Source: Rhizophagus irregularis (lineage: Eukaryota). Taken from it: a DNA stretch of 64,000 nucleotides. Of the stretch, positions 1 to 64,000 are shown one piece after another. The DNA is taken from positions 186,001-250,000 of the forward strand of contig NC_089435.1 of the NCBI RefSeq assembly GCF_026210795.1. Reading direction: 5' to 3'. The notes under the pieces are model-generated. The model ran no database searches. It was not told the DNA's origin and worked only from the letters and a program-made list of their open reading frames with translations. Each line of letters opens with the position of its first letter. The first letter of the stretch is position 1. The translations under genes and the position numbers were made by a program.

Positions 1-539
1 GTCTCAGTTAAAACTTTATTTATTTCAATCATTTTTTTCTAAAGAAATATCAAGATCTTGAGATTACGTTTGTAAAAATATCGATCTTTCACACATGGAT
101 GATCGAATCGCTCTTTGCATACCGTGGATCGATATCAAACCCAAACTTTCTGAGAATATTATCTTATTGAATGTTAAATAAAGCACAGAGTATTTTGCAA
201 AAAGCATCTGTATTCCGATTACTGATTACTGTGTACAGTGCACCATTCTTGTACAGAAGTTAGCATACATATATTTTTATTTTTCCAAATTCAAGTAAAA
301 CAAATGATTATATTACAGATAAAAATATACATGACAATTTTTGTAACATCTGAATCGCAATGCACTTAATTAAAGCTTTAACTATTCAATAAGACCTATT
401 TCTTGCAAATTAAAATATGTATCTTAAAACAATCAGTCAATAATTCTTGCTGTTTGAAATCGCTTCTATGTTGGGATTCCTAAATCTCACAAAACCGTAA
501 TAATAGTAAGTTCAATTCGGCTGTATTTTCTGATGGGAG

Positions 540-3099
540 CCCCAAGACTAAATTAATTATTACTACAATTTTTCTTTTGAGGAGGTGAGGCTTCTGCATT
601 TGCAATCATGGTATTATCATTATCAATTTGCAAAGGATCACTTGTAATATACGTCAATATACTATTAAAACTTGAAGTAATCAAGTCCTAATATAAAATC
701 ATTAATTACATTAGTACCACACTACCACTGTATGTTGTACAAAATAGCCTGTGCAAAACAGTTACCCGCAACATCCATAAGTTTGAAGCAAAAATTGGCA
801 ACTCTTTGAAAAGTAAGAATGCAATTGTTGGATAGGAGAACATCATCTCGAGTTTGAAATAGTAAATTCCAGCAAATGGCAGCACATACTATATACATAT
901 AAGTTGTGATCTACAAGAATTTATGAATGGAAAAACATAAGTATACATCGTAGTAAATTTATCTATTCAGCTCATAAAATTTACCATATATTTGTACACC
1001 GTACACTTTATCCTCCTAAATTTTTCGAAGTCGCCTGAGTATTTGATGTATACATAATTCAAGATAATTTTAAGCATCTTTGCTGTTTTATTTCGATCCC
1101 CCACGTAATGGATATGATCAGGTTTTGATGGACTTCCTGAGACTTCCAAGGTCGAGAACTCTAAACCAATATCCAAAATTGACATTATTGCATCGATTTT
1201 ATTCCCAGAACACCGTCTATTATCATCTTTTAGTGAACGGTTGAGTAGAATAGCAGAACAACGCAAGGTCTTTTCACCCCTGTTGAAACATCAACCGTGT
1301 ATAATGAATGACTAACGGGTATGAAAAAAAAGCCATTACCTAACACATCAAAACTATTTTAACTTACCAGTAACATTTCAAAAGTGGTTTATCTTTAATT
1401 AACATTATATAGACGCGAGAGACATATCTGATAATATAATCATATTCGGTTTGCTCTTCTTTTGAAGAAATTTCTACTATTTGGGAACTGTTCCCGGCTA
1501 TGATAACACAAAAGTTCAACGAGTTCAATGTTAGCACAAATTCGATTGCAAAACAGAAATTATACAGGATATTTACTATATTTCATCAACTCCAAAGACA
1601 GCTTCTTCCATCTTATATTTCCCTCTTTGCGTAACTTTTCACATTCTGTCTTTATCGCATCACATAATCCTTTCACGGTGTTCTGACAAAATAAACATAA
1701 ATGGTCCCAGGAATTTTTTTCTCAATATTGGCTTATAAAAAACCAACAGCAAATCAAAATTCACTAAACATCCCTACCACATTTTTCGATATTTTTGTTA
1801 AATATTGCCTGACGTCTTCCGCCCGACCATCTTGATCAGCTAAGGAAATGGAGTCAGAATCTGACGCTAGCATAATTTTATTTGGCTCAGACATCAAAAA
1901 CTTCTCAATAGTGCTTATGATATTGTCCCACTGATATTTGAAGAGCTCTCGGGCTTTTGTCCCGGATGAACTGTTTGTGTCTATGATGTTGTAACGCATT
2001 AAGCTGTAAAATAAAGTTTTCATTAAAATTAATATCTATTGCGTATAACCATATAACAGGAACGATAAAAACAATTATACATACTCTTGTTTATGTATTT
2101 CATCGATATATTTTGTAGATTTGCGCCATCTTTCCATTGTTGACCGGATACATATATTGTTAATAATTAATTTAAAATCAACAGGCGCGCCAGAATTTTC
2201 TTGTAAAAGGTTGTCTTCTCATCATCATGGTCATTATTCCCCTCAACATGTACCGGGGAAAAAAATTTGTCTATTTTCGAGTCTGTTATCAAGTCTGTTT
2301 TCGTCCTTTTTGTTTGATTTTTATACTCGCCCTAAAAGATTGAAATACAATATGGTTAGTTCTGCTGATTCTCGACTACTAGCTAAAAAAAGACACATAC
2401 CTCTGGTCGATCTCTTTTTTTTTGGTACACATTTTGTATTGAAAATCACCTTGAAAATAGGCTTCTTGTTGTCCTTCTAACCCTAACCCTAACCCGGGAA
2501 CTTTACTAGTTATATTTCCAACTCCATTTACTATAGTCTATAGACCCATTTAAGTTCCCCTTAATTGATTGGTGAATGTTAATCTGCCTCTGTGAGCGCT
2601 TTTTCTCCCAATCATTTGCTTTCTTACGGTCAGGACCCTAGCATAAAAATTCTGGAATTAGTAACAATCCTTGACTAACATTTTCAATCCCACCAGAACA
2701 TCAGCCTGCCTAGAAAGCCAACTGTTGTCCCAGTGAGTCCAGTACTGGATCGGCTAGAAACCTTTTGCATCAGATAACCTAGAAAGCCATCTGTGCGTCA
2801 ATACTGGTTTCGTGGCTCGGCTAAAAACCTTGAATGACCGGCAACCTAGAAAGCCTCCGTTCACACCACTTTTTCATTGATTCAATAAAAATTAAATTTT
2901 CACTTGCCTTTTTAAAACAGATGAGAAGCAATTGTGCTCTTTCAGTCCTTTCTCCTTGTTGATTGTTAGCGATTTTCTCGAGACCTTTTGTATATTTGTC
3001 TACCTTTGCATCAAACGGTTCAGTATCGCACTCGTTTAGAAAGTCAATAAAGTTCCAATTCGTAGGATTCTTTTTAAAATATTCGTGAATACCGGACAT
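540..3099 (-). pseudogene. Multi-exon, frameshifted gene with a C-terminal PD-(D/E)xK nuclease-like domain (expanded Mucoromycota/Glomeromycota family)
   Basis: ORFs 2821-3099, 1754-2023 and 967-1266 are collinear on the minus strand with GT-AG introns. Motif RGEKTL...GNKIDAIM...LEVSG...DRNK. Frameshifts near 1005 (KVYGVQIY is out of frame) and near 885. Boundaries are approximate. Confidence 0.6.
2477..2495. repeat. Three tandem CTAACC (TTAGGG-type) telomere-like units
   Basis: ctaaccctaaccctaaccc read directly. Confidence 0.6.
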
Positions 3100-3305
3100 G
3101 ACTAATATATGTATTAGTCACTTTGTTGAAACGAATAATCGATAATGTAACGATGTAACGTCAAATGTTGCCAAGAAAAACTTACAAAGAAATTATACAA
3201 AAAAAGGCCGAAACACTCGGATTTTACGTGTTCATATGTGTACTTTGTGATTTTTTCTGAATAGTTAGTACTCCTATCCTTTCTATACACTATATATATA
3301 TTATT

Positions 3306-4330
3306 TTAATACAATCCATCAACACTATATACATAAATTCTCGCCGTAGTTACTTTTTCACCGAATGATATTGCTTGTGTGTTGCTAAATCCTTCACCAA
3401 TTCGCATCTTTATCTCACCAACGACAACAACATTTAATGGATCTAAAGTTGAATCTCTTTGAATGAAGACAAAATCCAGTTTTCGAGTTCCCAATAATGG
3501 CCAAGCATGTGTGTCTTTAACAATAAGCTTGTTGTTTAAAGTGCCAAACTTCTCTAGTGTATTCTTGTATTTCATCTACTGCAACTTTGTTGGCGAAATT
3601 GAAAACTTTCCGGGACCTTTTGCTTTAATAGTATCGATCAATTTTAATGGAAAGTCAATGTCAGGACCTTGTTACGCCGCATCATCATATCGGATAACGT
3701 TGAATAACCTAAACACAAATTATTAATGGCGTTTGCAGAAACGGTTGATTTGATCGGATTAATAACATACCTTGTGAACACATGCTTCCTTCCAACAAAT
3801 AACGTAATTTCTTAATTTCCACGATTTATTCTTCTTTGAAGACTTTGAATAATACCCCTCTTCAAAGAAGAAAAATTGTCTGTTCAAGGAAGAGTTTAAC
3901 ATTATTGGTTAGGAAATGGAAAAGAGATATCACCAGTGTGTATGTCAACAAAAAGACAATGTTATATTCGCCAACAATATCAAATACTTTCTTAATGTTT
4001 TGCTTCTTTTCCTGCATCTTATCGTCAAACTCGCCCAAAAAACACATTCGCGTTATCGTAGAGAGTCGTAATAAGTTTTGTCAACGCGAGTGAACGTTAT
4101 CTTGTCTGATTTCAGAACTAACGTACTTCGATTATATGTAACATACCAGAAACTAATAACTTTCTCAGATATTTAACCCTGAGATTCTTCCAGATTAGAT
4201 ATCTTGTTAGGATTGTTGGTGATATAAACCAGTAAGTCTCTAAATTCATCCTCTGTAATTCCAGATTCTAGGAGGAGAAGGCGGTTAAGTTCTCGACGAA
4301 CATTGGTTGCAGCAGAGGTAGAACCATAGA
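3306..4330 (-). pseudogene. Fragmented Crinkler/REase-fold-like gene remnant
   Basis: ORF 3306-3575 has TRKLDFVF...VVVGEIK, a PD-(D/E)xK-like signature. Upstream pieces are broken by stops and frameshifts. Confidence 0.45.
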
Positions 4331-5420
4331 AGTCGAGGTAGAAGCAGAGGTCAAAGACAGTTAAACGCGAATATGTTACTTTATTTGATTTAAATAATGT
4401 ATTATATTATTTTGTACGATAAATCCCGAAAGAAAGAATTTTTTTTTTGTATTGTATATGTATGAAATCGTCAGTCGCACAGATGATCTGATGATTAGCT
4501 AATCAGTTACGCGTGACAAGGCTTGGGAAGAAAATTGATAGTAGTAATGTGTGTAATATCTTTTATGAACCATTACAGGTAAGACAATATTTCGTTCCAT
4601 TTCTAAGCTTGGATTGAGGTTTTGCTAACATACTTATCATAGTTTTTGATAATTGCCATGGTTCAATTGGCTCATGTCCGGTTTCTTTTTCATATTTTTC
4701 GTACAAATCTTAACTGCAAAATAATATTCATTATTATGTAAAGATTACATATCATAATATTCCCTCGGACGTTACTTTTTTGGTATTTGTGTACGACTTA
4801 TACAGTATGTCTATATTAATAGTATTTCATGGACTCGTATTCAAACTATATAACAAATTAAGTATTTAATAAAAATCATGTGAATATTTTTTATTGATTA
4901 TTACTAGAAAAATCCATCATTTAATTATTGATCAGGCACTTACGTGACATTCAATCGAAAACAGCACGTTATTTCCTATTATACCGTAATTATTTAGAAA
5001 ATTATTTTAATTCAAAATCAACTATTTTAAAAACAAGATCTGCGCCTTTTTTGTAAACCTAATGATTGGGGTAATATTAGTTCTAGATAAATACTGTATG
5101 AAATTAAAGTTTTCCCAAATTATAATCCCCGATAACATGTAAAGATTATGTGTAACCCGGCAACTCATCTGTGAAACAAGTATTAATTAAATTAAGAATC
5201 ATAATTTATAATGAAAATGAAGTAAAAAAAGGAGGATGTCGATCTCAATGTGATTTTTACTATATACACAATATAGGATTTGATGAACATGAATGATTAT
5301 TATAAAAATGTAAAAAAAAATGTATATATATATATTACTAATATTTCATATTTCAAAAAAAAAATAAAAATAAAAATAAAAAAATAAAGAAGAGAAGAAA
5401 GAAAAAATTATAATTGAACG

Positions 5421-6722
5421 ATGTGGAATCTGCTTTTATTATTAATAACAATTGCTCTTTCTTCTTTGATACATCCCGTAAATTCAATATGTATGGATCA
5501 TGATCCAATAAATTTAAACAAGTTATTAATAGTAGATTGCGCACCTAAAGTACCTAAAGCACCTAAACAACAAAATAATAATAATAATAGTTTTCAATTA
5601 AATGATGAAAAATTATTTCAAATAAATTTTAATTGTCAAATAACAGATAATAATATGTGTAATAAAGTTGAAGACATATTTAATATGGCAGGGGATATTG
5701 TCACCTATGCTCTTGCGCTCAATACACCTATAATCGTTAATGCTAAATTTTACGTTATGGATCCAAAAGAATTAGGAGGGGCAACACCAACTAGATATAT
5801 TTCATTATTAGATGAAGATGATCAAGTAGAAAGATTTTATCCACAAGCATTGGTAAAACAATTACAATTAACATCACCTGTAACATTCTCATATTCAGAA
5901 TCAGATATAACAGCAGAATTTAATTCTTTGATAAATTGGCATTTTCCTGATGATAAAGGATCAATAAAAAAGGATCAATATGACATTTTATATACGATTC
6001 TACATGAAATTATTCATGGTTTAGGTTTTATATCAAGTTGGAGGGGTTTGGGTTTAGATACACCAGAAAAAGAATTAACTCCTTTTCTTGTAACTGGTTC
6101 AGATGATACTTCAATTACTTCATATGATATAGCAGAATCTCCATTTATTTTTCATGGATTTCGCGAAACTATATTTGATAAATTTATCATAATTAAGGAT
6201 AGTAATGGTATACAAACGAGATTATCATCATTCGCCAATGAATTAAATCAATTTAATACTAGTGCAAGTCAATTTATTGATTTTTATGATCAATTACAAA
6301 ATACTCCACAATATGAGGCAGCTAAAGATGTATTAATTTTTAGTACGACAAAAAATGATTTTATATTCATGCCTAAAGGTAGTAATAGTATTCCAGATGA
6401 TGGAATTATATTAGAAACGAAGATAAAACCTTATCAAGCGGGTTCTTCTATATCTCATGTAGATTCTATTATTTATAATATTGGTAATCCGGATTTTTTA
6501 ATGAGACGTGAAAGTATTTTAGGTGAATCACTTAATGATTTAGTTATTAAAAGTGGTAATATTACTGGAAGTGCTATCGGTCCAAAGTTACTTAATATCT
6601 TAAGTTCAATCGGATATAATTTAGCCGATAATCCGATTAAATCTTCTGCAACAAAACAATCGATAGTAGATTTTAATTTAATAATAACTTTATGCATAAT
6701 ATTTATAACATTGAACATCTAA
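5421..6722 (+). CDS. Secreted zinc metalloprotease-like paralog 1 (intronless, GPI-like C-terminal tail)
   Basis: 433 aa ORF with signal peptide, HEIIHGLGF (6003-6029), GSSISHVD...DFLM, GPKL...IGY, and hydrophobic C-terminus after SSA. Confidence 0.9.
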   Translation: MWNLLLLLITIALSSLIHPVNSICMDHDPINLNKLLIVDCAPKVPKAPKQQNNNNNSFQLNDEKLFQINFNCQITDNNMCNKVEDIFNMAGDIVTYALALNTPIIVNAKFYVMDPKELGGATPTRYISLLDEDDQVERFYPQALVKQLQLTSPVTFSYSESDITAEFNSLINWHFPDDKGSIKKDQYDILYTILHEIIHGLGFISSWRGLGLDTPEKELTPFLVTGSDDTSITSYDIAESPFIFHGFRETIFDKFIIIKDSNGIQTRLSSFANELNQFNTSASQFIDFYDQLQNTPQYEAAKDVLIFSTTKNDFIFMPKGSNSIPDDGIILETKIKPYQAGSSISHVDSIIYNIGNPDFLMRRESILGESLNDLVIKSGNITGSAIGPKLLNILSSIGYNLADNPIKSSATKQSIVDFNLIITLCIIFITLNI

Positions 6723-6906
6723 CGCTAATAAAATTTTATTATCAAATTTCATTATTATTATTATTTTTTTTTTAAAAAAAAAAAAATATGCAAAACTAAA
6801 TTGTTATTTCTAAATAAGGATTTGGTCGATTGTTACGTGGTATATAGACTTTTTACATGATTCGGTTATTATTTACAACCAAAATATGAAATTATTTTTG
6901 CTGTAC

Positions 6907-8428
6907 TTATAATAAATGAATTTTTATTAAACTCAATAAATTAATAATAAATATTACTTTGAAATTTGTTTTATAAGTTTTAATACCACCAGATTTTTCG
7001 TTACTTCCTTTACCATTATTTGTACTTGAGTCACCCGGTTCTATTGGTATACTCATAGTTGGATTAAAATCATTTCCATTTCCAATTATCGTGACACTTG
7101 GCTTATATGGGTTAGTATATTCTGGTGTGGAATATCTTATATGAATATTAAAAAAAAAAGAAAAAAAGATATTAGAAAAACGTGTAATAATTTTAATATC
7201 AACCCCCGTATTATCATGATTAAAATGCTTACCCCAATGTTTCCAATACTAGTTTTAGATTAGGTCCTATAATAGCATTATAACCTGCATTATTATTTCC
7301 ATTATGTGAAGTAATCAAACTATCTAAATTAGCTCCATGATCCGCTAAAAATTTCATAAGGAAATCACTCGTATTATTATATTTTTTAAAATCCACATGA
7401 CTTATGCTCGAACCTGTTTGATAAGGTTGTAATCTAGTCTCCAAAACAACTGATTCAATGGCTTTTGTAGTCCCTCTAGGTAAAAATCCCAATACATTCG
7501 GTGTAATAGAATAACTCATCATTTTTTCTGCTATTTTATATTGAGGTGAATTACGAAATTTTGTTACAAAATCTATATCATTTTCAAAAATTATACCAAC
7601 TTCTTTTTGAAATTTATTTATATCTCCTGTTAATGCTGATATTTTTTTTCCTGTTGGTATATGAATTAAATATCTATCAAATGCTGATTCTAAAAATCCA
7701 TTAAATTTAAATTGTTCTGATGGATCTTTACCAGTTATTAAAATTTCTGGTGTTAATGCTTTAGGTTGATCATTCATATAATCTTCCCATCCTGACGCAA
7801 ATCCTAATCCATGTACAATCTCATGTAAAACTACATATAAAAAATCCTGTTGATTACGTGTTATTGGAGGATCTCCTTCAAACCAAAAACTTGTTCCTCC
7901 AGCATTAAACAATGCCATTATATCGAAAGGTCCATATGAAGGATGTTGTTTAAATTGAAATTGTTTTACTAATGCTTGTGGATATAATCTAACTAATCCA
8001 TCATCATCTTGTAATGGAATCGTTCTAGCTGGTGTCGCTCCTCCTAATATTATAAGTCCATCTCCCTTTGGACATTCTCCTAACGAAGTACAAAAATCTA
8101 AGAAACTTGCATTTAATTGTATTGGTGTATTAATTAATAAAACAGATGATAATATTTTACCAGCTGTTTCAAATGCATTTTTCGCTTTATTACAAAGAAT
8201 ATCGTTTTTTATTCCACAATTGAATGTTAATACAATCATATTTTCATTATTTGGTTGTGTTAATTGTGATAATGAATCAAATTTAACGGAATTTTGTTGT
8301 AATGGGCATTCTACTGGTATCTTGTATGATTTTTTTAAAGGATTTGGGTAATCAAAACATTGTGATAATGTACCGAGAACATTTAAGGTTATTATTAATA
8401 AAATTATCATTAATAAACATATTTTCAT
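6907..8428 (-). CDS. Secreted zinc metalloprotease-like paralog 2 (2 exons, GPI-like tail)
   Basis: ATG at 8428 (MKICLL...). HEIVHGLGF, SSISHVD...DFLM. Intron after LG (GG|GTAAG); exon 2 (7135-6907) reads YSTPEYTNPYKP...KVIFIINLLSLIKIHLL*. Confidence 0.88.
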
Positions 8429-8910
8429 ATTTTTCAATGTCTGATTACTTTATGTATAAAAGGAAATGAGTGAATTATTATTATTATTTTTTTTTGTTTT
8501 TTTTTTAATGTCGAAGATAATGAAAGTATGGATAAATTGAAGAATTGAATAAAAGGAGTGAAAAGAATGAAAAAAAGAGAGGATGAAGAAGAAAAGGAAT
8601 GTCAGACAGTTAGACCAATAAAATATTAAATAATAATAATGTTAGTAACGATTCAATTAAACTTCCTTCTATTTGTAAAAGAAGTCGAGCTTGATTCGTG
8701 TTTGCTATGCATTTCATGGTCTTACAAAAAATAATAAAAATAATTAGATTATGAATTACCATTTCCATGCGTTTTTTTTTTTGATTGTTACCTATGTTAC
8801 CTTTGTGAAATCTTCAGAATTACACCAATTAATCTACAGAGCATTCTTGTGATCAATTAACATAATTATAACGATCAATTATGCGTCTCGATGATCCCTC
8901 TTGTATGGCA

Positions 8911-10259
8911 TCACACGTTTATCGAATATATTGGAGAAGGTTTATATGGAAGTGGATGATCTCTCGTAGCATAACTAATAAATAATAATAATAATAATAA
9001 TAATAAATTTTTTAACAAATTAAAGTTATATATGTACAATATATATGTACAAATCAATGTATTTACCCTAAAGTTTCCAAGATTAATTTTAATTGAGGAC
9101 CGATTGGACCACCAGAATAATCTCCACTTTTATCAAGTTGATATTGTATCGACCTTCCAGCAACAACACCAGGTCTCATTAAAAAATCTTTGGTTCTCGT
9201 GTATGTAGAAAATTGTAAATGATTTAAACTTGATCTTGAAAAAGGATTCAAACTTGTTTCTAACGTAATATTTTTTTTATCATGTGATTTAAATATAAGA
9301 GTACTCGGTTTACAAGCCAATTTATACAAATATTGAGCCACATAATATTCTGAAGATTCTTTAAAATAATTATATATTTCTTCATAAATTGAAAAGGTTT
9401 TTTTGGGAGAAAATTTTTGTAATTGAGGAGTGATTACATCTGACAGTCTCTCATTAGTAGATTTAAAATATATGTATTTATCAAAAACTTTTTCAATAAA
9501 TCCATTAAATATATAAAGATTTTCAATAGAATTATTATCATTTTTAATTATTAAATTATTTGATAAAATTTTTGGTGTTAAAGCTTTATGAATTTTATCA
9601 TTCCAGGCTGAAAGAAATCCTAATCCATGAATAAATTCATGAAGAACTACGTAAAGAAAATCAATTTGATTTTTTCCAATCGTTGAATTATCTTCAATAA
9701 ACCAATAATCTATTTTGGAATTAAATCTGGCTCTAATATCAAACTCTCCATATTCAGGATGTTGTTTGAAACGAAATTGTTTAACTAATGATTGTGGATA
9801 TAATCGATCAACTCCATCATCATCCCTTAATATTATTGATCTTGCAGGTCCCGCTGCTCCCATTATTCTACGAAATGGCGTATTTTTACATCGTTCTTTA
9901 TCCGTTTCACATAAATCTATGAATGTTGCATTCACATTTATTTTTGTATTAAGAATTAATGTCTCTGATATTATTTGTCCAGCTATTTCAAATGTTTTTT
10001 TGGCTTTATCACAAAGTACCAAATCCTTATTATCGCAATGAAATGTTATATTAAACATATTTTCATCATAATTTATAGGAGCTTTTTGAGAGGTTTGAGG
10101 GTCTTGTTGTGATGAATTGTTAGTATATGAACATGGTATTCGTTCTACGTGAAAATAATTAAACGGATCAGGATGTTCGTAACAAATTGCTTTTACAAAG
10201 TCAAATAAAATTATCACAAAAAATAGAAAGGAGAGATTGATATGTAAATGAAAGTTCAT
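8911..10259 (-). CDS. Secreted zinc metalloprotease-like paralog 3 (2 exons, no hydrophobic tail, likely soluble)
   Basis: Signal peptide, HEFIHGLGF, SSLNH...DFLM. Short exon 2 (8974-8911) reads YATRDHPLPYKPSPIYSINV*. Confidence 0.88.
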
Positions 10260-10792
10260 TATGTTTCATATTATCTCATATTATTACCAAAACCGAACCG
10301 AAGACTTTTATATTAAAAAGAAAAAAAAAGGCTGTGTTATTTAATAATAATAATCGGGATTTCCATTTGAGGCTAAACCAAAAATTCTGATTGGCTGAAA
10401 ATTTTATACTTTGTCATCAACCTGTCTCAAGCACATGGTCTAGACTTCAGGGGTGATAAAACAATATCAAAGTTTATTTTTTTTTATGCCTAATTGCCAA
10501 AATAAATAATTTTTCCGTTCTTTAATTACCCGGACATTCCTTCGAAATATTATTAATATAGCGGACTCTATATAGTTATTACATTTTAAGCAGCGATTAC
10601 GAGTTAAAAGTTATTTTGTTTTCCTTTTTTTTTTTTTAATCATTCTTAATCTTCTATCTCTTATGTAGAATCAGATAATCAATAATTTATCGAATAAATT
10701 TTAAGTTTGTTCTATAATAAATAATAGAAATTTAAAATAAATATAATAAACTGAATATCTTTCTTTAAAAAACCTCCGTAAAAATTGTAAAG

Positions 10793-11056
10793 TTAATACT
10801 CACATTGGTTACATTTTAATAAGTTAATTATCATGGATTTCTCTGAACAAGTTAACAATTTGTTATGTGAAATGACTCGACGCGCAGCTTCCCAATCATG
10901 TTGTTTATTACCATAACTTGCCACATCACAAGCCTCTCTAACAGCTAGTGCTACTATAAGAGTTCTATTTCTTTCCTCGTATGTAAAATTTTCTTCAATT
11001 TGGTTTTGATTATTATCACCATTATTATTTTGATTTGTTTCTTGATATAATTCCAT
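10793..11056 (-). CDS. Small 87-aa protein resembling the N-terminal helical module of Glomeromycota TKL kinases
   Basis: Clean ATG-TAA ORF with coding-like composition. The segment LIVALAVREA...KQHDWEAARRVISHNKLLTCSEKSMIINLL recalls the expanded kinase N-termini (recognised from memory, not searched). Confidence 0.55.
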   Translation of the reverse strand: MELYQETNQNNNGDNNQNQIEENFTYEERNRTLIVALAVREACDVASYGNKQHDWEAARRVISHNKLLTCSEKSMIINLLKCNQCEY

Positions 11057-11823
11057 TAACTAAAATAACTTTAATAAAAATGTTGAATTTTATTTATTGA
11101 TTTTTTTTTAAAAAAAAATTTCCACAAGGGGTATATACGGTAAAATATGTGAGGAAGAAAACGTATATTTATTATATTTCAATTTTAAGCATAATGGCGT
11201 TTCGATTATACTATTTCTAGATTTTTGTAATTGATATTGCAGGCTTGCAGCCAATCACATGAAAGTACAGAATTCTTGGTAAAGTTCTTTCTTAATGAAA
11301 TTTTAATTAAAATAAAGAAATAAAAGCATAAAGATTATCCATCTTTATTATTTATCAATTCGCCTACTCATTTATAAGAAAAAAAATGAATTATCACGTG
11401 ACCTGAACTCTAGTTAAAGAGGAGAGTTATACAGTGCTTTATTACAAATTGATAAATTGATTGTATTACCCCTGTTGTAAATTGACAATAATGGGAAGGA
11501 TTTTCGACATAAAAAATACTGCTTTCCCTTCGATCACAATCCTGTTAATGATGCACAATCTTCTTTAATAATTTAAATAATGTTCAATACGGATAAAAAC
11601 TATTTTCTAATGAGTCTGATGAAATCCGAATCAAACCGCAAGAACCCGGATCGAACATTAAATGTAATTTTGGAATAATAAAAAATTAATCTGTACCATG
11701 CATAGTAACCTCCCTTTACAAATCGTCATGACGTCATCTTTTATAAAAAATGATTAAATTTTTTACAAGGTAGAAATTGTGAATAAATTCAAGAATGCCA
11801 TTTTTTTATCGGTTATTAGACAT

Positions 11824-12065
11824 AGGGTCGCATTTCATTTCTCCCGACAATCATTTCACCGACAAGGGAATTTAGAATTAAGGTTAGGATTAGGTAAGGA
11901 AATTAGAGTTAGTATTAGGGTAGGATAAGGTTAGGGCTACCCTATAAAAAATTTTTCAGGATCACATGTCTGAGTTTCTTCGGAATAAAATGATCATTTA
12001 TCGGAGTTTTTTCCAGAATTTTTTTTTATAGGGATAAGTGGATGAAATAATAATTGTCGGTTGTC
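11824..12065. mobile_element. Degenerate MITE-like element with TTAGGG-like subterminal tract
   Basis: ccgacaa repeats on the left and ttgtcgg on the right; degenerate ttaggg tract at ~11876-11936; inner inverted repeat ccctataaaaaa/ttttttataggg (11940-12033). Confidence 0.35.
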
Positions 12066-12328
12066 ACGGACTCACGGGGTGGCACGTTGCGCCACTACAA
12101 TTTTTGGATATATGCCACAATAAGCTGGTGATACCCGAAATAAAAAAGATAGTCTTTAATCATTAATTCGGTTATACCATCTGGTATCCTTATACATCGA
12201 ACAATATAACTTTCAGAATATTTATATGTTTAAAGTATTTTATAATTTCCAACCTTTTTTTTTCCTAATTCCTTTCCTTCATCAATTAATTAATTACAAA
12301 TTTTTTCTTGAATATATCATATCGAAAA

Positions 12329-13817
12329 ATGATGAATTCATTAAAATTCATAATATCTTTGATTTTTTTTGTCGTAATAATAATTTTTCCTAATAAAACT
12401 ATTTCAATAAAATGTTTTAATCATCCAGATTTTTTCGAATTTTATAAAAGAAATCCTATAAATTATGAATTTATTAAAAAAAGATCATTAAAAACAAAAA
12501 GAACGTCATTTAATAATAATAATAATAATTTTCAAATAGAATTCACATGTGGAATTGATGATAAAATACTTTGTGATAAAGCTAGAAAAGGGTTTGAATC
12601 TGCTGGTCAGATAATTACTTCAACTATATCATTTAGGAACCCTGTAATAGTTAATGCATCATTTTATAATTTTTGTAAAACCGATAATCAATGTTCTTCT
12701 AGTAATGATAATAATATGGTAGCTGGTAAGTAAATTAAAAATAAAAAATAAAAATAAAAATAAAAACAAATACTAATAAATATTAATAACTATTGTAGGT
12801 GGAGCAAATCCAACAAAAACGATAGCATTAACAGATAATGATGGAATTGTAAGATATTACCCACAAGCTTTGGTTAAACAATTACCATTTGAACGTTATC
12901 CAGATTTTGAACCTTTTGATATCTCAGCAAAATTTAATTCTGAAGTAAATTATTGGTTTGAAGGAGATAAATTACCAATAAAATCTGATCAAACGGATTT
13001 CATATTAATAATTTTACATGAATTTATTCATGGATTAGGATTTGTTTCTAGTTGGAATGATTTTTTTAATTTTGCAAATCCACAAGGATTGACTCCAGTT
13101 CCAAGCGCCGATAATTTGAATTCGGGAATGTCATTTAACGGCTTCATTGAAAATATATTTGATAAATATTTGATATTTTTACCTTCAGGGGAATATGTAT
13201 CAAATGTTGCCGCTAAAATTAATACAATAGTAAATGAAAAAGGAAAATTTTACCAAACTCCAGAGAATTTTATTACGACATTTAAATCTTCTTCTCAATA
13301 TCAACAATCGGAAATGATGTTAAAAGCTGCTACAACATCTTTTTCTTTAGGATTTTTACCTAATAACACGAATAATTTAAGCGAAGCAATTATACTTGAG
13401 ACCACATTAAATCCTTTTAGAACGGGATCAAGTCTCGGTCATTTTGATCTTAAAACTTATATGAATACCTCCGATTTTTTGATGACTTATATACAAGATC
13501 CAGGAATGACACTTGGTGATTATATGTCAATTAGTGGTAATTATACTGGTGGTCCAATTGGTCCAAAATTAAGACAAATTTTGGGGACAATGGGGTAAAT
13601 ATACGATTATATTCGTTATTATATATATATTATCATTATTATTATCAACGTTAATACTTTTTAATATTGTAGATATGTTATAAAAGATGTTTATATAAGT
13701 CCATATACACCCAGTGTATCTCTCAATAAATTTTCAACGGCCGCAACAATAAGTAGTAATATTGGTTTTATGATATTTATTTTTACAACAATCATAATTT
13801 TTAATATTTTAATATAA
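12329..13817 (+). CDS. Secreted zinc metalloprotease-like paralog 4 (3 exons, GPI-like tail)
   Basis: Exons 12329-12725, 12799-13594 and 13673-13817 join in frame at canonical GT-AG sites. HEFIHGLGF, SSLGH...DFLM, Kex2-like KKR/KR sites in the pro-region. Confidence 0.88.
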
Positions 13818-14496
13818 TCATGTAAGGGCATATAATATAACTTAATTTAGTAATTAGTAATTTAATGAATAGAAGAAGGCTTTGTATAATCACATGATTA
13901 TTGGCATTTGTGTAATAACCTTAAACCCTTAATTTATACATATTGTCATTTACCAAATTTCCTTTTTATGACTAATAGAATTAATCACTGTATACCTTGT
14001 TCGAATAAAGAAGTTTAGACAGATATTTTATATATTATTTTTATATTACAAATCATTAAATGACAAAGTCATGGTTGTCAGCCTTTTTGAATTTAAAAAT
14101 CTACAAGCTTTCATATGAAACAGCTTGTGTACCAGATTTATAATTTTAGTTTTTTTACGTTCGGCCGATCTTATAATGTGACGATGTGATTTAAGACATA
14201 ATATTTTTAGTCACTTTTTTATTTTTTATTTTTTTTTTTAGCTTCTCTCTTAAAAAATGTCATTAAATTTTCTTTACTTTATACATTCTTTTCGCTTCTT
14301 TTAACCTATTTGCGTTCGTTGTTTAATTCTTTGTTATTCAGTTACTATTTTTAACATACTAGCGTTCGCTTATTTTTTTATATAAATATCAACATTTTCG
14401 AAATATTATCCTCTCTTTTTTTTAGAAAAAAAAAAAATATATAAAAATTAATTTTAGATTGAATTATTGATTAATTCAAACCATTACTTTTAAACA

Positions 14497-16332
14497 ATGA
14501 AGGCTTTAACATTAACATTGTTGTTGTTATTATCTGTCACATGTTTAACATTGATCAAAGAAATAACAGCTCAATGTTATGATTATACGAATGCATTGGA
14601 TATAAGTGCAAGAACTCCAATAACATGTAATATTGTTGATAATATTAAAGAACCACCGCCACCAATAGCTTCACCACAGCCACCATCGTCATCACCGCCA
14701 CCATCATCATCGCCATCACTATTACCAACAGCTTCAATATCGCCACCAGTTTCATCACCTTTACCATCAGCTTCAATATCACCACCACCAACTTCACCAC
14801 TACCATCAGCTTCTGCTAACTTAACAACAAATAATTTTATAATTAATTATAAATGTGAAATTGAGACAAATCAAGAATTATGTACAAAGGCACAAAAGTC
14901 TATAGAAAAAGTTTGCGAATTGTTAAAATCAAATCTAAATTTAATTACAAATATTAAAGTTGACGTTACTTTAAGAAATTTATGTCCTACAGATGCTAAA
15001 CAACCATGTAATGAGTTAGGAGGAGCAACATTTGCCAGAACCATGGAATTATTAGATGATGATAATGTTATTAGAGAATATCCAACAACACTTGTAAAAC
15101 AATTTGATTGTGAACGACATTATGAATTTGGTGATGTTGATATACGCGCTATATTTAATGGAGGGAATGTTACTTCTTTATGGTTTGAAGGAGATCCACA
15201 AATTACAAAAGATCAAAAAGATTTTAGAATAATAGTTTTAAAAGAATTTATTAAAGCGTTGGGTGTACAAACAAGTTTAATAGAACAACCAATTTTTTTA
15301 AACGTAACTCCAAAAGTTTTAACACCACAATTAACTTTAACAGATAATGGTGGTGGTTTAGAATTTATGGGATTTAAAGAATACGCTTTTGATAAATATT
15401 TGGTATTTCGTGGTAAACAAGTTCAACCGGTTAATGAAAATATTAAATCACTTAATGATTTTGCTAAAGTACCAGATAATAAATTTAATGATCAACAAGA
15501 ATTTGTAACAAAATTCGTTCAATCACAACAAATCGGTGTAGCTCAAAATATGGCGAATCTTTCTGTTACTCAATTTACTTTAGGTTTTCAGCCAAGAGGA
15601 TCAAAATCCGATGATGATATTATTATTCTAGAAACTCTTTTAAACCCTTACCAAAATGGTGTTAATATTAATAATTTTGATGCTAGCGTATATGCTGCAA
15701 CAGATGACTTTTTGATGATTTCACCTATCACAAGTGGCAAAACTCTTGAAGATTCTATGGGGAAATTTCCAAGTCCACTTGGTCCTAAATTAATCTCCTT
15801 GTTGGAAACTTTAGGGTAAGTTAATATTTATCAAAACTCTTGCACGACAAACATTAAATAAATTAAATAAACTTATTTTTTTTTTTTGTAATAAAAAAAA
15901 ATTAGATATCCTACCAAACGATTGCCAAATAATAATTTCAAAGTTTGTAACATTCCTTCGCCTCCTTCATCACCTTCTCCATCAAAGACTGTAACGACTG
16001 CCGTAACGACTTCTGTTACGACTCAAATTACAACAACAGTTCCTGTGGTTGTTACAACGACAATTCAACAAGATAATACTAGTGTTGTTTCAACTCAAAC
16101 TCAAAATGTTGTAACAAAAGTTGAGTCCGTGTCTCAAAGTGTTGTTACAACAGTCGTAGTTGTAGACGCTCCACAGTCACAGCCAATTCCTTCCCCGACA
16201 AATTCCGATGACCCTTTTCAAGGAGGAATTTATTCTAGTGGCTCTTCATATAAAAATCAAAATAATTTTAGTTCAATAATATTTATTATTCTAATTGTAT
16301 GTATAATAGGAAGTTTTCAAAGTATTATATAG
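14497..16332 (+). CDS. Catalytically dead metalloprotease paralog 5 with Pro/Ser-rich insert, Thr/Val/Ser-rich stalk and GPI-like tail
   Basis: Exons 14497-15815 and 15906-16332 are in frame. HExxH is replaced by KEFIKALGV (15241-15267) and SHxD by NNFD; DFLM and GPKL...LGY are retained. Confidence 0.88.
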
Positions 16333-16854
16333 ATCGATCATTTTATTAGATATTCATTTTACATTCTACTTACTTAATATGTATTAATTTTTAAAAAGAT
16401 ATTTAATTTTGGTAATTTTTAATCCGGAGATTGAATTTCAAAACCTTAGAAAATTCTTATAAAAATAAAGATGCAAATGTATTATAATACGTAACATGTG
16501 GCGGGACAATAATTTTTTAAAATTTCCTATTTTAATTCGTCACAATTATAAACAAAATTACAAAAAAATTACTGAATAAAGAAATATAATGAATTTACGC
16601 TAAACCACAACTATTCATGTCTTGTCTCCAAAAAAAGGTAGTTAAAAATTCATTCATTATGATATTTCTATAATAGATTGTATCATCAAAGATTTCAACT
16701 TCGAAATTCTATGAAAAGAATTTTTCGTATTTATGACATTAATTGACTTTTCATGTGATAAAATTCAAGTATAAAAACTCGAGAAAAAAATTCTCTTGAA
16801 ATTTTAATTTTGCTTTTTGAATTTTGAAATAATTTAAAGTATCTATTATTCAAA

Positions 16855-17459
16855 ATGAACAAAATTATTGGTATCACCCTTTTTCTTTTCTTCATTTTTT
16901 CATCTTATATCTCGGCAGTTCCAAATCCTATGATAAAACGTCAGGGGGACGGTAGCGATCCATTAAGTGGTTTCAAACCTTGTAATGGAACTACTTATCC
17001 AATTACTTTTACGAAGTTCAGTTTCGACCCAAATCCGATCGTAATAGGACAGACCTTAACTACGACAGTGGCCGGTACAAGCAATGAAGAAATAAAAGAA
17101 GGCGCAATTCAAACAACATCAGCATTTTCTAACGGACAATTAGTATTTAACCAACAAACTGATTATTGTAAAGTGTCAGTTGAACCAACCGGAGCAAAAT
17201 GTCCACTTCCACCTGGAGATTTTGATGCTTCTATAACATCCGTTCCCGCGGCTAGTTCCAATGATCCTTCAGGCACTACTTTATCATTTGATGTTGTATT
17301 TAAAAGTAAGAATAACTTATAAATTTATATTTATTCGATTTAAGATAAATGAATTGATTTTAATATATATATATATATTTTTCTTTAGTTATTAATCCTG
17401 ATAATACCGAATTGACATGCATGGAAGGACCATTTAGTATTACTTTCCCTCCAAAATAA
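16855..17459 (+). CDS. Secreted ML-domain (MD-2/NPC2-like) lipid-binding protein
   Basis: Signal peptide plus KR site; GFKPC...FDPNPIVIGQ...DYC...CPLPPG. Exon 2 (17389-17459) supplies the last Cys (LTCMEG). Confidence 0.85.
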
Positions 17460-18588
17460 TTGACGATATGATGTAATTTATAAACATTTTATTATCCGAT
17501 ATTTATAGAATAATTATCCGATGATCTAATATTATAAATATATATTATACACACAATTAATTTCTTTTTTTTCACTTTATTATTGTTATGAAATATGAGT
17601 AGCAAATTATTTTATGACAATGAAATTATTTTTAGTATTATAATTATTTTTAAATAAAGTTGTCTTCTAAAACTTATACATTTGTTATCTGATATACCCC
17701 ATATTTGAAAATTTCTTGGCGGATAGTAAGATATTCTCGAAATAAGAAAGACAAAAAAAAAAAAAAAAATATAAATATTTCCGACTGAAAATTTTCTTGG
17801 CACATAAAGAACGAAACAATCCAATCTATATATAGTTTAAATGTGATACAATAAACAATACAGTTAAGGGATATTAGAAACACGTATTAAAGTTTTGATT
17901 TTTAATATATGGGTTTTCAGGATGCATAATAATATATCTTGGCATACTTTTTACCACGTGATATGAAACAAATAATTTCTTTTTTCTCTGAATTTCTTAA
18001 ATTGATTAATTAATTTAACAAAAAAATCATAAAAGGGCAAGGCCCTCTCGTTGTTAATAATATTTTTATAAACAAAGTTTGTTGAAACGTATCCACATAT
18101 AGATTACAAGGGTAAATTAAAACTGCGGAATTTATTAGTATTACCAAAAAAGGATAAAAATAAATTAAAAAATTAATCACAAATCGAATTGTACTCGGTA
18201 AAACTCGTTTAGTGGAACAATACTGAAACATTTTTTTTTTTGAAAAAATAAATAAATAGATATTGATCCTAGTGTAGATATAATTTTTCTTTTTAATCAC
18301 TTTTTATTTATTTATATATTTTTTTTTTTCTTTATCTTTTATAAGATCGATTATATATATAAATAAATATATAAATACATATTCTTTTTTGTCAAAAATT
18401 TTTTTTTGGCAAATAACTCTCGTTTTTCTATTATTATAATTTCCTTGACGGAAATCATATATTAATAACAGAACTTCTGGTAAGCTCTGTTTCCCCTTTC
18501 CCATCCCTCCTCCTTTTAATTTTTTATATCATTTTAATACCACTTAAAGCATAAAACACCAGAACAAAGCAGCAACAAAATAAAAATC

Positions 18589-20010
18589 ATGAAACCATCA
18601 TCATTTTCATTTATTCTTTCACTCTTGCTATTTATTAGCATCGAATCTATGATTCAAGTAAATGCTATGTGTTGGGAACATAGCAATCCACTTAAACCAT
18701 GGGAGAAAACGAAGTCAACATTTTGTGGTACGCAAGATAAGCCAAAAAACAAATTAACAATCGATAAAGGAAATTCGCTAGCTTCCTTTTTAGCACCAGC
18801 TGATGCATTTCAATTTGTTTTCTCTTGTGGAGTTCCAGATCAAGTTTTATGTAGTAAAGCAGAAAATTCATTTAAAGAAGCAGGATTAATTATAGCAAAT
18901 TTAGTTAATTTCACTACACCTTTAAGAGTTAATGCTACTTTTACAGATTTTTGTCGAGACCTTGGTGAATGTGATGGTAAAATTCTTGGAGCAGCAAGTG
19001 CAGCGAGAACAATTCCTTTACAAGATGATGATAATAAAATTAGACAATATCCACAAGCATTAGCAAAACAATTTTTATTACAACCAGAACCTCAATGGGG
19101 ACCTTTTGATATTCAAGCTTTTTTTAACGCTGAAGCTGATTTGTTTTTTGATGGTGATAATACACCAATTACACCTACTCAATTTGATTTTCGTTATATT
19201 ATTTTACATGAACTTATTCATGGTCTTGGTTTTGCTTCCGGTTGGAATAGTTATTTCAGTAGTGATAATGGTAATAATGCTGTTGCTTTGACTCCTGATC
19301 CAGGTTTTCTCGAGCAATTAACAGGTTTAAATGATCCTGTGACTTTTACTGGATTTGAAGAAACTGCATTTGATAAATATATGGTAAATGCAAAAATAAA
19401 AACTCAATCTCCGAAAAGAATGACTGATTATGCGGATAAAATAAATAGTTTTGCTAAAATTGGTACTAAATTCCCAAGTGTACAGGCTTTATTAACATCA
19501 TTTCAAAGATCTCAATCATTTTTAACTTCTAATGATTTAATCATTGATAGTCAAACTCCAAAAACTTTTGCTTTTCAACCTAAAAGTGCTAAAACCACAG
19601 ATGATTTAATTTTTTTGGAAACGAATATAAATCCTTTCCAACAAGGATCATCTATTTCTCACGTAGATATTGTATCTTTTAATAATAATAGTGATTTCTT
19701 GGAAGTTTTTAATGCTAAACGTGGTCAAAACTTGGATCAAATTCTTGCTAGTGTTGGTGGAACTTACCCTATTGGTCCAAAATTACAATCCGTTTTAGAA
19801 ACTTTAGGGTATACTACGGCAAACAATCCAAATCCATATAAACCAAGTTTACCTAATAGTCCAAAATTGAATGCTGCTCCCCCACCTCCATTACCTGTCG
19901 CTAATCAAAGTGGTAAAAATAAAATGTCAACTTCCACCGCTACATCTTTAAAATTTAGATTTAATATTTTACCTGTATTTATAATTGTAGTCGTTGTTTT
20001 ATTATTATAG
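18589..20010 (+). CDS. Secreted zinc metalloprotease-like paralog 6 (intronless, Pro-rich linker, GPI-like tail)
   Basis: 473 aa ORF. HELIHGLGF and GSSISHVD are present, but DFLE replaces DFLM. Hydrophobic C-terminus. Confidence 0.9.
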   Translation: MKPSSFSFILSLLLFISIESMIQVNAMCWEHSNPLKPWEKTKSTFCGTQDKPKNKLTIDKGNSLASFLAPADAFQFVFSCGVPDQVLCSKAENSFKEAGLIIANLVNFTTPLRVNATFTDFCRDLGECDGKILGAASAARTIPLQDDDNKIRQYPQALAKQFLLQPEPQWGPFDIQAFFNAEADLFFDGDNTPITPTQFDFRYIILHELIHGLGFASGWNSYFSSDNGNNAVALTPDPGFLEQLTGLNDPVTFTGFEETAFDKYMVNAKIKTQSPKRMTDYADKINSFAKIGTKFPSVQALLTSFQRSQSFLTSNDLIIDSQTPKTFAFQPKSAKTTDDLIFLETNINPFQQGSSISHVDIVSFNNNSDFLEVFNAKRGQNLDQILASVGGTYPIGPKLQSVLETLGYTTANNPNPYKPSLPNSPKLNAAPPPPLPVANQSGKNKMSTSTATSLKFRFNILPVFIIVVVVLLL

Positions 20011-20226
20011 ATTTTTTGGGGGCGTGTAAAATTTAATATGTTAATTTAAAGTGTGGAAAAAAAAAAATTATAAATAAATAAAAAAAAAAATGTGTTTAAT
20101 TTACAGAATAAATTATTTTTGATTAGATTATATTTATTATTATTTATTTATTTATTTTTAAAAAAGAGATACATTTGTATATATTATGTAATAAAAAAAA
20201 TTAATTCTTATTTGAAAATAATTAAA

Positions 20227-20308
20227 CGACAACAGCAGGGTTTGAACCTGCGCTCCCATAGGGAATCAGATTTCAAGTCTGACGCCTTAACCACTCGGCC
20301 ATGTTGTC
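20227..20308 (-). tRNA. tRNA-Ser (anticodon TGA)
   Basis: Minus strand GACAACA TGGCCGAGTGGTTAAGGCG TCAGA-CTTGAAA-TCTGA, long variable arm, GCAGG-TTCAAAC-CCTGC, TGTTGTC G; 82 nt class II cloverleaf. Confidence 0.95.
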
Positions 20309-20871
20309 TAATAAACCTGATTATTTATCAAAGTAAAATTATTTAAATAATAAATTTTATTTTTAATAAAAATTTCCCGAAATTAATTTGATAACATGGG
20401 CATTATCTTTTATCAATATTCGACATCAATTTTGTTTCCCTATCTACAATAAAGTCATTTTTATGATAAGGGAAAAATGTTCTTATTTTTATTTAATTAA
20501 TCTATTTATTAAGTGACTCTAACTTTGATGTCTCGATCATTCAATAGCTTTTCATCTATTTAAAAATAAATTATTATTGATTATTTTAGAATTTAAATTA
20601 CATGTTATATTAATCAATGTACATACAATATTATATATATTATAAAAAGACAATTCTCATGTTATTAACATTTTTTTTTATGAAAAAAAAAAAAATTTCT
20701 GGAATACAATAGGTAACTATCATGTAAATGATAGATATATTACTTTGAAGAAAGAAATAAATAGACTAACTCTAGCAAGAAAATATTTATAAATTAACGA
20801 ATTCATATTCCTTCGTTATCGATTAAATGTGTTTCCCATCTCCTCCCATTTTTCCACCATTTCACCATTTA

Positions 20872-21600
20872 TCATTCTTGTTTTTCTTCTTCTTGTTGTT
20901 GTTGTTGTTGATCATCTCTCTCCATTTCCATATACTCTTGTTGCATAAAATGATGTTGTTGACCAAGTGTAGGATAACCAACACTTATTTCAACTGTTGA
21001 AGGAGTAGATGTTCCATACATAGTTTGAGAACGTTGAGGAGGACGATGTGTACCCGCAGCCGGAGTAAATAAATCTTCATGTTCTTCTTTTTCATCTTCT
21101 GGTCCAATTATATCATCATCATGTTGAAATTTTTTAGAACTTCTTTCTCTTTCCCTTTCCCTTGAATCTCTCTTACTTTTTCTAAGTGAAGTGCGAGATC
21201 CACTTAATTGTAGAGGTTTTAAGCCACGAGATGATTCAGCTAATCTTTTACGACGATTGCAAAAAAATAACGCAACAACTAAACAACAAACAACTACAAT
21301 AGCAACTACAACTACAATTGCTATAGCTAATGGTGAACTTAATTTATTAGCTGTTGTTTTTTCACTAGAATTTGTTGTATCTAAATTACTCAGTGTGGAA
21401 TTTAGAAATAATGGTGGTACTGGTTCTCCAGACCAGTCACACTTTTCACTTATACATTTTCCATTTGAAATACAATCACTATCAATTGTACAATAAAATG
21501 TACATTTATTATCTAAACATATTTGACCAGCGATTGAATAATTACAATCTTGGTTTGCTTGACAAGCTTGATCTGCATTAACGGGGGAAGGTTCAGTCAT
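20872..21600 (-). CDS. Single-pass membrane protein with N-terminal tandem 4-Cys modules and charged cytoplasmic tail
   Basis: 242 aa ORF: two Cx5C-xn-Cx4C repeats, S/T linker, hydrophobic segment followed by RRKR, then R/E- and Q-rich tail. No N-terminal signal peptide. Confidence 0.82.
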   Translation of the reverse strand: MTEPSPVNADQACQANQDCNYSIAGQICLDNKCTFYCTIDSDCISNGKCISEKCDWSGEPVPPLFLNSTLSNLDTTNSSEKTTANKLSSPLAIAIVVVVAIVVVCCLVVALFFCNRRKRLAESSRGLKPLQLSGSRTSLRKSKRDSRERERERSSKKFQHDDDIIGPEDEKEEHEDLFTPAAGTHRPPQRSQTMYGTSTPSTVEISVGYPTLGQQHHFMQQEYMEMERDDQQQQQQEEEKQE

Positions 21601-22685
21601 GGAAGCGAAGAATTTTTGTTTTATAAAACAACATTTAATTATCCAAAACTACTTCTCTAAATGAAAGAATAAAGATCGTCTATTTTTTTTTCTTATCGGA
21701 GAAATTTGTTTTTTTTTAAAAAAAAAATTTAAATAGAAAGACAAATTTAACTAAGTTCAAAATCTTTTAAAAATTTTTTTCTTTTAGGCTTGAAATTTTT
21801 TTTTTTTTTTTTTTTTTTTTCCTTTGTCTGTTATTTTTACTTAATAAGCCCCATGGTTCTTCCGGAAGATCAGGTGCATGATGGGCTTAGATACTTGAGT
21901 AAAATATCATTATTTTCCGTAAGTCAAAAAAACGAATTTAGTATTACTTCGTTTTATATAAAGATAAATAAATAAACAAATAAATGTGGCTGTGAAGTTT
22001 AAACAGCCACAATGAAGCAATGCCGGAATTATCTTTATTTGGAGATATTTTAAGCCTTACGTGATCATAAATACGTGATCATATATACGTAAATCATTCA
22101 CATTTTTCCGAATTTTTAAAGCCGCAAACCGAAATTTCAAATCAAAATCCTTGTGTAACTTGTAATCTTTGCCTTAAAACCTTGACTAACCTATATATAG
22201 TATGTATAAATATAGGAAGATTAAAAAATTAATTCACGTAGTTAGGTCAAGTTTTCATCTATTTTGTTTTTCTGGTTTTTTTTTCTGGTTTTTTTTTCCT
22301 AGCTGGATTTGGTAAATTTTTGAATTGAACGTAAATTGAAATTGCGTAATCTTAAAATTTAAGGTTATCAATATATAGGTTACACCGCATTGAAAATGTT
22401 TAATCATTAAAAGAAATATCATTATTTACAAAATAAAATACATAACTCATATAGAAATGTAATAAAGCAAATAAAATTATCAATGAACAATAAACACGAA
22501 TAAAACAAAATAATTATTATGCTATTATTTATAATAAAAAAAAACCAAATCAAGAAAAAGGTTATTCGCAAAAAAAAATCTCCCTGCCGTCTTTAATATT
22601 GTCAATACTCGAATCTCATACAACCAATAAAAAAAAAAAAGAACTCAGGATTCAGGATTCAGTAATAAGATTTAAATTAATATCA

Positions 22686-24344
22686 TTAAATAAATGATGA
22701 CGTAAACTTACGATTAAGTAAATAATTAGAGAAATACCACATTATAGGAACTAATGGTACAATAAAATACCAAATTTGAGTCAATTCAAATACGCTATTT
22801 AATTTCATTGGTACAGTTCTTGGCGATTCATATCCTGTAAATCGTCCTTTTGTGTAAAATTCTTCCATCAACGCATCCTTCTCTATCCATCTTTGTCTTA
22901 GCCATTCTGTAAATTTATCCTCATCTTCGGGCATTTCTGAAATTGCATATTTTCGAATATGTAAATGTATATTACGTGGATATTGTCCTTCAAAATAAAT
23001 TTTTCTTAATGTATATATTTCTTCTGGAAATTGTCCTCTCCTCACTCCTTCTATCCCTATAGTTAAATCATATACATAATCAACGGATTTATGTAATGAT
23101 CCAGCACAAAAATGCAATCCTGTTGATCGTGGCAATAATACATGTTCATGATCCACCTAAAAAAGATGATCGAGAATAATTTAATCTAAATATATATATA
23201 TATACATTAAATTTATATTATCGACATACATACCAATCCAACTTTATCTGCATATTTTTTTGACGTTATACGCGTCACATCAGATACTACTGTTCCCTCT
23301 GGAAATATAAGCAACCATAAAGGTTCTTTGGAAGTAGCTAGAGTCGATAATGTCTTTGAAAACGGGCCTTTATCAGTTGCCCAATTTCGTTTCAAAAAAA
23401 TGTATTGGAAAAATTGCATACCCTAATTAAATAAGATATTATATTCGGTTCCGGTTTAGAAAATATAAACATATATATATTAAAATTTTTGTGTATATTA
23501 TTGTATACAACATATCATAAATAAATATTCAAAGAATATCAAATTAGTCAAAATTCTTACCCTATAAGTAATAAAAAAATGAATTAGTAATTGGATATAC
23601 AATCAATAATGCCAAAAGAACTGACAAAAACTTACCATCCAAATATCGGTAACCATTTTAGGGAATCTTTTAATATAATCTTAATTGCACCATGAGCATT
23701 AGCTAAATACGTAAAGCACCTAATATAGTAAAAATTGATAAAACACGCGCTTTGGGTCGAACCTTATGATAAATCAGTCGTTAATTCAACTGTATTGTGA
23801 GAAATAAGCTTACCACACGTATAACCAATCAGCGTATATCTATAAATGAGTTTATTAGTCTCAATTTAAATGACCACCTTGTATATTACTAATAGTATTT
23901 CTTACTTGATGATTTGCTATTAATATAAGTCTTTCGGGCATATCCAGTTCTACTTTAGCTCCGTTCCAACTTTGCTTTAAAACACCTTTGGCAGATTTAT
24001 CTACTGTGATAACAAAGTTGCTAGGAGCAAAGAACTGATTGATGGCAACCAATAAAATACCAAAACATCTTTGGGTATGTTTAATATAGCTTTGATAATA
24101 GGAATGCGAGAATGGCCAAAGCAAAAGACTAAGAAATTGAGAAAAGTTGAGCGCAGCTGACTGGCCAGCTAGAAAAAACGCGATTTGTATTATATTCAGA
24201 CTCAGGAGTAAGATAACGATGGTAGACTAAAACATAACGAGTAAGAGAAAGATTTTGATACTTACCAAAGAACACAACGAAAACAGCTGTGCGCACGAGC
24301 CACTGTACAAGATTTTGCGACTGCGGTTCCCCTAAAGCAGGCAT
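22686..24344 (-). CDS. PlsC-family lysophospholipid acyltransferase (LCLAT1/Cst26-like), multi-exon
   Basis: Motifs NHQ|IYADW, LKDSLKWLPIFGWGMQFF, FLKRNW, FPEGT, LLPRSTG, VYDLTI. ATG at 24344. The frame requires a 1-nt exon at 23561. Confidence 0.9.
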
Positions 24345-25139
24345 TTTTATAATCTCCAAAACAATAAGACGACCGTTAAACAAAAACAAGGTAAAAAAAT
24401 CTTTAGGGGAATAGAAAAAGAAAATTCTACTCTTACATAGGGCAAATACTGTGAAAAAAAGGAGGATGCATTATTTATATTTATAGTCATCAATTTTTTT
24501 AAGGTTTCTTAACAATAATAAGAGTGACACTTGTTAAACTCATGACCCCGTGAGGACGCATGGACGCAGGTCATGCGGATTGTTTACGTTATATAGAAAA
24601 TTGGCACTTCACTGTCACACTTTAATCCTAAATAAACCTGCAAATATATCAACAAATGATGATTATACACGATTTACACTTTCATTTTTGCACCCGATTC
24701 CCATAGCCATTTGAGGCTGTATTTGGTGTATCTATGGTCCATTTTGCTGCGGTTTACATAAAATTTTATAGGTTTAACTCTGATATGGTATTACCAAATG
24801 TACGTTGACGGGAGATACCAAAATTAACCCTCTGGACATTATGAATGATGGAATGAATTATCCAGTAAAAGATTTTTTTTATTCATGACTCATTAGTTTT
24901 ATATACATAAAAAATAATAAAAAAGCATAGAAACCTGGAATATAGCAAGATTTGATTTTGATTTTAACTTAACCAAGTTAAAACATTCGGTATGAATATA
25001 ATTAGAAAATCATTACTAATTTAGAAATTATATAAAGTATTAAGTTTATTACGCCCCATCATATTCTTCCGAAGAATGTATAAATAAGTGATCATCTTTT
25101 CTTTTTTTTTCCTTTTTTTGTTTTGATTTATTATCTAAA

Positions 25140-26567
25140 ATGAACATTCATTTACTGCTAATAATATTAATAACGTTCTTACTAATTTTTATAAATGATG
25201 TTTCCTCCGATCATGCATTATGTTGGGATTTGATTCCAGAACCGAATAATTTGTCACGTAAAATTCAGAGACCATGTCCAATGGTTAAAAATAGGAAAAG
25301 AGCAGCATCAACAGCAGCACCGGCAAATAATTCGGATATGTTTACCGTATCATTTACTTGTTCGGTTGAAAATGAAAACCCAGAATTATGTCGAAAAGTT
25401 AAGAATGCGTTTTATACAGCTGGACAAATTATTTCTTCCAGCATAAAACTTAATACACCATTGATAGTTAATGCTTCATTGGTAAATTTTTGTACAACAA
25501 GAGGTATATGCCTAGATGGACCAACTGGTCGTTTAACTTTAGGTGGTGCTGGACCTTCAAGACTTATTCCTATTGAAAAAGATCAACGAGTATATCCTCA
25601 ATCCATCTTAAAACAATTAAACAAAGAAAATCACCCAGAATATTCTCCATATGATATTAATGCTCTATTTAATAGTGAAGGAAATTATTGGTTTGAAGAA
25701 GATGGTCCAATAAAGCTAAATCAATCTGATTTTTTATTTGTAATTTTACATGAATTAATTCATGGATTAGGGTTTTGCAGTGGTTGGGATGATCATAGTG
25801 ATATGTTAGGCATACAGAATATAATAACTCCAACACCTCTTTTTTTAACAACCATTACAGGACAGGTCATTTTTGGTGGATTTAGAGAGTTCATATTTGA
25901 TAAATTTATGGTATTATTATCTGATGGCACTCGCATTTCCAATCTTACTGAGGAGTTGAATAAATTCTCTGGTGTTGGAACTACTCATAATTCAATGGAT
26001 GATTTTTTAAATTACTTTATGAATACTTTTCCTTCATCTCCTGAATACCAAATTGTTCAAAAAATGATGAATATATCTACTACACCTAAATCTCTGGGGA
26101 TTTTACCATTAAATAAAACTGATATTAAAGATGCTTTTATTTTAGAAACTTCACTTTCACCTTTTTTGCCCAAGTCAAGTATCAGCCATTGTGATTATAT
26201 AACTTATACCAAATCTTCTGATTTCTTAATGAGATATTTACAAGATCCTGGTATTTCTTTAAAAAGATCTATTCGTTTAGGTGGAAATTATGTAAATGGT
26301 CCTATTGGGCCTAAACTAGCTGAAACATTATCTTTAATAGGGTAAGTATTTGTTTAAATTATTATAAAAGAATATTTAATGTTTTTTAAAAATAAATATT
26401 TTTTTTTTAGATATCAAATTCAAAATTTACCAAATACATTTAAACCAAATCCTAATGAAATAGTAGTAGATGATGAAATTAATATTGCATCATCTTTAAA
26501 AGCTTTTAACTTAAATTATTTAATTATAAAATTTTTATTTTTTTATTATATAATGATGGACTTTTAA
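25140..26567 (+). CDS. Secreted zinc metalloprotease-like paralog 7 (2 exons, GPI-like tail)
   Basis: Exons 25140-26341 and 26411-26567. Signal peptide, RKR site, HELIHGLGF, SSISHCD...DFLM. Confidence 0.9.
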
Positions 26568-27154
26568 TTATTATAATATTTTTAATTTTAAATTAAAAAT
26601 ATTTATATACTATTTTATTATTAATTTATATCATCTGCAAAGGATCTGCAAAAAAAGGGAAATTTGATAGTCAAATAAAAGTAAAATATTATGTAAAAAA
26701 GTTATATAATGAAAATATATAGTGAATTGAATAAATAAATTTAAATTCACGAAATTTTTAATTTTTTATTATTTTTATCTTAACAAATACACTAATTACA
26801 TTACAGTTTAATTAGTCCTATTTTTTTACAGTTTTTTTGATATATCAAGAGAAGTATCTTAATTACATTTATTTGCCACTTTAAATGATTTTGAGTTGTA
26901 ATACTTTTTAATAAGTTTGTTATACATATGTTTAGATTTACTATATGAATTTAATCATAAAAGATTTGTAATTAAAAAATAATAGTAAAATAATAATTTA
27001 CTAACTCTAAATTTCAATAAGTTTTCTACAATTTTTTCTAAAAAAAATAATTGCATTAGTGTATTATGTTAACTATATTGCTTTTAGAAGCTTTTTTGAT
27101 CTTTAATCAATCTAACATGATCTTTATTAATTGCATTACTATTAACTTTTCAAC

Positions 27155-27647
27155 TAGTATTGCGATCTGTTGATCCATCAATCTGTCAATCTGTGGATTT
27201 ATCCAATTCAAAATTCATTCAAGTCATCTGTTAAAATTTTAGACAGATCACGAATAGATCTGAATAGAAAAAACGGATTATCCAGATAATCTGTATAAAC
27301 TATCAATTATAATTCTGATCAGAATTACGGTAAAAATTTCCTTTTTTAATGATCATTATTACACAATATTCCATGTTTAGTAATGCTTAAAAATAGAAAA
27401 CAAATTTTTGTGAAATGGGTATTGCCAAAAAAGGAAACCAGTAGTTATGCAAAGACTAAATATGGTAATTTTAATATTCTGGCCGAAATTATGAAAAAAA
27501 ATGCTAAAGAAAATATTCATTTGTACATTTGAATATATTCGGCGAATATTTGAATAGATAATGGATAAATTCGCAGATCTATTACGAATATTCAAATCAT
27601 TTTGAATCAAATTGACAGATCATAAATTCATCCAAATCGCAACACTA
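27155..27647. mobile_element. hAT-type MITE
   Basis: TIRs tagtattgcgat / atcgcaacacta (11/12 match); 8-bp TSD ttttcaac / ttttcaat. Confidence 0.7.
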
Positions 27648-28466
27648 TTTTCAATTACTTACCTTTTTTTAAACTGTTCATTTTTAAAAGTAAGTTGTTT
27701 TTTCCAAATTATTTGTCTTGCATTACTCATAAAAATTATAGCTTTGGTTAACAGATTCTACAAATCTGATTATCCTTTTTTCCTGCTAAAACTTCTTCTT
27801 TAATTTCTGTTTCTTTTTCTTTGTAACTATTAAATAGTTGAATATCATAAGAAAATCTATCTATTAAAAATTCTGGATTGTGATTTTTATGAATTCTAAA
27901 TAAAACATCAAGTTTATCAAACTATTTGCATCTCTTTCTATTTAATTTTTCTTTTCTTTAATTTCATTATACTTAGTCATAAGACAAGATAATTTATTTT
28001 TAATTTATTCTCATAGCTTTTCTGAAAAATCTTAGTAGCAGCTATTTTTGCAAAATTTTTTGCAAATATTAGAATTATCTTCAAGAAAACTTAACAATAA
28101 TCTGGTATTTATATTATCACAACCTGTTTCTTCTTTAACAGAACTTGCTTCTTTTGCTTTTTAGCTATTATTCTTTTTAAAAACTTTTGTAGTAATTATA
28201 GTTGTTGAATTATTAGTAGTAGATGCTATTATTTCTTAAATTTCTAATAAAATAAATGTTATTACAACTATAATATCAGGGTCCTATACAAATATTTGTG
28301 ATTTAGAAATAAGGTAAAAAGTAAATTTTAGTATAAGTTAAGGTTGCTTGTCTAAATCTCTTCAAAATCCTACGATTAGTTTCGTCAAAATTTTACTATA
28401 GATTTATTATAATTTTGGCAGAGTTTTAGCTGTTTTGGCATTTATAATAAGTTTCGGCAGTTTCGC

Positions 28467-28762
28467 AGGACCCCGGATATCTAATATAAAGGTCATAATG
28501 GACTTTTGGCCAAAAACACTCCTTTTTGCTGAAACTCAAAAAATCGTTTTTTGTAAATATCTCAGCATCCAGTAATTCAATTTTAATGAACTTTTTTTTA
28601 TTTTGTAGCCCTCATTTAGCTCTACAATTTAAAAAAAGTTCATCAAAATTGGACCACTGGATGCCGAGATATTTACAAAAAACGATTTTTTGAGCCCCTG
28701 AAAAATGGGCCAATCTGCCGAAAGTGTGACTTATGACCTGTTTTGGAGATATCCGGGGTCCT
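28467..28762 (+). mobile_element. ~296-bp MITE, copy 1 (TIR AGGACCCCGGATATCT)
   Basis: Near-identical to the copies at 38119 and 51623; no TSD at this copy. Confidence 0.9.
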
Positions 28763-31745
28763 AAATAATTACTAAAGTACTAAATAATGAAAATTTAACT
28801 CCATGCGTTGTAATTGATATGTTAGATGGTAAAATTCAGCGGTGCAATTCTAAAAAAAAATTGAGACGACTTTGGCAAATGATTGGAACTTGGCAAATTG
28901 ACGATGAAGAAGTTAAAGCAAAAAATTTTTTAATTGAAGATTTAGGTATTTGTTATTCGCATTTTTTATATGATCAAAATCAATTGCATTCATCAAATTT
29001 AAAACAAACTAAAGATTATATGGAAAGTATTATTCATAGACGCAGATGTTTATTTTGTAATAAAAATAAAATTTTTTTTAGTCATGGTTCTAATTGTGAA
29101 AAACACTTATATAAAGTTATAGGTAAAAATATTCAGGTACCTTGTATAGAGCAAATGAAATGTGGTGCATTGCAAATATACCATTCTTTTATTTGTAATT
29201 CCAACAAATTCAAGTAAACATGCACGATATATATGTATGAATTGTTATGAAGAAAAGGATGGGCATATTTATCAATGTGTTGGATAAGGTATAAAAAAAG
29301 ATCCAAATTGTGATAACCTGTTACATCATAAAAATGATACCAAAAAGGCATTAGAAGTAATTGGATATTGGATTTTTAATATTGCTAATTCTGATAATTT
29401 AGCATTTCAAGAAAAAATTTTAGCACATTTAGCTCCTATTTTATGTATTATTAATATTCAAGAAAAATCTGAAACTACATCATCAATGCTACTATCAGTA
29501 CAAAATATAAAAAATGAAGTACCTTCTTTATTTATAATTCTTATTATTCTTATTTTAGTAAAATTTAATTACAATTTTGATAAAAAATTAAATTCTAAGA
29601 ATCTTACATCAAAACATTTTTTCGAATTTGGAGAAGCATTAGCACATTCAATAATACTCGTGAAAAATGAATTAAAAATTCACAAAAAATTACTTGAATC
29701 ACCTACTTCTATAAAAGAATATCGTTTTATATTTCCTTTATATTTAGTACAATTTTATGATGGTCTTTTAAAAACTTTATATGAAACAAAAAAAAAATTA
29801 TAGATAGACAAAGAAAATATCGTAAAAAACCATTAAAATTTTTAAATTATGAAAAAATTACTAAACAAACCACATTTTTTATTTCAATAATTTTAAACAT
29901 TGCATTTAAAGGATGGAAAATTTGGTTACCTTGAACAATGGCAAGTCTTTGCCGAAAACTAAAACTTTTGTCATCATTGCAGGGAATTTTAGAAGTTGTA
30001 AATATTACAAGCCACTTTCAAAGACATAAACAAAATTTGGAAAAAATTCGTGCTCTCTTAGTAGATCCAACTGATCGAATTTGCTATGAAAAGAATATTT
30101 GGAATCTTGGTATTATTGATAATGTGGATTTTAAAGAAACTACATTTGGTTATGGAAACATTTTTGACGCTATTAGAGAAAATGCTACATTACGGATACT
30201 CTTTCAATACCAACTACCTAATGAATTATCTGAAATTATTGAAATACAAGACAAAAATAAGCAAAAACTTTTTGGGCAAAATAATTTTTCACAACAAACA
30301 TTCAATATTTTTAATTCAGTTTTTGAACAATTACTTACGTTTAATGAAAATCTCACTCCTAATTATCGTTCAGATTTTAATGAAAATGATATACGTAATC
30401 AAATTATGACACATTTTGAAGGAAGTTTTAATCTTCCGCCTCCCAATGTTATAATTCTTGATGCTGAAAATCCACCATCAAGTGATTCCGCCGTGCATAA
30501 ATATCTAGAAATGTATAAAAATGAAATTGGTATGGAAAATAATGAATATATTAATGTAGTTGCAGATGAAGCTATTTTTAGACGAGGTATTAGTTATTGT
30601 AAAACAAATCAAAAAACAAAAATGATCCTTGGACAATGGCATACCAATAAGGATATGATGATGGCATTAATTACAATTTTTTCTGGTTACGGAATATTCA
30701 ATATGGCAGGAATATTAGGTGTATGATTTCTAGATAAATTAAAGAAAGGTGTAAATTTCAGAGCAACTTCAAGAATATTGGAATTGATTTGGATTTCCAT
30801 AGAATAGCAATTCATATATATGTAAAAAAGAAAAAACAGACATTAGATAATATTTTAAAAGAAGAAAATAATTGTGTAAAAGTTTGGTATTTATATTTTC
30901 AATGGGCTAGTTATTGGCGTGCACATTGGTTTGGTATTAGATGGGAATATTTGATTTACAACATGAAAGTTTAAAAGCTTTTTCACCTTTATTTTCCATT
31001 GCCGGTAAATCAAATTATGCTAGATCTGTAAGACTGTAACATATCATATATATTGCATAGAAAATAATCCTCTACTTCGTAAAATGCTTCGTACAGCACC
31101 ATCCATTAATTTAACAAGTCCTGGACATTTTTTTGCATATGACGAAGCATTAGAAACATTTGGAGTAAAATTTGTAAAACAAAATGTAATAAGAATTCCT
31201 GCAGATAGGGAAGAGTTGAAATTAAGAATAAAAGCTACTCAACTAGAAAAGGAACGAACAGAAATGCTGATTTGTGATTACATTGGAGATTCTGTTCAAA
31301 GTTTCTGACCACGTAATGTTCAAACTCAAAAGGAAAAGATTTGGGAGCTTGCACACTTATTGATAAATGCTTTTGAATCTTTAAATCCTCTTAAAAATTC
31401 AGTATTTGAATTCTGTAACAATTTAAATGATGATAGAGTTAACCAATTAATTATTGCGTATGATATTGGAATTAAGAGATTACAAACAATAGCAAATCAA
31501 GAAATTTTTTTAACAGAAAGTTATACAACTATTGGAAGAAGAGCAAGAAATATCACACGGGTTACAGTTGCTGATATTACTAAAATGAAAAAAGAAAAAA
31601 AATAGAAATAAGAGAAAAAGAAAAAGAAAAAAGGAAAAAAGGAGAGGGAGAGGGAGAGGAAGGGGGAAAGGGAGAGGGAGAGGTAGGAGGGGGAGGGAAG
31701 AGGGAGGGGAAGGGGAAGGGGAAAGAAGAAGAAACATGACTATGA
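28763..31745 (+). mobile_element. Degraded Academ/DUF6589-like transposase relic
   Basis: Collinear broken ORFs with IIDNVDF, VADEAIF, LGQWH and FSIAGKSNYARSV, Cys/His clusters at the N-terminus and a GA-rich (RG-encoding) 3' tract. Many stops and frameshifts. Confidence 0.55.
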
Positions 31746-33663
31746 TGTAATTTTGACCATTTCAACTTTAATTTCGACTTTTGACCTTCCCAAGTCGAAA
31801 TATTTCTACTTTTGGGCTTTAATTTCAACTTCATGTATACCAGTGATCATCACCTCCAGTGATAGTTAGAAAAATTCGTAATAATAATTGTAATAATTGT
31901 AATAATAATAATAATAGTAATATAATATAATAAATAATAGGCAATTTCTATTTGTATACAGTATGTTTAAACATGGGTCATATTAGTAGATTAAAAACAG
32001 CATTCAAAACCTTTTTTAATGCCTTAAATAAACTTGCAGAGCAGGTGAAAATACATATATTTATCTGTAATATAATAAGAATAAAAAGTCAAAAAGTATA
32101 ATGTTGGTAGCATTCAATTTCAAATTAAAAAACAAAAAATTAGTCTATTAAAAATTATATTTATATGATCCATGTACAAACACCCCGTGTAAACTTAGAA
32201 ATTTTTTAAATAATAATATGATAATAATAATGGATTTAATATGTAATTATCAATTAAATATTTTATTTATATATTTGACAAAAATATCTTTAAAATATGT
32301 AATAATATATTATTTATGGAAAATATTAATAAAAGTTTCTTTTATCTTATCCAGTTATTTTTAGTATTTTGTCATTATTCCTTAACATATAATTATCATT
32401 TTTATTTTCATTTTATTGCATAATATGTAAATAATACTCCTATTTTAACTATTTAATATCAAGATCTTTTAACATTCTAAATCTTGCTTTTAATTTTTTA
32501 AAAGCATTTTTTATTACAACTCAATAATATGAATGAAATTGTATTTTTGAAAAGATAGATTTTTAAAAGGTAGAATTAAGAATAAAATAAGATAAAGAAT
32601 TCTAAAAGCTTAGGCATTATATATTTGAGCTTTATAGATTTAAAATTACTTAATTTTAGAGAAGTTTTCTTACAGAAATAATCTTTATATAATTTGTGTA
32701 AATGAGAGTGATATAAATAAATGAAAATTCTGTAGATATAAAAGAGTATAGGGGTAAGAATTTCATAGTTAGCAATAGTAATAAAAATAAATTAGGTGTA
32801 AAGTTTATAAAAAGCAAAAAAAATAAATTGATGCTAAGACTCACATTATTAAATGGTTTAAGATTTGACTGATTTGTGTACTTCCTTCTTTTTTTGATAG
32901 TATTTATATATATTTTCACTTACTACCTTTAGCATTTTCTGATTCTTTAAAAATCATTAATAAAGTTTCGTTTACTTTGGGCATTTGAATCAAAATTTTA
33001 AAATAATTAGTAGAATTATGTGACTTTGAACTTCTGAATCAGCCTAAGCATCATTTTATTTTTTAATTATATGTGTATAACATCAAAAAAAAAATGCTGA
33101 TTGAACTATCTCAGAAAAATTATGTGATAATTTTGTTAATTATTTTCTAAAATAATATCACTAAAAATATCCTTTTTCTAAGTAAAACTTGAAGATATAA
33201 ATTTATACATATTTTAAATTATATATTATCCGTAATTTTACATGCTTTACAAGTTTATTTACTTAGGGTAATCTTTGATTTTTTATATATATTTTTTCAA
33301 AATGATGAATTTTGCAAAAATGGCATTTAAAACCCTCTTTGATATTTTAAGTAAACTTGATCAGAAGGCAAAAATACATATATTTTGCAAATTTTAGGGC
33401 CATATAATGTGTGTGTTAAGTTTTATTTGAAACATAAAAAAATATTTTTTTATCGCCAAAATTAATCAGCTATTTTAGGAAATGATCAGCAAATTGTCAC
33501 GTGATAGAAGAATTGGTATAATCACGTGGTTTTATTTGATCTTAAATTTACTCGCACCTCGTTAACTTAATCAAATTAAAAGTTCACAAGTATTTCGATC
33601 GAAAATATCCGAATGGGACATTGTAGCTGGATTTCGAAAAGGAACCGTTCGAGAGTAAGGTAG

Positions 33664-35919
33664 ATGAGTAGGTCAAAAGTCTCGAGGCAATTATTAAATT
33701 GTAAGCGAGGCTTTGAATAAGGAAAAGCGAGAATACTTCTTAATAAATACAGGGAGGCGAGTAAGATTGAATGGTAGGTGTGACGAAAGGACCCCTTGGT
33801 CCAAAGACCAGTGTTGAGGCACAGAAAACCTCTTAGGTTCAAGGTTCTTTGCCGACTTAATGGAATGAAAATAAGAAATTCCAATAAAAAAATTGTTATA
33901 GTTTTGTTAATTTTTTAAATATTTATTTATAGAAGTCTCGACCAGATCGCCAACGGGCAAAAAAAAAGGATACCGATCGCACACATAGGCAGTTACATCT
34001 TCACCAATCAACACTTTTAGATGGTATTGTTCATGGGAACATAAATAACGGTGGAAGCGGAACTTTTATTCTTAATGTAAGGATTAAACTAGATGATTAG
34101 TATTTTCTGTATTTTAAAAATTGAATCTTGAATAGAATCGAGTGCCAGCGGAAGACGATGAAATTTCCGATATCCTTATTCCAACGCATCTTACTTCCCT
34201 CAACGTGACCCAGAAACTGATGTTTTTGAAGATTCGGAAACAAGTAATTTGGATATACCAGATCATGAGGTAAATTATATCTTTAAATCTGGCAGGTCTT
34301 GTTAGCTGTAATGTTTACTATTCTCACCACATTTACTCCAATTGATGTTCAAGACCAAGAAGAGGTGAAGAATGCGACCAGTGGTGAAGAGGCGAAGAAA
34401 GTGACCAAAGTGGCAAAGGAAAACAAAGTAAATCTTCATTGGTAATTTTTAAACATTTTTTTTTACGAATAACAAAATTTATGCTTTTCCTGTCTAGGTT
34501 AGACTAAGCAAGGAAAATCGAGAGGAAATCTTTAAGTCAATGGGTGAGCAATGCATGTGGAAACTTTCGACTGGAAGATTCGTCGAAAAAGAACTATATA
34601 GACTAGGGCAAGAACTGGAATTCGAGCGGTTAGTATTCATGCATGAGATTATATTCGTGTAGGAATAAGTTTATTAAATTGTGGTCTTATTCCTTTTCTT
34701 AGTGCTATCCATTCGTTTATTATAGACGTCGATGATGAATTAATTTCATCGCATTTCAATGACACAGAACTTGACGAAATTCGGCCCTCACGTACCTGAT
34801 CTCCCAGATCAAATCGCTGAATTTCTATATGAATTCGTTGGCAAGGTAATAATTCATATACATGTTAATGACAAACATAGATGTATTGAAACAAAGTCAC
34901 CAATACCTTTTCCTATTGTAGACTAGCTTGAATGAGATTCGAGAGGCCATAAAGTCAAAGATGTTTGGTAACAACTATGATCATGAAAACCATCACGATA
35001 AGGATTATATAATCTATGCATTTTATTCATGGTAAGTATTTTTGTTCTTTGTTAATAATTTATTAAAGCTCTTTAGATGCATCGGCGGGATCAACTAAAT
35101 TTACTTATTATTTCAGAGTTCGAGAAATTCAAGGTGGGAACATGAAAGACATGATTGGTTCAATTGTCACATTTGGAGTGTAATCTTTGACCAAGCTTTC
35201 GGTGATATTAATGTGATATCCGATCGTCAGGTAATTTTTAAAAATTATATGTTGTATACTTTGATGAATCTGACAATGTTTAACATCAAGGGGCGAGAGT
35301 ACAAGTTTGGTAACAGCTTCTCGAAAAAATATGAAAAGAAAGTCTGAGAGGCGAAAATGGGTCACAGGGGCGACTGGATCGTAGGATCTGTCACTAATGG
35401 TGACAAACATGAGCTTGGAGCAGGCGAAGCTGGAAGTGTTTGGACGGATGATCACGGAACCAAGTTCCTTGTTTGAAGTTACCTAAAGTCCTTAAGGATA
35501 TTCTGGTAAAGTTAATGAAAAAAGTAGATTGGAATAGGAAAAGTGTGCTGAATAATCCGGAAAATTTTCCTTATGTTCTAAAAATACTAGCATCTGCTCT
35601 GAACTTAAAGGTTAGTTGAATTTGTTATTGCAATTTTTATCAATAAACATATGCTCATAAATGTCATAAATGTTAGACTGTGATTAAAGAAACATTAAAG
35701 GTGATACAAGCAAATGAACAGACTATTGAATCATTCAAAACAGCCAGGCGCCGAAAGAGACCTCGAGACATAAGTCAGCGGCATTTATCTGGTTGCATGT
35801 CAACACTGAAAAAGGCAAAGAAGGCAAAGAATGAAAATGCTTGTGCCGAAGTGAATGATGAACGACCATATCCAGAATCACCATGCCCTGGATCACCGAG
35901 TTCTGAGCCATTGATTTAA
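33664..35919 (+). pseudogene. Multi-exon, frameshifted PD-(D/E)xK-like gene of an expanded Glomeromycota family
   Basis: Exon fragments with GT-AG introns: CMWKLSTGRFVEKELY, RGESTSLVTASRKN, GHRGDWIV...ELGAGEAG. Frame breaks near 34780, 35140 and 35470. Confidence 0.55.
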
Positions 35920-36406
35920 TACCTGAATGCAAGAGAATGGCGTAAATACGGGCACTGCTGCGGCTGAATTTTAAATTGGCCGATATGACGTTCTTGCACT
36001 GTGGTGCAAAATTTTGGTTGTGGAAGAAAAGTATACAAAAGAAGAGTACAAATGGTGTTACGATGATGCAATCACTGATATTGTACGGCAGAACAATTCT
36101 CATATATATTCATCACATAATGCACATATTTATACAATATGGTTAGTTTAATATCAATATCAAGAGAAAAATCATTATGTGATTAATTACAATTGGTGCT
36201 GTTGTTAATAGAAAATGATAATAGTGCAACAATTAATAAATTAATGTGATAATAAAGTTTTCCATTATGATGTACGCGTTCCGAAACGGAACGCACACGT
36301 GATTTTTCATCGGGTTTTTTTTAAAGTTATTATGTATGAACGAAGTTGTTCTAACTAAGGATGAAAAAGATTATGTAATGCCGAAATCTTAAAACGAAAG
36401 GTTTGA

Positions 36407-36598
36407 TAATATACTGCGCCATTTCTTCTGCGCAATTTTGACGAGCCCGGACACGGTGAATTTCTTACACATGAATTTCAAAACATATATTAATAAAGCA
36501 TTTGTATACCTGCTATCAGGTTTTTTTACTCTACATGTGTTAACCAATATGTAGTATAAATTGATCTTATTTACATAAATTATAGGCGCAGTATATTA
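36407..36598. mobile_element. Small MITE-like element bounded by a 14-bp perfect inverted repeat
   Basis: taatatactgcgcc (36407-36420) / ggcgcagtatatta (36585-36598). Confidence 0.5.
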
Positions 36599-38118
36599 GA
36601 AAACTAATATTGGCAAATAATACACAATACGTCTAAAAATCCAAGTAGCTGAATTCTTTTTTACTTGACTATAAGCAGATCAAATTGGCTATGGAAAAGA
36701 CATAAAAAGCATTCTATCTACCACCCATAAAAGTGATGGTATGAAAATAATGAAATAATAGCTAATCTAAAATTCTCTATTGATGATTCTACATTAATGA
36801 AAAAAAACATTCTAACTCTCCTGCTCATCCGTTCCTCCGCCGTAATTAATAGTAACATTGATCCCATTCGCATTTTGTAAAAAAGAAGGGGATAGTTGGT
36901 GTTACAGGTCTGGAGATGGGAGTTTTTCGATAGTTGATGGTGTTAGTGGATTTGATGATGTTTCGGATGAATTAGGGATTGTAGGTTTTGGTATTCCAGG
37001 CGAGTTGCGTTTTAAGCTCCACTCTCTTGTTATAGATTTTATTATATAAAAATTCTAATACTATTTTTGTTGTTAATTTCTCATCCAATTTTAATGATCA
37101 GCTGCATATCAATTTTGCTGCAAAATATGTAATAATCTGGTCAAAATTAAAGAATTTTTTATAGTATCATTTATCTTAATTTAGAAATTTTAGGTAAATT
37201 TGCTTGCAATATGGTTTAATAAAAGATAATATAAATAAATTTATCAATTAAAACTAAACTTTATTGTTTTTTTTAATAAATCATAATATTATTACAAAAA
37301 TTTTAGCTATTTGTAATACTGTTATTAAGTTCTTTAAATATCACATATTAGCAATAATTTATTAAAAAATTATGTTAAAACTTTAGAAATTGAAAGTGGT
37401 GGACTTAAATATTTTATTAAAATACAATAGATATCTATGTATAAGGTAGTTCTCTTTATCTATATTATTGCCATTAACCTTTTCTAATCTAATGCCAAAA
37501 TCTCCACTTCTCTTTATATTATTCTTTTAATATAATCTCTACTCTTATTAACTTATATTTGAAAAACTTATTTATCTTCAATTTTCTAACTATTCAAAAA
37601 TCACTCAAATTTTTTATAATATTTTCATTTGGAATAATTATTAGTACTGATGACATTATTATTCTTATTAAATTTAATTGAAATATTAATCACTCTCATT
37701 ATAAGATTTACAAGTGATAAAGATCAGTATGAAAATTTAGAAACTTTTATTGATGAGATGATGAATTGCTACTTTATACTAGATCTGAAATACTTAAAGA
37801 TTGAAATGGATGAAAATTATATTATTTAAAATTAAATCAATATACAATAAATATAACAAATAATATAAATTCAATATTAAAATGATTTTATTCAATATCA
37901 TTAGATGATTACTAATTAGTAGTAAAATTTAATAACTATAAAAAATATAATTGTATATAATATTTTAAAGTAAACAATAAATTTGCTTAAATATAATACT
38001 TATTTAAAAATTGCATATAATTTTATTTGAGTTTAAAATTTATATAAGTTTATATAAATTTATTAATTATTAGTCTAAAGCAAACAAAAAACTATATACT
38101 ATTTGTGTTAATTTTACA

Positions 38119-38415
38119 AGGACCCCGGATATCTCCAAAACAGGTCATAAGTCACACTTTCGGCAGATTGGCCCATTTTTCAGGGGTTCAAAAAATCGTT
38201 TTTTGTAAATATCTCGGCATCCAGTGGTCCAATTTTGATGAACTTTTTTTTAAATTGTAGAGCTAAATGAGGGCTACAAAATAAAAAAAAGTTCATTAAA
38301 ATTGAATTATTGGATGCTGAGATATTTACAAAAAACGATTTTTTGAGTTTCAGCAAAAAGGGGTGTTTTTGGCCAAAAGTCCATTATGACCTTTATATTA
38401 GATATCCGGGGTCCT
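38119..38415 (-). mobile_element. ~296-bp MITE, copy 2 (inverted)
   Basis: Same TIRs; perfect 8-bp TSD attttaca on both sides. Confidence 0.92.
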
Positions 38416-40139
38416 ATTTTACAAATGTCTTATTATCTGCTCGCTTATTGACAGTTATTGTGTAAGTTAATAGCTATCTATTTGTATTAGTTCTTTTAGT
38501 TACATATTATTTTTTATTTATATATGTGAATAAAAATTGTTTATTTAATAATTATGATATACTGTTTATTTTTAATAATCAGAAAATTATACTTTTTATT
38601 TATTCAATTTTCTATTTATTTGAAAAATAAACAAACTGTAACAAAAATAAATGTAATATAATATAATTTTATTTAACCTGAATTTTATAATGACAAAACA
38701 TCCTTTATTTTTTTGATATATATTTTTTTAATTCAAATTACCTATGTTTAATTAAATTTAATTAAAGTTAATGATTTCACTTTTTACTCTGAATTATACT
38801 TCTCCGCTAATTAATTACGTCGTATTTCAGTGAACGGACCAATTCACTATTTATTATAAAATTACTATGAATTAATTACGTCTGTCAAAATACATTACGT
38901 CTGTCAAAATAAATTTAATTAGTATTTTGTCATTTTGACGAAAAGTATACTCTGAATTTCTAATAATTACCATTCCTTAGTTTTACATATAAAATTAAAT
39001 CCATATAAAATCTATATTGGATTCTTAAAACTACATAGAATAGTATAATTATGTAAATTTTACATATATTTTTTCATATAAATCTACATATTAGAATTAA
39101 TTCCTGATGCATAACTTTTAAAAATTATTTATAATAATAAGTATTTTAAAAAGTTATGATTTAAATATAAAAAAAAACAAATAATAAATAAAATAAATAA
39201 ATTTTACAAACATTTTGTATCTTAAAAAATAATCAATATTTTGCATAATTAGCATTAATTGAAAAATTAAAAGTGCTAAAAGACTCTAAAAATAAATACA
39301 AAAATAAAAAACAAAAAATCAACAAGATGATAATAATTTAAATAAAAATAAAAATCAATTCATATAATTACCAATATGATTTGTATTTTATTTAAAACAG
39401 GTTAACTATAAAATATTGTAAAGTAAATTGAATTTACAATTTATTATTTATAATATTAAATAATACTTAGGAAAGTTACATATATTAGATAATATTCAGT
39501 TTAATATAAACTTACTTGCTTCTCCCTCTTGTCAGATTTAATAACTCATCAAATTATAATATTTATAAATCATATGATTATCTGAAGTATAAGGACATTC
39601 TACTTCTAAGCATTTCAAATGCAATGTCATTCTATACTATAGCCTGATCAATGGATAAAATTTTATGTTGCATATATACAAATTTACTACATGTTACAGA
39701 TCTCATATTACTATTTATTATGTTAAATATATTGATATTGAAATTGCAATTTGCATAGCTAAAAAATAATATACAAGTGCATAACTGTATAACTCTGTGA
39801 TATCAATAAAACTTTAATAAATAAATAAGTAAAACTTTAAGCAGAAAGAGCTAAACTTTTACTTATTTTGATAGAAGAAGTACTATTGAAAAATTATATT
39901 AAAAGTGAAAACTGATTATATTGTGACTTAGAACAAAAGTCTTTAGTAAGATATCTTAGACAAATATTACACAAGAATTTTTAATATGATCAGCTACTGA
40001 CACAATTTTTTTTTGTGCAATTGATGATCATATAATTATGTAATTATACTGAATACTTCAAACGTTCTAATAGTTTCCGTTTTCTAGTATTATTAAGTGT
40101 AATGTAAGATTTTGGTTACACCCTCTCCCGCAAATATAT

Positions 40140-40281
40140 GAATCTTGACCCGTCACGTACGTGAAACTTGACCCACCTGCATGCACATTGTCGATCCTAT
40201 TCATGGTGTATTGTAAAATATATGTGATCGACAACATGCATGCAGTGGGTCAAGATTAATCCATGTGACGGGTCAAGATTC
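40140..40281. mobile_element. 142-bp foldback/MITE
   Basis: gaatcttgacccgtcac / gtgacgggtcaagattc plus a second paired arm; direct repeat ccctctccc at 40121-40129 and 40282-40290. Confidence 0.65.
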
Positions 40282-41438
40282 CCCTCTCCCCCTTTAATAA
40301 TTACGTAATATCTGTAAGTTCCCTTATTTAAAACTATATGAAATATGGTTGAATTTTAAGTAAAAAATCTACACAGACATATTTTACACATTTACGTTGG
40401 ATCCTTAAAATTATATAAAATAGTGTATGTAAATTTTATATAGAACTTTTCATATAAAAAAACATATCTTTTCACTGCTGTACAAAAAATAACAATTCTG
40501 AAGGCATGATAAAATCAAGATACTAAAAAATTTGCATAAATAACTCAATTATGGCTAAATAATATTTATTATAAATTCAAATGTCATGATTTTATTAGAA
40601 ATGAACAAGTTCAAAATAAATCACATTTCATATATTTTACATTTTATAGTTCTAACTTCCCTTTAAACATGAACTCTTGTACTCTTGTTTTATACTATTA
40701 AAAAAAACGCGAAAATTTTTCTGATAAAATGTTGTACAAAATATCTGACCAATAAATTCGTCAGGTCACGTTACCGAAATTTTTTTAGAGCGTCATGCAG
40801 ATCATGTAACAATAACCATTTATTCCATATCTGTTTACTGTGTCCCCTCGAACCCAGGTTAACATTCATAAGTCCGAAATGAAATAAAAGGTTTCTTCGC
40901 GGAAACAATATTAGTAGATAAATTTGCTTAATTTATTACTTTAATGAATTGAATTACAATATTAGCAAAAACAAAAAATACTAGTAGATAAATTCCTTCA
41001 GTTATTTTATCTATCTTCACGCGAAATCATTAAAAAAATTTTTCTACGGATTTATTGTGACCAAACGTTATCTGTGATATTAATAATCAGAATTGAGTTT
41101 TGTTTATGGATCACACGTTCTTTATTTTGTTTTATTATTATTTTCCCACATGCGTAACCGTTTTCGTTATCATGCACCAATGACAATATATCGTGACAAA
41201 CATTTTTGCTTTATAAAGTATAAAAGACTTTTGTCAATAAACAGATAATGATAATCGGAGAGTAAAATGCGATTTTACTCCTTATCTTCATTCTTCAATG
41301 ACTAAAAAAATAAGACAGTAACTCCGGAATTTTTCTATAAAATAGTGTGATTTAAATTTTTAAACCTTTAGCGAAATATCGACCCAATACAACAAAAAAA
41401 TTTAAAAATCTTAGATTACGCTATCTCGCCCTATCAAA

Positions 41439-41729
41439 ATGAGACTGAGACTTTTTATTCTTACTACCTTATTCCTTACTTTATCTTTGGCCTGGTTGGC
41501 CCAATCTGCTCCTGCTGCCATTAAATTTCCTCCTGCCGCTATCGAAGAAACCGGCCAATTTCTTCTAGAAGACAATCGACCACCTATCTCTGCTCATTTT
41601 TCTAATAGTCCACTTGATGAATGTCGTTATTGCGGTGGGTTCACACCTGACCAGTGTTCAATAGCATGTTACCGCTACGGCTATAAGTATTATTGGTGCA
41701 GTACATGTTATTGCAATTGTAGTAACTAG
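41439..41729 (+). CDS. Secreted 8-Cys defensin-like (CSalpha-beta) prepropeptide
   Basis: 96 aa: signal peptide, acidic/Pro propeptide, C-terminal Cx2Cx7Cx3Cx9Cx2CxCxC. TATAAAA lies ~100 bp upstream. Confidence 0.8.
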   Translation: MRLRLFILTTLFLTLSLAWLAQSAPAAIKFPPAAIEETGQFLLEDNRPPISAHFSNSPLDECRYCGGFTPDQCSIACYRYGYKYYWCSTCYCNCSN

Positions 41730-44035
41730 GGATGACACGTGAGTGTTTTAAAACAATTTTAGAACAGAATTTTCAAATATAATTGATTTTGATTGATTTT
41801 TATTATTTTAAGGGACAATCCAATTTACAAAGTGTAGTAAATTTCGAATCTACTCATAACTTTTGGTTATTACGACCTTTGCTATGTACAATAATAGCAG
41901 TTACAGTATTGCGTTTTTTATCATTATAGTTGAAGTTATATGAATTATATGATTGAAAATTTTATTTTTGTAATAACTTTTTATAAATAAAATAATTTAC
42001 TAAAGTACTTAAAAAAACGTATTATGTAAGCCTGATAAAATACCACGTGATTTTTTGTGGCGCATCAGCTTCATTTGCTTTTTGCATAATTTAAAAGTAT
42101 AAAACATATTAATTTCATGCTTTTAAAATTTTATGTTTTTAAATTTAGTAAAAAAATAAATTATTTATTTTCTATAAACAATAAAATAGATTTTATTAAT
42201 AAAAAAAACGATAAGTTCATTTGATTTTTATTGGCTGATTTTGATTCAAGAAAAATTGAAATATAAAATCACATGATTGTCAAGTATACAATAGCACCAT
42301 ATTAAATTTATTTAATAAAAGAAATTAATTTTATTTTTTGAAATATAATAAAAAGTAATTTTTCATCTTTTTCATCTAATATAGATAAGAGAAATTTAGA
42401 AATTTATTTTCGTCCATTATAGCACGTCTGAAATCTGTGCCAGGTTGAGGGCGCATGCGCCGCGCCACAGCCATTATCACGTGACATATACAATCAGAAA
42501 ATTCGCGATCATCGTGTCGCACTGATAAACATATCTCCCATATCGCGCTAGATTTTTTTGCTTTTTTCTCTTTCGAACACCAATATTTTTTTTTTTAATT
42601 TAATATAAAAATATAATTATTGTTACAGAATTGTGTTTATTTAAAAAAAATTTTATATAATTATTATTAAAAAACTTTAAATTTAATTATAAAAATGTCA
42701 AAAAAAATTATTAAAAAATTAATAAAACAAAAATTCAAATTTATAAATGTAAACAATTAAAATTTTTGAATTAGAAAGCCTATATTATAAATTTTATTGT
42801 AAATCATAATGCCATTATGAAAAATGTTATTCATAAATAAAAATAATACGTTGGCTAATTAAAAATGGTGTAAATTAGTATAAATGCTTTGTAAAAATGT
42901 TAAAGAATGAAGAATGTATGCTAATAAATATTATGAACAAACCTTGATTCAATTCGGCTGATTTTTTAATATGTTTTTGCTCAGACTATGTTCCTTTTTA
43001 CCGGCTTTTCTTGTTTTTCAACTAGGAATATTTTGTGGGTCCAAATTTTCCTTATCTTTAATAGTATTAGGTAGTTTCCACTTACATCCTGACCCTTCTG
43101 TTTTGCGTCGTTTGACAGATTCAACTTGTACACGAATCATAGAACCACTTCTTAAATTAACCATTAAATCTAAATCACGGTTTAGATCGTAAAGAAAAGA
43201 AGTTAGCTGAGAGATAGATTTCAGCTTAGCTGCTTTATAACGCTCTGAAAATTTATCTAATGCAGTACGCAGTTGTGCACCACCATCTTGATAGTCTCTT
43301 CTGACTTCTTCTAAGAAATCTGTGAATGCAGAAATATCGACAATTTGGATATTTTCACTTGTTTCTTTATGAGATAGAACGCCATATTCAATAGTTGTAT
43401 TACTATTTGATGTTTCTGATTCCGTTTGTAAACTTTGTGAAGTGAATTCTGCATGTAATGATGCATAAAAAGAACTATCTTTTGCAATATAACCTAAAGG
43501 AAATAATTTGAGTAAATGGATGTTATGATATTAAAACAGATTAATACGGTTACTTACCAAGTGCAATATAGGCATAAACTATACGATCATTTGAAGTCAA
43601 AGACGGAATAAAATTGAATGTTGATAAATGGAATTTGACTGAAACTGCATCCTGGTACTTGCAAGGTGCACCGGTCATGCCAATCGGACAAGAGCAAGTT
43701 CCAATTTCACTGTTAACAACATAGAAATTAGCATTTTGTGCACTTGGCACAAAAAATTCGTTTTTCACATTACTCTCACTGGTCAAAATAGTCCAAATCG
43801 GCTAGAAATCGGATGTCTGATTTTAGGCTGAATTTGGTGATAAATATGGCCGATTTATTAATTTAGGCAAAGTTCTGATTGGCAGGCCGATCGATGCCGA
43901 TCAGAATGTCTGAATTGTATCTGAATTGCTTAGTATTTTTAATCCGAATTGTTTAAAAAATATTATTCATAAATTTACCGAATTGCAGTGAATTTATTCT
44001 GAATTATGGTAAATTTGTGACAAAATTTTCTGAAT

Positions 44036-44238
44036 TGTAGTAAAATTTATTCCAAATTGTAGTAAAATTTATTCCGATTTGTAGTAAAATTTATTCCAAT
44101 TTGTAGTAAAATTTATTCTGATTTGTAGTAAAATTTATTCCGAATTGTAGTAAAATTTATTCCGATTTGTAGTAAAATTTATTCTGATTTGTAGTAAAAT
44201 TTATTCTGATTTGTAGTAAAAAATTTATTCTGATTTGT
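44036..44238. repeat. 22-bp tandem repeat, ~9 copies
   Basis: Unit tgtagtaaaatttattcYgatt. Confidence 0.9.
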
Positions 44239-44439
44239 ATTCTGAATTGTATCGCAAATTACAGTAAATTTTATTCTGAAATTTAAAATATTACATATAC
44301 ATATAAAACAATTTCACCAAAAATCATCCCAACTTTCTAACAAATCCGGTATACGTTAAATTCCTTAATTCCCATTTGTTTCTACAAATTGGAGATGATT
44401 TTCCTACAAAAAAAAAAAGAAAAAACATTAAAATAACGT

Positions 44440-46400
44440 TTTTTTTTAAGTTTCAAGTTTCAAAAATCAAAACGTTACCTGTAGGATGGCAAATCGAAGC
44501 CAATTTCCATACAAAAAAATTAATAAAATATAATAAAAAATGTTAAATTAAACATTTTTATTAAGTTTCGTCAAAAAGTTTCGAAAAATCGAAACTTTAC
44601 CTGCGGGATTCTGGTACAATTTGGAGCTGATTTCCTGCAAAAAAAAATAATAAAAAATAATAAAAAAAACGTTAAATTAAACGTTTTTTTTATTAATTTG
44701 CGTCAAAAAGTTTCGACAAAACTTTACCTGCGGGATTCTGGTACAATTTGGAGCCGATTTCCCTGCAAAAAAAATAATAAAATCTAATAAAAAAACGTTA
44801 ATTTAAACGTTTTTTTATTAAGTTTCATAAAGTTTCGAAGTTTCATAAAGTTTCGAAACTTCGAAACTTTACTTGCGGGATTCCGGTATCCAATTTGGAG
44901 CCGATTTCCTGCAAAAAAAATAATAAAAAATAATAAAAAAAACGTTAAATTAAACGTTTTTTTTATTAATTTGCGTCAAAAAGTTTCGAAAATCGAAACT
45001 TTACTTGCGGATTTCGGTATCCAATTTGGAGCTGATTTCCTGCAAAAAAAATTAATAAAAATAATAAAAAAACGTTAAATTTAAACGTTTTTTTATTAAG
45101 TTTCGTAAAGTTTCGAAACTTTGAAACTTTACTTGCGGGATTCCGGTATCCAATTTGGAGCTGATTTCCTGCAAAAAAAAAATATTAAAAATAATAAAAA
45201 AACGTTAATTTAAACGTTTTTTTATTAATTTGCGTCAAAAAGTTTCGAAAATCGAAACTACTTGCAGGATTCCGATATCCAATTTGGAGCTGATTTCCTG
45301 CAAAAAAAATTAATAAAAATAATAAAAAACGTTAAATTTAAACGTTTTTTTATTAATTTTTTTCAAAAAGTTTCGAAAAATCGAAACTTTGCATGTGGGA
45401 TTCCGGTATCCATATTGGAGCCGATTTCCCTGCAAAAATATTAATAAAATATAATAAAAAACGTTATATTAAACATTTTTTATTAATTTTTTTCAAAAAG
45501 TTTCAAAAAATCGAAACTTTGCATGTGCAATTCCGGTATTCATATTGGAGCTGATTTCCCTGCAAAAATATTAATAAAATATAATAAAAAACGTTATATT
45601 AAACGTTTTTTATTAATTTTTTTCAAAAAGTTTCGAAAAATCAAAACTTTGCATGTGGGATTCCGGTATCCATATTGGAGCCGATTTCCCTGCAAAAAAA
45701 AATAATAAAATATAATAAAAAATGTTATATTAAACGTTTTTTATTAATTTTTTTCAAAAAGTTTTGAAAAATCGAAACTTTACCTGCGGGATTCTGGTAT
45801 CCATATTGGAGCCGATTTCCCTGCAAAAAAAAATAATAAAATATAATAAAAAACGTTAAATTAAACGTTTTTTATTAATTTTTGTCAAAAAGTTTCGAAA
45901 ATTTAAAACTTTACGGTATTCCTACAATAATATTAAAAAAAAAAACGTTAAACGTTTTTTTCAAAGAAGTTTTGAAAATGCGAAACTTATCTGGAATATC
46001 GGCGTCCACGTTGGAGCCGATTTCCTATACAAAAGTAAAAAAAAACGGTTTTAGTAATATTAAAAAACGTTTTTTAAAGTTTCAAAACTTTTGTTTCGAA
46101 ACTTACCTTTGGAAATCAGTATCCAAGTAGGAGCCGATTTCCTATATAAAAGTATAAAAAAAAATGTTAGAAAACGTTTTTTTTTATAAAGTTTCAAAGA
46201 AATTCTTCAAAACTTACCTTTGGAATTCGGTATCCAAGTAGGAGACGATTTCCTATATAAAAGTATAAAAAAAACGTTAGAAAACGTTTTTTTTATAAAG
46301 TTTCAAAGAAATTCTTCGAAACTTACCTTTGGAATTCGGTATCCAAGTAGGAGCCGATTTCCTATTTAAAAGTATAAAAAAAAATGTTAGAAAACGTTTT
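44440..46400. repeat. ~130-bp (then ~110-bp) tandem satellite with internal palindromes
   Basis: Core gcgggattccggtatccaatttggagcYgatttcctgc recurs ~10 times, plus diverged flanking units. Confidence 0.9.
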
Positions 46401-46844
46401 TTAAAGTAATAGTTTTGCAAAAAAAAATTAATAAAATCAGAACGTTAACTAATGTTCCGATTGAAAATATTAAATGAAAAGTTAAAAAACGTTTCGTAAA
46501 AAATAAAAATGTTAAAAATTGGAACATTATTTCCGATAAAAAATTAAAAAAAAATCCCAAAACGTTTAAAACCGTTTTGTTTAGGAATGAAGTTAGATGA
46601 AGATAAAGTTTCGAAACTTTAGTTTAAATAAAGTCTAAATTCGGTAATAGATCAACTAATTGCCAGATTAATTTTACTGTGGCTGCGGCTTAGTACATCA
46701 TAAGTTGATTTTGAAAAATCGTTTATTCGAATAACTTCTGAAATTGAGACAATTTTTCCATGCCCAAAAGTTTTGATTTCGACCAGTGCAATTTGATATA
46801 AAAGTGCCATAAATCAGACAATATTAGGCAAATTTTAAGCTGTT

Positions 46845-47545
46845 AATCAAATATGATAATTTTTTGCTAAATTTTTATTGAATTTTTATTGAATTGTTAA
46901 TTTTCCATAAATCTGAAGTACATATTTGAATATTGTAAATTTTAGGTTGATTTACAAATTTGTCAGATTTTTTTTTTGATATCAATCAGCCGTCAATCAA
47001 ATATAATGATTTTTTAACAAATTTTTGTTGGATTTTTATTGAATTTTTATTGAATTGTCAATTTTGCATAAATCTGAAGTACATATTTGAATATTAGGTA
47101 AATTTTAGGTTGATTTGCCATTTTGTCAGATTTTTTTTTTTAATTTCAACCAGCATCAATCAGCCGTCAATCAAATATAATGATTTTTTGCTGAATTTTT
47201 ATTGAATTTTTATTGAATATTTATTGAATTGTCAATTTTCCATAAATCTGAAGTACATATTTGAATATTGGGCAAATTTTAGGTTGATTTGCTATTTTGT
47301 CCATTTTTTTTTTAATTTCAACCGCATCAATCAGCCGTCAATCAAATATAATGATTTTTTGCTGAATTTTTATTGAATTTTTATTGAATATTTATTGAAT
47401 TGTCAATTTTCCATAAATCGGAAGTGCATATTTGAATATTGGGCAAATTTTAAGTTGATTTGCCATTTGTCCATTTTTTTTTGATTTCAACTAGCATCAA
47501 TCGGCCGTCAATCAAATATAATGATTTTTTGCTGAATTTTTATCA
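46845..47545. repeat. ~170-bp tandem repeat, ~4 copies
   Basis: gccgtcaatcaaatataatgattt...cataaatctgaagtacatatttgaatatt recurs. Confidence 0.85.
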
Positions 47546-50500
47546 AATTGTCTGATTGGCATCAATCAGATGTACCGATTTATAATGTTAGTCAATTTTG
47601 GTCTGATTTTTGGCCGATTTTCCATATGTCCGATTTTTTTAATTTCGACCAGTGTCTTTTGAATTAAATCCATATTTATGGTGTCCCATCCGTGACATAA
47701 AAAATGTTTTGCAAGTCAAAGATATCCTGGACATCTATGCGCAAAGCTGAGCAATCGAAGCACGTAAAATCTCTCCATATTAATTGTGATAAACTGAAAA
47801 ACTTGAACGCAGTTGTAAGCTTGCGTTCTTGCGAACACTAAATCTTTTAGTATTCAAAACTCCTCTCAATGTAATTATTTGTGTTATTTCCGCGCATATG
47901 TAGTTCAGAGCGGAAAGAAAGGGCCCAAAAACAACGGCGTTTCCATAAAATCTCAAAATGCTTGTGTAGTTGAGGATAATGTTCATAAAACGTTTGCCTG
48001 AGTTCATAATAATGCGTATGCATTTCAAAGCCCGATAGTGCATAAAGAATTTTTTTCATCTTTTCCATAATAGGCCCGATATTCTTTATCAATATGATGC
48101 TTCGAATTATGGAGCCATCTCCAAAATGCCTGGAGGACGTGGAATGTGCACAGGAGACGGATCTCTTGTATAATTTAATAAAATCAGTAAGTTATCTCGA
48201 ATTTAAGAAAAAAATTAGATTTGAAATAAAAACCTTACCCTCTGGCCAACATAGTTCAAGAGCATTGCACTCAGCACTCGAATCGTCAGTAAGTAAAACC
48301 TTTGGACCGACTTGTGGTTCACGTTCGAAAAAGGCATGTTACGGGAGAATCATTTTAAGTAGATTTAATGTCTTTTCTAACGTTATTTCAGACTCATCCG
48401 AAGTGATAAATAAGCCGAGAGGCAGGGCTCCAACCGTGCAACTCGTATAAAGAAGAGTAAGTGATGTATTTAAAGATTCAAAAGATGCCGAAGCGTCTAT
48501 ATAGCATAATTCACCAGATTGTAAAACCTTTTCGTGTACTCGGCTCATTAAATTAGTTACAACGCAAAGAATAAAGTATTTTCCGTGTGTGAATCATATT
48601 TTTGCAATATTACTCTTCCATGACTTAACTTATTGTAATTGTTTATGACCTCTACTAGACGTTTAAATATTGAAGTACCATTACGATCACCAAGCGCTGT
48701 TTCACGATATTTTTGAAAAAGTTTAGCAATGTAATCGTAATCGGGATTAGTCGCTCGGTCTGCAAGTAATACTAAAAGTTCCTGCTCATCCGCAGCGCTA
48801 AAATAAAGTGCATCTTCGTAGGCGTACATTACCGATGCGAGGGAGTGGCCATCTTTAAAAAGTTCCAAAAATTTTTCGTGAACTCCTCCATTGACATGTC
48901 AAAAGCTTAATGATTCTGCAGAATTTACAACATGATTATGAGTAAACCGTAAATTAACTTCCAGGGGATGGCTCAATTCAATGTTACAATTTTCTAGTCT
49001 AAGGTGAATCATAGCGGTGCAATTTGTATTTCATAATCGAGATGATTGTAGGCGTTTTAACTCAGGATTTCCTTGCTTTTCTTTTACTAAGTTACTGTGA
49101 ATACAGTGTCTTTTCTCGTGAAAAAGAACCTTCTTTCCTTTGATTTTGTAATGCTTAGATTCTGGCATTGTCGTTTTTGACTTGGATTCAAATGACAGAA
49201 ACCATTCGCGTACTTTCTTTTTATCTTTAATATCTACGAACGCGTCTAGTTCAAATTGTGGAATTTTGAAATTCTCAAAAGTTTTATGCGGCGGCAAAAC
49301 ATTAAAGTTTTTGATTAAATATGATTGATGCGGAGGGAGAATTGGTTTTAATATTTCGGGGAGGGAATCCCATGGAAAGAACTAAAATAAATACGAAATT
49401 TTATAAATTAATCTAGGATAAAGATAAATGACAAATGATAAGGATAAATAAAAAAAGAATTCAATCTATTTAATTAAGATAATAAAAAATTCTTATTTTA
49501 CAAATAATCAATAAAAATATACTAAAATAATACTATTTAACATGAAGTGATAATAACGAAATAAAAGATTAAATGTTACACAATAAATTAATAATAAATA
49601 AATACTACTATGTAAATAACGAACTAATAAATATTATATATGATAAATTAAGATTAAAATTAACGCTATATTTAATAAACTTGGGTCCCGTGATCACCAG
49701 ACATTAAAGATAGGGCCTTTATGGCTAAGATGACCTGTTACTAAACGAAGTCTACCTACAGAGTCAAACGATCATTTGACAGTGCACACGTGGGGTACTA
49801 CCGGTTTGTAGTTTAATTATATTAGAGTAGTTATTAGGAAATTTTACTTCGTATATATTTTTATTTTTTTACTTTAATAAAACTGCAAATGCGCTGCGGA
49901 AAAAAAAAAAAATATTTAATAAACTAAATAAACACAATATTAATATATTTATCCTCATAAAATAAACTCAAACTCTATATTAAACAAACTCTAATATAAT
50001 TAAAAATGTAAGCAATATACCTATTTTACCCAAAAACTCATTTTTTTCAATCATTTTTAACTTAAATATATTATAGAAAATGGTATTTTTAAAACAAAAA
50101 GAGCTTCGACAATATGAAGAAAAGTATGCAAAATTGACTTACTTGTGGGTTATTTTGTGATTCGATGTCCATACTGTTTACTGTGGTTTAACGGATCACA
50201 ACTTGAGCTGTGTAACTTTGTTTCTTTGTTATAAATTAGGCCATTAGACTATTTACCAAATAAAAAATACTTTACAAATATTAAAAAGTAGTCCTACCAC
50301 ACTTTCTGAAATCAAAATAAAACTTTGTTCTTTGTTTTATTTGAAAGAGAGTGTGAGAAAAAAGCAAAAAAATCTAGCGCGATATGGGAGATATGTTTAT
50401 CAGTATGACACAATGATCGCGAATTTTCTGATTGTATATATCACGTGATAAGGGATGTGGCGCGGCACATGCGCCCTCAATCTGGCACAGATTTCAGACG

Positions 50501-50655
50501 TGCTCCATTATAAGCCAATTACGTAATTGATTGATATTAACCAATCTGTGCTACAACAGATTTCTTTATATATACCATTTTTTCTCTTTTCAAACTGTAC
50601 AACCACACATATCTTTTTATCCGAACTAAAAATCAGTAATCAATATTTACTAATC

Positions 50656-52130
50656 ATGTCACTTCTTAAGATCGAAGATATAAAAAAATTGAATGATTTT
50701 GAACTTAATATTTTTTTAAAACAGAAATTGCCAGATATTAAAAATTACATAGATATTATCACAGACCAAGAAGTTGATGGTCAAACTTAACTTTTAATAT
50801 CTATTGTTTTATTTTTTCACCTTTTCCTGAATACTCAATTATTTCTTGTGCTTTTCTTTCCTACTTCTTATCATCAAACCTGCCCAAAAAATACATTTGC
50901 GTTATCGTAAAGCAACCTGTTGTTGGTAAGTGAGTCATAATAGATTTGGTTAACGCAACCTGTTTTTTGCAATTATAACTTGTGCTAAAGGCTCTTTTTT
51001 TTTCTGTGTAGCTGGCACGAAATCCCCAAACTACGTTTGTATATTCGTGGATAATTCCAATTTTATAGCACAAGGAGAGTATTCCATATGCTATAAAAGA
51101 CCCTTAAACGACCTTCTTTATTACAATCAAATCATTTTTGATTATGGTTTACTTCTTAAATAAGTTGTGGGTGATTGTGAGTTACCCCCGTCATTGTAGG
51201 TTCTGAAATCCTGATAAATGACTCAATCTTTAAAGAAGGATATGACGTCAATGTGTTTGGACGAAATTGTGCAAGCAGAGAAAAGGGTGTCGACAATTTC
51301 ATCACACTTAAAATTGCCAAAATGATTTACACAGAAAGTCCTGGTATATTGGTTTTAATTGCCAGAGACAGTGATTATTATGGAACATTATTGGAAGCTA
51401 TCGACTACAATTGGAAGGTCGAGTTTTGGAAATTGGGTATATTAAATTCACTTAATAAACACGAACCTACTGATCTTTGTACAAAACATTTGTCCCTGTG
51501 AAAGTATCAGATCAATTTAAGCTCTGTACTTCTATTCCCTATGGGGGATCAGGTCACATCAAGAGCAATAATAAAATACACTACATACAACTGGACCCAA
51601 TTCTGTTTATTATAGAATGAATAGGACCCCGGATATCTAATATAAAGGTCATAATGGACTTTTGGCCAAAAACCCCCCTTTTTGCTGAAACTCAAAAAAT
51701 CGTTTTTTGTAAATATCTCAGCATCCAGTAATTCAATTTTAATGAACTTTTTTTTATTTTGTAGCCCTCATTTAGCTCTACAATTTAAAAAAAAGTTCAT
51801 CAAAATTGGACCACTGGATGCCGAGATATTTACAAAAAACGATTTTTTGGGCCCCTGAAAAATGGGCCAATCTGCCGAAAGTGTGACTTATGACCTGTTT
51901 TGGAGATATCCGGGGTCCTGAATGAATACCCTTGAGATCACATGTGATACTATAGTTGAAGATAAAGAGATAGTGAGTGGTTTGCCAATTTAAATTTATT
52001 CAGTTGGATTCACTGGGAAGGCAAGAATATCATTTTATATCTTAAATGAAAGAGAATTGAATATCACAAAGGAATGGATTGTGAGGGAACGCAAAGGAAT
52101 ATCAATTTGGGAGAAGAATGTGAGCCATTT
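50656..52130 (+). pseudogene. NYN (PIN-fold) ribonuclease-like pseudogene with SAM-like N-terminus, interrupted by a MITE
   Basis: IFVDNSNF (~51040), REKGVD, LVLIARDSDY...WKVEFW; stops and frameshifts. Confidence 0.65.
51623..51919 (+). mobile_element. ~296-bp MITE, copy 3
   Basis: Same TIRs; perfect 8-bp TSD gaatgaat. Confidence 0.92.
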
Positions 52131-53189
52131 TAATAATTATATTCAGTTTTTCATTAATTGATTACTTACTTTTAAATGTCAAATTTGGATTATTATTTAG
52201 GTACAAAAAAAAAATCAAACCGAAATTTCTACAAGAAATATTAATTATTTGTCATGCATTTATATTATATCAGTCAAAAAAATGATAACTTAGAAGTTTA
52301 TTTCAGCAATATAGGTTCACTATAATCTTGTATGATTCCTATACAATGTAAAAATAATAAAGTTCACTTAGATTTCACGCTTTATCTTTTTTAACTGAAT
52401 GTATACGAATGCGTATTATGTGAAGTTGTAACTGAAAATGTAATAAATACCATAAAAAAGAGTGATCACCTGAAATGCGCAGTACGATATCGGGAAAATT
52501 CTTGCCGAAGAATAGGGGCTGTGCGACGTAAGAATATTTTGCATTATTTTTTTCTGTTCACGCTAGTATCATACTAACAAAACAATATTCGAATAAAGAT
52601 AGTTTTTTTTGACAATCAATAATTCGCATATGGGATTTGGATGTGTATGCTAATCATGAAGTCATCCCGGCTCCTTCGATCAAAAAGGTCCCTCTGGGAC
52701 CAAAGCTTTCCTATTTTTTCTATACATTAATCCCTAAAAATATTTCACAAAATAGTTAGTTTGCTTATCTTCCGCAGTATCAAAGGTACAAGGGAGGCGA
52801 TTTGCATGGGGGATTAACGTCATGACGAAATGCAGTGCGTAATTGCTGGTGAAAATCCGATAATATTTGGTTAAGAGAAATAAATATAAAATAATGGTTT
52901 TCCTTATTGATAAGCCTAAAAAAGTCTATCAATAGTTCAAAATTGTATTCGGGACGTCAGTCTCTGTGGTATAAACCAGTTAATTCACCTCTGTATGATC
53001 AAGTGAATAAATTGTTTGTGTAAAAAAAATTGTAACATGATCGTCTATAGTGGTATGTTGTCAAATCCCAAAACATGAATTTTGATGAATTTATTAAATG
53101 TTTTATTCCATGTACAAAAGTGTATTTTGCGCAAAAAAAAAGTCATTAGAAATGAATGTCTAATTTATTATTATTATTTAAAATAAATG

Positions 53190-55228
53190 TTATTTTGCAC
53201 TAATACTAATAGTAATAACTTCGCCATTCTGAATATTTGCACCTTTAATAGGACTTACTAAAATAGAATTTCCATTTTTTTTCCATTCAACTTTACCATT
53301 CGGGGAAATATTTATAATAAACCCATTTGGGTAATGATATATTTCTTGAATTTTTATAACAGTAGGTTTTTTTATAGATGGATTGATTTCATAAACTAAT
53401 TTAAATTCTTCATCAAATTCCATACTAAGAGTATTTCCTGAAACTGCTTCGGCATAAGTTCTAGAAAATATTTTTGCAACATCTGGCCTTACTTGTCCAG
53501 TATTGGGATCAATTAAACCATCACCAGGTAATTGTCTTGTTAATGGAAAAAAATCCTTGTATTGCCATCCTATCCACGATTGTAAGTATTTATCAGCTGC
53601 TTGTATAATTGTAAGCAACCCTGGAAGATTTTTCCCACTATCATAAGCTGCTTCAAATTCTGTTAGCTAATATAAGGTGGAAACCAAATTTAAAAAAATC
53701 ATTACTAAATTACGCAAAGAAACTATTGAGTTTAATTTACCATTGATGCACCACCAGTTCGTCCAATATCTTCTAAATGAACTTGAAAATCCATATTAGG
53801 TGGCTTTATTCTAACTTCTTTATAATAATGATAACCAAATGAACTTCTATTTTGATAAATAGGACCTCCTGGTACATGATCAAAGTTATTACCGAACAAA
53901 TCCCACGTTACTCCTGTAAAGAATACAATTCCATTATTATCAACTTTGCGCAATTCGGCACTAATTGCATCCCAAAATGGACCTAAATTTGTACGTGTAT
54001 TTACTTTGAAATAAATTAATGTTGGTTAGCATTTTAAATAAGGAAGATATTATTGAATTCTTTGGAACAAGTCTTACCACTTGGTAACCAAAGACCAAGA
54101 TTACTATAGGTATCTCCGGGCCAAGGCTCATTAAGTAAATCATAACCAAGAAGATTGTTACTATTCTTAAATATTGATGCAATTTTTGCCCATTGAGCTG
54201 CAAATGCGTCTCTTAAACCATCATAATTATCATATAATCTCTGCCATGCCACATTTACTGCACGTGAGAGATACAATAATGCCCAATTCACTCTTCCACA
54301 AGTTACTTTATCTGGAAGTCCTGTTATAGGATCATATATTGCTGCTGTTAGTCCTATAGGTATCGGAAACGGCCATGTACCTTCTGTTCGAACTGCCCAT
54401 CTTGGAAACTACAAATTTAAGGGTTTAACCAAATGAAAAGATCGTTTCTTCGTATGCATATTAATTACTTACACCTTCTCCACAAAACTTATCGCTCATT
54501 ACATCCTAAATTAATAACCAATAAAAAAAAATTTATTAAATTTTTTTTTAAAAAAATTAAAAAGACAAAAGGGTTTGTTTACCTGATGAGAATCTAATAG
54601 CACGTAAATTCCATACAAATTACACTTGTCTACAATACTTTTTATGATTTTTAAATAAGTTTCATTATATTTTCCTCGTACTGGTTCAACGCCAGCCCAT
54701 AGAACTCCAAGTCTAATAACATTCATATTAACACTGGCCAAAATCTAGTCGCAGAGTATGTTTTTGTTTAGGAAGTGATCAAACTGTTTTGGACATAAGC
54801 ATAAGCATGTACGGTATTAAAAAAAGGTCAAACCTTCATATCTTCTTCGGTGAACGAAGTTACAGGATCAAATGCATCAATTCTAGGATAGTATGGGAAT
54901 CCTTTATAAACCTTTCAACAAAACCAAATAAGTATCGAAAAAAAATATTCTAAACATTTTCTTTGATGAAGAATATACTAGTATATTGTTTTATATAACT
55001 TTTTTTCTTTGGATATCATAATGGTGAAGGGTCTTTACATACAACGTTCAGTCCACGAAAGAATCTCTGTCTACCGAATTCATCAATATAATGATCATTT
55101 TTAATTCCGATAATCTTTGGCGTGGGTTCCGATGTAGCACGTGTATCTAAGTTTGGAATAGCGATCACATGATATATGTATATTACAGAAAGTAATAAAA
55201 CTAAATGCACTTTTCGTCTAATTATCAT
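53190..55228 (-). CDS. Secreted GH5 endoglycoceramidase-like glycosidase (7 exons)
   Basis: Exons join in frame: DEFGRQRFFRGLNVVYK, NVIRLGVLWAGVEP, LLDSHQD, CGEGFPRW, GYDLLNEPW (acid/base Glu), YHYY, LTEF (nucleophile), FSRTYAEAVSG. Hydrophobic N-terminus. Confidence 0.88.
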
Positions 55229-56888
55229 TTCCCTCTTTAATTTATCAAATGTTGTTAGTACAGTACTTTCCAATACTACTAAAGATGACAGTGTAAAAGG
55301 ATTTTAGATAATGGGGAATGAAATTTATCCCGTCTTTTATACGGTATCTGGTATATTTCCATTCATCGAATCAAAGATCAACAATTAGTTGTGCGCGGCT
55401 TAAATGGCTTTTATGGCGATGCTATTTTTTCACTCTCAAAGCTTGGCTGGAGGCTTGTTAAATGAGAGAAGCCAATATCTTAGGATTGATTATTATTGGA
55501 TATGATAATTGATAAGCCCTTAGTACTGAAGATATTTTTGCCATAGCCATAATTACAACGGTTAAACGTAAAATCTTCTTATCTGTTATTGATATCTTAC
55601 TTTTGATAATTCTACCATAAACGTTCTATTATTTCCAAATACAGGTTTTTTATTTTTAAAATTAAGACTGTATATAAAGGAAAAAAGGTGTTGCATTTAT
55701 TAGTTAGTGGCTTATAAATGCGGCCCGACCTATTAAACCTATTAAATTAAATAAGTGTGGCGCATTATTTTCTTCTAGGCAAACTCTTTAACAAAGTGGT
55801 TTAAGAATTCAATTTAAAATTATATATTACATTGAATTAATTACATTGTACAAACTATCAATAATAAACTTTTCCCTCCGCATCGCCAATTGGAAGCATT
55901 GAAAAATCAATAATATCACAAATACCAATTTGTGCTCGTTTTAATTTATTTCAAGAAAGATGGTCAATGTGACTAATTACATGTAGAAAAACGACAAGAG
56001 GTATAAATACGTTGTAACGAACTCTAATTATAATTAATTGACAACCGCTCGTTCCATAAGAAGCCTACCCTTCATAGCTCGGTTTAATCCTGAGGATTTA
56101 TTTGGAATAAATATTAAATAAACCATAATTCGCGTGACTTTTCTCTAGAAAATTAAGGGTTTTTTTTAAAAAAAGCTTATGAATACGATGTTATGATAAT
56201 ATGATCCGCAGAAAATATTTTACATTATGAAATACTGTAAATACGATAAATGCTAATGAAGCTTATGTTATTTCTAATTTGATAAAATGAATCATTCTTC
56301 AAATTTGATTATACAAGAAAGCAAAAAGGCCAATCACGAATCAAGCTCCTTTTACATGCACTTGGATTACCTATAACAACGTGATTGAATCAATTTGGGA
56401 AAGAAATAAATTGGAAAAGATTATTCTTGTAGGAAACAGATTGTGACTTTTACGATGAGACGTAGGGCGAATCTTGAAACGCATGTTGATATAATCATGT
56501 CTATCTAAGTGTTAAACCTTTTTCTTTTAAAGGATGTCGACGTCTTTGCTAAATAGATAAGCTCCTTACATAAGCTCTATATTCTTTCTTCCTTGTATTT
56601 ATTTTCCACTTCACACTCTTCTCTCTATTAGTTTCACACTACTTTGACTATTATCCAAAGTGTTTCTTTTCCAACGATTTATTTGTCACCAAATATGATA
56701 ACAATCGATAAACAATTTATGCTGGCTAAGGTTTCCAATTGATGGAGAATTAGAAAAGTTAGATGGAGATATCAAATTTTGGAGTTCAAAAAAAACCCGT
56801 TAGAAGAAACTGAAGATCTTTTTCTTTTATTTAAATAAATATTGTAAACTAGTCTCGTCATGCATGCATTTCCAAGATAGAAGAATTA

Positions 56889-57401
56889 TCACCAAACTAT
56901 ACTTTCTTTAACCATTGATTCAATTTCATTAAATAATTCTTTGTCTCCAATTTCTTCATCTTGATCTCCATCATTATTATCACTATTTTTCATTAATGCT
57001 AACCTAACCACTACAGCTCTTCCATCACCAGAATTCTCTGTCGTTATAACAGTAGCTATGTGTGATGCGCATAATTGATATAGCGGAGTAATGGATCCGA
57101 GAAGAAATTTTACATTAGTGGAAGTGGAAGTCGTTACTGAAAGTGGAGAAGGCAACTGTGAGCCAACTGTCACGTAAATCTATCAAAAAAAAAAGGTTAG
57201 AAATAGTTATTATAATTTTTTTTTATCATAGCATTATCTTTGAGAGAACTTGGCGTACCAACTGCCAATTTTCCCGTATTGAGTGACAATTACAAATATT
57301 TTGTCACGAAATCCCATAATTAATACTACCGTTAAGTAAACGAGCTGTTTGTCTTGTTTTTAAAGGAAAATCACTTTTATTCGTTCGAATACATTAGATA
57401 T
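56889..57401 (-). pseudogene. PSMG3: Proteasome assembly chaperone 3 (PAC3/PSMG3)-like, frameshifted
   Basis: FPLKTRQTARLLNG and VLIMGFRDKIFVIVTQYGKIGS lie in different frames; no in-frame ATG; exon 2 has KFLLG...AVVVRLAL. Confidence 0.65.
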
Positions 57402-59019
57402 AAATGACCTCAATAGAGTACGTATAATATTGGGCAAAGAGAATTATTAAATTTGAATGAAATATTTCTGTAAAATAAGGAGTATATATACTTATATACA
57501 GTATATATAAAGAATGTAATAAAATTTAAGATAGTTTTCGACTCAAGTTGATGCACAATTCATACCAAATGATCCGGAGGGAATGCAACTAGAGCAATGA
57601 TTAAGATTTTAAAAAAAAAGAGTTAATCATTATAATATAAAAATAATATTTATTATTCTTTATTAGACGTTGTAAAATTTCAAATCTCTTGAAAAAATGA
57701 TTTATATAAAAATTAATAATGATTTCTTTAAGGTTACAAAATTATTTACATTCATCTAACATCTATTATATCTTTCCACTGATTAAACTGTAAATTAAAT
57801 AAATTTATCAAAGTTCATGATTCAATAATTCATTGTTATATATTTTTATAGTTTAATGGGTTCTAACACGATTGATACACTATTAAAATGTTGCTACGAC
57901 GTATTTATTTTTTTCTAAAATGCAGGATAATTTCACATTTTTGATACAAAATAATAATTTTAAAAATATTTTCCATGAAATCCTATAGGAGTATAGGTGT
58001 CAAACGCAATTATTTATTATAAAACCAATAAACGAATAAAAGTGAATTGAGACATAAAAATATTCGCTCAATTCTATTTTATTTAATATGTACTCTTATA
58101 TATAATATAAATATGCAAGTAAAAGGATATAAAGAATTTGCAATTTTGAAGAAAATAAAACTTTTACTTTTAAAATTAATAAATTATTAGCGAATTAATA
58201 TAACTTTATTTATAACTGTAATATAAATAAGTTTGTGCTGTAAAAAATCAATGATATCCATAGTTTCTCGTGAAAGAACTATCGCATATAATAAGAAAAA
58301 GTAAAATACAGTGTATTATGATTAAGGCCTGCTGGAAGCATTATATCTCCACCCTTAATTTATATTTTAATAGGGTATTTCACTAAGGATCCCTTTTCAT
58401 ACATTCTTGATTCAGCATGACTGGGACATACACGAGTTAAAAAGACTATTTTTACATGTAGAGACAGTAGAATATGCAAAGGTGCAGCTTATTACATTCA
58501 AGGCCAGACCGCCAGAGTATAAAATATTATGTGATTCCCTTAACTTAGTTAAAGAAGCTTTGCAAAAAGAATAATATTTTTCCAATGCATGCCCACTCAC
58601 ATGAAAAAATATGAATGAGTATAGGTGAATCGAATACCGGACTGACCAGATTCGCTTTATTGATACAAAATACAAATAGATTACTTGATCTGCTTGTAGA
58701 TGTGATACATGTTTCTATGGCACATCGAAAAAAAATATATCTCATCTGTAAGTCTCGTCCAGAGCATCAATTCGTAAATACTTTTTTCAAACTGGTTTCT
58801 TTCAAACGAGTTGACGTTCATAACAGGAAGAATTATTTTTAAGTAGATCGATCTCACGCAAAGTCACATTGGCCAATCGTATATAACCGAAAATTACGTA
58901 ATATAATATTTATTATAAATACCTGGAAATCGGGTAAATTTTTTTTTGCGTAATGATAAATTACTTTTACTGATTAAGAGTCTATCTAGAGATCTAGAGT
59001 CTATTTTATTAATTATTAT

Positions 59020-60200
59020 AGAATGATTTTTCACCAACAATAAAAATATTTGATCAACTTTGAGGATATTACTGTTGCAAATTAAAGGAACTTCTTTTTC
59101 GTAGAGATGAAATTAAATTATTAAAGCGGTTAAAATAGTTAGAATGAAAATTTGGAAAGTTATATCCAGCCTTTATACATTTCTACCGAAGATGATATCG
59201 ATAAATTTGCACGATGATAAATTCTACTTGATTGTTTCAATCGAACTGACAAAAAAACTTAAGAAAAAAAATCTTTTTATAATTACCATCCGCTATCACT
59301 GGTAAATGGTTTGCCTCTCATTTTTTGTGTTTCTTATCGCCAAACACTATTTAAAAACACATTCATGATATTGTAGATCAACTTGTCACTACCGGTGAAT
59401 CATAATAAATTAGTCGATGTGAGTGAACGTATTTTGGCATAATCGTTCATTTATTCTGTATTATAATGGAACCATTTTTTTTATAGTAAGGTCTTTAGCC
59501 GGATCCAAGAAGGATTTATACATTGTTGGTGCTTTTGATCACAAATACGTTTTGATCAACTCTGTTTAGATTACGTGAATAGGCATTCTATGGATGGGAT
59601 TATAGTATACCTGCTGTATTGGCGCTTATCGCTGGTGATGCTGACTTCAAGCTCATAATATTACAGACCGCAGTCAAGCTAGGGTTGATGGTTGAAATAT
59701 ATTTTTGGAATATGATGAACCTTCATCATGATTAGATACATGTTTTTGTCCTTTGAAACCATATTTTGAAGTAATGTTTGTTACGAATATCATTTGAATA
59801 TTGTAGCTGATTCACTTGAATTATTGTGCGAAAAAATATTCTAGGAAGACTATTTGATCCTACTAACTTGAATAACCCAAGCTTCGTATCTTTGAATGAA
59901 TTTTCAAGACTATTGCGTATGAATACGTATCCGAAATTTACTATGGATGTAATCGAGTGAAATTTCAACTATCTACAAAACATTTCTAATTGGAAAAGAA
60001 TGAAATAATGGGAGTTTTTATATCGAATTGGGAATTTTCAGTTGGTGGTACTGCGAACATGATTTAATGTGGATGTATTTGAGAGCCTAAGTGATATGTG
60101 AAGAGCATGTCAGCTAATGTAATATTTATGATGATATTGCTTTAATGCTGTTATTAACAGTGCAAAGATAAATCATTAATGTATCAGAGTTAAGTTATCT
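59020..60200 (+). pseudogene. Second NYN-domain pseudogene
   Basis: PAVLALIAGDADF...VEIYFW at ~59610-59710; the rest is heavily decayed; boundaries approximate. Confidence 0.5.
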
Positions 60201-62618
60201 ATCCTGACAGGAAAGGATACTAAACACTATATTAACTGAGATTTAATCCTCAAAATTTTACATAGTTTTTTTTTGTATAAAACTTATGTGAGTGTATTTT
60301 AATTCAACAATCTTCCAACGAATACAATAATTACATTACCAATGTTAATGAAAATACAAGATCAATGACAAAACTCAAGAATAATACTTTTAGACCACTT
60401 GTATGTTGAAAGTATATTATGTGAATTGGAAAAATAAAACTATTACCAATATACTATATTATTTAAAAGAAATAGTCTGATTAACATCATGTAACTGCTG
60501 CACCATATACCAAATACTCTAATGTATATAAATACAAATAATAAATAATACTCATAATACTTTAAAGATAATCAAATTATATGTTAAATTTTTTTTAATA
60601 ATTCTTTATAATAAAATTTATAAAAATTTTTAAAAAATATAATCATGTATTTTTATTTTCTAAAAAAAAAAATTCCAAATTTTGTAAAATTCCTAAAAAA
60701 TTAGGAAATTTTTTTTAAGAAAAATACAAGATTATTTAAAAAAATACTTTAGTAAATACTTTTTTTATTTTTAAGAATTTTATAAATTTAAATTTATTAA
60801 TAAAATTTTTATAATTCTTAATGAAACTTTTTTTGTTAATAAAAATCCTTAAAAAATCTTGATTTTAAAAATTTATTATAGTTAACTTTTCATAAATGCA
60901 TCACTTATAAATATATTTTCTTCCTAAATATATATTTTTTAAGTATATATGACCTTTTAATTAATATTCTTTATTAATACATATCCTTTGTAATTATAAA
61001 TTTTTTCCAATCCTAAGAGGTGCATTTATAGAAAATTAACTGTAATAAATTAGAGTAATATATTTTTTAAAAAAAATTACAAAATTACAAATTTATATAT
61101 AAATAAAATATTGCAAATTTTAAAATTTTAAATTTACAGAATAAGAAGAATAAGAACCAATTTTTCAATTTTTTTTATAATTATTATATCTAAAGTTATT
61201 AATTATAAAAGTTTATTAAATTTAACAATAACTGATAATACTAATTATAAAATTTGAAAATAAAATTATAATTCCAAATATTATTTCAATAAAGCTTTAT
61301 AAAAGTTTTTATAATTTTTATAATTAAAAATTATGTAATATATTAAAAATAAAGTAATATAATATTATAATATTTTATTATACTGTATTTATTTTTACTT
61401 TATAAAATTTTTCATATTAAAATAAATTTTTTTTTAATTATAATTATAATTAAATGAAATAAATAAAAATAAATAAATAAAAAAATAAAATAAATATATA
61501 TATAATGAAATATGGCTTCTTTTTTGAAAAAAAAAAAGAGAAAAATATTATCTGTGAAATTAATAAATATTTTAAATATTTTTTACAAAAATTTTGAAAT
61601 GTAAAAAATAAAATAAATAATAATATTATTAACTATTATTTTATTTAAATTCACAATTCTTTTTTTTTTTTTTTGGGTTGGCAATTTGGCATATAGTATA
61701 CTTGTCATAATATCATATGTTATCAAAATCTACCAATCAAGTTGCATTACTTAAAATAAATTTTTTTTTTTCACTTTTTTGCATTTTTTATACTCAAATG
61801 TATGTTATAAATAATATTGTAACATAAAATGCAACTAAAAGAACGAAAAAAAAAAGAGATTACAAAATTTTTGATGGAAATTCTATTCTAGATTTATAGT
61901 GATTAAATGCATCAAAAAAAAAAACCTTTTTATATTTATCTGTACTGTATAATGAATTGATGTAAAATGTCGATATTAGTAAGTATTAGTCATAACAGTT
62001 AGTTTATCACAACAGTTTGATTACATCCATCAAATATGTTTGAAAATAGCACCTGATGGTACAAGTAACGCAAAAACGATACATTTTTTGAAACTCGACA
62101 TGAAATAAAGGTTGTACAAATTAGTTTAAATTTAAATTGTTTATTTTTGAAATCTGACATAATTTAGGTATAAAAAAAAAGTTTAAATTTTATAATATCC
62201 TATCGTAAATTAATTAGACATATTTGTACATATTAAATGTCATTAATGTCGGATCAATTTATTGACAATTACACAACCACACACTTTTGTACTAGATATA
62301 ACAACATACTCTAACGTCTCACGGATTAAACCCCAAATTGAGGCATTTTATTTATTATATTAATTAATTTTTTTTTTTTCTACGCTGATACTACCTACTA
62401 TATTACGAACAGAAATACTGTAATAATTTGAACATCCACACATTAATATTATTAATGTAAAATATTCTACTTGGAAAAAAAAATTACTAAAATTAAATTA
62501 AAAGTAAATTAAAAATTTAAAAAAAAAAAACTGTACAAAAAAATTTAAAGTTTGTTTTGTAAAATTATATACTGTATATATAAAATAGGGGAAATAAATC
62601 TATTATTATTATTATTAT

Positions 62619-64000
62619 CTAAATATCCATAAATTCTGGATGAGCTTCTAAATCAGGCAATTTCCCCAACATATTTACCCACTCACGTAAAGTACCTTCA
62701 TCCAACATGTCATTTGTTCGTTTACAATTTCCTTTAACATCAATATGTTTATTAGTAAAATAATTTACTTCTCCATTATCATCATTTTCGTCAAGTTCCT
62801 CATCAAAATAATCTTGTAATGATATTGATGATGATGATTTCTTTTGTTTTAAGCCGGTTAAGTTTGTGGGAACATCTTTTTCTCGTTGCTTATGAGTTGA
62901 TGAAAAAGATGAATGTGGCGATGAAAATGATGAATTTGAAGAGCAACTTGATGCATCATTTGATGGTTCAGGTATAATTTTTCGTACAAAAGCACCCGTA
63001 CGCTTAATTGCATCAGTAGCCGCTGGATGAAACAAGAATAATTGAAATACATGTGGCATAGCTCTAAATTATAAAAAAGTAAATAATAATGTTAAAAATA
63101 AATTAACATATGATGATAAAGAATTACTTATGAGATGATGATTACTTACTCATAGACGTTGAGATTAACTTTGGTCGGAGGATAAGATCTTACTCCTGGT
63201 TTATTACATTCAAAAATTTCGGGATGAGTTTTTGCCGCTTTATGAGCCAACAAAATTGATTCGTCTCTTAATCGTTCTCCACTTCCACATGTCTATATAA
63301 AAAAAATATATATTATATTATTATTATTATTATTATTATTAACTGGAAATTATAAGAAAACATCACGATTAAAATATAAAGTACTTACAATAAAAATTTC
63401 ACCCAACCCTCCCAAATCATCAGAAAGAATTGGGGAAACATAAGGAATGGATAAAGCAGAATTATATGCATAATATTGAACTCTTTCTAATCTTTGTTGA
63501 ATATTTTTATAATCCTTTATTGGATTAGCAGGAGAAGCTTTATGTACAAAACCATTTGGTATATAATCAGTTGGACCATTTGAAAATATAGAAGGTAAAG
63601 AATGATAAAGATCAACCCAAGGAGACCAACAAGCAGCACCAGCAGGTTGAGGTAGACCTGCATCCCTTAAAACGAGCATTAAAGATAAAGCCAAACCACC
63701 ACCAGCAGAATCACCCATGATAACAATTTGTTTTGGATTTATAGGATCGAAACCAGCATCAGCAGGAGGTTGTATTAAATAAAGATAAGCAGCCAAAGAA
63801 TCAACAACAGCAGCAGGAAAAGGGGATTGAGGGGCTAATCTATAATCAATACTAAAAGCTCTAGCGGCACTAGCTTTAGCAACTTTTTGTATTAAAAATC
63901 TATGTTGAGCGGCACTACCCATAAAATAAGCACCACCATGTATATATAAAATTACTCTATCAGCGGAAGTTAATTTCTTTCTATTCTTTGCCTCAACCCA
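62619..64000 (-). CDS. HSL-family alpha/beta hydrolase (esterase/lipase); 5' end lies outside the window
   Basis: HGGAY oxyanion motif, DYRLAP, GDSAGG, GERLRDE, MPHVF; exons end at 63389, span 63292-63150, and start at 63063. Confidence 0.9.

What the first reader, a model, noticed from the sequence alone, without database searches (positions are those of the whole stretch)
5421..26567. Tandem array of seven leishmanolysin/GP63-like secreted and GPI-tailed metalloprotease genes
Seen: seven diverged, intact paralogs on both strands within ~21 kb. They share a signal peptide, conserved Cys, YPQALVKQ, HExxHGLGF, a far-downstream His (SH/NH/GH), DFLM about 11-12 residues later, and GPKL..LGY. Known: HExxH plus a distal third His plus a Met-turn is the layout of M8 leishmanolysin, which Leishmania encodes as tandem arrays of GPI-anchored surface proteases; some bacterial secreted metalloproteases share similar motifs. 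Inference: this is a diversified surface-protease arsenal of a probable obligate symbiotic fungus (anchored, soluble and dead members), possibly processing host apoplastic defence proteins or microbiome peptides.
Basis: partly seen in the sequence, partly recalled or inferred. Interest (0 to 1): 0.85.

Follow-up and report, generated by a model that had tools for sequence, protein, structure and literature searches.

The report
Unannotated fungal leishmanolysin-like surface proteases
A mycorrhizal fungus carries a cluster of seven old, unannotated genes predicted to encode surface or secreted zinc proteases shaped like the core of the Leishmania protease GP63, one of them catalytically dead yet conserved; the family also occurs in many non-symbiotic fungi, so it likely does general protein cutting at the hyphal surface rather than being a symbiosis-only weapon.

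Summary
Observation confirmed: seven intact paralogs (418-581 aa, 31-42% identical) in Rhizophagus irregularis. The leishmanolysin link holds at fold level: an AlphaFold model of G2 (pLDDT 93) matches 1LML best (Z 12.3, 188 residues), and a profile of bacterial relatives aligns the distal His and Met to those of 1LML. But these are not GP63/M8 members by Pfam; they lack a match to the C-terminal part of 1LML, and their nearest non-fungal kin are secreted bacterial HExxHGLGF proteases (hhalign E 8e-42). The family is unannotated ('sequence orphan') and spans chytrids, gut anaerobes, zygomycetes, Glomeromycota and Saitoella (538 clusters at E<=1e-30), so it is not symbiosis-specific. The paralogs are ancient and stable: a dead copy (G5, KExxK) and a Met-turn Met-to-Glu copy (G6) are conserved across Glomeraceae; six of seven have GPI-like tails. 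G7 is transcribed and spliced. Most likely: GPI-anchored or secreted metzincin endopeptidases doing general surface proteolysis; host-defence cleavage is possible but has no support here. No activity was tested. The scan's earlier notes held nothing on this family. Verdict: new variant of a known kind, interest 0.55.

The parts
5421..6722 (+). G1: single-exon paralog, 433 aa; HEIIH, distal His346, Met361; short stalk and hydrophobic GPI-like tail
   Evidence: identical to database protein P0187
6907..8428 (-). G2: exons 8428-7233 and 7135-6907, 474 aa; HEIVH, His344, Met358; S/T/P-rich stalk, hydrophobic tail with a late Lys/His (weaker GPI signal). Folded model used for structure searches
   Evidence: identical to P0177; model
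8911..10259 (-). G3: exons 10259-9067 and 8974-8911, 418 aa; HEFIH, His347 (NH), Met361; no hydrophobic tail, predicted soluble. Some public annotations fuse it to upstream or downstream frames
   Evidence: identical to P0197; alternative models; end of gene not checked by RNA
12329..13817 (+). G4: three exons (12329-12725, 12799-13594, 13673-13817), 445 aa; HEFIH, His347 (GH), Met361; three KR sites before the catalytic domain; GPI-like tail
   Evidence: ortholog 77% core identity in Funneliformis caledonium
14497..16332 (+). G5: exons 14497-15815 and 15906-16332, 581 aa; conserved pseudo-peptidase (KEFIK, distal His to Asn, Met kept); Pro/Ser linker, long Thr/Val/Ser stalk, GPI-like tail
   Evidence: core 90.5% identical to R. 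clarus and 71.9% to F. mosseae dead orthologs
16855..17459 (+). Interleaved gene: secreted ML-domain (MD-2-like lipid-binding) protein, one predicted intron 17306-17388; next to the G5 and G6 orthologs in R. clarus by locus tag too
   Evidence: PF02221 E 2e-8
18589..20010 (+). G6: single-exon paralog, 473 aa; HELIH and His358 intact but Met-turn Met replaced by Glu372; Pro-rich stalk and GPI-like tail
   Evidence: identical to P0172; Glu shared by 8 of 8 rows of its clade with the column filled
20227..20308 (-). Interleaved tRNA-Ser(TGA)
20872..21600 (-). Interleaved gene: Cys-rich extracellular N-terminus, one transmembrane segment, charged tail; no family over cut-off
22686..24345 (-). Interleaved multi-exon acyltransferase gene (5' end approximate, read by eye)
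   Evidence: PF16076 E 2e-17 on the last exon
25140..26567 (+). G7: exons 25140-26341 and 26411-26567, 452 aa; HELIH, His350, Met364; KR site before the catalytic domain; hydrophobic tail ending in Asp-Phe (weaker GPI signal); transcribed and spliced
   Evidence: RNA reads and junction

Best explanation
The seven genes are an ancient cluster of an unannotated fungal family predicted to be secreted, mostly GPI-anchored zinc endopeptidases with a leishmanolysin-like metzincin core, which likely cut proteins at the hyphal surface (wall-protein processing and local peptide release) rather than acting as symbiosis-specific effectors. Steps: a signal peptide sends the protein to the ER (inferred from hydrophobicity); a short N-terminal Cys-paired segment is followed by a flexible linker that in some members carries a KR/RR site and would be cut by Kex2 (inferred); two His of HExxH and a His 136-147 residues later would bind zinc above a Met-turn, with the Glu as general base (residue correspondence to 1LML shown by profile alignment through bacterial relatives, geometry not measured); a Ser/Thr/Pro stalk and hydrophobic tail would anchor six members by GPI, G3 would be released (inferred). 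G1-G4 and G7 are predicted active, G6 is predicted altered (Met to Glu), G5 cannot bind zinc in the usual way and likely acts as a non-catalytic binder, decoy or regulator. Odds: metzincin-type metallopeptidase family about 0.9; general surface role rather than host-directed role about 0.6.
For: Fold: G2 model pLDDT 93.2, pTM 0.92; best of 48,161 chains is 1lml_A, Z 12.3, rmsd 3.8, 188 aligned, next proMMP-9 Z 10.0, rmsd 3.3, 146 aligned. Bacterial relative's model: 1lml_A Z 15.0, rmsd 3.5, 193 aligned and Foldseek top hit E 1.9e-5. Bacterial profile's top PDB sequence hit is 1LML (E 7e-4), pairing HExxHGLGF with HEMAHALGF and GSSxSH..LM with GSAGSH..DELM; fungal and bacterial profiles align over 250 columns, probability 100, E 8e-42, with those motifs in register. 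Site conservation: His-Glu-His-His-Met intact in 148 of 163 domain rows with all five columns filled (of 193 rows) and 94 of 103 (of 119 rows). Hydrophobic C-tails in 68 of 97 and 65 of 88 complete-looking homologs. KR/RR in 27 of 83 N-terminal linkers against 4% of same-length core windows. Breadth: named members in Glomeromycota, Mucorales, Calcarisporiella, Basidiobolus, Conidiobolus, Blastocladiomycota, chytrids, Monoblepharidomycota, Anaeromyces and Saitoella. Stability: orthologs across genera, other R. irregularis records 97-100% identical. G7 expressed.
Against: No activity, substrate or localisation was tested. Foldseek found no match at E<=0.001 for the fungal model and ranked MMPs first, with 1LML not among the rows shown; the fungal profile itself does not hit 1LML by sequence. 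GPI and signal calls are hydropathy heuristics; G2 and G7 tails carry late charged residues. The KR/RR background is not composition-matched and the set holds near-copies. Glomeromycota records hold many copies (7 here plus others elsewhere; at least 8 records for Diversispora eburnea) while most Mucorales species appear once in the lists, which fits an added symbiotic role; copy numbers per genome were not counted. Expression by tissue or stage is unknown.
Confidence: 0.55

Rival explanations
1. Host-directed arsenal: in the mycorrhizal fungus the paralogs cut plant apoplastic defence proteins at the arbuscule or intraradical hyphae, the dead G5 acting as a decoy for plant protease inhibitors.
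For: Many copies in Glomeromycota records; signal peptides and tails; a conserved dead paralog with a long stalk; leishmanolysin-like fold.
Against: Family predates mycorrhiza and occurs in gut anaerobes, chytrids and saprotrophs; free-living Calcarisporiella has at least 5 members; paralogs are stable orthologs, 72-93% core identity across species for G2-G6, not a fast-turnover array; G7 reads are few (45 and 44 of 11.05 million records, tissue unknown).
Confidence: 0.25
2. Nutritional role: the proteases release peptides and amino acids from soil or necromass protein along extraradical hyphae, giving the fungus its own route to organic nitrogen, or digest proteins of hyphosphere bacteria.
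For: Nearest non-fungal kin are secreted bacterial proteins of environmental taxa, many with T9SS-type tails; wide presence in saprotrophs; Glomeromycotina secretomes are reported to have the lowest digestive-enzyme share (11%) in a MEROPS-based survey (PMC9391592, passages) that could have missed this family.
Against: GPI-like anchoring of six of seven suits contact-range cutting more than bulk digestion; a conserved dead member is not explained by digestion; no expression data for nitrogen limitation.
Confidence: 0.15
3. The proteins keep a metzincin fold but are not peptidases (for example metal-binding wall adhesins or hydrolases of another bond).
For: Independent dead or altered lineages exist (KExxK clade, Met-to-Glu clade, HQxxH and Met-to-Leu members).
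Against: About nine in ten rows keep the full catalytic set including the general-base Glu; the top structural matches are peptidases.
Confidence: 0.05

Closest known systems
Leishmanolysin/GP63 (MEROPS M8, Pfam PF01457, PDB 1LML)
   Same: Best solved fold for both the fungal and the bacterial model; HExxHxLGF, a distal third His in a GSxxSH motif and a Met after it, in register; signal peptide plus GPI-like tail; multi-copy cluster (GP63 anchoring and arrays recalled, not tested).
   Different: No PF01457 hit for the seven; only chain residues about 100-370 align, the rest of the 465-residue chain does not; second-to-third His spacing 136-147 against 66, His-to-Met 14-15 against 11; about three Cys pairs near the N-terminus against nine conserved pairs in leishmanolysin/invadolysin (PMC6899020, passages); paralogs are 31-42% identical and old.
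Bacterial secreted HExxHGLGF / GSSxSH proteins (unnamed family, many with T9SS type A tails; Bacteroidota, Chloroflexota, Poribacteria, Cyanobacteriota, Nitrospirota and others)
   Different: Shorter insert (His-His spacing 85-116 in the 51 of 80 matched by pattern), no N-terminal Cys pairs, bacterial sorting tails instead of GPI-like tails; fungal and bacterial rows fall on opposite sides of one long branch.
NCBIfam NF038122 (metallo_LGF) metalloprotease domain
   Same: Six of seven paralogs hit it at E 2e-10 to 7e-8 around HExxHxLGF; 60 of 60 bacterial relatives hit it.
   Different: Scores 33-46 bits against a cut-off of 80; profile match to five over-cut-off members covers only the N-terminal half, E 4.5e-12; the bacterial relatives bridge to it over the full domain, E 1.9e-19.
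Matrixins (M10 MMPs, karilysin) and snapalysin
   Same: Metzincin upper subdomain; Z 8-10; Foldseek rows at E 0.02-0.1.
   Different: Those enzymes have the third His six residues after HExxH (HExxHxxGxxH, established knowledge); here that position is not His and the third His is far downstream.
Yapsins (GPI-anchored aspartic proteases of yeasts; recalled, no call)
   Same: Functional analogy only: multi-copy GPI-anchored surface proteases that process wall proteins.
   Different: Unrelated fold and chemistry.

Membership tests
Metzincin clan MA(M) | HExxH zinc motif on the active-site helix | tested here: met
   6 of 7 paralogs; G5 has KExxK; motif lies in helix 174-185 of the G2 model
Metzincin clan MA(M) | Third His ligand and Met-turn downstream | tested here: met
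   By sequence correspondence: invariant His and near-invariant Met map through the bacterial profile onto the His and Met motifs of 1LML. G6 has Glu for Met, G5 Asn for His
Metzincin clan MA(M) | Three His and the Met meet at one zinc site in 3D | not testable with these tools
   Model coordinates are not released to scripts; the structural alignment range to 1LML (100-366) spans these residues but residue pairs are not printed
Metzincin clan MA(M) | Chelator-sensitive endopeptidase activity | not testable with these tools
   Bench assay needed
M8 leishmanolysin (PF01457) | Score over the Pfam cut-off | tested here: not met
   None of the seven hits PF01457 at E<=1 (G4 as two exon pieces); not among the 25 of 41 families shown for 81 members; bacterial relatives 7 of 60, best E 0.005
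M8 leishmanolysin (PF01457) | Long insert between HExxH and third His (no HExxHxxGxxH) | tested here: met
   Spacing 136-147 here, 66 in 1LML
M8 leishmanolysin (PF01457) | Leishmanolysin N-terminal and central domain fold | tested here: met
   Z 12.3, rmsd 3.8, 188 aligned, top of 48,161; a moderate match, 2.3 Z above MMP-9
M8 leishmanolysin (PF01457) | Cys-rich C-terminal domain and nine conserved disulfide pairs | tested here: not met
   After the catalytic domain the proteins have only a 0-120 residue low-complexity stalk and tail; 5-11 Cys in all, mostly N-terminal; nine pairs per PMC6899020 (passages)
M8 leishmanolysin (PF01457) | Propeptide with cysteine switch | tested here: inconclusive
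   A 40-residue Cys-paired segment and a low-confidence linker precede the domain; KR/RR in 27 of 83 linkers; no unpaired conserved Cys seen; blocking of the site not testable
M8 leishmanolysin (PF01457) | GPI anchor | tested here: inconclusive
   Hydrophobic tail with candidate omega sites in 6 of 7 by heuristic only; no GPI predictor on hand
M8 leishmanolysin (MEROPS) | Assignment in MEROPS | not testable with these tools
   MEROPS is not held
NF038122 metallo_LGF | Score over 80 bits | tested here: not met
   33-46 bits for six paralogs, no hit for G5

The most novel reading that the evidence does not exclude
Early fungi took a leishmanolysin-like metzincin from bacteria and swapped its bacterial sorting tail for a GPI anchor; in arbuscular mycorrhizal fungi it grew into the hidden surface proteolytic system that lets them win organic nitrogen or disarm host defence proteins on their own, with a conserved dead copy as decoy and a 'Glu-turn' copy with changed zinc chemistry.
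Probability: 0.15. Interest if true: 0.85.

Novelty: new variant of a known kind. Interest (0 to 1): 0.55.

Why it matters
A family of hundreds of sequence clusters across early-diverging fungi has no Pfam family and is labelled 'sequence orphan', so Pfam-based and probably MEROPS-based secretome counts miss it. Giving it a fold and an active site adds at least five predicted surface proteases to a fungus whose lineage is reported as poorest in secreted digestive enzymes. That makes two standing questions testable: whether mycorrhizal fungi can cut extracellular protein themselves, and whether they trim host apoplast proteins. For protease specialists it links leishmanolysin to a large bacterial family, and offers a natural Met-turn-to-Glu variant and a conserved pseudo-peptidase.

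Tried and rejected
Whole-genome count: no genome is held for this window, so copy number outside the window rests on database records. Sequence searches of PDB with G6 (0 hits) and the fungal profile (2 intersectin hits at E>0.1, chance) gave nothing. Foldseek of the fungal model: no match at E<=0.001 in PDB or viral structures. Attempts to collect bacterial PF01457 members for a direct profile comparison found 0 of 5 and 0 of 81 genomes, so that comparison was not made. Atlas: top clusters are unnamed fungal and bacterial ones; PF01457 clusters scored 0.86 and 0.77, leads only. RNA: for 12000-20500 no RNA holder was listed; expression of G1-G6 stays unchecked. Horizontal transfer from bacteria: not shown; the tree puts fungi and bacteria on two sides of one long branch with a long-branch warning, FastTree only, no independent root; six R. 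irregularis/R. clarus accessions were not found in the two supplements of PMC11291939. Recent gene conversion: no near-identical blocks, paralog DNA 60-83% alike. A recalled idea that fission yeast SPBPB7E8.01 belongs to the family could not be tested: PMC3805531 does not mention it, PMC6895273 calls it an uncharacterized 569-aa protein, and no sequence was available; it is not evidence. Earlier scan notes: none by sequence; two by words concern other genomes and did not bear. Complex prediction was not used: no binding is claimed.
Full report
Observation. The window is 27% G+C fungal DNA without N. ORF lists show seven related frames between 5421 and 26567. Splicing at GT..AG gives complete proteins G1-G7 of 433, 474, 418, 445, 581, 473 and 452 aa; four equal database proteins exactly, and the best homolog of G6 is a Rhizophagus irregularis protein at 99%. 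Pairwise identity is 31-42%; no eighth copy lies in the window. Five genes share an intron inside the last Gly of the GPxL..LGY motif; G1 and G6 have none. The G7 intron is confirmed in raw polyA reads of both raw runs laid (2 and 3 junction reads; 45 and 44 reads laid of 11.05 million each) and in one of two contig sets. Four unrelated genes sit inside the cluster.

Anatomy. Each protein has a hydrophobic N-terminus, a Cys-x(14-19)-Cys segment (one Cys only in G4), a variable linker, a domain of about 330 residues and a tail. G1-G4 and G7 have HExxHGLGF, a His 136-147 residues after the second His and a Met 14-15 further. G6 has Glu in place of that Met. G5 has KEFIK and Asn for the third His. 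Six have a hydrophobic C-terminus with candidate omega sites; G3 has none. These targeting calls are hydropathy heuristics. KR/RR occurs in 27 of 83 linkers that my pattern caught, against 4% of same-length core windows (background not composition-matched, near-copies included); the linker is the only low-confidence part of the G2 model (residues 29-37).

Family. Pfam gives nothing over cut-off for the seven or for 81 aligned members. UniRef calls them 'Sequence orphan'. Searches found 90 and 110 homologs and, among 1.84 billion cluster representatives, 538 at E<=1e-30, 3,839 at 1e-10 and 6,213 at 1e-3 (unnamed, so the weaker ones may be bacterial). Of 20 of the 112 new representatives looked up, 16 carried a fungal species name, and no named one was non-fungal: Calcarisporiella, Pilobolus, Mycotypha, Hesseltinella, Apophysomyces, Saitoella, Nowakowskiella, Cladochytrium, Hyaloraphidium, Gonapodya, Anaeromyces, Acaulospora, Diversispora; add Basidiobolus, Conidiobolus, Paraphysoderma, Sorochytrium, Jimgerdemannia and many Glomeromycota. 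The five catalytic columns read His-Glu-His-His-Met in 148 of 163 filled rows (30 partial rows set aside) and 94 of 103 (16 set aside).

Bacterial kin. A profile of 60 of the 80 aligns to the fungal profile at probability 100, E 8e-42, with YP-AL, HExxHGLGF, GSSxSH, LM and GP in register. Both are only distantly related to NF038122.

Fold. The G2 domain folds with pLDDT 93.2. The full structural search ranks leishmanolysin first (Z 12.3, rmsd 3.8, 188 aligned, chain 100-366), then MMPs (Z 10.0-8.3); Foldseek gave only weak MMP rows. A bacterial relative (pLDDT 92.0) gives 1LML Z 15.0, rmsd 3.5, 193 aligned, and Foldseek E 1.9e-5. Its profile's best PDB sequence hit is 1LML (E 7e-4), pairing the distal His and Met motifs. 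So the family works like the catalytic core of M8. It is not filed as M8: the Pfam score, the C-terminal Cys-rich domain and the nine Cys pairs (PMC6899020, passages) are not met. Zinc-site geometry could not be measured.

History. A FastTree tree of 138 rows (103 fungal-type rows that I picked from about 170 proteins plus the seven models, 35 bacterial; P0160 dropped by a pattern miss) places each paralog with orthologs from other genera: G1, G2, G4, G5 and G6 with Funneliformis, and G2, G6 and G7 in starred clades that include Diversisporales. Core identity to R. clarus is 84.4% (G2), 88.4% (G6) and 90.5% (dead G5); to Funneliformis 72% (G2), 77% (G4), 71% (G6), 72% (G5), 54-56% (G1). The dead copy is thus as conserved as the active ones. 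Met-to-Glu is shared by Rhizophagus, Glomus and Funneliformis members of the G6 clade, not by its Acaulospora sisters. Consecutive locus tags and shared contig lengths suggest the cluster is kept in R. clarus and F. caledonium (not checked on DNA). Fungi and bacteria form two sides of one long branch, so transfer from bacteria is neither shown nor excluded.

Mechanism. Shown: seven intact genes, conserved catalytic residues, leishmanolysin as nearest fold, stable orthology, G7 expression. Inferred: secretion, GPI anchoring, Kex2 processing of some members, zinc binding, proteolysis. For the role, breadth across lifestyles, at least five copies in a free-living fungus and slow change favour general surface proteolysis (0.55 overall). 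A host-directed role (0.25) and a nutritional one (0.15) remain open and are not exclusive across paralogs.

Literature. Searches of the held library (listings and abstract starts seen) found no paper describing this family; six locus tags and NF038122 gave 0 papers. Passages read: bioRxiv 10.1101/2022.12.16.520752 (section 5 and term search; 753 secreted R. irregularis models, no mention of leishmanolysin or peptidase in the main text; its datasets, which I could not see, may list G3 or relatives), PMC8778642 and PMC9391592 (no leishmanolysin), PMC11291939 (main-text passages and two supplements searched for six accessions). Subscription papers, MEROPS and InterPro were not searchable, so prior annotation as M8-like cannot be excluded.

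Verdict. Real feature, well read by the first stage at the level of fold. It is a new fungal variant of the leishmanolysin-like metzincins, broad in early-diverging fungi, with a conserved pseudo-enzyme and a Met-turn variant. The symbiosis-weapon reading is unproven. Interest 0.55.

Noticed in passing
window 10830-11060 (-): A short frame upstream of G3 that several public annotations splice onto G3 in place of its signal peptide (P0110, P0196, P0201); other records fuse G3 with G2 (P0007, P0205, P0206) or, in R. clarus, the G5 ortholog with the ML gene (P0219). Likely annotation fusions that hide these proteins from secretome lists.
   Followed up: partly
window 16855-17459 (+): Secreted ML-domain lipid-binding protein with a KR site, between G5 and G6; the same order is suggested by R. 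clarus locus tags.
   Followed up: partly
window 41415-41729 (+): Small frame with a hydrophobic N-terminus and a Cys-rich C-terminus (defensin-like spacing by eye); no Pfam hit at E<=0.01.
   Followed up: partly
window 53190-55303 (-): Multi-exon glycoside hydrolase family 5 gene with a GH5 C-terminal domain (PF00150, PF18564), with a signal-like N-terminus.
   Followed up: partly
window 62619-64000 (-): Alpha/beta hydrolase (PF07859, E 1e-29), cut by the window end.
   Followed up: partly
window 28765-31605 (+) and 43018-49381 (-): Fragmented frames that look like decayed transposon-derived or repeat-family genes; no Pfam hit for the pieces scanned.
   Followed up: no
window 51181-51501 (+): Weak NYN ribonuclease-domain fragment (E 0.001, under cut-off).
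   Followed up: no
L001-L080 (match at about 3000-3900 in each): The bacterial HExxHGLGF/GSSxSH family itself has no Pfam family over cut-off in these scans and folds like leishmanolysin; it is a large unnamed bacterial metzincin group worth its own description.
   Followed up: partly
P0081, P0296, P0303 and P0279, P0301, P0322, P0330 (homologs): Other fungal lineages carry independent active-site changes (HQxxH; Met-turn Leu), so pseudo-enzymes arose more than once in the family.
   Followed up: no

What the first reader, a model, noticed from the sequence alone, without database searches (positions are those of the whole stretch)
14497..16332. Intact pseudo-protease within the array: all three zinc ligands replaced
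HEFIH has become KEFIK (15241-15255) and SHxD has become NNFD (~15673), while the Glu, Met-turn, Cys pattern, splice sites and ORF remain. Only this copy has an extensin-like Ser/Pro insert and a long Thr/Val/Ser stalk before the anchor. Loss of exactly the metal ligands in an otherwise intact gene suggests selection for a non-catalytic role, such as an inhibitor decoy, substrate-binding receptor or adhesin projected from the wall.
Basis: partly seen in the sequence, partly recalled or inferred. Interest (0 to 1): 0.75.

Follow-up and report, generated by a model that had tools for sequence, protein, structure and literature searches.

The report
Conserved dead GP63-like mycorrhizal surface protease
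A mycorrhizal fungus and its relatives keep an intact, spliced copy of a predicted zinc-protease gene whose three zinc-binding histidines are all replaced, so it likely works as a non-cutting binding protein on the cell surface; its unnamed family is predicted to share the fold of the Leishmania surface protease GP63.

Summary
The two-exon gene (14497-15815, 15906-16332; 581 aa) reads KEFIKA and N393 where six array paralogs read HExxHG and His. Contigs of 3 of 3 RNA-like runs skip the intron; the DNA-like run does not. All 7 orthologs found (named ones: Rhizophagus, Glomus, Funneliformis) also lack all three His. They form one clade with a long stem (0.97), then diverge no faster than intact paralogs (72% identity to Funneliformis versus 55-76%), so this is no decaying pseudogene. 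Corrections: only the first Lys is invariant; the second His became K/G/T/N; the Glu became Lys in two Funneliformis species; 21 of 92 family-conserved columns were replaced, not only the ligands; the Ser/Pro insert is not extensin-like and is short in Funneliformis. Added here: AlphaFold models of the dead copy and an intact paralog match leishmanolysin (GP63, M8) best (Z 12.4, 12.3), so this 'Sequence orphan' family is likely a GP63-like metzincin family. Three more distant members show independent site loss, two with Arg at the first ligand. Best reading: an anchored, non-catalytic surface binder; ligand unknown; a plant-facing role is untested. New variant of a known kind (pseudometallopeptidases).

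The parts
14497..15815 (+). Exon 1 of the dead protease gene (signal peptide, N-terminal segment, Ser/Pro insert, whole metzincin-like domain)
15816..15905 (+). 90-nt GT..AG intron at the position shared with three paralogs (after LETLG-type end)
   Evidence: skipped in contigs of X2, X7, X10, not X15
15906..16332 (+). Exon 2: Cys/Pro linker, Thr/Val/Ser stalk, hydrophobic tail, stop
   Evidence: ortholog P0001
14497..14571 (+). Likely signal peptide (inferred from hydrophobic N-terminus; no predictor run)
   Evidence: sequence; alignment with paralogs
14572..14640 (+). N-terminal segment with Cys27 and Cys44, predicted folded onto the domain (pLDDT 94-95)
14650..14820 (+). Ser/Pro/Thr-rich insert, predicted disordered (pLDDT under 50), 14-90 aa across orthologs, no invariant column
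14833..15815 (+). Metzincin-like domain, best structural match leishmanolysin 1lml (Z 12.4, rmsd 2.8, 180 aligned)
15109..15111 (+). Cys205, gained and invariant in the dead clade (8 of 8; 0% in 123 other members)
15241..15258 (+). KEFIKA in place of HExxHG: Lys249 (invariant), Glu250, Lys253 (K/G/T/N in orthologs), Ala254 (invariant)
15673..15675 (+). Asn393 in place of the third zinc His (Asn in 7 of 8, Ser in 1)
15715..15717 (+). Met407, Met-turn, kept in 8 of 8
15955..16221 (+). Thr/Ser/Val-rich stalk (34 S+T and 19 V of 89 aa), likely O-glycosylated (inferred)
16264..16329 (+). C-terminal hydrophobic segment with no charged tail, GPI-signal-like (inferred; no predictor run)
5421..6722 (+). 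Array paralog with intact HExxH...H
7232..8428 (-). Array paralog with intact site (first exon); its model also matches leishmanolysin best (Z 12.3)
9066..10259 (-). Array paralog with intact site (first exon)
12329..13595 (+). Array paralog with intact site, upstream neighbour (adjacent also in G. cerebriforme and Funneliformis by accession order)
16855..17457 (+). ML (lipid-recognition) domain gene, downstream neighbour in Rhizophagus; end approximate
18589..20010 (+). Array paralog with intact His ligands but Glu at the Met-turn (FLEVF)
25140..26342 (+). Array paralog with intact site (first exon)

Best explanation
This is an intact, spliced gene, conserved in Rhizophagus, Glomus and Funneliformis, whose product has lost all three zinc ligands yet is predicted to keep a GP63-like metzincin fold, and it likely serves as an anchored cell-surface binding protein that holds a protein or peptide partner without cutting it. 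Shown: ligand loss, one origin on a long stem, then conservation like that of intact paralogs, splicing, synteny by accession order. Predicted: the fold. Inferred: secretion, GPI-type anchoring, an O-glycosylated stalk that lifts the domain, no zinc and no proteolysis, and the invariant Lys249 ammonium filling the place of the zinc cation so that the cleft stays folded. The ligand is unknown; whether it is fungal (wall, own proteins) or from the host is untested.
For: All three His replaced in 8 of 8 dead-clade rows versus intact in 125 of the other 128 rows. Glu250 is Lys in F. mosseae and F. caledonium, so the general base is dispensable. One clade, 100/100, stem 0.97, the longest inner branch of 39. 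Core identity to R. clarus 90.5%, G. cerebriforme 81%, Funneliformis 72%, against 77-84%, 69-83% and 55-76% for intact paralogs; invariant columns 62% against 46-63% in matched 5-row groups. Spliced contigs in three studies. AF2 pLDDT 90-97 over the domain (the alignment includes intact paralogs, which may bias towards their fold); best match 1lml Z 12.4. Longest stalk of the array and hydrophobic tail. His-to-Lys needs two base changes (genetic code) and is fixed; two unrelated members have Arg at the same position. Precedent: ADAM22/23 bind LGI1 through the surface of a dead metzincin domain (PMC11266112, section 2.3).
Against: No ligand, localisation, protein-level expression or activity data. 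No coordinates were returned, so the Lys-for-zinc geometry was not measured. The loop around the third ligand is the least held part of the old site (5 of 9 invariant against 23 of 27 in three intact groups, p=0.09), which does not point to a tightly specific cleft. The higher conservation of residues 175-242 (57 of 68) is matched by one intact paralog group (56 of 67) and its p=0.012 is one of seven post hoc tests. The insert and most of the stalk are short in Funneliformis, so they are not essential. dN/dS was not obtained.
Confidence: 0.5

Rival explanations
1. It is a regulator of its active paralogs: it pairs with, escorts or competes with one of the intact array proteases (as iRhoms or c-FLIP do for their active cousins).
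For: It stays between the same two intact paralogs by accession order in Rhizophagus and Funneliformis and beside the upstream one in G. cerebriforme; a gained invariant Cys205, left without Cys140 in 2 of 8 rows, could form an intermolecular bond; regulation of active homologs is a common pseudoenzyme role (PMC11266112, introduction).
Against: Tandem duplicates stay adjacent without any binding; its stalk is about twice as long as any paralog's, which would place the domains at different heights.
Confidence: 0.22
2. It is a decoy that soaks up host or microbial protease inhibitors or antibodies-like defence proteins aimed at the active paralogs.
For: Same predicted fold as the intact paralogs on a longer, exposed stalk; a root-colonising fungus meets host defence proteins (general knowledge).
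Against: Sequence evolves slowly in the crown, with no sign of an arms race at protein level; it is only 31-40% identical to the paralogs it would mimic and lacks the zinc site that many metzincin inhibitors engage (recalled).
Confidence: 0.1
3. It keeps a catalytic or metal-binding activity of another kind in a rebuilt site (Lys249, Glu250, Asn393).
For: Lys249 invariant, Asn393 in 7 of 8, Glu250 in 7 of 8, Met-turn kept; some supposed pseudoenzymes proved active (PMC11266112, introduction).
Against: Glu250 is Lys in two Funneliformis species; position 253 varies freely (K/G/T/N); the core has only one His (His208, outside the site, shared with the family) in 7 of 8 rows.
Confidence: 0.1
4. 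It is mainly a structural wall or matrix glycoprotein in which the folded domain is a stable cap with no specific partner.
For: Gain of Ser/Pro and Thr/Val/Ser tracts typical of fungal wall mannoproteins (typical pattern recalled); the fungal pseudopeptidase Ecm14 is secreted and has no detected activity (PMC7706225, abstract).
Against: 176 of 327 core columns are invariant across 8 rows, including many clade-specific surface-type residues, more than a passive cap should need.
Confidence: 0.06
5. It is a decaying pseudogene or an assembly artefact.
For: Long stem branch; dN/dS not measured.
Against: Open frame and the same replacements in 7 orthologs plus a fused F. caledonium model and fragments; no other letters against four runs; spliced; crown rate equal to intact paralogs.
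Confidence: 0.02

Closest known systems
Leishmanolysin / GP63 (MEROPS M8, PDB 1lml), including the inactive T. cruzi GP63 groups G9 and G10
   Same: Best structural match for both models (Z 12.4 and 12.3); long insertion between the helix Gly and the third ligand; Met-turn; signal peptide and anchor-like tail; multigene tandem arrays; expressed members lacking catalytic residues (PMC11957388, section 4).
   Different: 13-19% identity, no Pfam M8 hit; spacer about 135 aa against 62; only 1lml residues 101-366 align, so GP63's C-terminal domain has no counterpart; no HRCIHD-type propeptide; G9/G10 lose the Glu and keep the His, whereas this protein loses all three His.
ADAM11/22/23 and unc-71 pseudometalloproteases (M12)
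   Same: Membrane-tethered metzincin domain with zinc ligands lost and the Met-turn kept; ADAM22/23 act as receptors through the dead domain's surface (PMC11266112, Table 2 and section 2.3).
   Different: Animal, multidomain, with cytoplasmic tails; this protein is fungal, single-domain, with no cytoplasmic tail; structural similarity is only clan-level (ADAM22 3g5c Z 7.2 to the intact paralog).
Ecm14, fungal secreted pseudopeptidase (M14)
   Same: Conserved, secreted fungal metallopeptidase homolog without detected activity (PMC7706225, abstract).
   Different: Carboxypeptidase fold; keeps its zinc ligands and loses the general base (Table 2 of PMC11266112).
NCBIfam NF038122 (metallo_LGF) bacterial metalloproteases
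   Same: Six intact paralogs hit the model around HExxH (33-46 bits).
   Different: All below the 80-bit cut-off; the dead copy and its orthologs do not hit.

Membership tests
Active metzincin (clan MA(M)) | Three zinc ligands: HExxH plus a downstream His/Asp | tested here: not met
   K249, K253, N393; met in the six paralogs
Active metzincin (clan MA(M)) | General-base Glu | tested here: inconclusive
   Glu250 present here and in 7 of 8 rows, Lys in F. mosseae and F. caledonium
Active metzincin (clan MA(M)) | Met-turn | tested here: met
   Met407 in 8 of 8
Active metzincin (clan MA(M)) | Metzincin catalytic fold | tested here: met
   Predicted model matches 1lml Z 12.4 and MMPs Z 7.5-8.0; Foldseek alone gave no E under 0.001
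Active metzincin (clan MA(M)) | Zinc binding and proteolysis | not testable with these tools
   needs protein
Leishmanolysin family M8 | Match to Pfam Peptidase_M8 | tested here: not met
   No Pfam family for the target at E up to 1; M8 not among the 25 shown of 51 weak families for 110 intact members; Atlas M8 clusters only 0.84-0.86, leads
Leishmanolysin family M8 | Large insertion between the helix Gly and the third zinc ligand | tested here: met
   134-140 aa in the dead clade, median 135 in 127 other rows; 62 in Leishmania, 150-270 in T. cruzi G3
Leishmanolysin family M8 | C-terminal domain and Cys-switch propeptide (HRCIHD type) | tested here: not met
   Only 1lml 101-366 aligns; no such motif in the sequence
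Leishmanolysin family M8 | GPI anchor | tested here: inconclusive
   Hydrophobic C-terminus without charged tail; no GPI predictor available
NF038122 metalloprotease | Score above the 80-bit cut-off | tested here: not met
Extensin-like (definition recalled) | Repeated Ser-Pro4 with Tyr cross-link motifs | tested here: not met
   0 Ser-Pro4 and 0 Tyr in the target insert; at most one Ser-Pro4 in 2 orthologs
Pseudometallopeptidase (functional class) | Essential catalytic residues lost in a retained peptidase fold | tested here: met
Pseudometallopeptidase (functional class) | Expressed and conserved rather than a pseudogene | tested here: met
   spliced contigs; conservation; protein-level expression not seen
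Pseudometallopeptidase (functional class) | No measurable activity; a binding or regulatory role | not testable with these tools
   needs assays

The most novel reading that the evidence does not exclude
Arbuscular mycorrhizal fungi carry an unrecognised, expanded GP63-like surface protease coat, and the Glomeraceae turned one member into a stalked receptor or adhesin for a host-root protein by putting a lysine where the zinc sat, a basic-residue-for-metal swap that the family has made more than once (Lys here, Arg in two unrelated members).
Probability: 0.15. Interest if true: 0.78.

Novelty: new variant of a known kind. Interest (0 to 1): 0.52.

Why it matters
Surface proteins of mycorrhizal fungi are poorly known, and effector pipelines can drop this class by design (PMC12941956 excludes GPI-anchored proteins). 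Databases label the family 'Sequence orphan'. Placing it as GP63-like gives a testable function for dozens of genes, and a conserved dead member marks a surface interaction that selection has kept across three genera: a ready bait for pull-downs. Pseudoenzymes as such are common (about 10% of a family, PMC11266112), so the loss alone is not surprising.

Tried and rejected
dN/dS: not possible; no genome held, and two metagenome scans gave no ortholog DNA (0 loci; 14 loci, all 41% identity or less). Pfam: no family for the target. PDB by sequence: only chance-level hits. Foldseek: MMP-type hits, none under E 0.001. The wide structural search was obtained only for the intact paralog; for the dead copy only the second look at Foldseek's 1000 candidates. 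In the paralog's second look 1lml was not among the 50 rows shown, but it ranked first in the wide search. Complex prediction (homodimer via Cys205) was not available, so no verdict. No run was on record as RNA in the listing; RNA status rests on the spliced joint. Expression of the paralogs and relative levels were not examined. Plasmid tblastn with a paralog: no match. Region-wise conservation test: not robust. Literature: ten searches listed no paper on this family or gene; one search listed 25 of 35, subscription papers and bioRxiv supplements are not covered, and transcriptome supplements that I did not see may hold expression data. Earlier scan findings: nothing on this locus; one unrelated bacterial note. 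Rejected: extensin label, K-E-x-x-K as a conserved motif, pseudogene, assembly error, formal membership of M8 or NF038122.

Full report
Observation. The window is AT-rich fungal DNA whose proteins match named Rhizophagus irregularis records at 98-100%. It holds seven paralogs between 5421 and 26342. The gene in question has exon 1 at 14497-15815, a 90-nt GT..AG intron and exon 2 at 15906-16332, giving 581 aa. It reads KEFIKA at 15241-15258, Asn393 at 15673-15675 and Met407 at 15715-15717; the six others keep HExxHG and the third His. The stated observation is confirmed.

Is it real and expressed? Four runs were laid, 3 guessed as RNA (three studies, two organism labels) and 1 DNA-like. Contigs of all 3 RNA-like runs join across the intron, the DNA-like run does not, and no other letters were listed. 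So the odd codons are not an assembly error and a spliced transcript exists. One RNA-like run also held a thin unspliced piece. Contigs cannot give levels, tissue or strand.

Orthologs. A search with exon 1 returned 9 proteins, 7 of them at 62-96% identity: R. diaphanus, R. clarus, G. cerebriforme, F. mosseae and three unnamed; a second search from the F. mosseae core added no further ortholog (9 hits among 1579 candidates). A fused F. caledonium model holds another. In all 8 rows the first His is Lys, the second is K, G, T or N, the third is Asn (7) or Ser (1), the Met is kept, and Glu is kept in 7; of the other 128 rows 125 are intact and 3 are fragments or lack the third His (the family search listed 120 of 184 hits). 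A profile search of 1.84 billion representatives found 399 relatives, listed 150; the only strong hits were the ortholog cluster and ortholog-like fragments, one of which keeps Glu. All named orthologs are Glomeraceae. Accession order shows the gene between the same paralogs in R. diaphanus, F. mosseae and F. caledonium and beside the upstream one in G. cerebriforme.

Evolution. The 8 rows form one clade in a 135-row FastTree (rows under 260 aa and P0011 left out) and in a 42-row IQ-TREE (100/100, stem 0.97, longest inner branch; sister group unresolved). After the stem the rate is ordinary: core identity 90.5% to R. clarus, 81% to G. cerebriforme, 72% to Funneliformis, within or above the range of four intact paralogs; 62% invariant columns against 60, 46 and 63% in matched groups. 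This is the pattern of a burst of change followed by purifying selection, read at protein level only, since no ortholog DNA was found. The change went beyond the ligands: 21 of 92 family-conserved columns were replaced, 10 of 24 in site segments against 11 of 68 elsewhere (p=0.02), with a second cluster in the first helix, second strand and residues 197-209; of 40 columns conserved at 95%, 8 were replaced. Cys205 was gained and fixed. The Ser/Pro insert is 69-90 aa in Rhizophagus and G. cerebriforme but 14-21 aa in three rows, has no invariant column and no Tyr; the tail is 135-141 aa in Rhizophagus and Glomus and 106 in F. mosseae.

What the family is. Pfam gives nothing for the target and only sub-threshold zincin hints for relatives; NF038122 is hit below cut-off by the intact copies only; sources call the family 'Sequence orphan'. 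AlphaFold models are confident for the dead copy (pLDDT 87.5, domain blocks 90-98, insert disordered) and an intact paralog (93.2), with the same order of elements. Against 48,161 solved chains the paralog matches leishmanolysin best (Z 12.3, rmsd 3.4, 187 aligned), MMPs next (Z 10.5 and below); among 996 Foldseek candidates the dead copy matches leishmanolysin at Z 12.4 (rmsd 2.8, 180 aligned), well above MMPs at 8.0. The long insertion before the third ligand (about 135 aa) is the hallmark that PMC11957388 gives for leishmanolysins (passages and section 4 read; PMC6367770 passages). The family therefore likely works like GP63: signal peptide, anchored metzincin, tandem copies. It is not filed as M8: no Pfam match, no C-terminal GP63 domain, no Cys-switch motif. 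Named relatives span Glomeromycotina, other Mucoromycota and Zoopagomycota.

Other losses. Among 123 further representatives, 97 show the full His-Glu-His-His-Met set; three full-length or near full-length members outside the clade have a damaged site: P0290 (Arg, Glu, His, Tyr), P0262 (Arg, Glu, His, His) and P0274 (His, Asp, His, Asn). A 38-row quick tree needs 4 changes, at least 3 by starred branches. They are single unnamed sequences and unverified. They show that site loss recurs in this family, which makes the event less exceptional, while a basic residue at the first ligand in three separate lineages fits the inference that a charged side chain takes the zinc's place.

Mechanism. Most likely a secreted, GPI-type anchored protein whose stalk lifts a folded, metal-free metzincin domain that binds a partner without cleaving it (0.5), as the dead domains of ADAM22/23 do (PMC11266112: abstract, introduction and section 2.3 read). 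That it is a maintained non-protease I put near 0.88; what it binds is open. Rivals: regulator of an intact paralog (0.22), inhibitor decoy (0.1), rebuilt catalytic site (0.1), passive wall protein (0.06), pseudogene (0.02). Against my reading: no functional data, a relaxed third-ligand loop, and no robust conserved patch. Nothing here shows a plant-facing role.

Novelty. Pseudometallopeptidases are a known kind, in animals, trypanosome GP63 arrays and fungi (Ecm14; PMC7706225, abstract only). Ten literature searches listed nothing on this family in mycorrhizal fungi; PMC12941956 (passages and one supplement searched) filters out GPI-anchored proteins and held none of six locus-tag fragments. 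Coverage is partial. Verdict: real, conserved, new variant of a known kind; interest 0.52, carried as much by the GP63-like placement of an orphan family as by the dead copy.

Noticed in passing
window 18589-20010 (+): This paralog keeps all three His and the Glu but has Glu in place of the Met-turn Met (FLEVF); the same is seen in 13 stored proteins from Rhizophagus, Glomus and Funneliformis and in locus L002: a second conserved variant site in the array.
   Followed up: partly
window 16332-17060: Spliced contigs of X2 and X10 run through the 3' flank and carry about 460 more letters past 16600, which would reach into the ML gene if colinear; one R. clarus gene model (P0130) fuses the dead protease to the ML domain. 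Could be overlapping transcripts or a prediction artefact.
   Followed up: no
window 16855-17457 (+): Secreted ML (lipid-recognition) domain gene inside the array in Rhizophagus; no gene number lies between the flanking paralogs in F. mosseae.
   Followed up: partly
window 12329-12727 and 25140-25320 (+): Two intact paralogs have KR dibasic sites in the linker after the N-terminal segment, possible Kex2 processing sites; the dead copy has none there.
   Followed up: no
P0262, P0274, P0290: Unnamed distant family members with independently damaged zinc sites, two with Arg at the first ligand.
   Followed up: partly
window 20872-21648 (-): ORF with a Cys-rich repeat, a single membrane segment and a charged tail, like a small surface sensor; only sub-threshold Pfam hits.
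   Followed up: no
window 28765-30726 (+): Run of ORF fragments that look like a broken repeat or transposon-derived gene; not tested.
   Followed up: no
window 53190-54408 (-): Exons resembling a glycoside hydrolase of the endoglycoceramidase type (resemblance recalled, not tested).
   Followed up: no

What the first reader, a model, noticed from the sequence alone, without database searches (positions are those of the whole stretch)
23423..23635. Apparent single-nucleotide exon (G at 23561) in the acyltransferase gene
On the minus strand the upstream exon ends ...TTT GGA TG|GTAAGT (donor 23635) and the downstream exon begins TAG|GGT ATG CAA (23422). Direct joining frameshifts the conserved PIFGWGMQFF motif by one base. 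Between them lies TTATAG|G|GTAAGA: a canonical acceptor preceded by a TACTAAT branch point, one G, then a canonical donor. Two introns (74 and 138 nt) around a 1-nt exon restore the TGG (Trp) codon. One-nucleotide exons are very rare and most gene predictors miss them; skipping could act as an on/off switch.
Basis: seen in the sequence. Interest (0 to 1): 0.8.

Follow-up and report, generated by a model that had tools for sequence, protein, structure and literature searches.

The report
One-base exon in mycorrhizal fungus gene
A lipid-enzyme gene of the root-symbiotic fungus Rhizophagus irregularis makes a message with exactly one base more than its two large neighbouring exons supply, and that base very likely comes from a single G standing alone between two ordinary introns; such exons are rare but already known, and this one is likely shared with distant mould lineages.

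Summary
The feature is real. On the minus strand a branch-point motif, AG, one G (23561) and GTAAGA split a 213-nt gap into GT-AG introns of 74 and 138 nt. RNA contigs from 5 of 5 runs (4 studies) skip 212 nt, not 213. Three runs with unspliced contigs match the window exactly, so there is no assembly error. The G completes Trp151 of a 370-aa R. irregularis acyltransferase (PF01553 + PF16076); skipping it would stop the protein at 160 aa. No skipped form was seen, so the on/off switch is unsupported. No intermediate was seen either, so the origin of the G is inferred. Public models break at this codon in 34 of 40 Glomeromycotina and 29 of 30 Mortierellomycotina proteins. How they break implies the same one-base gap in Mortierellaceae and Mucorales, but no orthologous genomic DNA was obtained. 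One-base exons are published for plant APC11 and VPS55 and Fusarium CYP621A, and this scan has noted several in other fungal genes, none in this one. New member of a known kind.

The parts
24266..24344 (-). Exon 1 (ATG at 24344) of the 370-aa lysophospholipid acyltransferase gene
   Evidence: (joint 24168/24266 in 4 of 4 RNA runs)
23906..24168 (-). Exon 2, ends in NHQ of acyltransferase motif I
23814..23839 (-). Exon 3 (26 nt)
23636..23719 (-). Exon 4, ends in the first two bases (TG) of the Trp151 codon
23562..23635 (-). Intron A, 74 nt, GTAAGT...TAG, phase 2; removal inferred
   Evidence: used as an intron by 5 public R. irregularis models that read W-V-R-I
23583..23589 (-). Branch-point motif TACTAAT of intron A
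   Evidence: Sequence
23561..23561 (-). One-nucleotide exon (G), third base of Trp151
   Evidence: mRNA has exactly one extra G in 5 of 5 RNA runs
23423..23560 (-). Intron B, 138 nt, GTAAGA...TAG, phase 0; no CTRAY near its 3' end; removal inferred
23234..23422 (-). Exon 6, starts GMQFF, carries FLKR and FPEGT motifs
22686..23156 (-). Exon 7 (coding part to the stop codon), Acyltransf_C domain

Best explanation
The mature message of this acyltransferase gene carries one G more than exons 4 and 6 supply, and that G is very likely G23561, a likely constitutive one-base exon released when the two short flanking introns are removed one after the other. Shown: the canonical signals, the genomic sequence, the extra base in mRNA and the frame requirement. 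Inferred: each intron is recognised across itself (intron definition), as proposed for Arabidopsis APC11; either order leaves a canonical site (TGG|GTAAGA after intron A, TAG|G after intron B). Intron A likely goes first (about 60:40, weak), because it has the ideal donor and the clear branch point while intron B lacks CTRAY near its end; this would also suppress skipping. The exon has no evident role beyond keeping the frame: it supplies the third base of Trp151 between motif I and the FLKR/FPEGT motifs. The same two intron positions, one base apart, likely exist in other Glomeromycotina, Mortierellaceae and Mucorales (inferred from gene models).
For: Signals and frame. Chance 1e-4 in shuffles and unique in the window. 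mRNA: joint 23422/23635 'skips 212' in X15, X16, X19, X20 and X17, 4 studies; the aligner can only explain it as one intron with non-canonical ends, while the other four joints of the gene are GT-AG. X15 holds the whole spliced CDS in one 1270-nt contig with 1 mismatch. DNA: X12, X5, X14 show 0 differences over 23100-24000. The other introns of the gene are 66-97 nt, so 74 + 138 fits better than 212. cDNA-like loci L001 and L002 of relatives read W-G directly. X16 holds a contig with intron 23720-23813 retained but this gap already spliced, so the step is not slow. Orthologs: 15 of 15 models that jump from this codon into the next exon land right after an Arg (5 landing sites in 4 clusters), which a canonical AG allows only from a phase-2 donor; NHQ^GM and WIP^GM joins (24 models) and a genomic ORF reading YQ-GM show a phase-0 acceptor; W-V/L-V read-through (20 models) shows a phase-0 donor after the completed codon.
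Against: No intermediate with only one intron removed was seen; only assembled contigs were available. The base is a G in a run of G, so mRNA alone cannot say which genomic G it is. No genomic DNA of any ortholog with introns here was recovered: 80 of 80 metagenome loci kept (of 404 relatives) are contiguous at the junction. Conservation rests on protein models whose codons and exon coordinates I could not see; 6 of 40 Glomeromycotina, 1 of 30 Mortierellomycotina and 19 of 34 Mucoromycotina models are intact, and model counts are not independent. One search warns that the near-identical DNA runs may be this window's source.
Confidence: 0.9

Rival explanations
1. One non-canonical 212-nt intron (TA...AG or GT...TA) is removed in a single step and the extra G comes from an edge of the gap.
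For: The read aligner reports exactly this joint (ends CT..TA on the + strand) in 5 of 5 RNA runs; the mRNA product is the same.
Against: TA ends fit neither U2 nor U12 introns (established knowledge); the other four joints of the gene are GT-AG; it leaves the internal branch point + TAG-G-GTAAGA unexplained (1e-4 by chance); models of 7 other Glomeromycotina species read W-V-R/S as if the same internal donor exists.
Confidence: 0.04
2. The exon is real but regulated: skipping it, or retaining intron B, switches the enzyme off through a premature stop and likely nonsense-mediated decay.
For: Skipping gives a 160-aa product without the FPEGT motif. Plant VPS55 has forms with and without its 1-nt exon (PMC8831610, passages). 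Five R. irregularis models retain intron B, though these are predictions.
Against: 0 of 5 RNA runs from 4 studies show a 213-nt skip or cover intron B. Contigs drop rare variants, so this limits only abundant isoforms.
Confidence: 0.1
3. A G is inserted into the message by RNA editing or polymerase slippage after removal of a single 213-nt intron.
For: The product would be the same; the junction is a run of G.
Against: No G-insertion editing of fungal nuclear mRNA is known to me (recalled); all contigs show exactly +1; the internal splice signals would be coincidence.
Confidence: 0.01
4. The assembly lost a base at an exon edge and the gene has one ordinary intron.
For: A one-base frameshift at a G run is a common assembly error (general knowledge).
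Against: 3 of 3 runs with unspliced contigs, from 3 studies, match the window with no gap; public models from many R. irregularis assemblies read the same intron-B peptide W-V-R-I-L-T-N-L.
Confidence: 0.01

Closest known systems
One-nucleotide exon of Fusarium CYP621A P450 genes (Nelson and Syed 2026, PMC12940212; parts 1 and 2 of 3 read)
   Same: Fungal; a single G in AGGGT; lies in a conserved motif; needed for frame; supported by spliced reads, not by intermediates; missed by gene models; gap about twice a normal intron.
   Different: There it is the middle base of a Gly codon and is reported within one genus; here it is the third base of a Trp codon in an acyltransferase of an early-diverging fungus, and is inferred to span three subphyla.
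Arabidopsis APC11 single-nucleotide exon (Guo and Liu 2015, PMC4674806; parts 1 and 2 of 3 read)
   Same: Constitutive, frame-essential, between two GT-AG introns; authors propose stepwise removal by intron definition.
   Different: Base is A and was proven by substitution and deletion in protoplasts; here the base is G and no such test exists.
Plant VPS55 and APC11 1-nt microexon clusters (Yu et al. 2022, PMC8831610; passages)
   Same: Old, conserved 1-nt exons missing from reference annotations.
   Different: VPS55 has alternative forms with and without the exon; none seen here. 'acyltransferase' occurs 0 times in that paper's main text.
[D1,2]/[A2,3] stwintrons (Fekete et al. 2017, PMC5587772; abstract)
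   Same: Fungal two-step removal of short introns around one G; yields intron positions one base apart.
   Different: There the G is shared by two overlapping introns and is not exonic; here the introns do not overlap and the G stays in the mRNA.
AGPAT-type lysophospholipid acyltransferases (PF01553 + PF16076); yeast Cst26/Psi1 and animal LCLAT1 as likely relatives (recalled, not tested)
   Same: Both Pfam domains above cut-off; NHQxxxD and FPEGT motifs present; one JGI member is named lysocardiolipin and lysophospholipid acyltransferase.
   Different: Substrate untested; no solved relative at E<=0.01; no NCBIfam model reaches its cut-off.

Membership tests
Single-nucleotide spliceosomal exon (APC11 / VPS55 / CYP621A type) | One base directly between a canonical acceptor AG and a canonical donor GT | tested here: met
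   TAG-G-GTAAGA at 23564-23555
Single-nucleotide spliceosomal exon (APC11 / VPS55 / CYP621A type) | Both flanking introns complete and of ordinary size | tested here: met
   74 and 138 nt, GT-AG; branch motif clear in intron A, not in B
Single-nucleotide spliceosomal exon (APC11 / VPS55 / CYP621A type) | Mature mRNA holds exactly that one extra base | tested here: met
   212-nt skip in 5 of 5 RNA runs, 4 studies
Single-nucleotide spliceosomal exon (APC11 / VPS55 / CYP621A type) | Genomic sequence correct at both exon edges | tested here: met
   3 of 3 unspliced contigs identical over 23100-24000
Single-nucleotide spliceosomal exon (APC11 / VPS55 / CYP621A type) | cDNA base follows a change of the genomic base | not testable with these tools
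   Needs a minigene, as in PMC4674806
Single-nucleotide spliceosomal exon (APC11 / VPS55 / CYP621A type) | Intermediates with one intron removed | tested here: inconclusive
   None in contigs of 5 RNA runs; contigs drop rare forms
Single-nucleotide spliceosomal exon (APC11 / VPS55 / CYP621A type) | AG-N-GT conserved in orthologous genes | tested here: inconclusive
   No genomic ortholog with introns here among 80 loci; indirect support from gene models
Alternatively spliced (regulated) microexon | Skipped or retained isoform present in RNA | tested here: inconclusive
   0 of 5 RNA runs; only abundant forms visible
Stwintron [D1,2]/[A2,3] or zero-base recursive site | Internal intron interrupts a splice signal, or AG abuts GT, and no base between enters the mRNA | tested here: not met
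   A base lies between AG and GT and the mRNA gains one base
AGPAT-type lysophospholipid acyltransferase | PF01553 plus PF16076 above curated cut-offs | tested here: met
   70.9 bits (cut-off 23) and 61.2 bits (26.5) for P0045
AGPAT-type lysophospholipid acyltransferase | Acyl-CoA transfer to a defined lysophospholipid | not testable with these tools
   Needs an assay

The most novel reading that the evidence does not exclude
This one-base exon was already present in the common ancestor of arbuscular mycorrhizal fungi, Mortierellaceae and Mucorales (lineages dated to about 640-810 million years in one preprint) and has been kept ever since, which would make it one of the oldest one-base exons known and the reason most public models of this enzyme in these fungi are broken or split.
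Probability: 0.65. Interest if true: 0.55.

Novelty: new member of a known kind. Interest (0 to 1): 0.42.

Why it matters
It adds an RNA-supported one-base exon from an early-diverging fungus to a short published list (plant APC11 and VPS55, Fusarium CYP621A). It corrects a lipid gene in a fungus that lives on host lipids (10.1101/2020.01.13.901264, abstract start): 10 of 14 public R. irregularis models are broken, and the RefSeq proteins XP_065993035.1 and XP_065993036.1 are two halves of this one gene. If the inferred phylum-wide conservation holds, it gives many natural variants for asking how the spliceosome handles touching splice sites and how two introns come to lie one base apart.

Tried and rejected
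No whole genome is held for this window. The one metagenome scan returned 80 of 404 relatives; 2 are cDNA-like (L001, L002) and 78 have 42-59% GC and 48-56% identity, probably Dikarya (not assigned); all 80 are contiguous at the junction, so DNA-level conservation was not tested. Mucoromycotina was first used as a negative control (13 of 16 intact); with further cluster members it fell to 19 of 34 and showed the same phase-2 signature, so that control and its Fisher tests were dropped. One search counted P0174 as intact in error; one search corrects this (6 of 40); one search's pattern missed intact P0102 (seen); P0234, P0236, P0237 are other proteins and were left out. Three other TAGGGTAAG sites in the window are not one-base exons: two end long open frames as ordinary donors, one is antisense to an open frame. 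X12, guessed to be RNA, gave only an unspliced contig and was treated as DNA. The representative-protein search never ran. No solved structure matched; no fold was predicted because it does not bear on the splice question. PMC10234402 (passages) does not contain the tag OCT59, so I could not tie the split RefSeq models to its method. PMC10629195 (term search) does not name this subfamily; PMC7138796 (passages) describes abutting donors, not one-base exons. Paper searches listed no report of this exon; two searches were swamped by taxon papers, supplements were not read, and subscription journals are not in the library.

Full report
Observation. On the minus strand exon 4 ends in GGA TG at 23636, a GTAAGT donor follows, TACTAAT lies at 23589-23583, AG at 23563-23562, one G at 23561, a GTAAGA donor from 23560, and the acceptor ends at 23423 before GGT ATG CAA. 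This divides the 213-nt gap into GT-AG introns of 74 and 138 nt; the gene's other four introns are 66-97 nt. In 20,000 dinucleotide shuffles of the gap, branch point + YAG-N-GTRWG arose twice; of 8 YAG-N-GTRWG matches in the window only this one has a CTRAY upstream.

The gene. With the G, seven exons (24344-22686) translate to a protein identical to public R. irregularis protein P0045 at 369 of 369 residues compared. P0045 scores above the cut-off for PF01553 and PF16076, so it is an AGPAT-type lysophospholipid acyltransferase; yeast Cst26/Psi1 and animal LCLAT1 are its likely relatives (recalled; seen as a listing only). The G is the third base of Trp151. Without it the frame stops after 160 aa, before the FLKR and FPEGT motifs.

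RNA and DNA evidence. Of 24 runs listed, 6 are on record as RNA holders; I laid 5 of them and 3 others. All 5 RNA runs, from 4 studies, join 23635 to 23422, that is, they skip 212 nt and keep one G more than a direct join. The aligner can only call this one intron with TA at one end, while the gene's other four joints are GT-AG. X15 holds the whole spliced coding sequence in one contig with 1 mismatch. X12, X5 and X14 (3 studies) give unspliced contigs identical to the window over 23100-24000, which removes the assembly-error reading, with the tool's caveat that near-identical runs may be the window's source. No run shows the 213-nt skip or a one-intron intermediate; contigs drop rare forms, so neither is excluded. 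One X16 contig keeps the upstream intron 23720-23813 while this gap is already spliced. Two cDNA-like metagenome loci of relatives also read W-G directly.

Mechanism. Shown: signals, genomic sequence, one extra G in mRNA, frame requirement. Inferred: the two introns are removed one after the other by intron definition, as Guo and Liu proposed for APC11 (PMC4674806). Either order regenerates a canonical site. Intron A has the ideal donor and the clear branch point and intron B has no CTRAY near its end, so A likely goes first; this is weak. Because the base is a G among G, only intermediates or a substitution can prove which G enters the message. A single intron with TA at one end, G insertion and a stwintron were weighed and are unlikely: the first two leave the internal signals unexplained, and in a stwintron the shared G is not exonic (PMC5587772, abstract).

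Conservation, indirect. No orthologous genomic DNA with introns at this place was recovered: all 80 loci kept from the metagenome scan are contiguous there. Public protein models give an indirect view. The junction is intact in 6 of 40 Glomeromycotina, 1 of 30 Mortierellomycotina, 19 of 34 Mucoromycotina and 15 of 17 Zoopagomycota models (with P0102), and in 54 of 55 models grouped as Dikarya (2 of them bear no taxon name). These counts are not independent: 14 are R. irregularis and split halves count apart. By my tally 17 of 18 Glomeromycotina species have at least one broken model. A control position, the exon 6/7 junction, is intact in 26 of 30 covered Glomeromycotina and 28 of 28 Mortierellomycotina models.

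The kind of break is informative. (a) 20 models read X-V after the completed codon, as five R. irregularis models do when they run into intron B (W-V-R-I in R. clarus and Funneliformis, W-V-S in Gigaspora, Geosiphon, Podila, Mortierella; L-V in Mucor; W-V in Basidiobolus): a phase-0 donor. (b) 24 models join NHQ or WIP to G-M, and a Rhizopus genomic ORF reads Y-Q-G-M: a phase-0 acceptor. (c) W-stop (Entrophospora, Podila clonocystis), W-Y-V (Dentiscutata) and G-C (Mortierella alpina, Linnemannia hyalina) are what a phase-2 donor gives; the window's own donor reads W-stop. (d) 15 of 15 models that jump from this codon into the next exon land just after an Arg, at 5 sites in 4 clusters, where Arg is 3-4 of the next 40 residues. 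A canonical AG can give that only as AG|R after a phase-2 donor, and genomic ORFs P0179 and P0222 show no intron at those sites in the Linnemannia and Rhizopus clusters. Transcript-like proteins read W-G with nothing between (P0182, P0190, P0059, P0205). A phase-2 donor with a phase-0 acceptor and adjacent residues needs exactly one base between. This pairing is seen within Podila verticillata, P. clonocystis, M. alpina, Entrophospora sp., Dentiscutata and the Rhizopus microsporus cluster. I could not see codons or exon coordinates, so this stays an inference (about 0.65 for all three subphyla). Basidiobolus shows only the phase-0 sign.

Comparison and novelty. One-base nuclear exons are published for Arabidopsis APC11 (PMC4674806, proven by substitution), plant VPS55 (PMC8831610, passages) and Fusarium CYP621A (PMC12940212, also a G in AGGGT, described there as the first fungal case). 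Seven paper searches listed no report of this exon, within the limits of the library. The scan's own notes list several one-base exons in other fungal genes (unchecked) and none in this gene or its relatives. Four intact R. irregularis models exist, so the correct protein is public; whether they record the one-base exon I could not see.

Verdict. A real, RNA-supported one-base exon, very likely constitutive; new member of a known kind. The on/off-switch idea has no support here. The added value lies in its likely great age and in the broken annotation of this enzyme across early-diverging fungi. Interest 0.42.

Noticed in passing
window 23720-23813 (-): Intron 3 is retained in one X16 RNA contig (depth 4) but spliced in X15, X17, X19, X20; it has no CTRAY near its 3' end but an internal GACTGAT followed by AAG-GTTCGA.
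   Followed up: no
window 23543-23549 (-): Intron B has a branch-point-like GACTAAT close behind its donor, 121 nt from its end, and none near the acceptor.
   Followed up: no
window 22686-24344 (-): RefSeq proteins XP_065993035.1 and XP_065993036.1 (adjacent locus tags) are the two halves of this gene; R. clarus and Diversispora epigaea models are split the same way.
   Followed up: partly
window 14494-15819 (+) and 25092-26345 (+): Two long open frames (441 and 417 aa) without Pfam match end alike (G-P-K-L...G, then a GTAAGT donor); possibly paralogues.
   Followed up: no
window 5418-6722, 7229-8449, 9063-10265, 12780-13598, 18538-20010, 29935-30726: Further open frames of 263-490 aa with no Pfam family at E<=0.01.
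   Followed up: no
window 16828-17322 (+) and 53190-53666 (-): An ML (lipid-binding) domain exon and a glycoside hydrolase family 5 C-terminal domain exon.
   Followed up: no
window 23607 and 23207 (run X19): Loose contig ends inside intron A and intron 6 that run on into unrelated sequence; probably chance matches of AT-rich DNA, unresolved.
   Followed up: no
public Mucorales models (P0067, P0073, P0100, P0102 and others): The residue at the Trp151 position varies (T, M, Q, L, W), and all of these have codons that can end in G, as a one-G exon or a G|GT donor would require.
   Followed up: partly

What the first reader, a model, noticed from the sequence alone, without database searches (positions are those of the whole stretch)
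41439..41729. Tyr-rich 8-Cys defensin-like peptide isolated in a transposon-rich block
The predicted mature region ECRYCGGFTPDQCSIACYRYGYKYYWCSTCYCNCSN has the Cx3C (helix) and CxC (strand) signature of CSalpha-beta defensins plus an extra Cys pair. It lacks the usual GxC gamma-core Gly, is aromatic-rich rather than strongly cationic, and has no dibasic maturation site after the acidic propeptide. It is the only clearly intact gene between ~27 and 53 kb, ~700 bp from a MULE end. Candidate antimicrobial or effector.
Basis: partly seen in the sequence, partly recalled or inferred. Interest (0 to 1): 0.7.

Follow-up and report, generated by a model that had tools for sequence, protein, structure and literature searches.

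The report
Overlooked defensin-like peptide of mycorrhizal fungus
A root-symbiotic (mycorrhizal) fungus transcribes a small gene whose likely secreted product is predicted to fold like a defensin and likely acts against neighbouring microbes; it belongs to a peptide family that Pfam does not recognise, and several published gene models splice its cysteine-rich part away.

Summary
Real gene, confirmed. 41439-41729 (+) encodes a 96-aa precursor (signal peptide, acidic pro-region, 8-Cys domain); its closest named relatives are Rhizophagus irregularis proteins. Contigs from 3 of 3 guessed-RNA runs cover the whole CDS, with one intron 9 nt after the stop. At least four public gene models instead splice out the Cys domain; a 2026 antimicrobial screen scored one such model as non-antimicrobial. 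AlphaFold2 predicts a CSαβ (cis-defensin) fold (best pLDDT 88; 2 of 5 models confident), and weak structural hits are mostly defensins and scorpion peptides. No Pfam family matches. A full HMMER search found 22 distant, unnamed relatives with the same core. Six-Cys members suggest canonical bonds C65-C87, C73-C92, C77-C94 plus an optional C62-C90. All 34 cores compared carry Tyr, Trp or Phe where defensins usually have the GxC glycine, though the search profile favoured this. The MULE 692 nt downstream is real, but the gene lies outside it. Best guess: a near-neutral, target-binding antimicrobial (0.5); activity is untested. It is not risin, the one R. irregularis defensin found in print. Verdict: new variant family of a known kind.

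The parts
41336..41342 (+). TATA-like element, 28 nt before the 5' end seen in run X2
   Evidence: sequence; function inferred
41370..41738 (+). exon 1: 5' UTR, whole CDS and 9 nt of 3' UTR (the X5 contig reaches back to 41297)
   Evidence: contigs of X2, X5, X8. In X2 the loose letters before 41370 look like a template-switch oligo (recalled), which would mark the 5' end and the + strand
41439..41516 (+). predicted signal peptide, residues 1-26
   Evidence: hydropathy; the SignalP-trimmed model in table S5 of PMC13127573 starts at residue 27
41517..41615 (+). acidic pro-region, about residues 27-59; no dibasic site; cleavage point unknown
   Evidence: pLDDT below 50
41616..41729 (+). Cys domain (about residues 60-96, 8 Cys, Y85 at the usual Gly position) and stop codon; predicted CSαβ fold; bonds C65-C87, C73-C92, C77-C94 and C62-C90 inferred
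41739..41812 (+). 74-nt GT..AG intron in the 3' UTR
   Evidence: joint in 3 of 3 guessed-RNA runs; run X15 reads through unspliced
41813..42017 (+). exon 2 (3' UTR); AATAAA at 41986-41991; contigs end at 42005-42017
42422..50503 (-). neighbouring broken MULE: inverted ends, 9-bp target duplication at 42413-42421 and 50504-50512, interrupted transposase; does not contain the gene

Best explanation
The gene is transcribed and spliced and encodes a likely secreted prepro-peptide whose 35-37-residue end is predicted to fold as a four-disulfide cis-defensin (CSαβ) and likely inhibits neighbouring microbes by binding a specific cell-envelope target rather than by charge-driven lysis. Shown: ORF, transcript, UTR intron, family, Cys pattern. 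Predicted: signal peptide, helix plus two-strand fold. Inferred: disulfides C65-C87, C73-C92, C77-C94, with an extra C62-C90 bond tying the N-terminal loop to the hairpin turn; removal of the acidic pro-region by a protease other than Kex2; an aromatic binding face (Y64, F68, Y82, Y84, Y85, W86). Guessed: the target is lipid II or another envelope lipid or glycan of soil or hypha-associated microbes.
For: Transcript with a clean GT..AG joint in 3 of 3 guessed-RNA runs from three studies. 13 of 14 guessed-RNA holders in 8 studies hold 0.84 of the words, against 0.82 expected for the spliced form. AF2 puts the helix on C73-x3-C77 and strands at 84-87 and 92-95. By title (my classing, recalled), 20 of 25 Foldseek rows and 26 of 33 VIA rows are natural CSαβ peptides; best are nasonin-1M (Z 3.8, rmsd 1.1 Å, 30 aligned) and BmBKTx1 (Z 3.9, rmsd 1.1 Å, 30 aligned). 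The best PDB sequence hits are engineered insect defensins (E 0.076-0.12). Three relatives keep exactly the six canonical Cys. C62 and C90 are both present in 20, both absent in 12 and split in 2 of 34 cores. Signal, acidic pro-region, then Cys domain is the layout of fDEF1/fDEF2 fungal defensins (PMC4165938); 32 of 34 have a hydrophobic N-terminus and 25 of 34 an acidic pro-region. An anionic fungal defensin, AfusinC, kills Gram-positive bacteria (PMC6181372). UniRef names one member an invertebrate-defensin-profile protein.
Against: No activity data. No structural hit is significant alone (Foldseek 0 of 25 at E<=0.001; VIA 0 at Z>=5), and only 2 of 5 models exceed pLDDT 70. No Pfam defensin hit for P0001, the 16 members of alignment A2 or the 26 distant hits. 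The c-loop (STCY) has no cationic residue, which PMC5234102 calls a premise for antibacterial action; zytrisin-1, lacking it, was inactive, and a large side chain at the Gly position is said to force a structural change. AMAPEC scored the intact paralog RhiirFUN_006278 non-antimicrobial (0.44; pro-region attached, pLDDT 50). The C62/C90 co-occurrence may rest on only 1-3 evolutionary events. The runs laid are guessed RNA, not on record as RNA.
Confidence: 0.5

Rival explanations
1. A defensin-fold signal or effector without antimicrobial activity. It would bind a receptor on the plant root or on the fungus's own hyphae, as the LURE peptides or the Aspergillus defensin anisin1 do.
For: Near-neutral charge and no cationic c-loop residue. 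Fungal defensins that lost antibacterial activity are known (PMC5234102). Holder runs carry five organism labels plus one unlabelled run; this would fit expression in colonised roots if the other labels are host plants (inferred, labels are coded). AtLURE1.2 is among the weak fold hits (Z 2.1).
Against: 22 distant relatives with varied precursors share the core, which fits a general function better than a symbiosis-specific one. No excess variation in the mature domain.
Confidence: 0.25
2. A glycan-binding wall or surface peptide. The conserved GYxxY aromatic face would stack on chitin, chitosan or glucan, to coat the hypha or hide wall fragments from the plant.
For: Y82 and Y85 are nearly invariant and 9 of 37 residues are aromatic; aromatic stacking on sugars is general knowledge. 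Odd Cys totals in many paralogs would allow cross-linking.
Against: No carbohydrate-binding domain among the sequence hits or the leading fold hits. P0001 itself has an even number of Cys.
Confidence: 0.12
3. An ion-channel blocker aimed at soil animals that graze on hyphae.
For: Several of the best fold matches are short scorpion peptides. The Atlas ranks Toxin_5 clusters first for the mature part (score 0.83, a lead only). Plectasin is reported to block K+ channels (search listing).
Against: No KCXN motif (the sequence is W-C-S-T; motif described in PMC11561630). Weak charge. Short-looped CSαβ peptides match one another whatever their function.
Confidence: 0.07
4. A metal-binding peptide. 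The two CxxC motifs (62-65 and 87-90) would bind Zn, Cu or Cd instead of forming two disulfides.
For: The two CxxC motifs are inferred neighbours. Some plant defensins mediate zinc tolerance (PMC5234102).
Against: 12 of 34 cores lack both C62 and C90 and keep the framework. The secretory route favours disulfides (general knowledge).
Confidence: 0.06

Closest known systems
Fungal defensin-like peptides fDEF1/fDEF2 (plectasin, micasin, eurocin, AfusinC)
   Same: Signal + acidic pro-region + CSαβ framework; weak fold hits to eurocin and micasin (Z 2.6) and plectasin NZ2114 (Z 2.2).
   Different: Eight Cys with an inferred C62-C90 bond; Tyr in place of the GxC Gly; no basic processing site; no cationic c-loop residue; no Pfam hit.
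Risin (the one R. irregularis defensin listed in PMC4165938)
   Same: Same species; defensin-like.
   Different: Risin is 55 aa, charge +6.1, with an intron in the signal peptide. This peptide is 35-37 aa, charge 0 to +2, with no coding intron. Risin's sequence is in a figure that I could not see.
Short arthropod CSαβ peptides (nasonin-1, insect defensins, BmBKTx1, chlorotoxin-type Toxin_5)
   Same: Closest predicted geometry (rmsd 1.1 Å over 30 residues) and the same x3-x9-x4-x1 Cys register; N-terminal CxxC and four disulfides as in Toxin_5 (recalled; Atlas lead).
   Different: No KCXN, no GxC Gly, different extra disulfide.
Plant defensins and drosomycin (four disulfides)
   Same: Eight Cys; weak fold hits (Z 2.2-2.9).
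   Different: Their fourth bond joins the first and last Cys and they have a third strand (recalled; described for class V in PMC11561630). Here the extra pair is inferred to be first Cys to c-loop Cys, and no N-terminal strand is predicted.
Zytrisins of Zymoseptoria (PMC5234102)
   Same: Non-cationic fungal defensin-like peptides; atypical members also lose the Gly.
   Different: No pro-region, two introns, six Cys; atypical members change the CX3C or CXC spacing, which is intact here.

Membership tests
CSαβ (cis-defensin) fold superfamily | Cys framework C...CX3C...C...CXC | tested here: met
   C65, C73-x3-C77, C87, C92-x-C94; definition in PMC5234102
CSαβ (cis-defensin) fold superfamily | Helix over CX3C packed on a two-stranded sheet carrying CXC | tested here: met
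   Prediction only: pLDDT 88, 2 of 5 models confident; hits weak one by one
CSαβ (cis-defensin) fold superfamily | Disulfides 1-4, 2-5, 3-6 | tested here: inconclusive
CSαβ (cis-defensin) fold superfamily | Secreted precursor | tested here: met
   Prediction only: hydropathy; listed in the SignalP secretome of PMC13127573 table S5
gamma-core (GxC) antimicrobial defensins | Gly two residues before the fourth canonical Cys | tested here: not met
   Y85; aromatic in 34 of 34 cores (Y 28, W 5, F 1). PMC5234102 describes the Gly as the majority state, not as part of the framework
gamma-core (GxC) antimicrobial defensins | Antimicrobial activity | not testable with these tools
   no assay
Pfam Defensin_2 / Gamma-thionin / Toxin_2, 3, 5 | Profile match at the gathering score | tested here: not met
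   0 families for P0001 and its mature part at E<=10; none of these families for 16 close and 26 distant members
fDEF1 / ancient invertebrate-type defensins (plectasin, risin) | Cationic residue in the c-loop | tested here: not met
   c-loop is S-T-C-Y; feature from PMC5234102
Other fungal families fDEF2-fDEF8 | Sequence similarity to the published family alignments | not testable with these tools
   the alignments are figures that are not held; Zhu 2008 was not read
alpha-KTx channel blockers | KCXN motif | tested here: not met
   W86-C87-S88-T89; motif as described in PMC11561630
Plant defensin / drosomycin type | Fourth disulfide between first and last Cys, with a third strand | tested here: inconclusive
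   C62 co-occurs with C90, not with the invariant C94, and no N-terminal strand is predicted; neither is experimental

The most novel reading that the evidence does not exclude
This is the prototype of an unrecognised, widely spread branch of cis-defensins (C-G-G-x5-C-x3-C-x3-G-Y-x-x-[YW]-x-C-x4-C-x-C). In it an aromatic residue replaces the gamma-core glycine, two optional disulfides (C62-C90; position 84 to C-terminal tail) are added or dropped, and the target is not the anionic membrane of classical defensins. In arbuscular mycorrhizal fungi it is a fungus-made peptide that polices the hyphal microbiome or signals to the root, hidden so far by wrong gene models.
Probability: 0.3. Interest if true: 0.75.

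Novelty: new variant of a known kind. Interest (0 to 1): 0.52.

Why it matters
How arbuscular mycorrhizal fungi control the bacteria on and in their hyphae is an open question, and these fungi are hard to manipulate genetically (own knowledge). A 35-37-residue peptide can be made and assayed directly. The gene is cut wrongly in several public models, and the published antimicrobial screen of this secretome (PMC13127573) scored a truncated form (probability 0.003), so it has not had a fair test. The family also offers a natural series with six, eight and ten Cys for asking how a CSαβ fold accommodates a large aromatic residue at the position usually reserved for Gly. The limit: defensin-like peptides in fungi are well known, and no function is shown here.

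Tried and rejected
Transposon capture or mobility: rejected; the gene lies 692 nt outside the MULE end and its target duplication. Fast evolution of the mature domain among close relatives: not supported (Fisher p 0.25, 7 proteins). Identity with risin: rejected on size, charge and intron position. Alternative splicing that removes the Cys domain: 0 of 3 laid runs show such a joint, but contigs drop rare forms, so a minor isoform is not excluded. 3 of 5 NCBI models and the table S5 model were reproduced as splice choices on the window; P0012 and P0015 were not. Contig depth (71-528) was not used to rank expression. No listed run is on record as RNA, and four added guessed-RNA runs hold none of the words; this is no evidence either way. 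RNA cover of the rest of 27-53 kb was not obtained. The whole-precursor model was poor (pLDDT 52) and was not used for fold searches. Atlas scores (0.86, 0.83) are leads only. Dropped from the core count: 4 of 26 new HMMER hits (P0035 and P0053, long repeats; P0036 and P0048, ending after the helix). The phage tblastn gave only chance hits (E 0.7-0.8). Prokaryote and viral contig scans were not obtained. NCBIfam: no hit for P0001. Earlier findings of this scan: nothing in 5 look-ups. Literature: no description of this gene or family in searches, nor in the supplements held for PMC5293756, PMC11035146 (only 13,790 characters held) and PMC4165938 (891 characters). bioRxiv supplements, figures and most subscription papers were not visible and may list it.

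Full report
1. Observation. The + strand ORF 41439-41729 encodes 96 aa exactly as described: a hydrophobic N-terminus, an acidic middle, and a C-terminal domain with spacing C-x2-C-x7-C-x3-C-x9-C-x2-C-x-C-x-C. The loose CSαβ pattern occurs once in the window and in 2 of 100 local shuffles; the exact pattern in 0 of 100. No whole genome is held. The cluster holding the identical protein has 7 members; the 5 named ones are Rhizophagus irregularis (4) and R. diaphanus (1). I therefore take the window to be R. irregularis or a very close relative.

2. It is a transcribed gene. Of 24 runs listed, 20 hold the stretch; none is on record as RNA and 14 holders are guessed RNA. I laid 3 of these 14, from three studies, plus X15. 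Each guessed-RNA contig covers the whole CDS and skips 41739-41812 (74 nt, GT..AG), 9 nt after the stop; X15 reads through. The contigs start at 41297-41385 and end at 42005-42017. Loose letters before 41370 in X2 look like a template-switch oligo (recalled). A TATA-like word lies 28 nt upstream, and AATAAA lies shortly before the 3' ends. 13 of the 14 guessed-RNA holders, in 8 studies, hold 0.84 of the words; the spliced form predicts 0.82.

3. Public models often break it. NCBI models P0005 and P0013 are reproduced by adding an intron 41635-41701 to the real one, and P0014 by 41635-41722; P0012 and P0015 were not reproduced (3 of 5). The model RhiirFUN_023261 in table S5 of PMC13127573 uses 41687-41762, loses the last four Cys, and was called non-antimicrobial (0.003, pLDDT 39). 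None of these joints is seen in the 3 runs laid, though contigs drop rare forms. My inference is that gene finders pulled the UTR intron into the CDS. The intact paralog RhiirFUN_006278 was also called non-antimicrobial (0.44), with its pro-region attached.

4. Close family. Three word-indexed searches gave 5, 13 and 15 clusters. Named members come from R. irregularis, R. clarus, R. diaphanus, Glomus cerebriforme, Funneliformis caledonium and F. geosporum. R. irregularis has 8-, 9- and 10-Cys paralogs; in a tree of 18 proteins the 8-Cys and 10-Cys groups each form one side of a starred branch. UniRef calls one R. clarus member an invertebrate-defensin-profile protein. Pfam has no defensin hit.

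5. Wide family. HMMER over 1.84 billion representatives gave 32 hits at E<=0.001, 26 of them new. 22 of the 26 have the full core; 4 were dropped (two long repeats, two ending after the helix). None hits a Pfam defensin family. Their taxa are unknown, as the library has no names. P0034 and P0036 have signal peptides like the Glomeraceae members; the others look unlike them. The Atlas's top clusters for the whole precursor are mostly arthropod (0.86 and 0.83, leads only). Across 34 cores (12 close, 22 distant): C62 and C90 are both present in 20, both absent in 12, split in 2; a Cys at position 84 and a C-terminal Cys are both present in 16, both absent in 16, split in 2; P0038, P0051 and P0058 keep just C65, C73, C77, C87, C92 and C94, the canonical six. 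The tree is poorly resolved and needs only 1-3 changes for the C62/C90 label, so the Fisher p values overstate the case; the six-Cys members are the better argument. The residue two before C87 is aromatic in 34 of 34, with the caveat that the search profile had Tyr there. 32 of 34 have a hydrophobic N-terminus, 25 of 34 an acidic pro-region, and 5 of 34 a dibasic site near the domain.

6. Fold. The precursor model was poor (pLDDT 52). The 40-residue domain with 19 sequences gave 88.0, 79.6, 59.6, 58.5 and 52.0, with a helix at 70-79 and strands at 84-87 and 92-95, so C90 sits in the hairpin loop. Foldseek: 25 rows, none at E<=0.001, 20 CSαβ by title. VIA wide: 33 rows at Z>=2, none at Z>=5, 26 natural CSαβ by title; best nasonin-1M, Z 3.8, rmsd 1.1 Å over 30 residues. 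The second look gave BmBKTx1 at Z 3.9, rmsd 1.1 Å over 30. The classing by title is mine, from recall. Each score is below the tools' significance levels; the agreement of framework, model and hit class carries the claim. Profile searches of PDB sequences give the same register at E 0.08-0.2. One HMM alignment put C62 on the first defensin Cys, whereas most structural alignments start near C65.

7. Surroundings. A MULE begins 692 nt after the stop: inverted ends at 42422 and 50503, 95% alike, with a 9-bp target duplication, transposase pieces broken by stops and frame changes and internal tandem arrays. The gene is outside it. Other ORFs in 27-53 kb are fragments; RNA cover of that interval was not obtained. 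Variation among 7 close proteins is not enriched in the mature domain.

8. Mechanism. Shown: transcription, splicing, family. Predicted: secretion, CSαβ fold. Inferred: four disulfides, pro-region removal at an unknown site, an aromatic binding face. I favour an antimicrobial that binds an envelope target (0.5). The precursor layout and fold are those of fungal defensins, some of which bind lipid II, and an anionic one is active (PMC6181372). Against this, PMC5234102 reports an inactive defensin lacking a cationic c-loop residue, which this peptide also lacks, and argues that a large residue at the Gly position changes the structure. Rivals: signal or effector (0.25), glycan-binding surface peptide (0.12), channel blocker against grazers (0.07), metal binding (0.06).

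9. Known versus new. It works like a cis-defensin by prediction and meets the Cys framework. It fails the GxC Gly, the Pfam profiles, the cationic c-loop of plectasin-type defensins and the KCXN motif, so I file it under none of those families. It is not risin. I could not compare it with the published fDEF alignments, which are figures. What I saw of each paper: PMC4165938, parts 1-2 of 3 and a supplement search; PMC5234102, parts 1-3 of 4; PMC6181372 and PMC11561630, passages; PMC13127573, passages, supplement part 1 and motif searches; 10.1101/2022.12.16.520752, passages (0 mentions of defensin); PMC5293756 and PMC11035146, supplement searches only; the rest, search listings. No description of the gene or family was found in searches; the library lacks most subscription journals.

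10. Verdict. A real, expressed, often mis-annotated peptide gene; a new variant family of the CSαβ kind; function untested. Interest 0.52.

Noticed in passing
window 5418-26345: Cluster of 7 similar genes for secreted-looking proteins (ORFs of 272-490 aa). 6 of 7 hit the bacterial metalloprotease model NF038122 (E 2e-10 to 8e-8, below its cut-off of 80 bits); the three scanned had no Pfam hit. The copy at 14494-15819 lacks the HExxH motif and may be an inactive paralog.
   Followed up: partly
window 28467-28772, 38119-38418, 51620-51929: Three copies of a palindromic element of about 300 bp, 97-99% alike, in both orientations; looks like a recently active MITE.
   Followed up: partly
window 44028-47543: Tandem arrays with units of 22, about 130, 109 and 171 bp lie inside the MULE, between the catalytic part (about 47.7-49.4 kb) and a SWIM-like part (about 43.0-43.8 kb; motif recalled) of the transposase.
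   Followed up: partly
window 50655-51501: Interrupted NYN-domain gene (E 0.0011, below cut-off) just right of the MULE.
   Followed up: partly
window 28765-31602: A run of same-strand ORF fragments without a meaningful Pfam hit; probably a decayed transposon gene.
   Followed up: no
proteins P0003, P0004, P0017-P0019, P0022-P0025, P0027, P0028, P0030: Many paralogs have an odd total of Cys, often with a conserved Cys in the pro-region that P0001 has lost; covalent dimers or a pro-to-mature bond are possible.
   Followed up: no
proteins P0022/P0031; P0032, P0033 and RhiirFUN_006274: Truncated family copies are numbered next to intact ones in F. caledonium and R. irregularis, suggesting tandem duplication and decay or further wrong gene models.
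   Followed up: no
window 16828-17322, 22686-24470, 53190-54408: Ordinary genes: ML-domain lipid-binding protein, acyltransferase, and a GH5 glycoside hydrolase.
   Followed up: no
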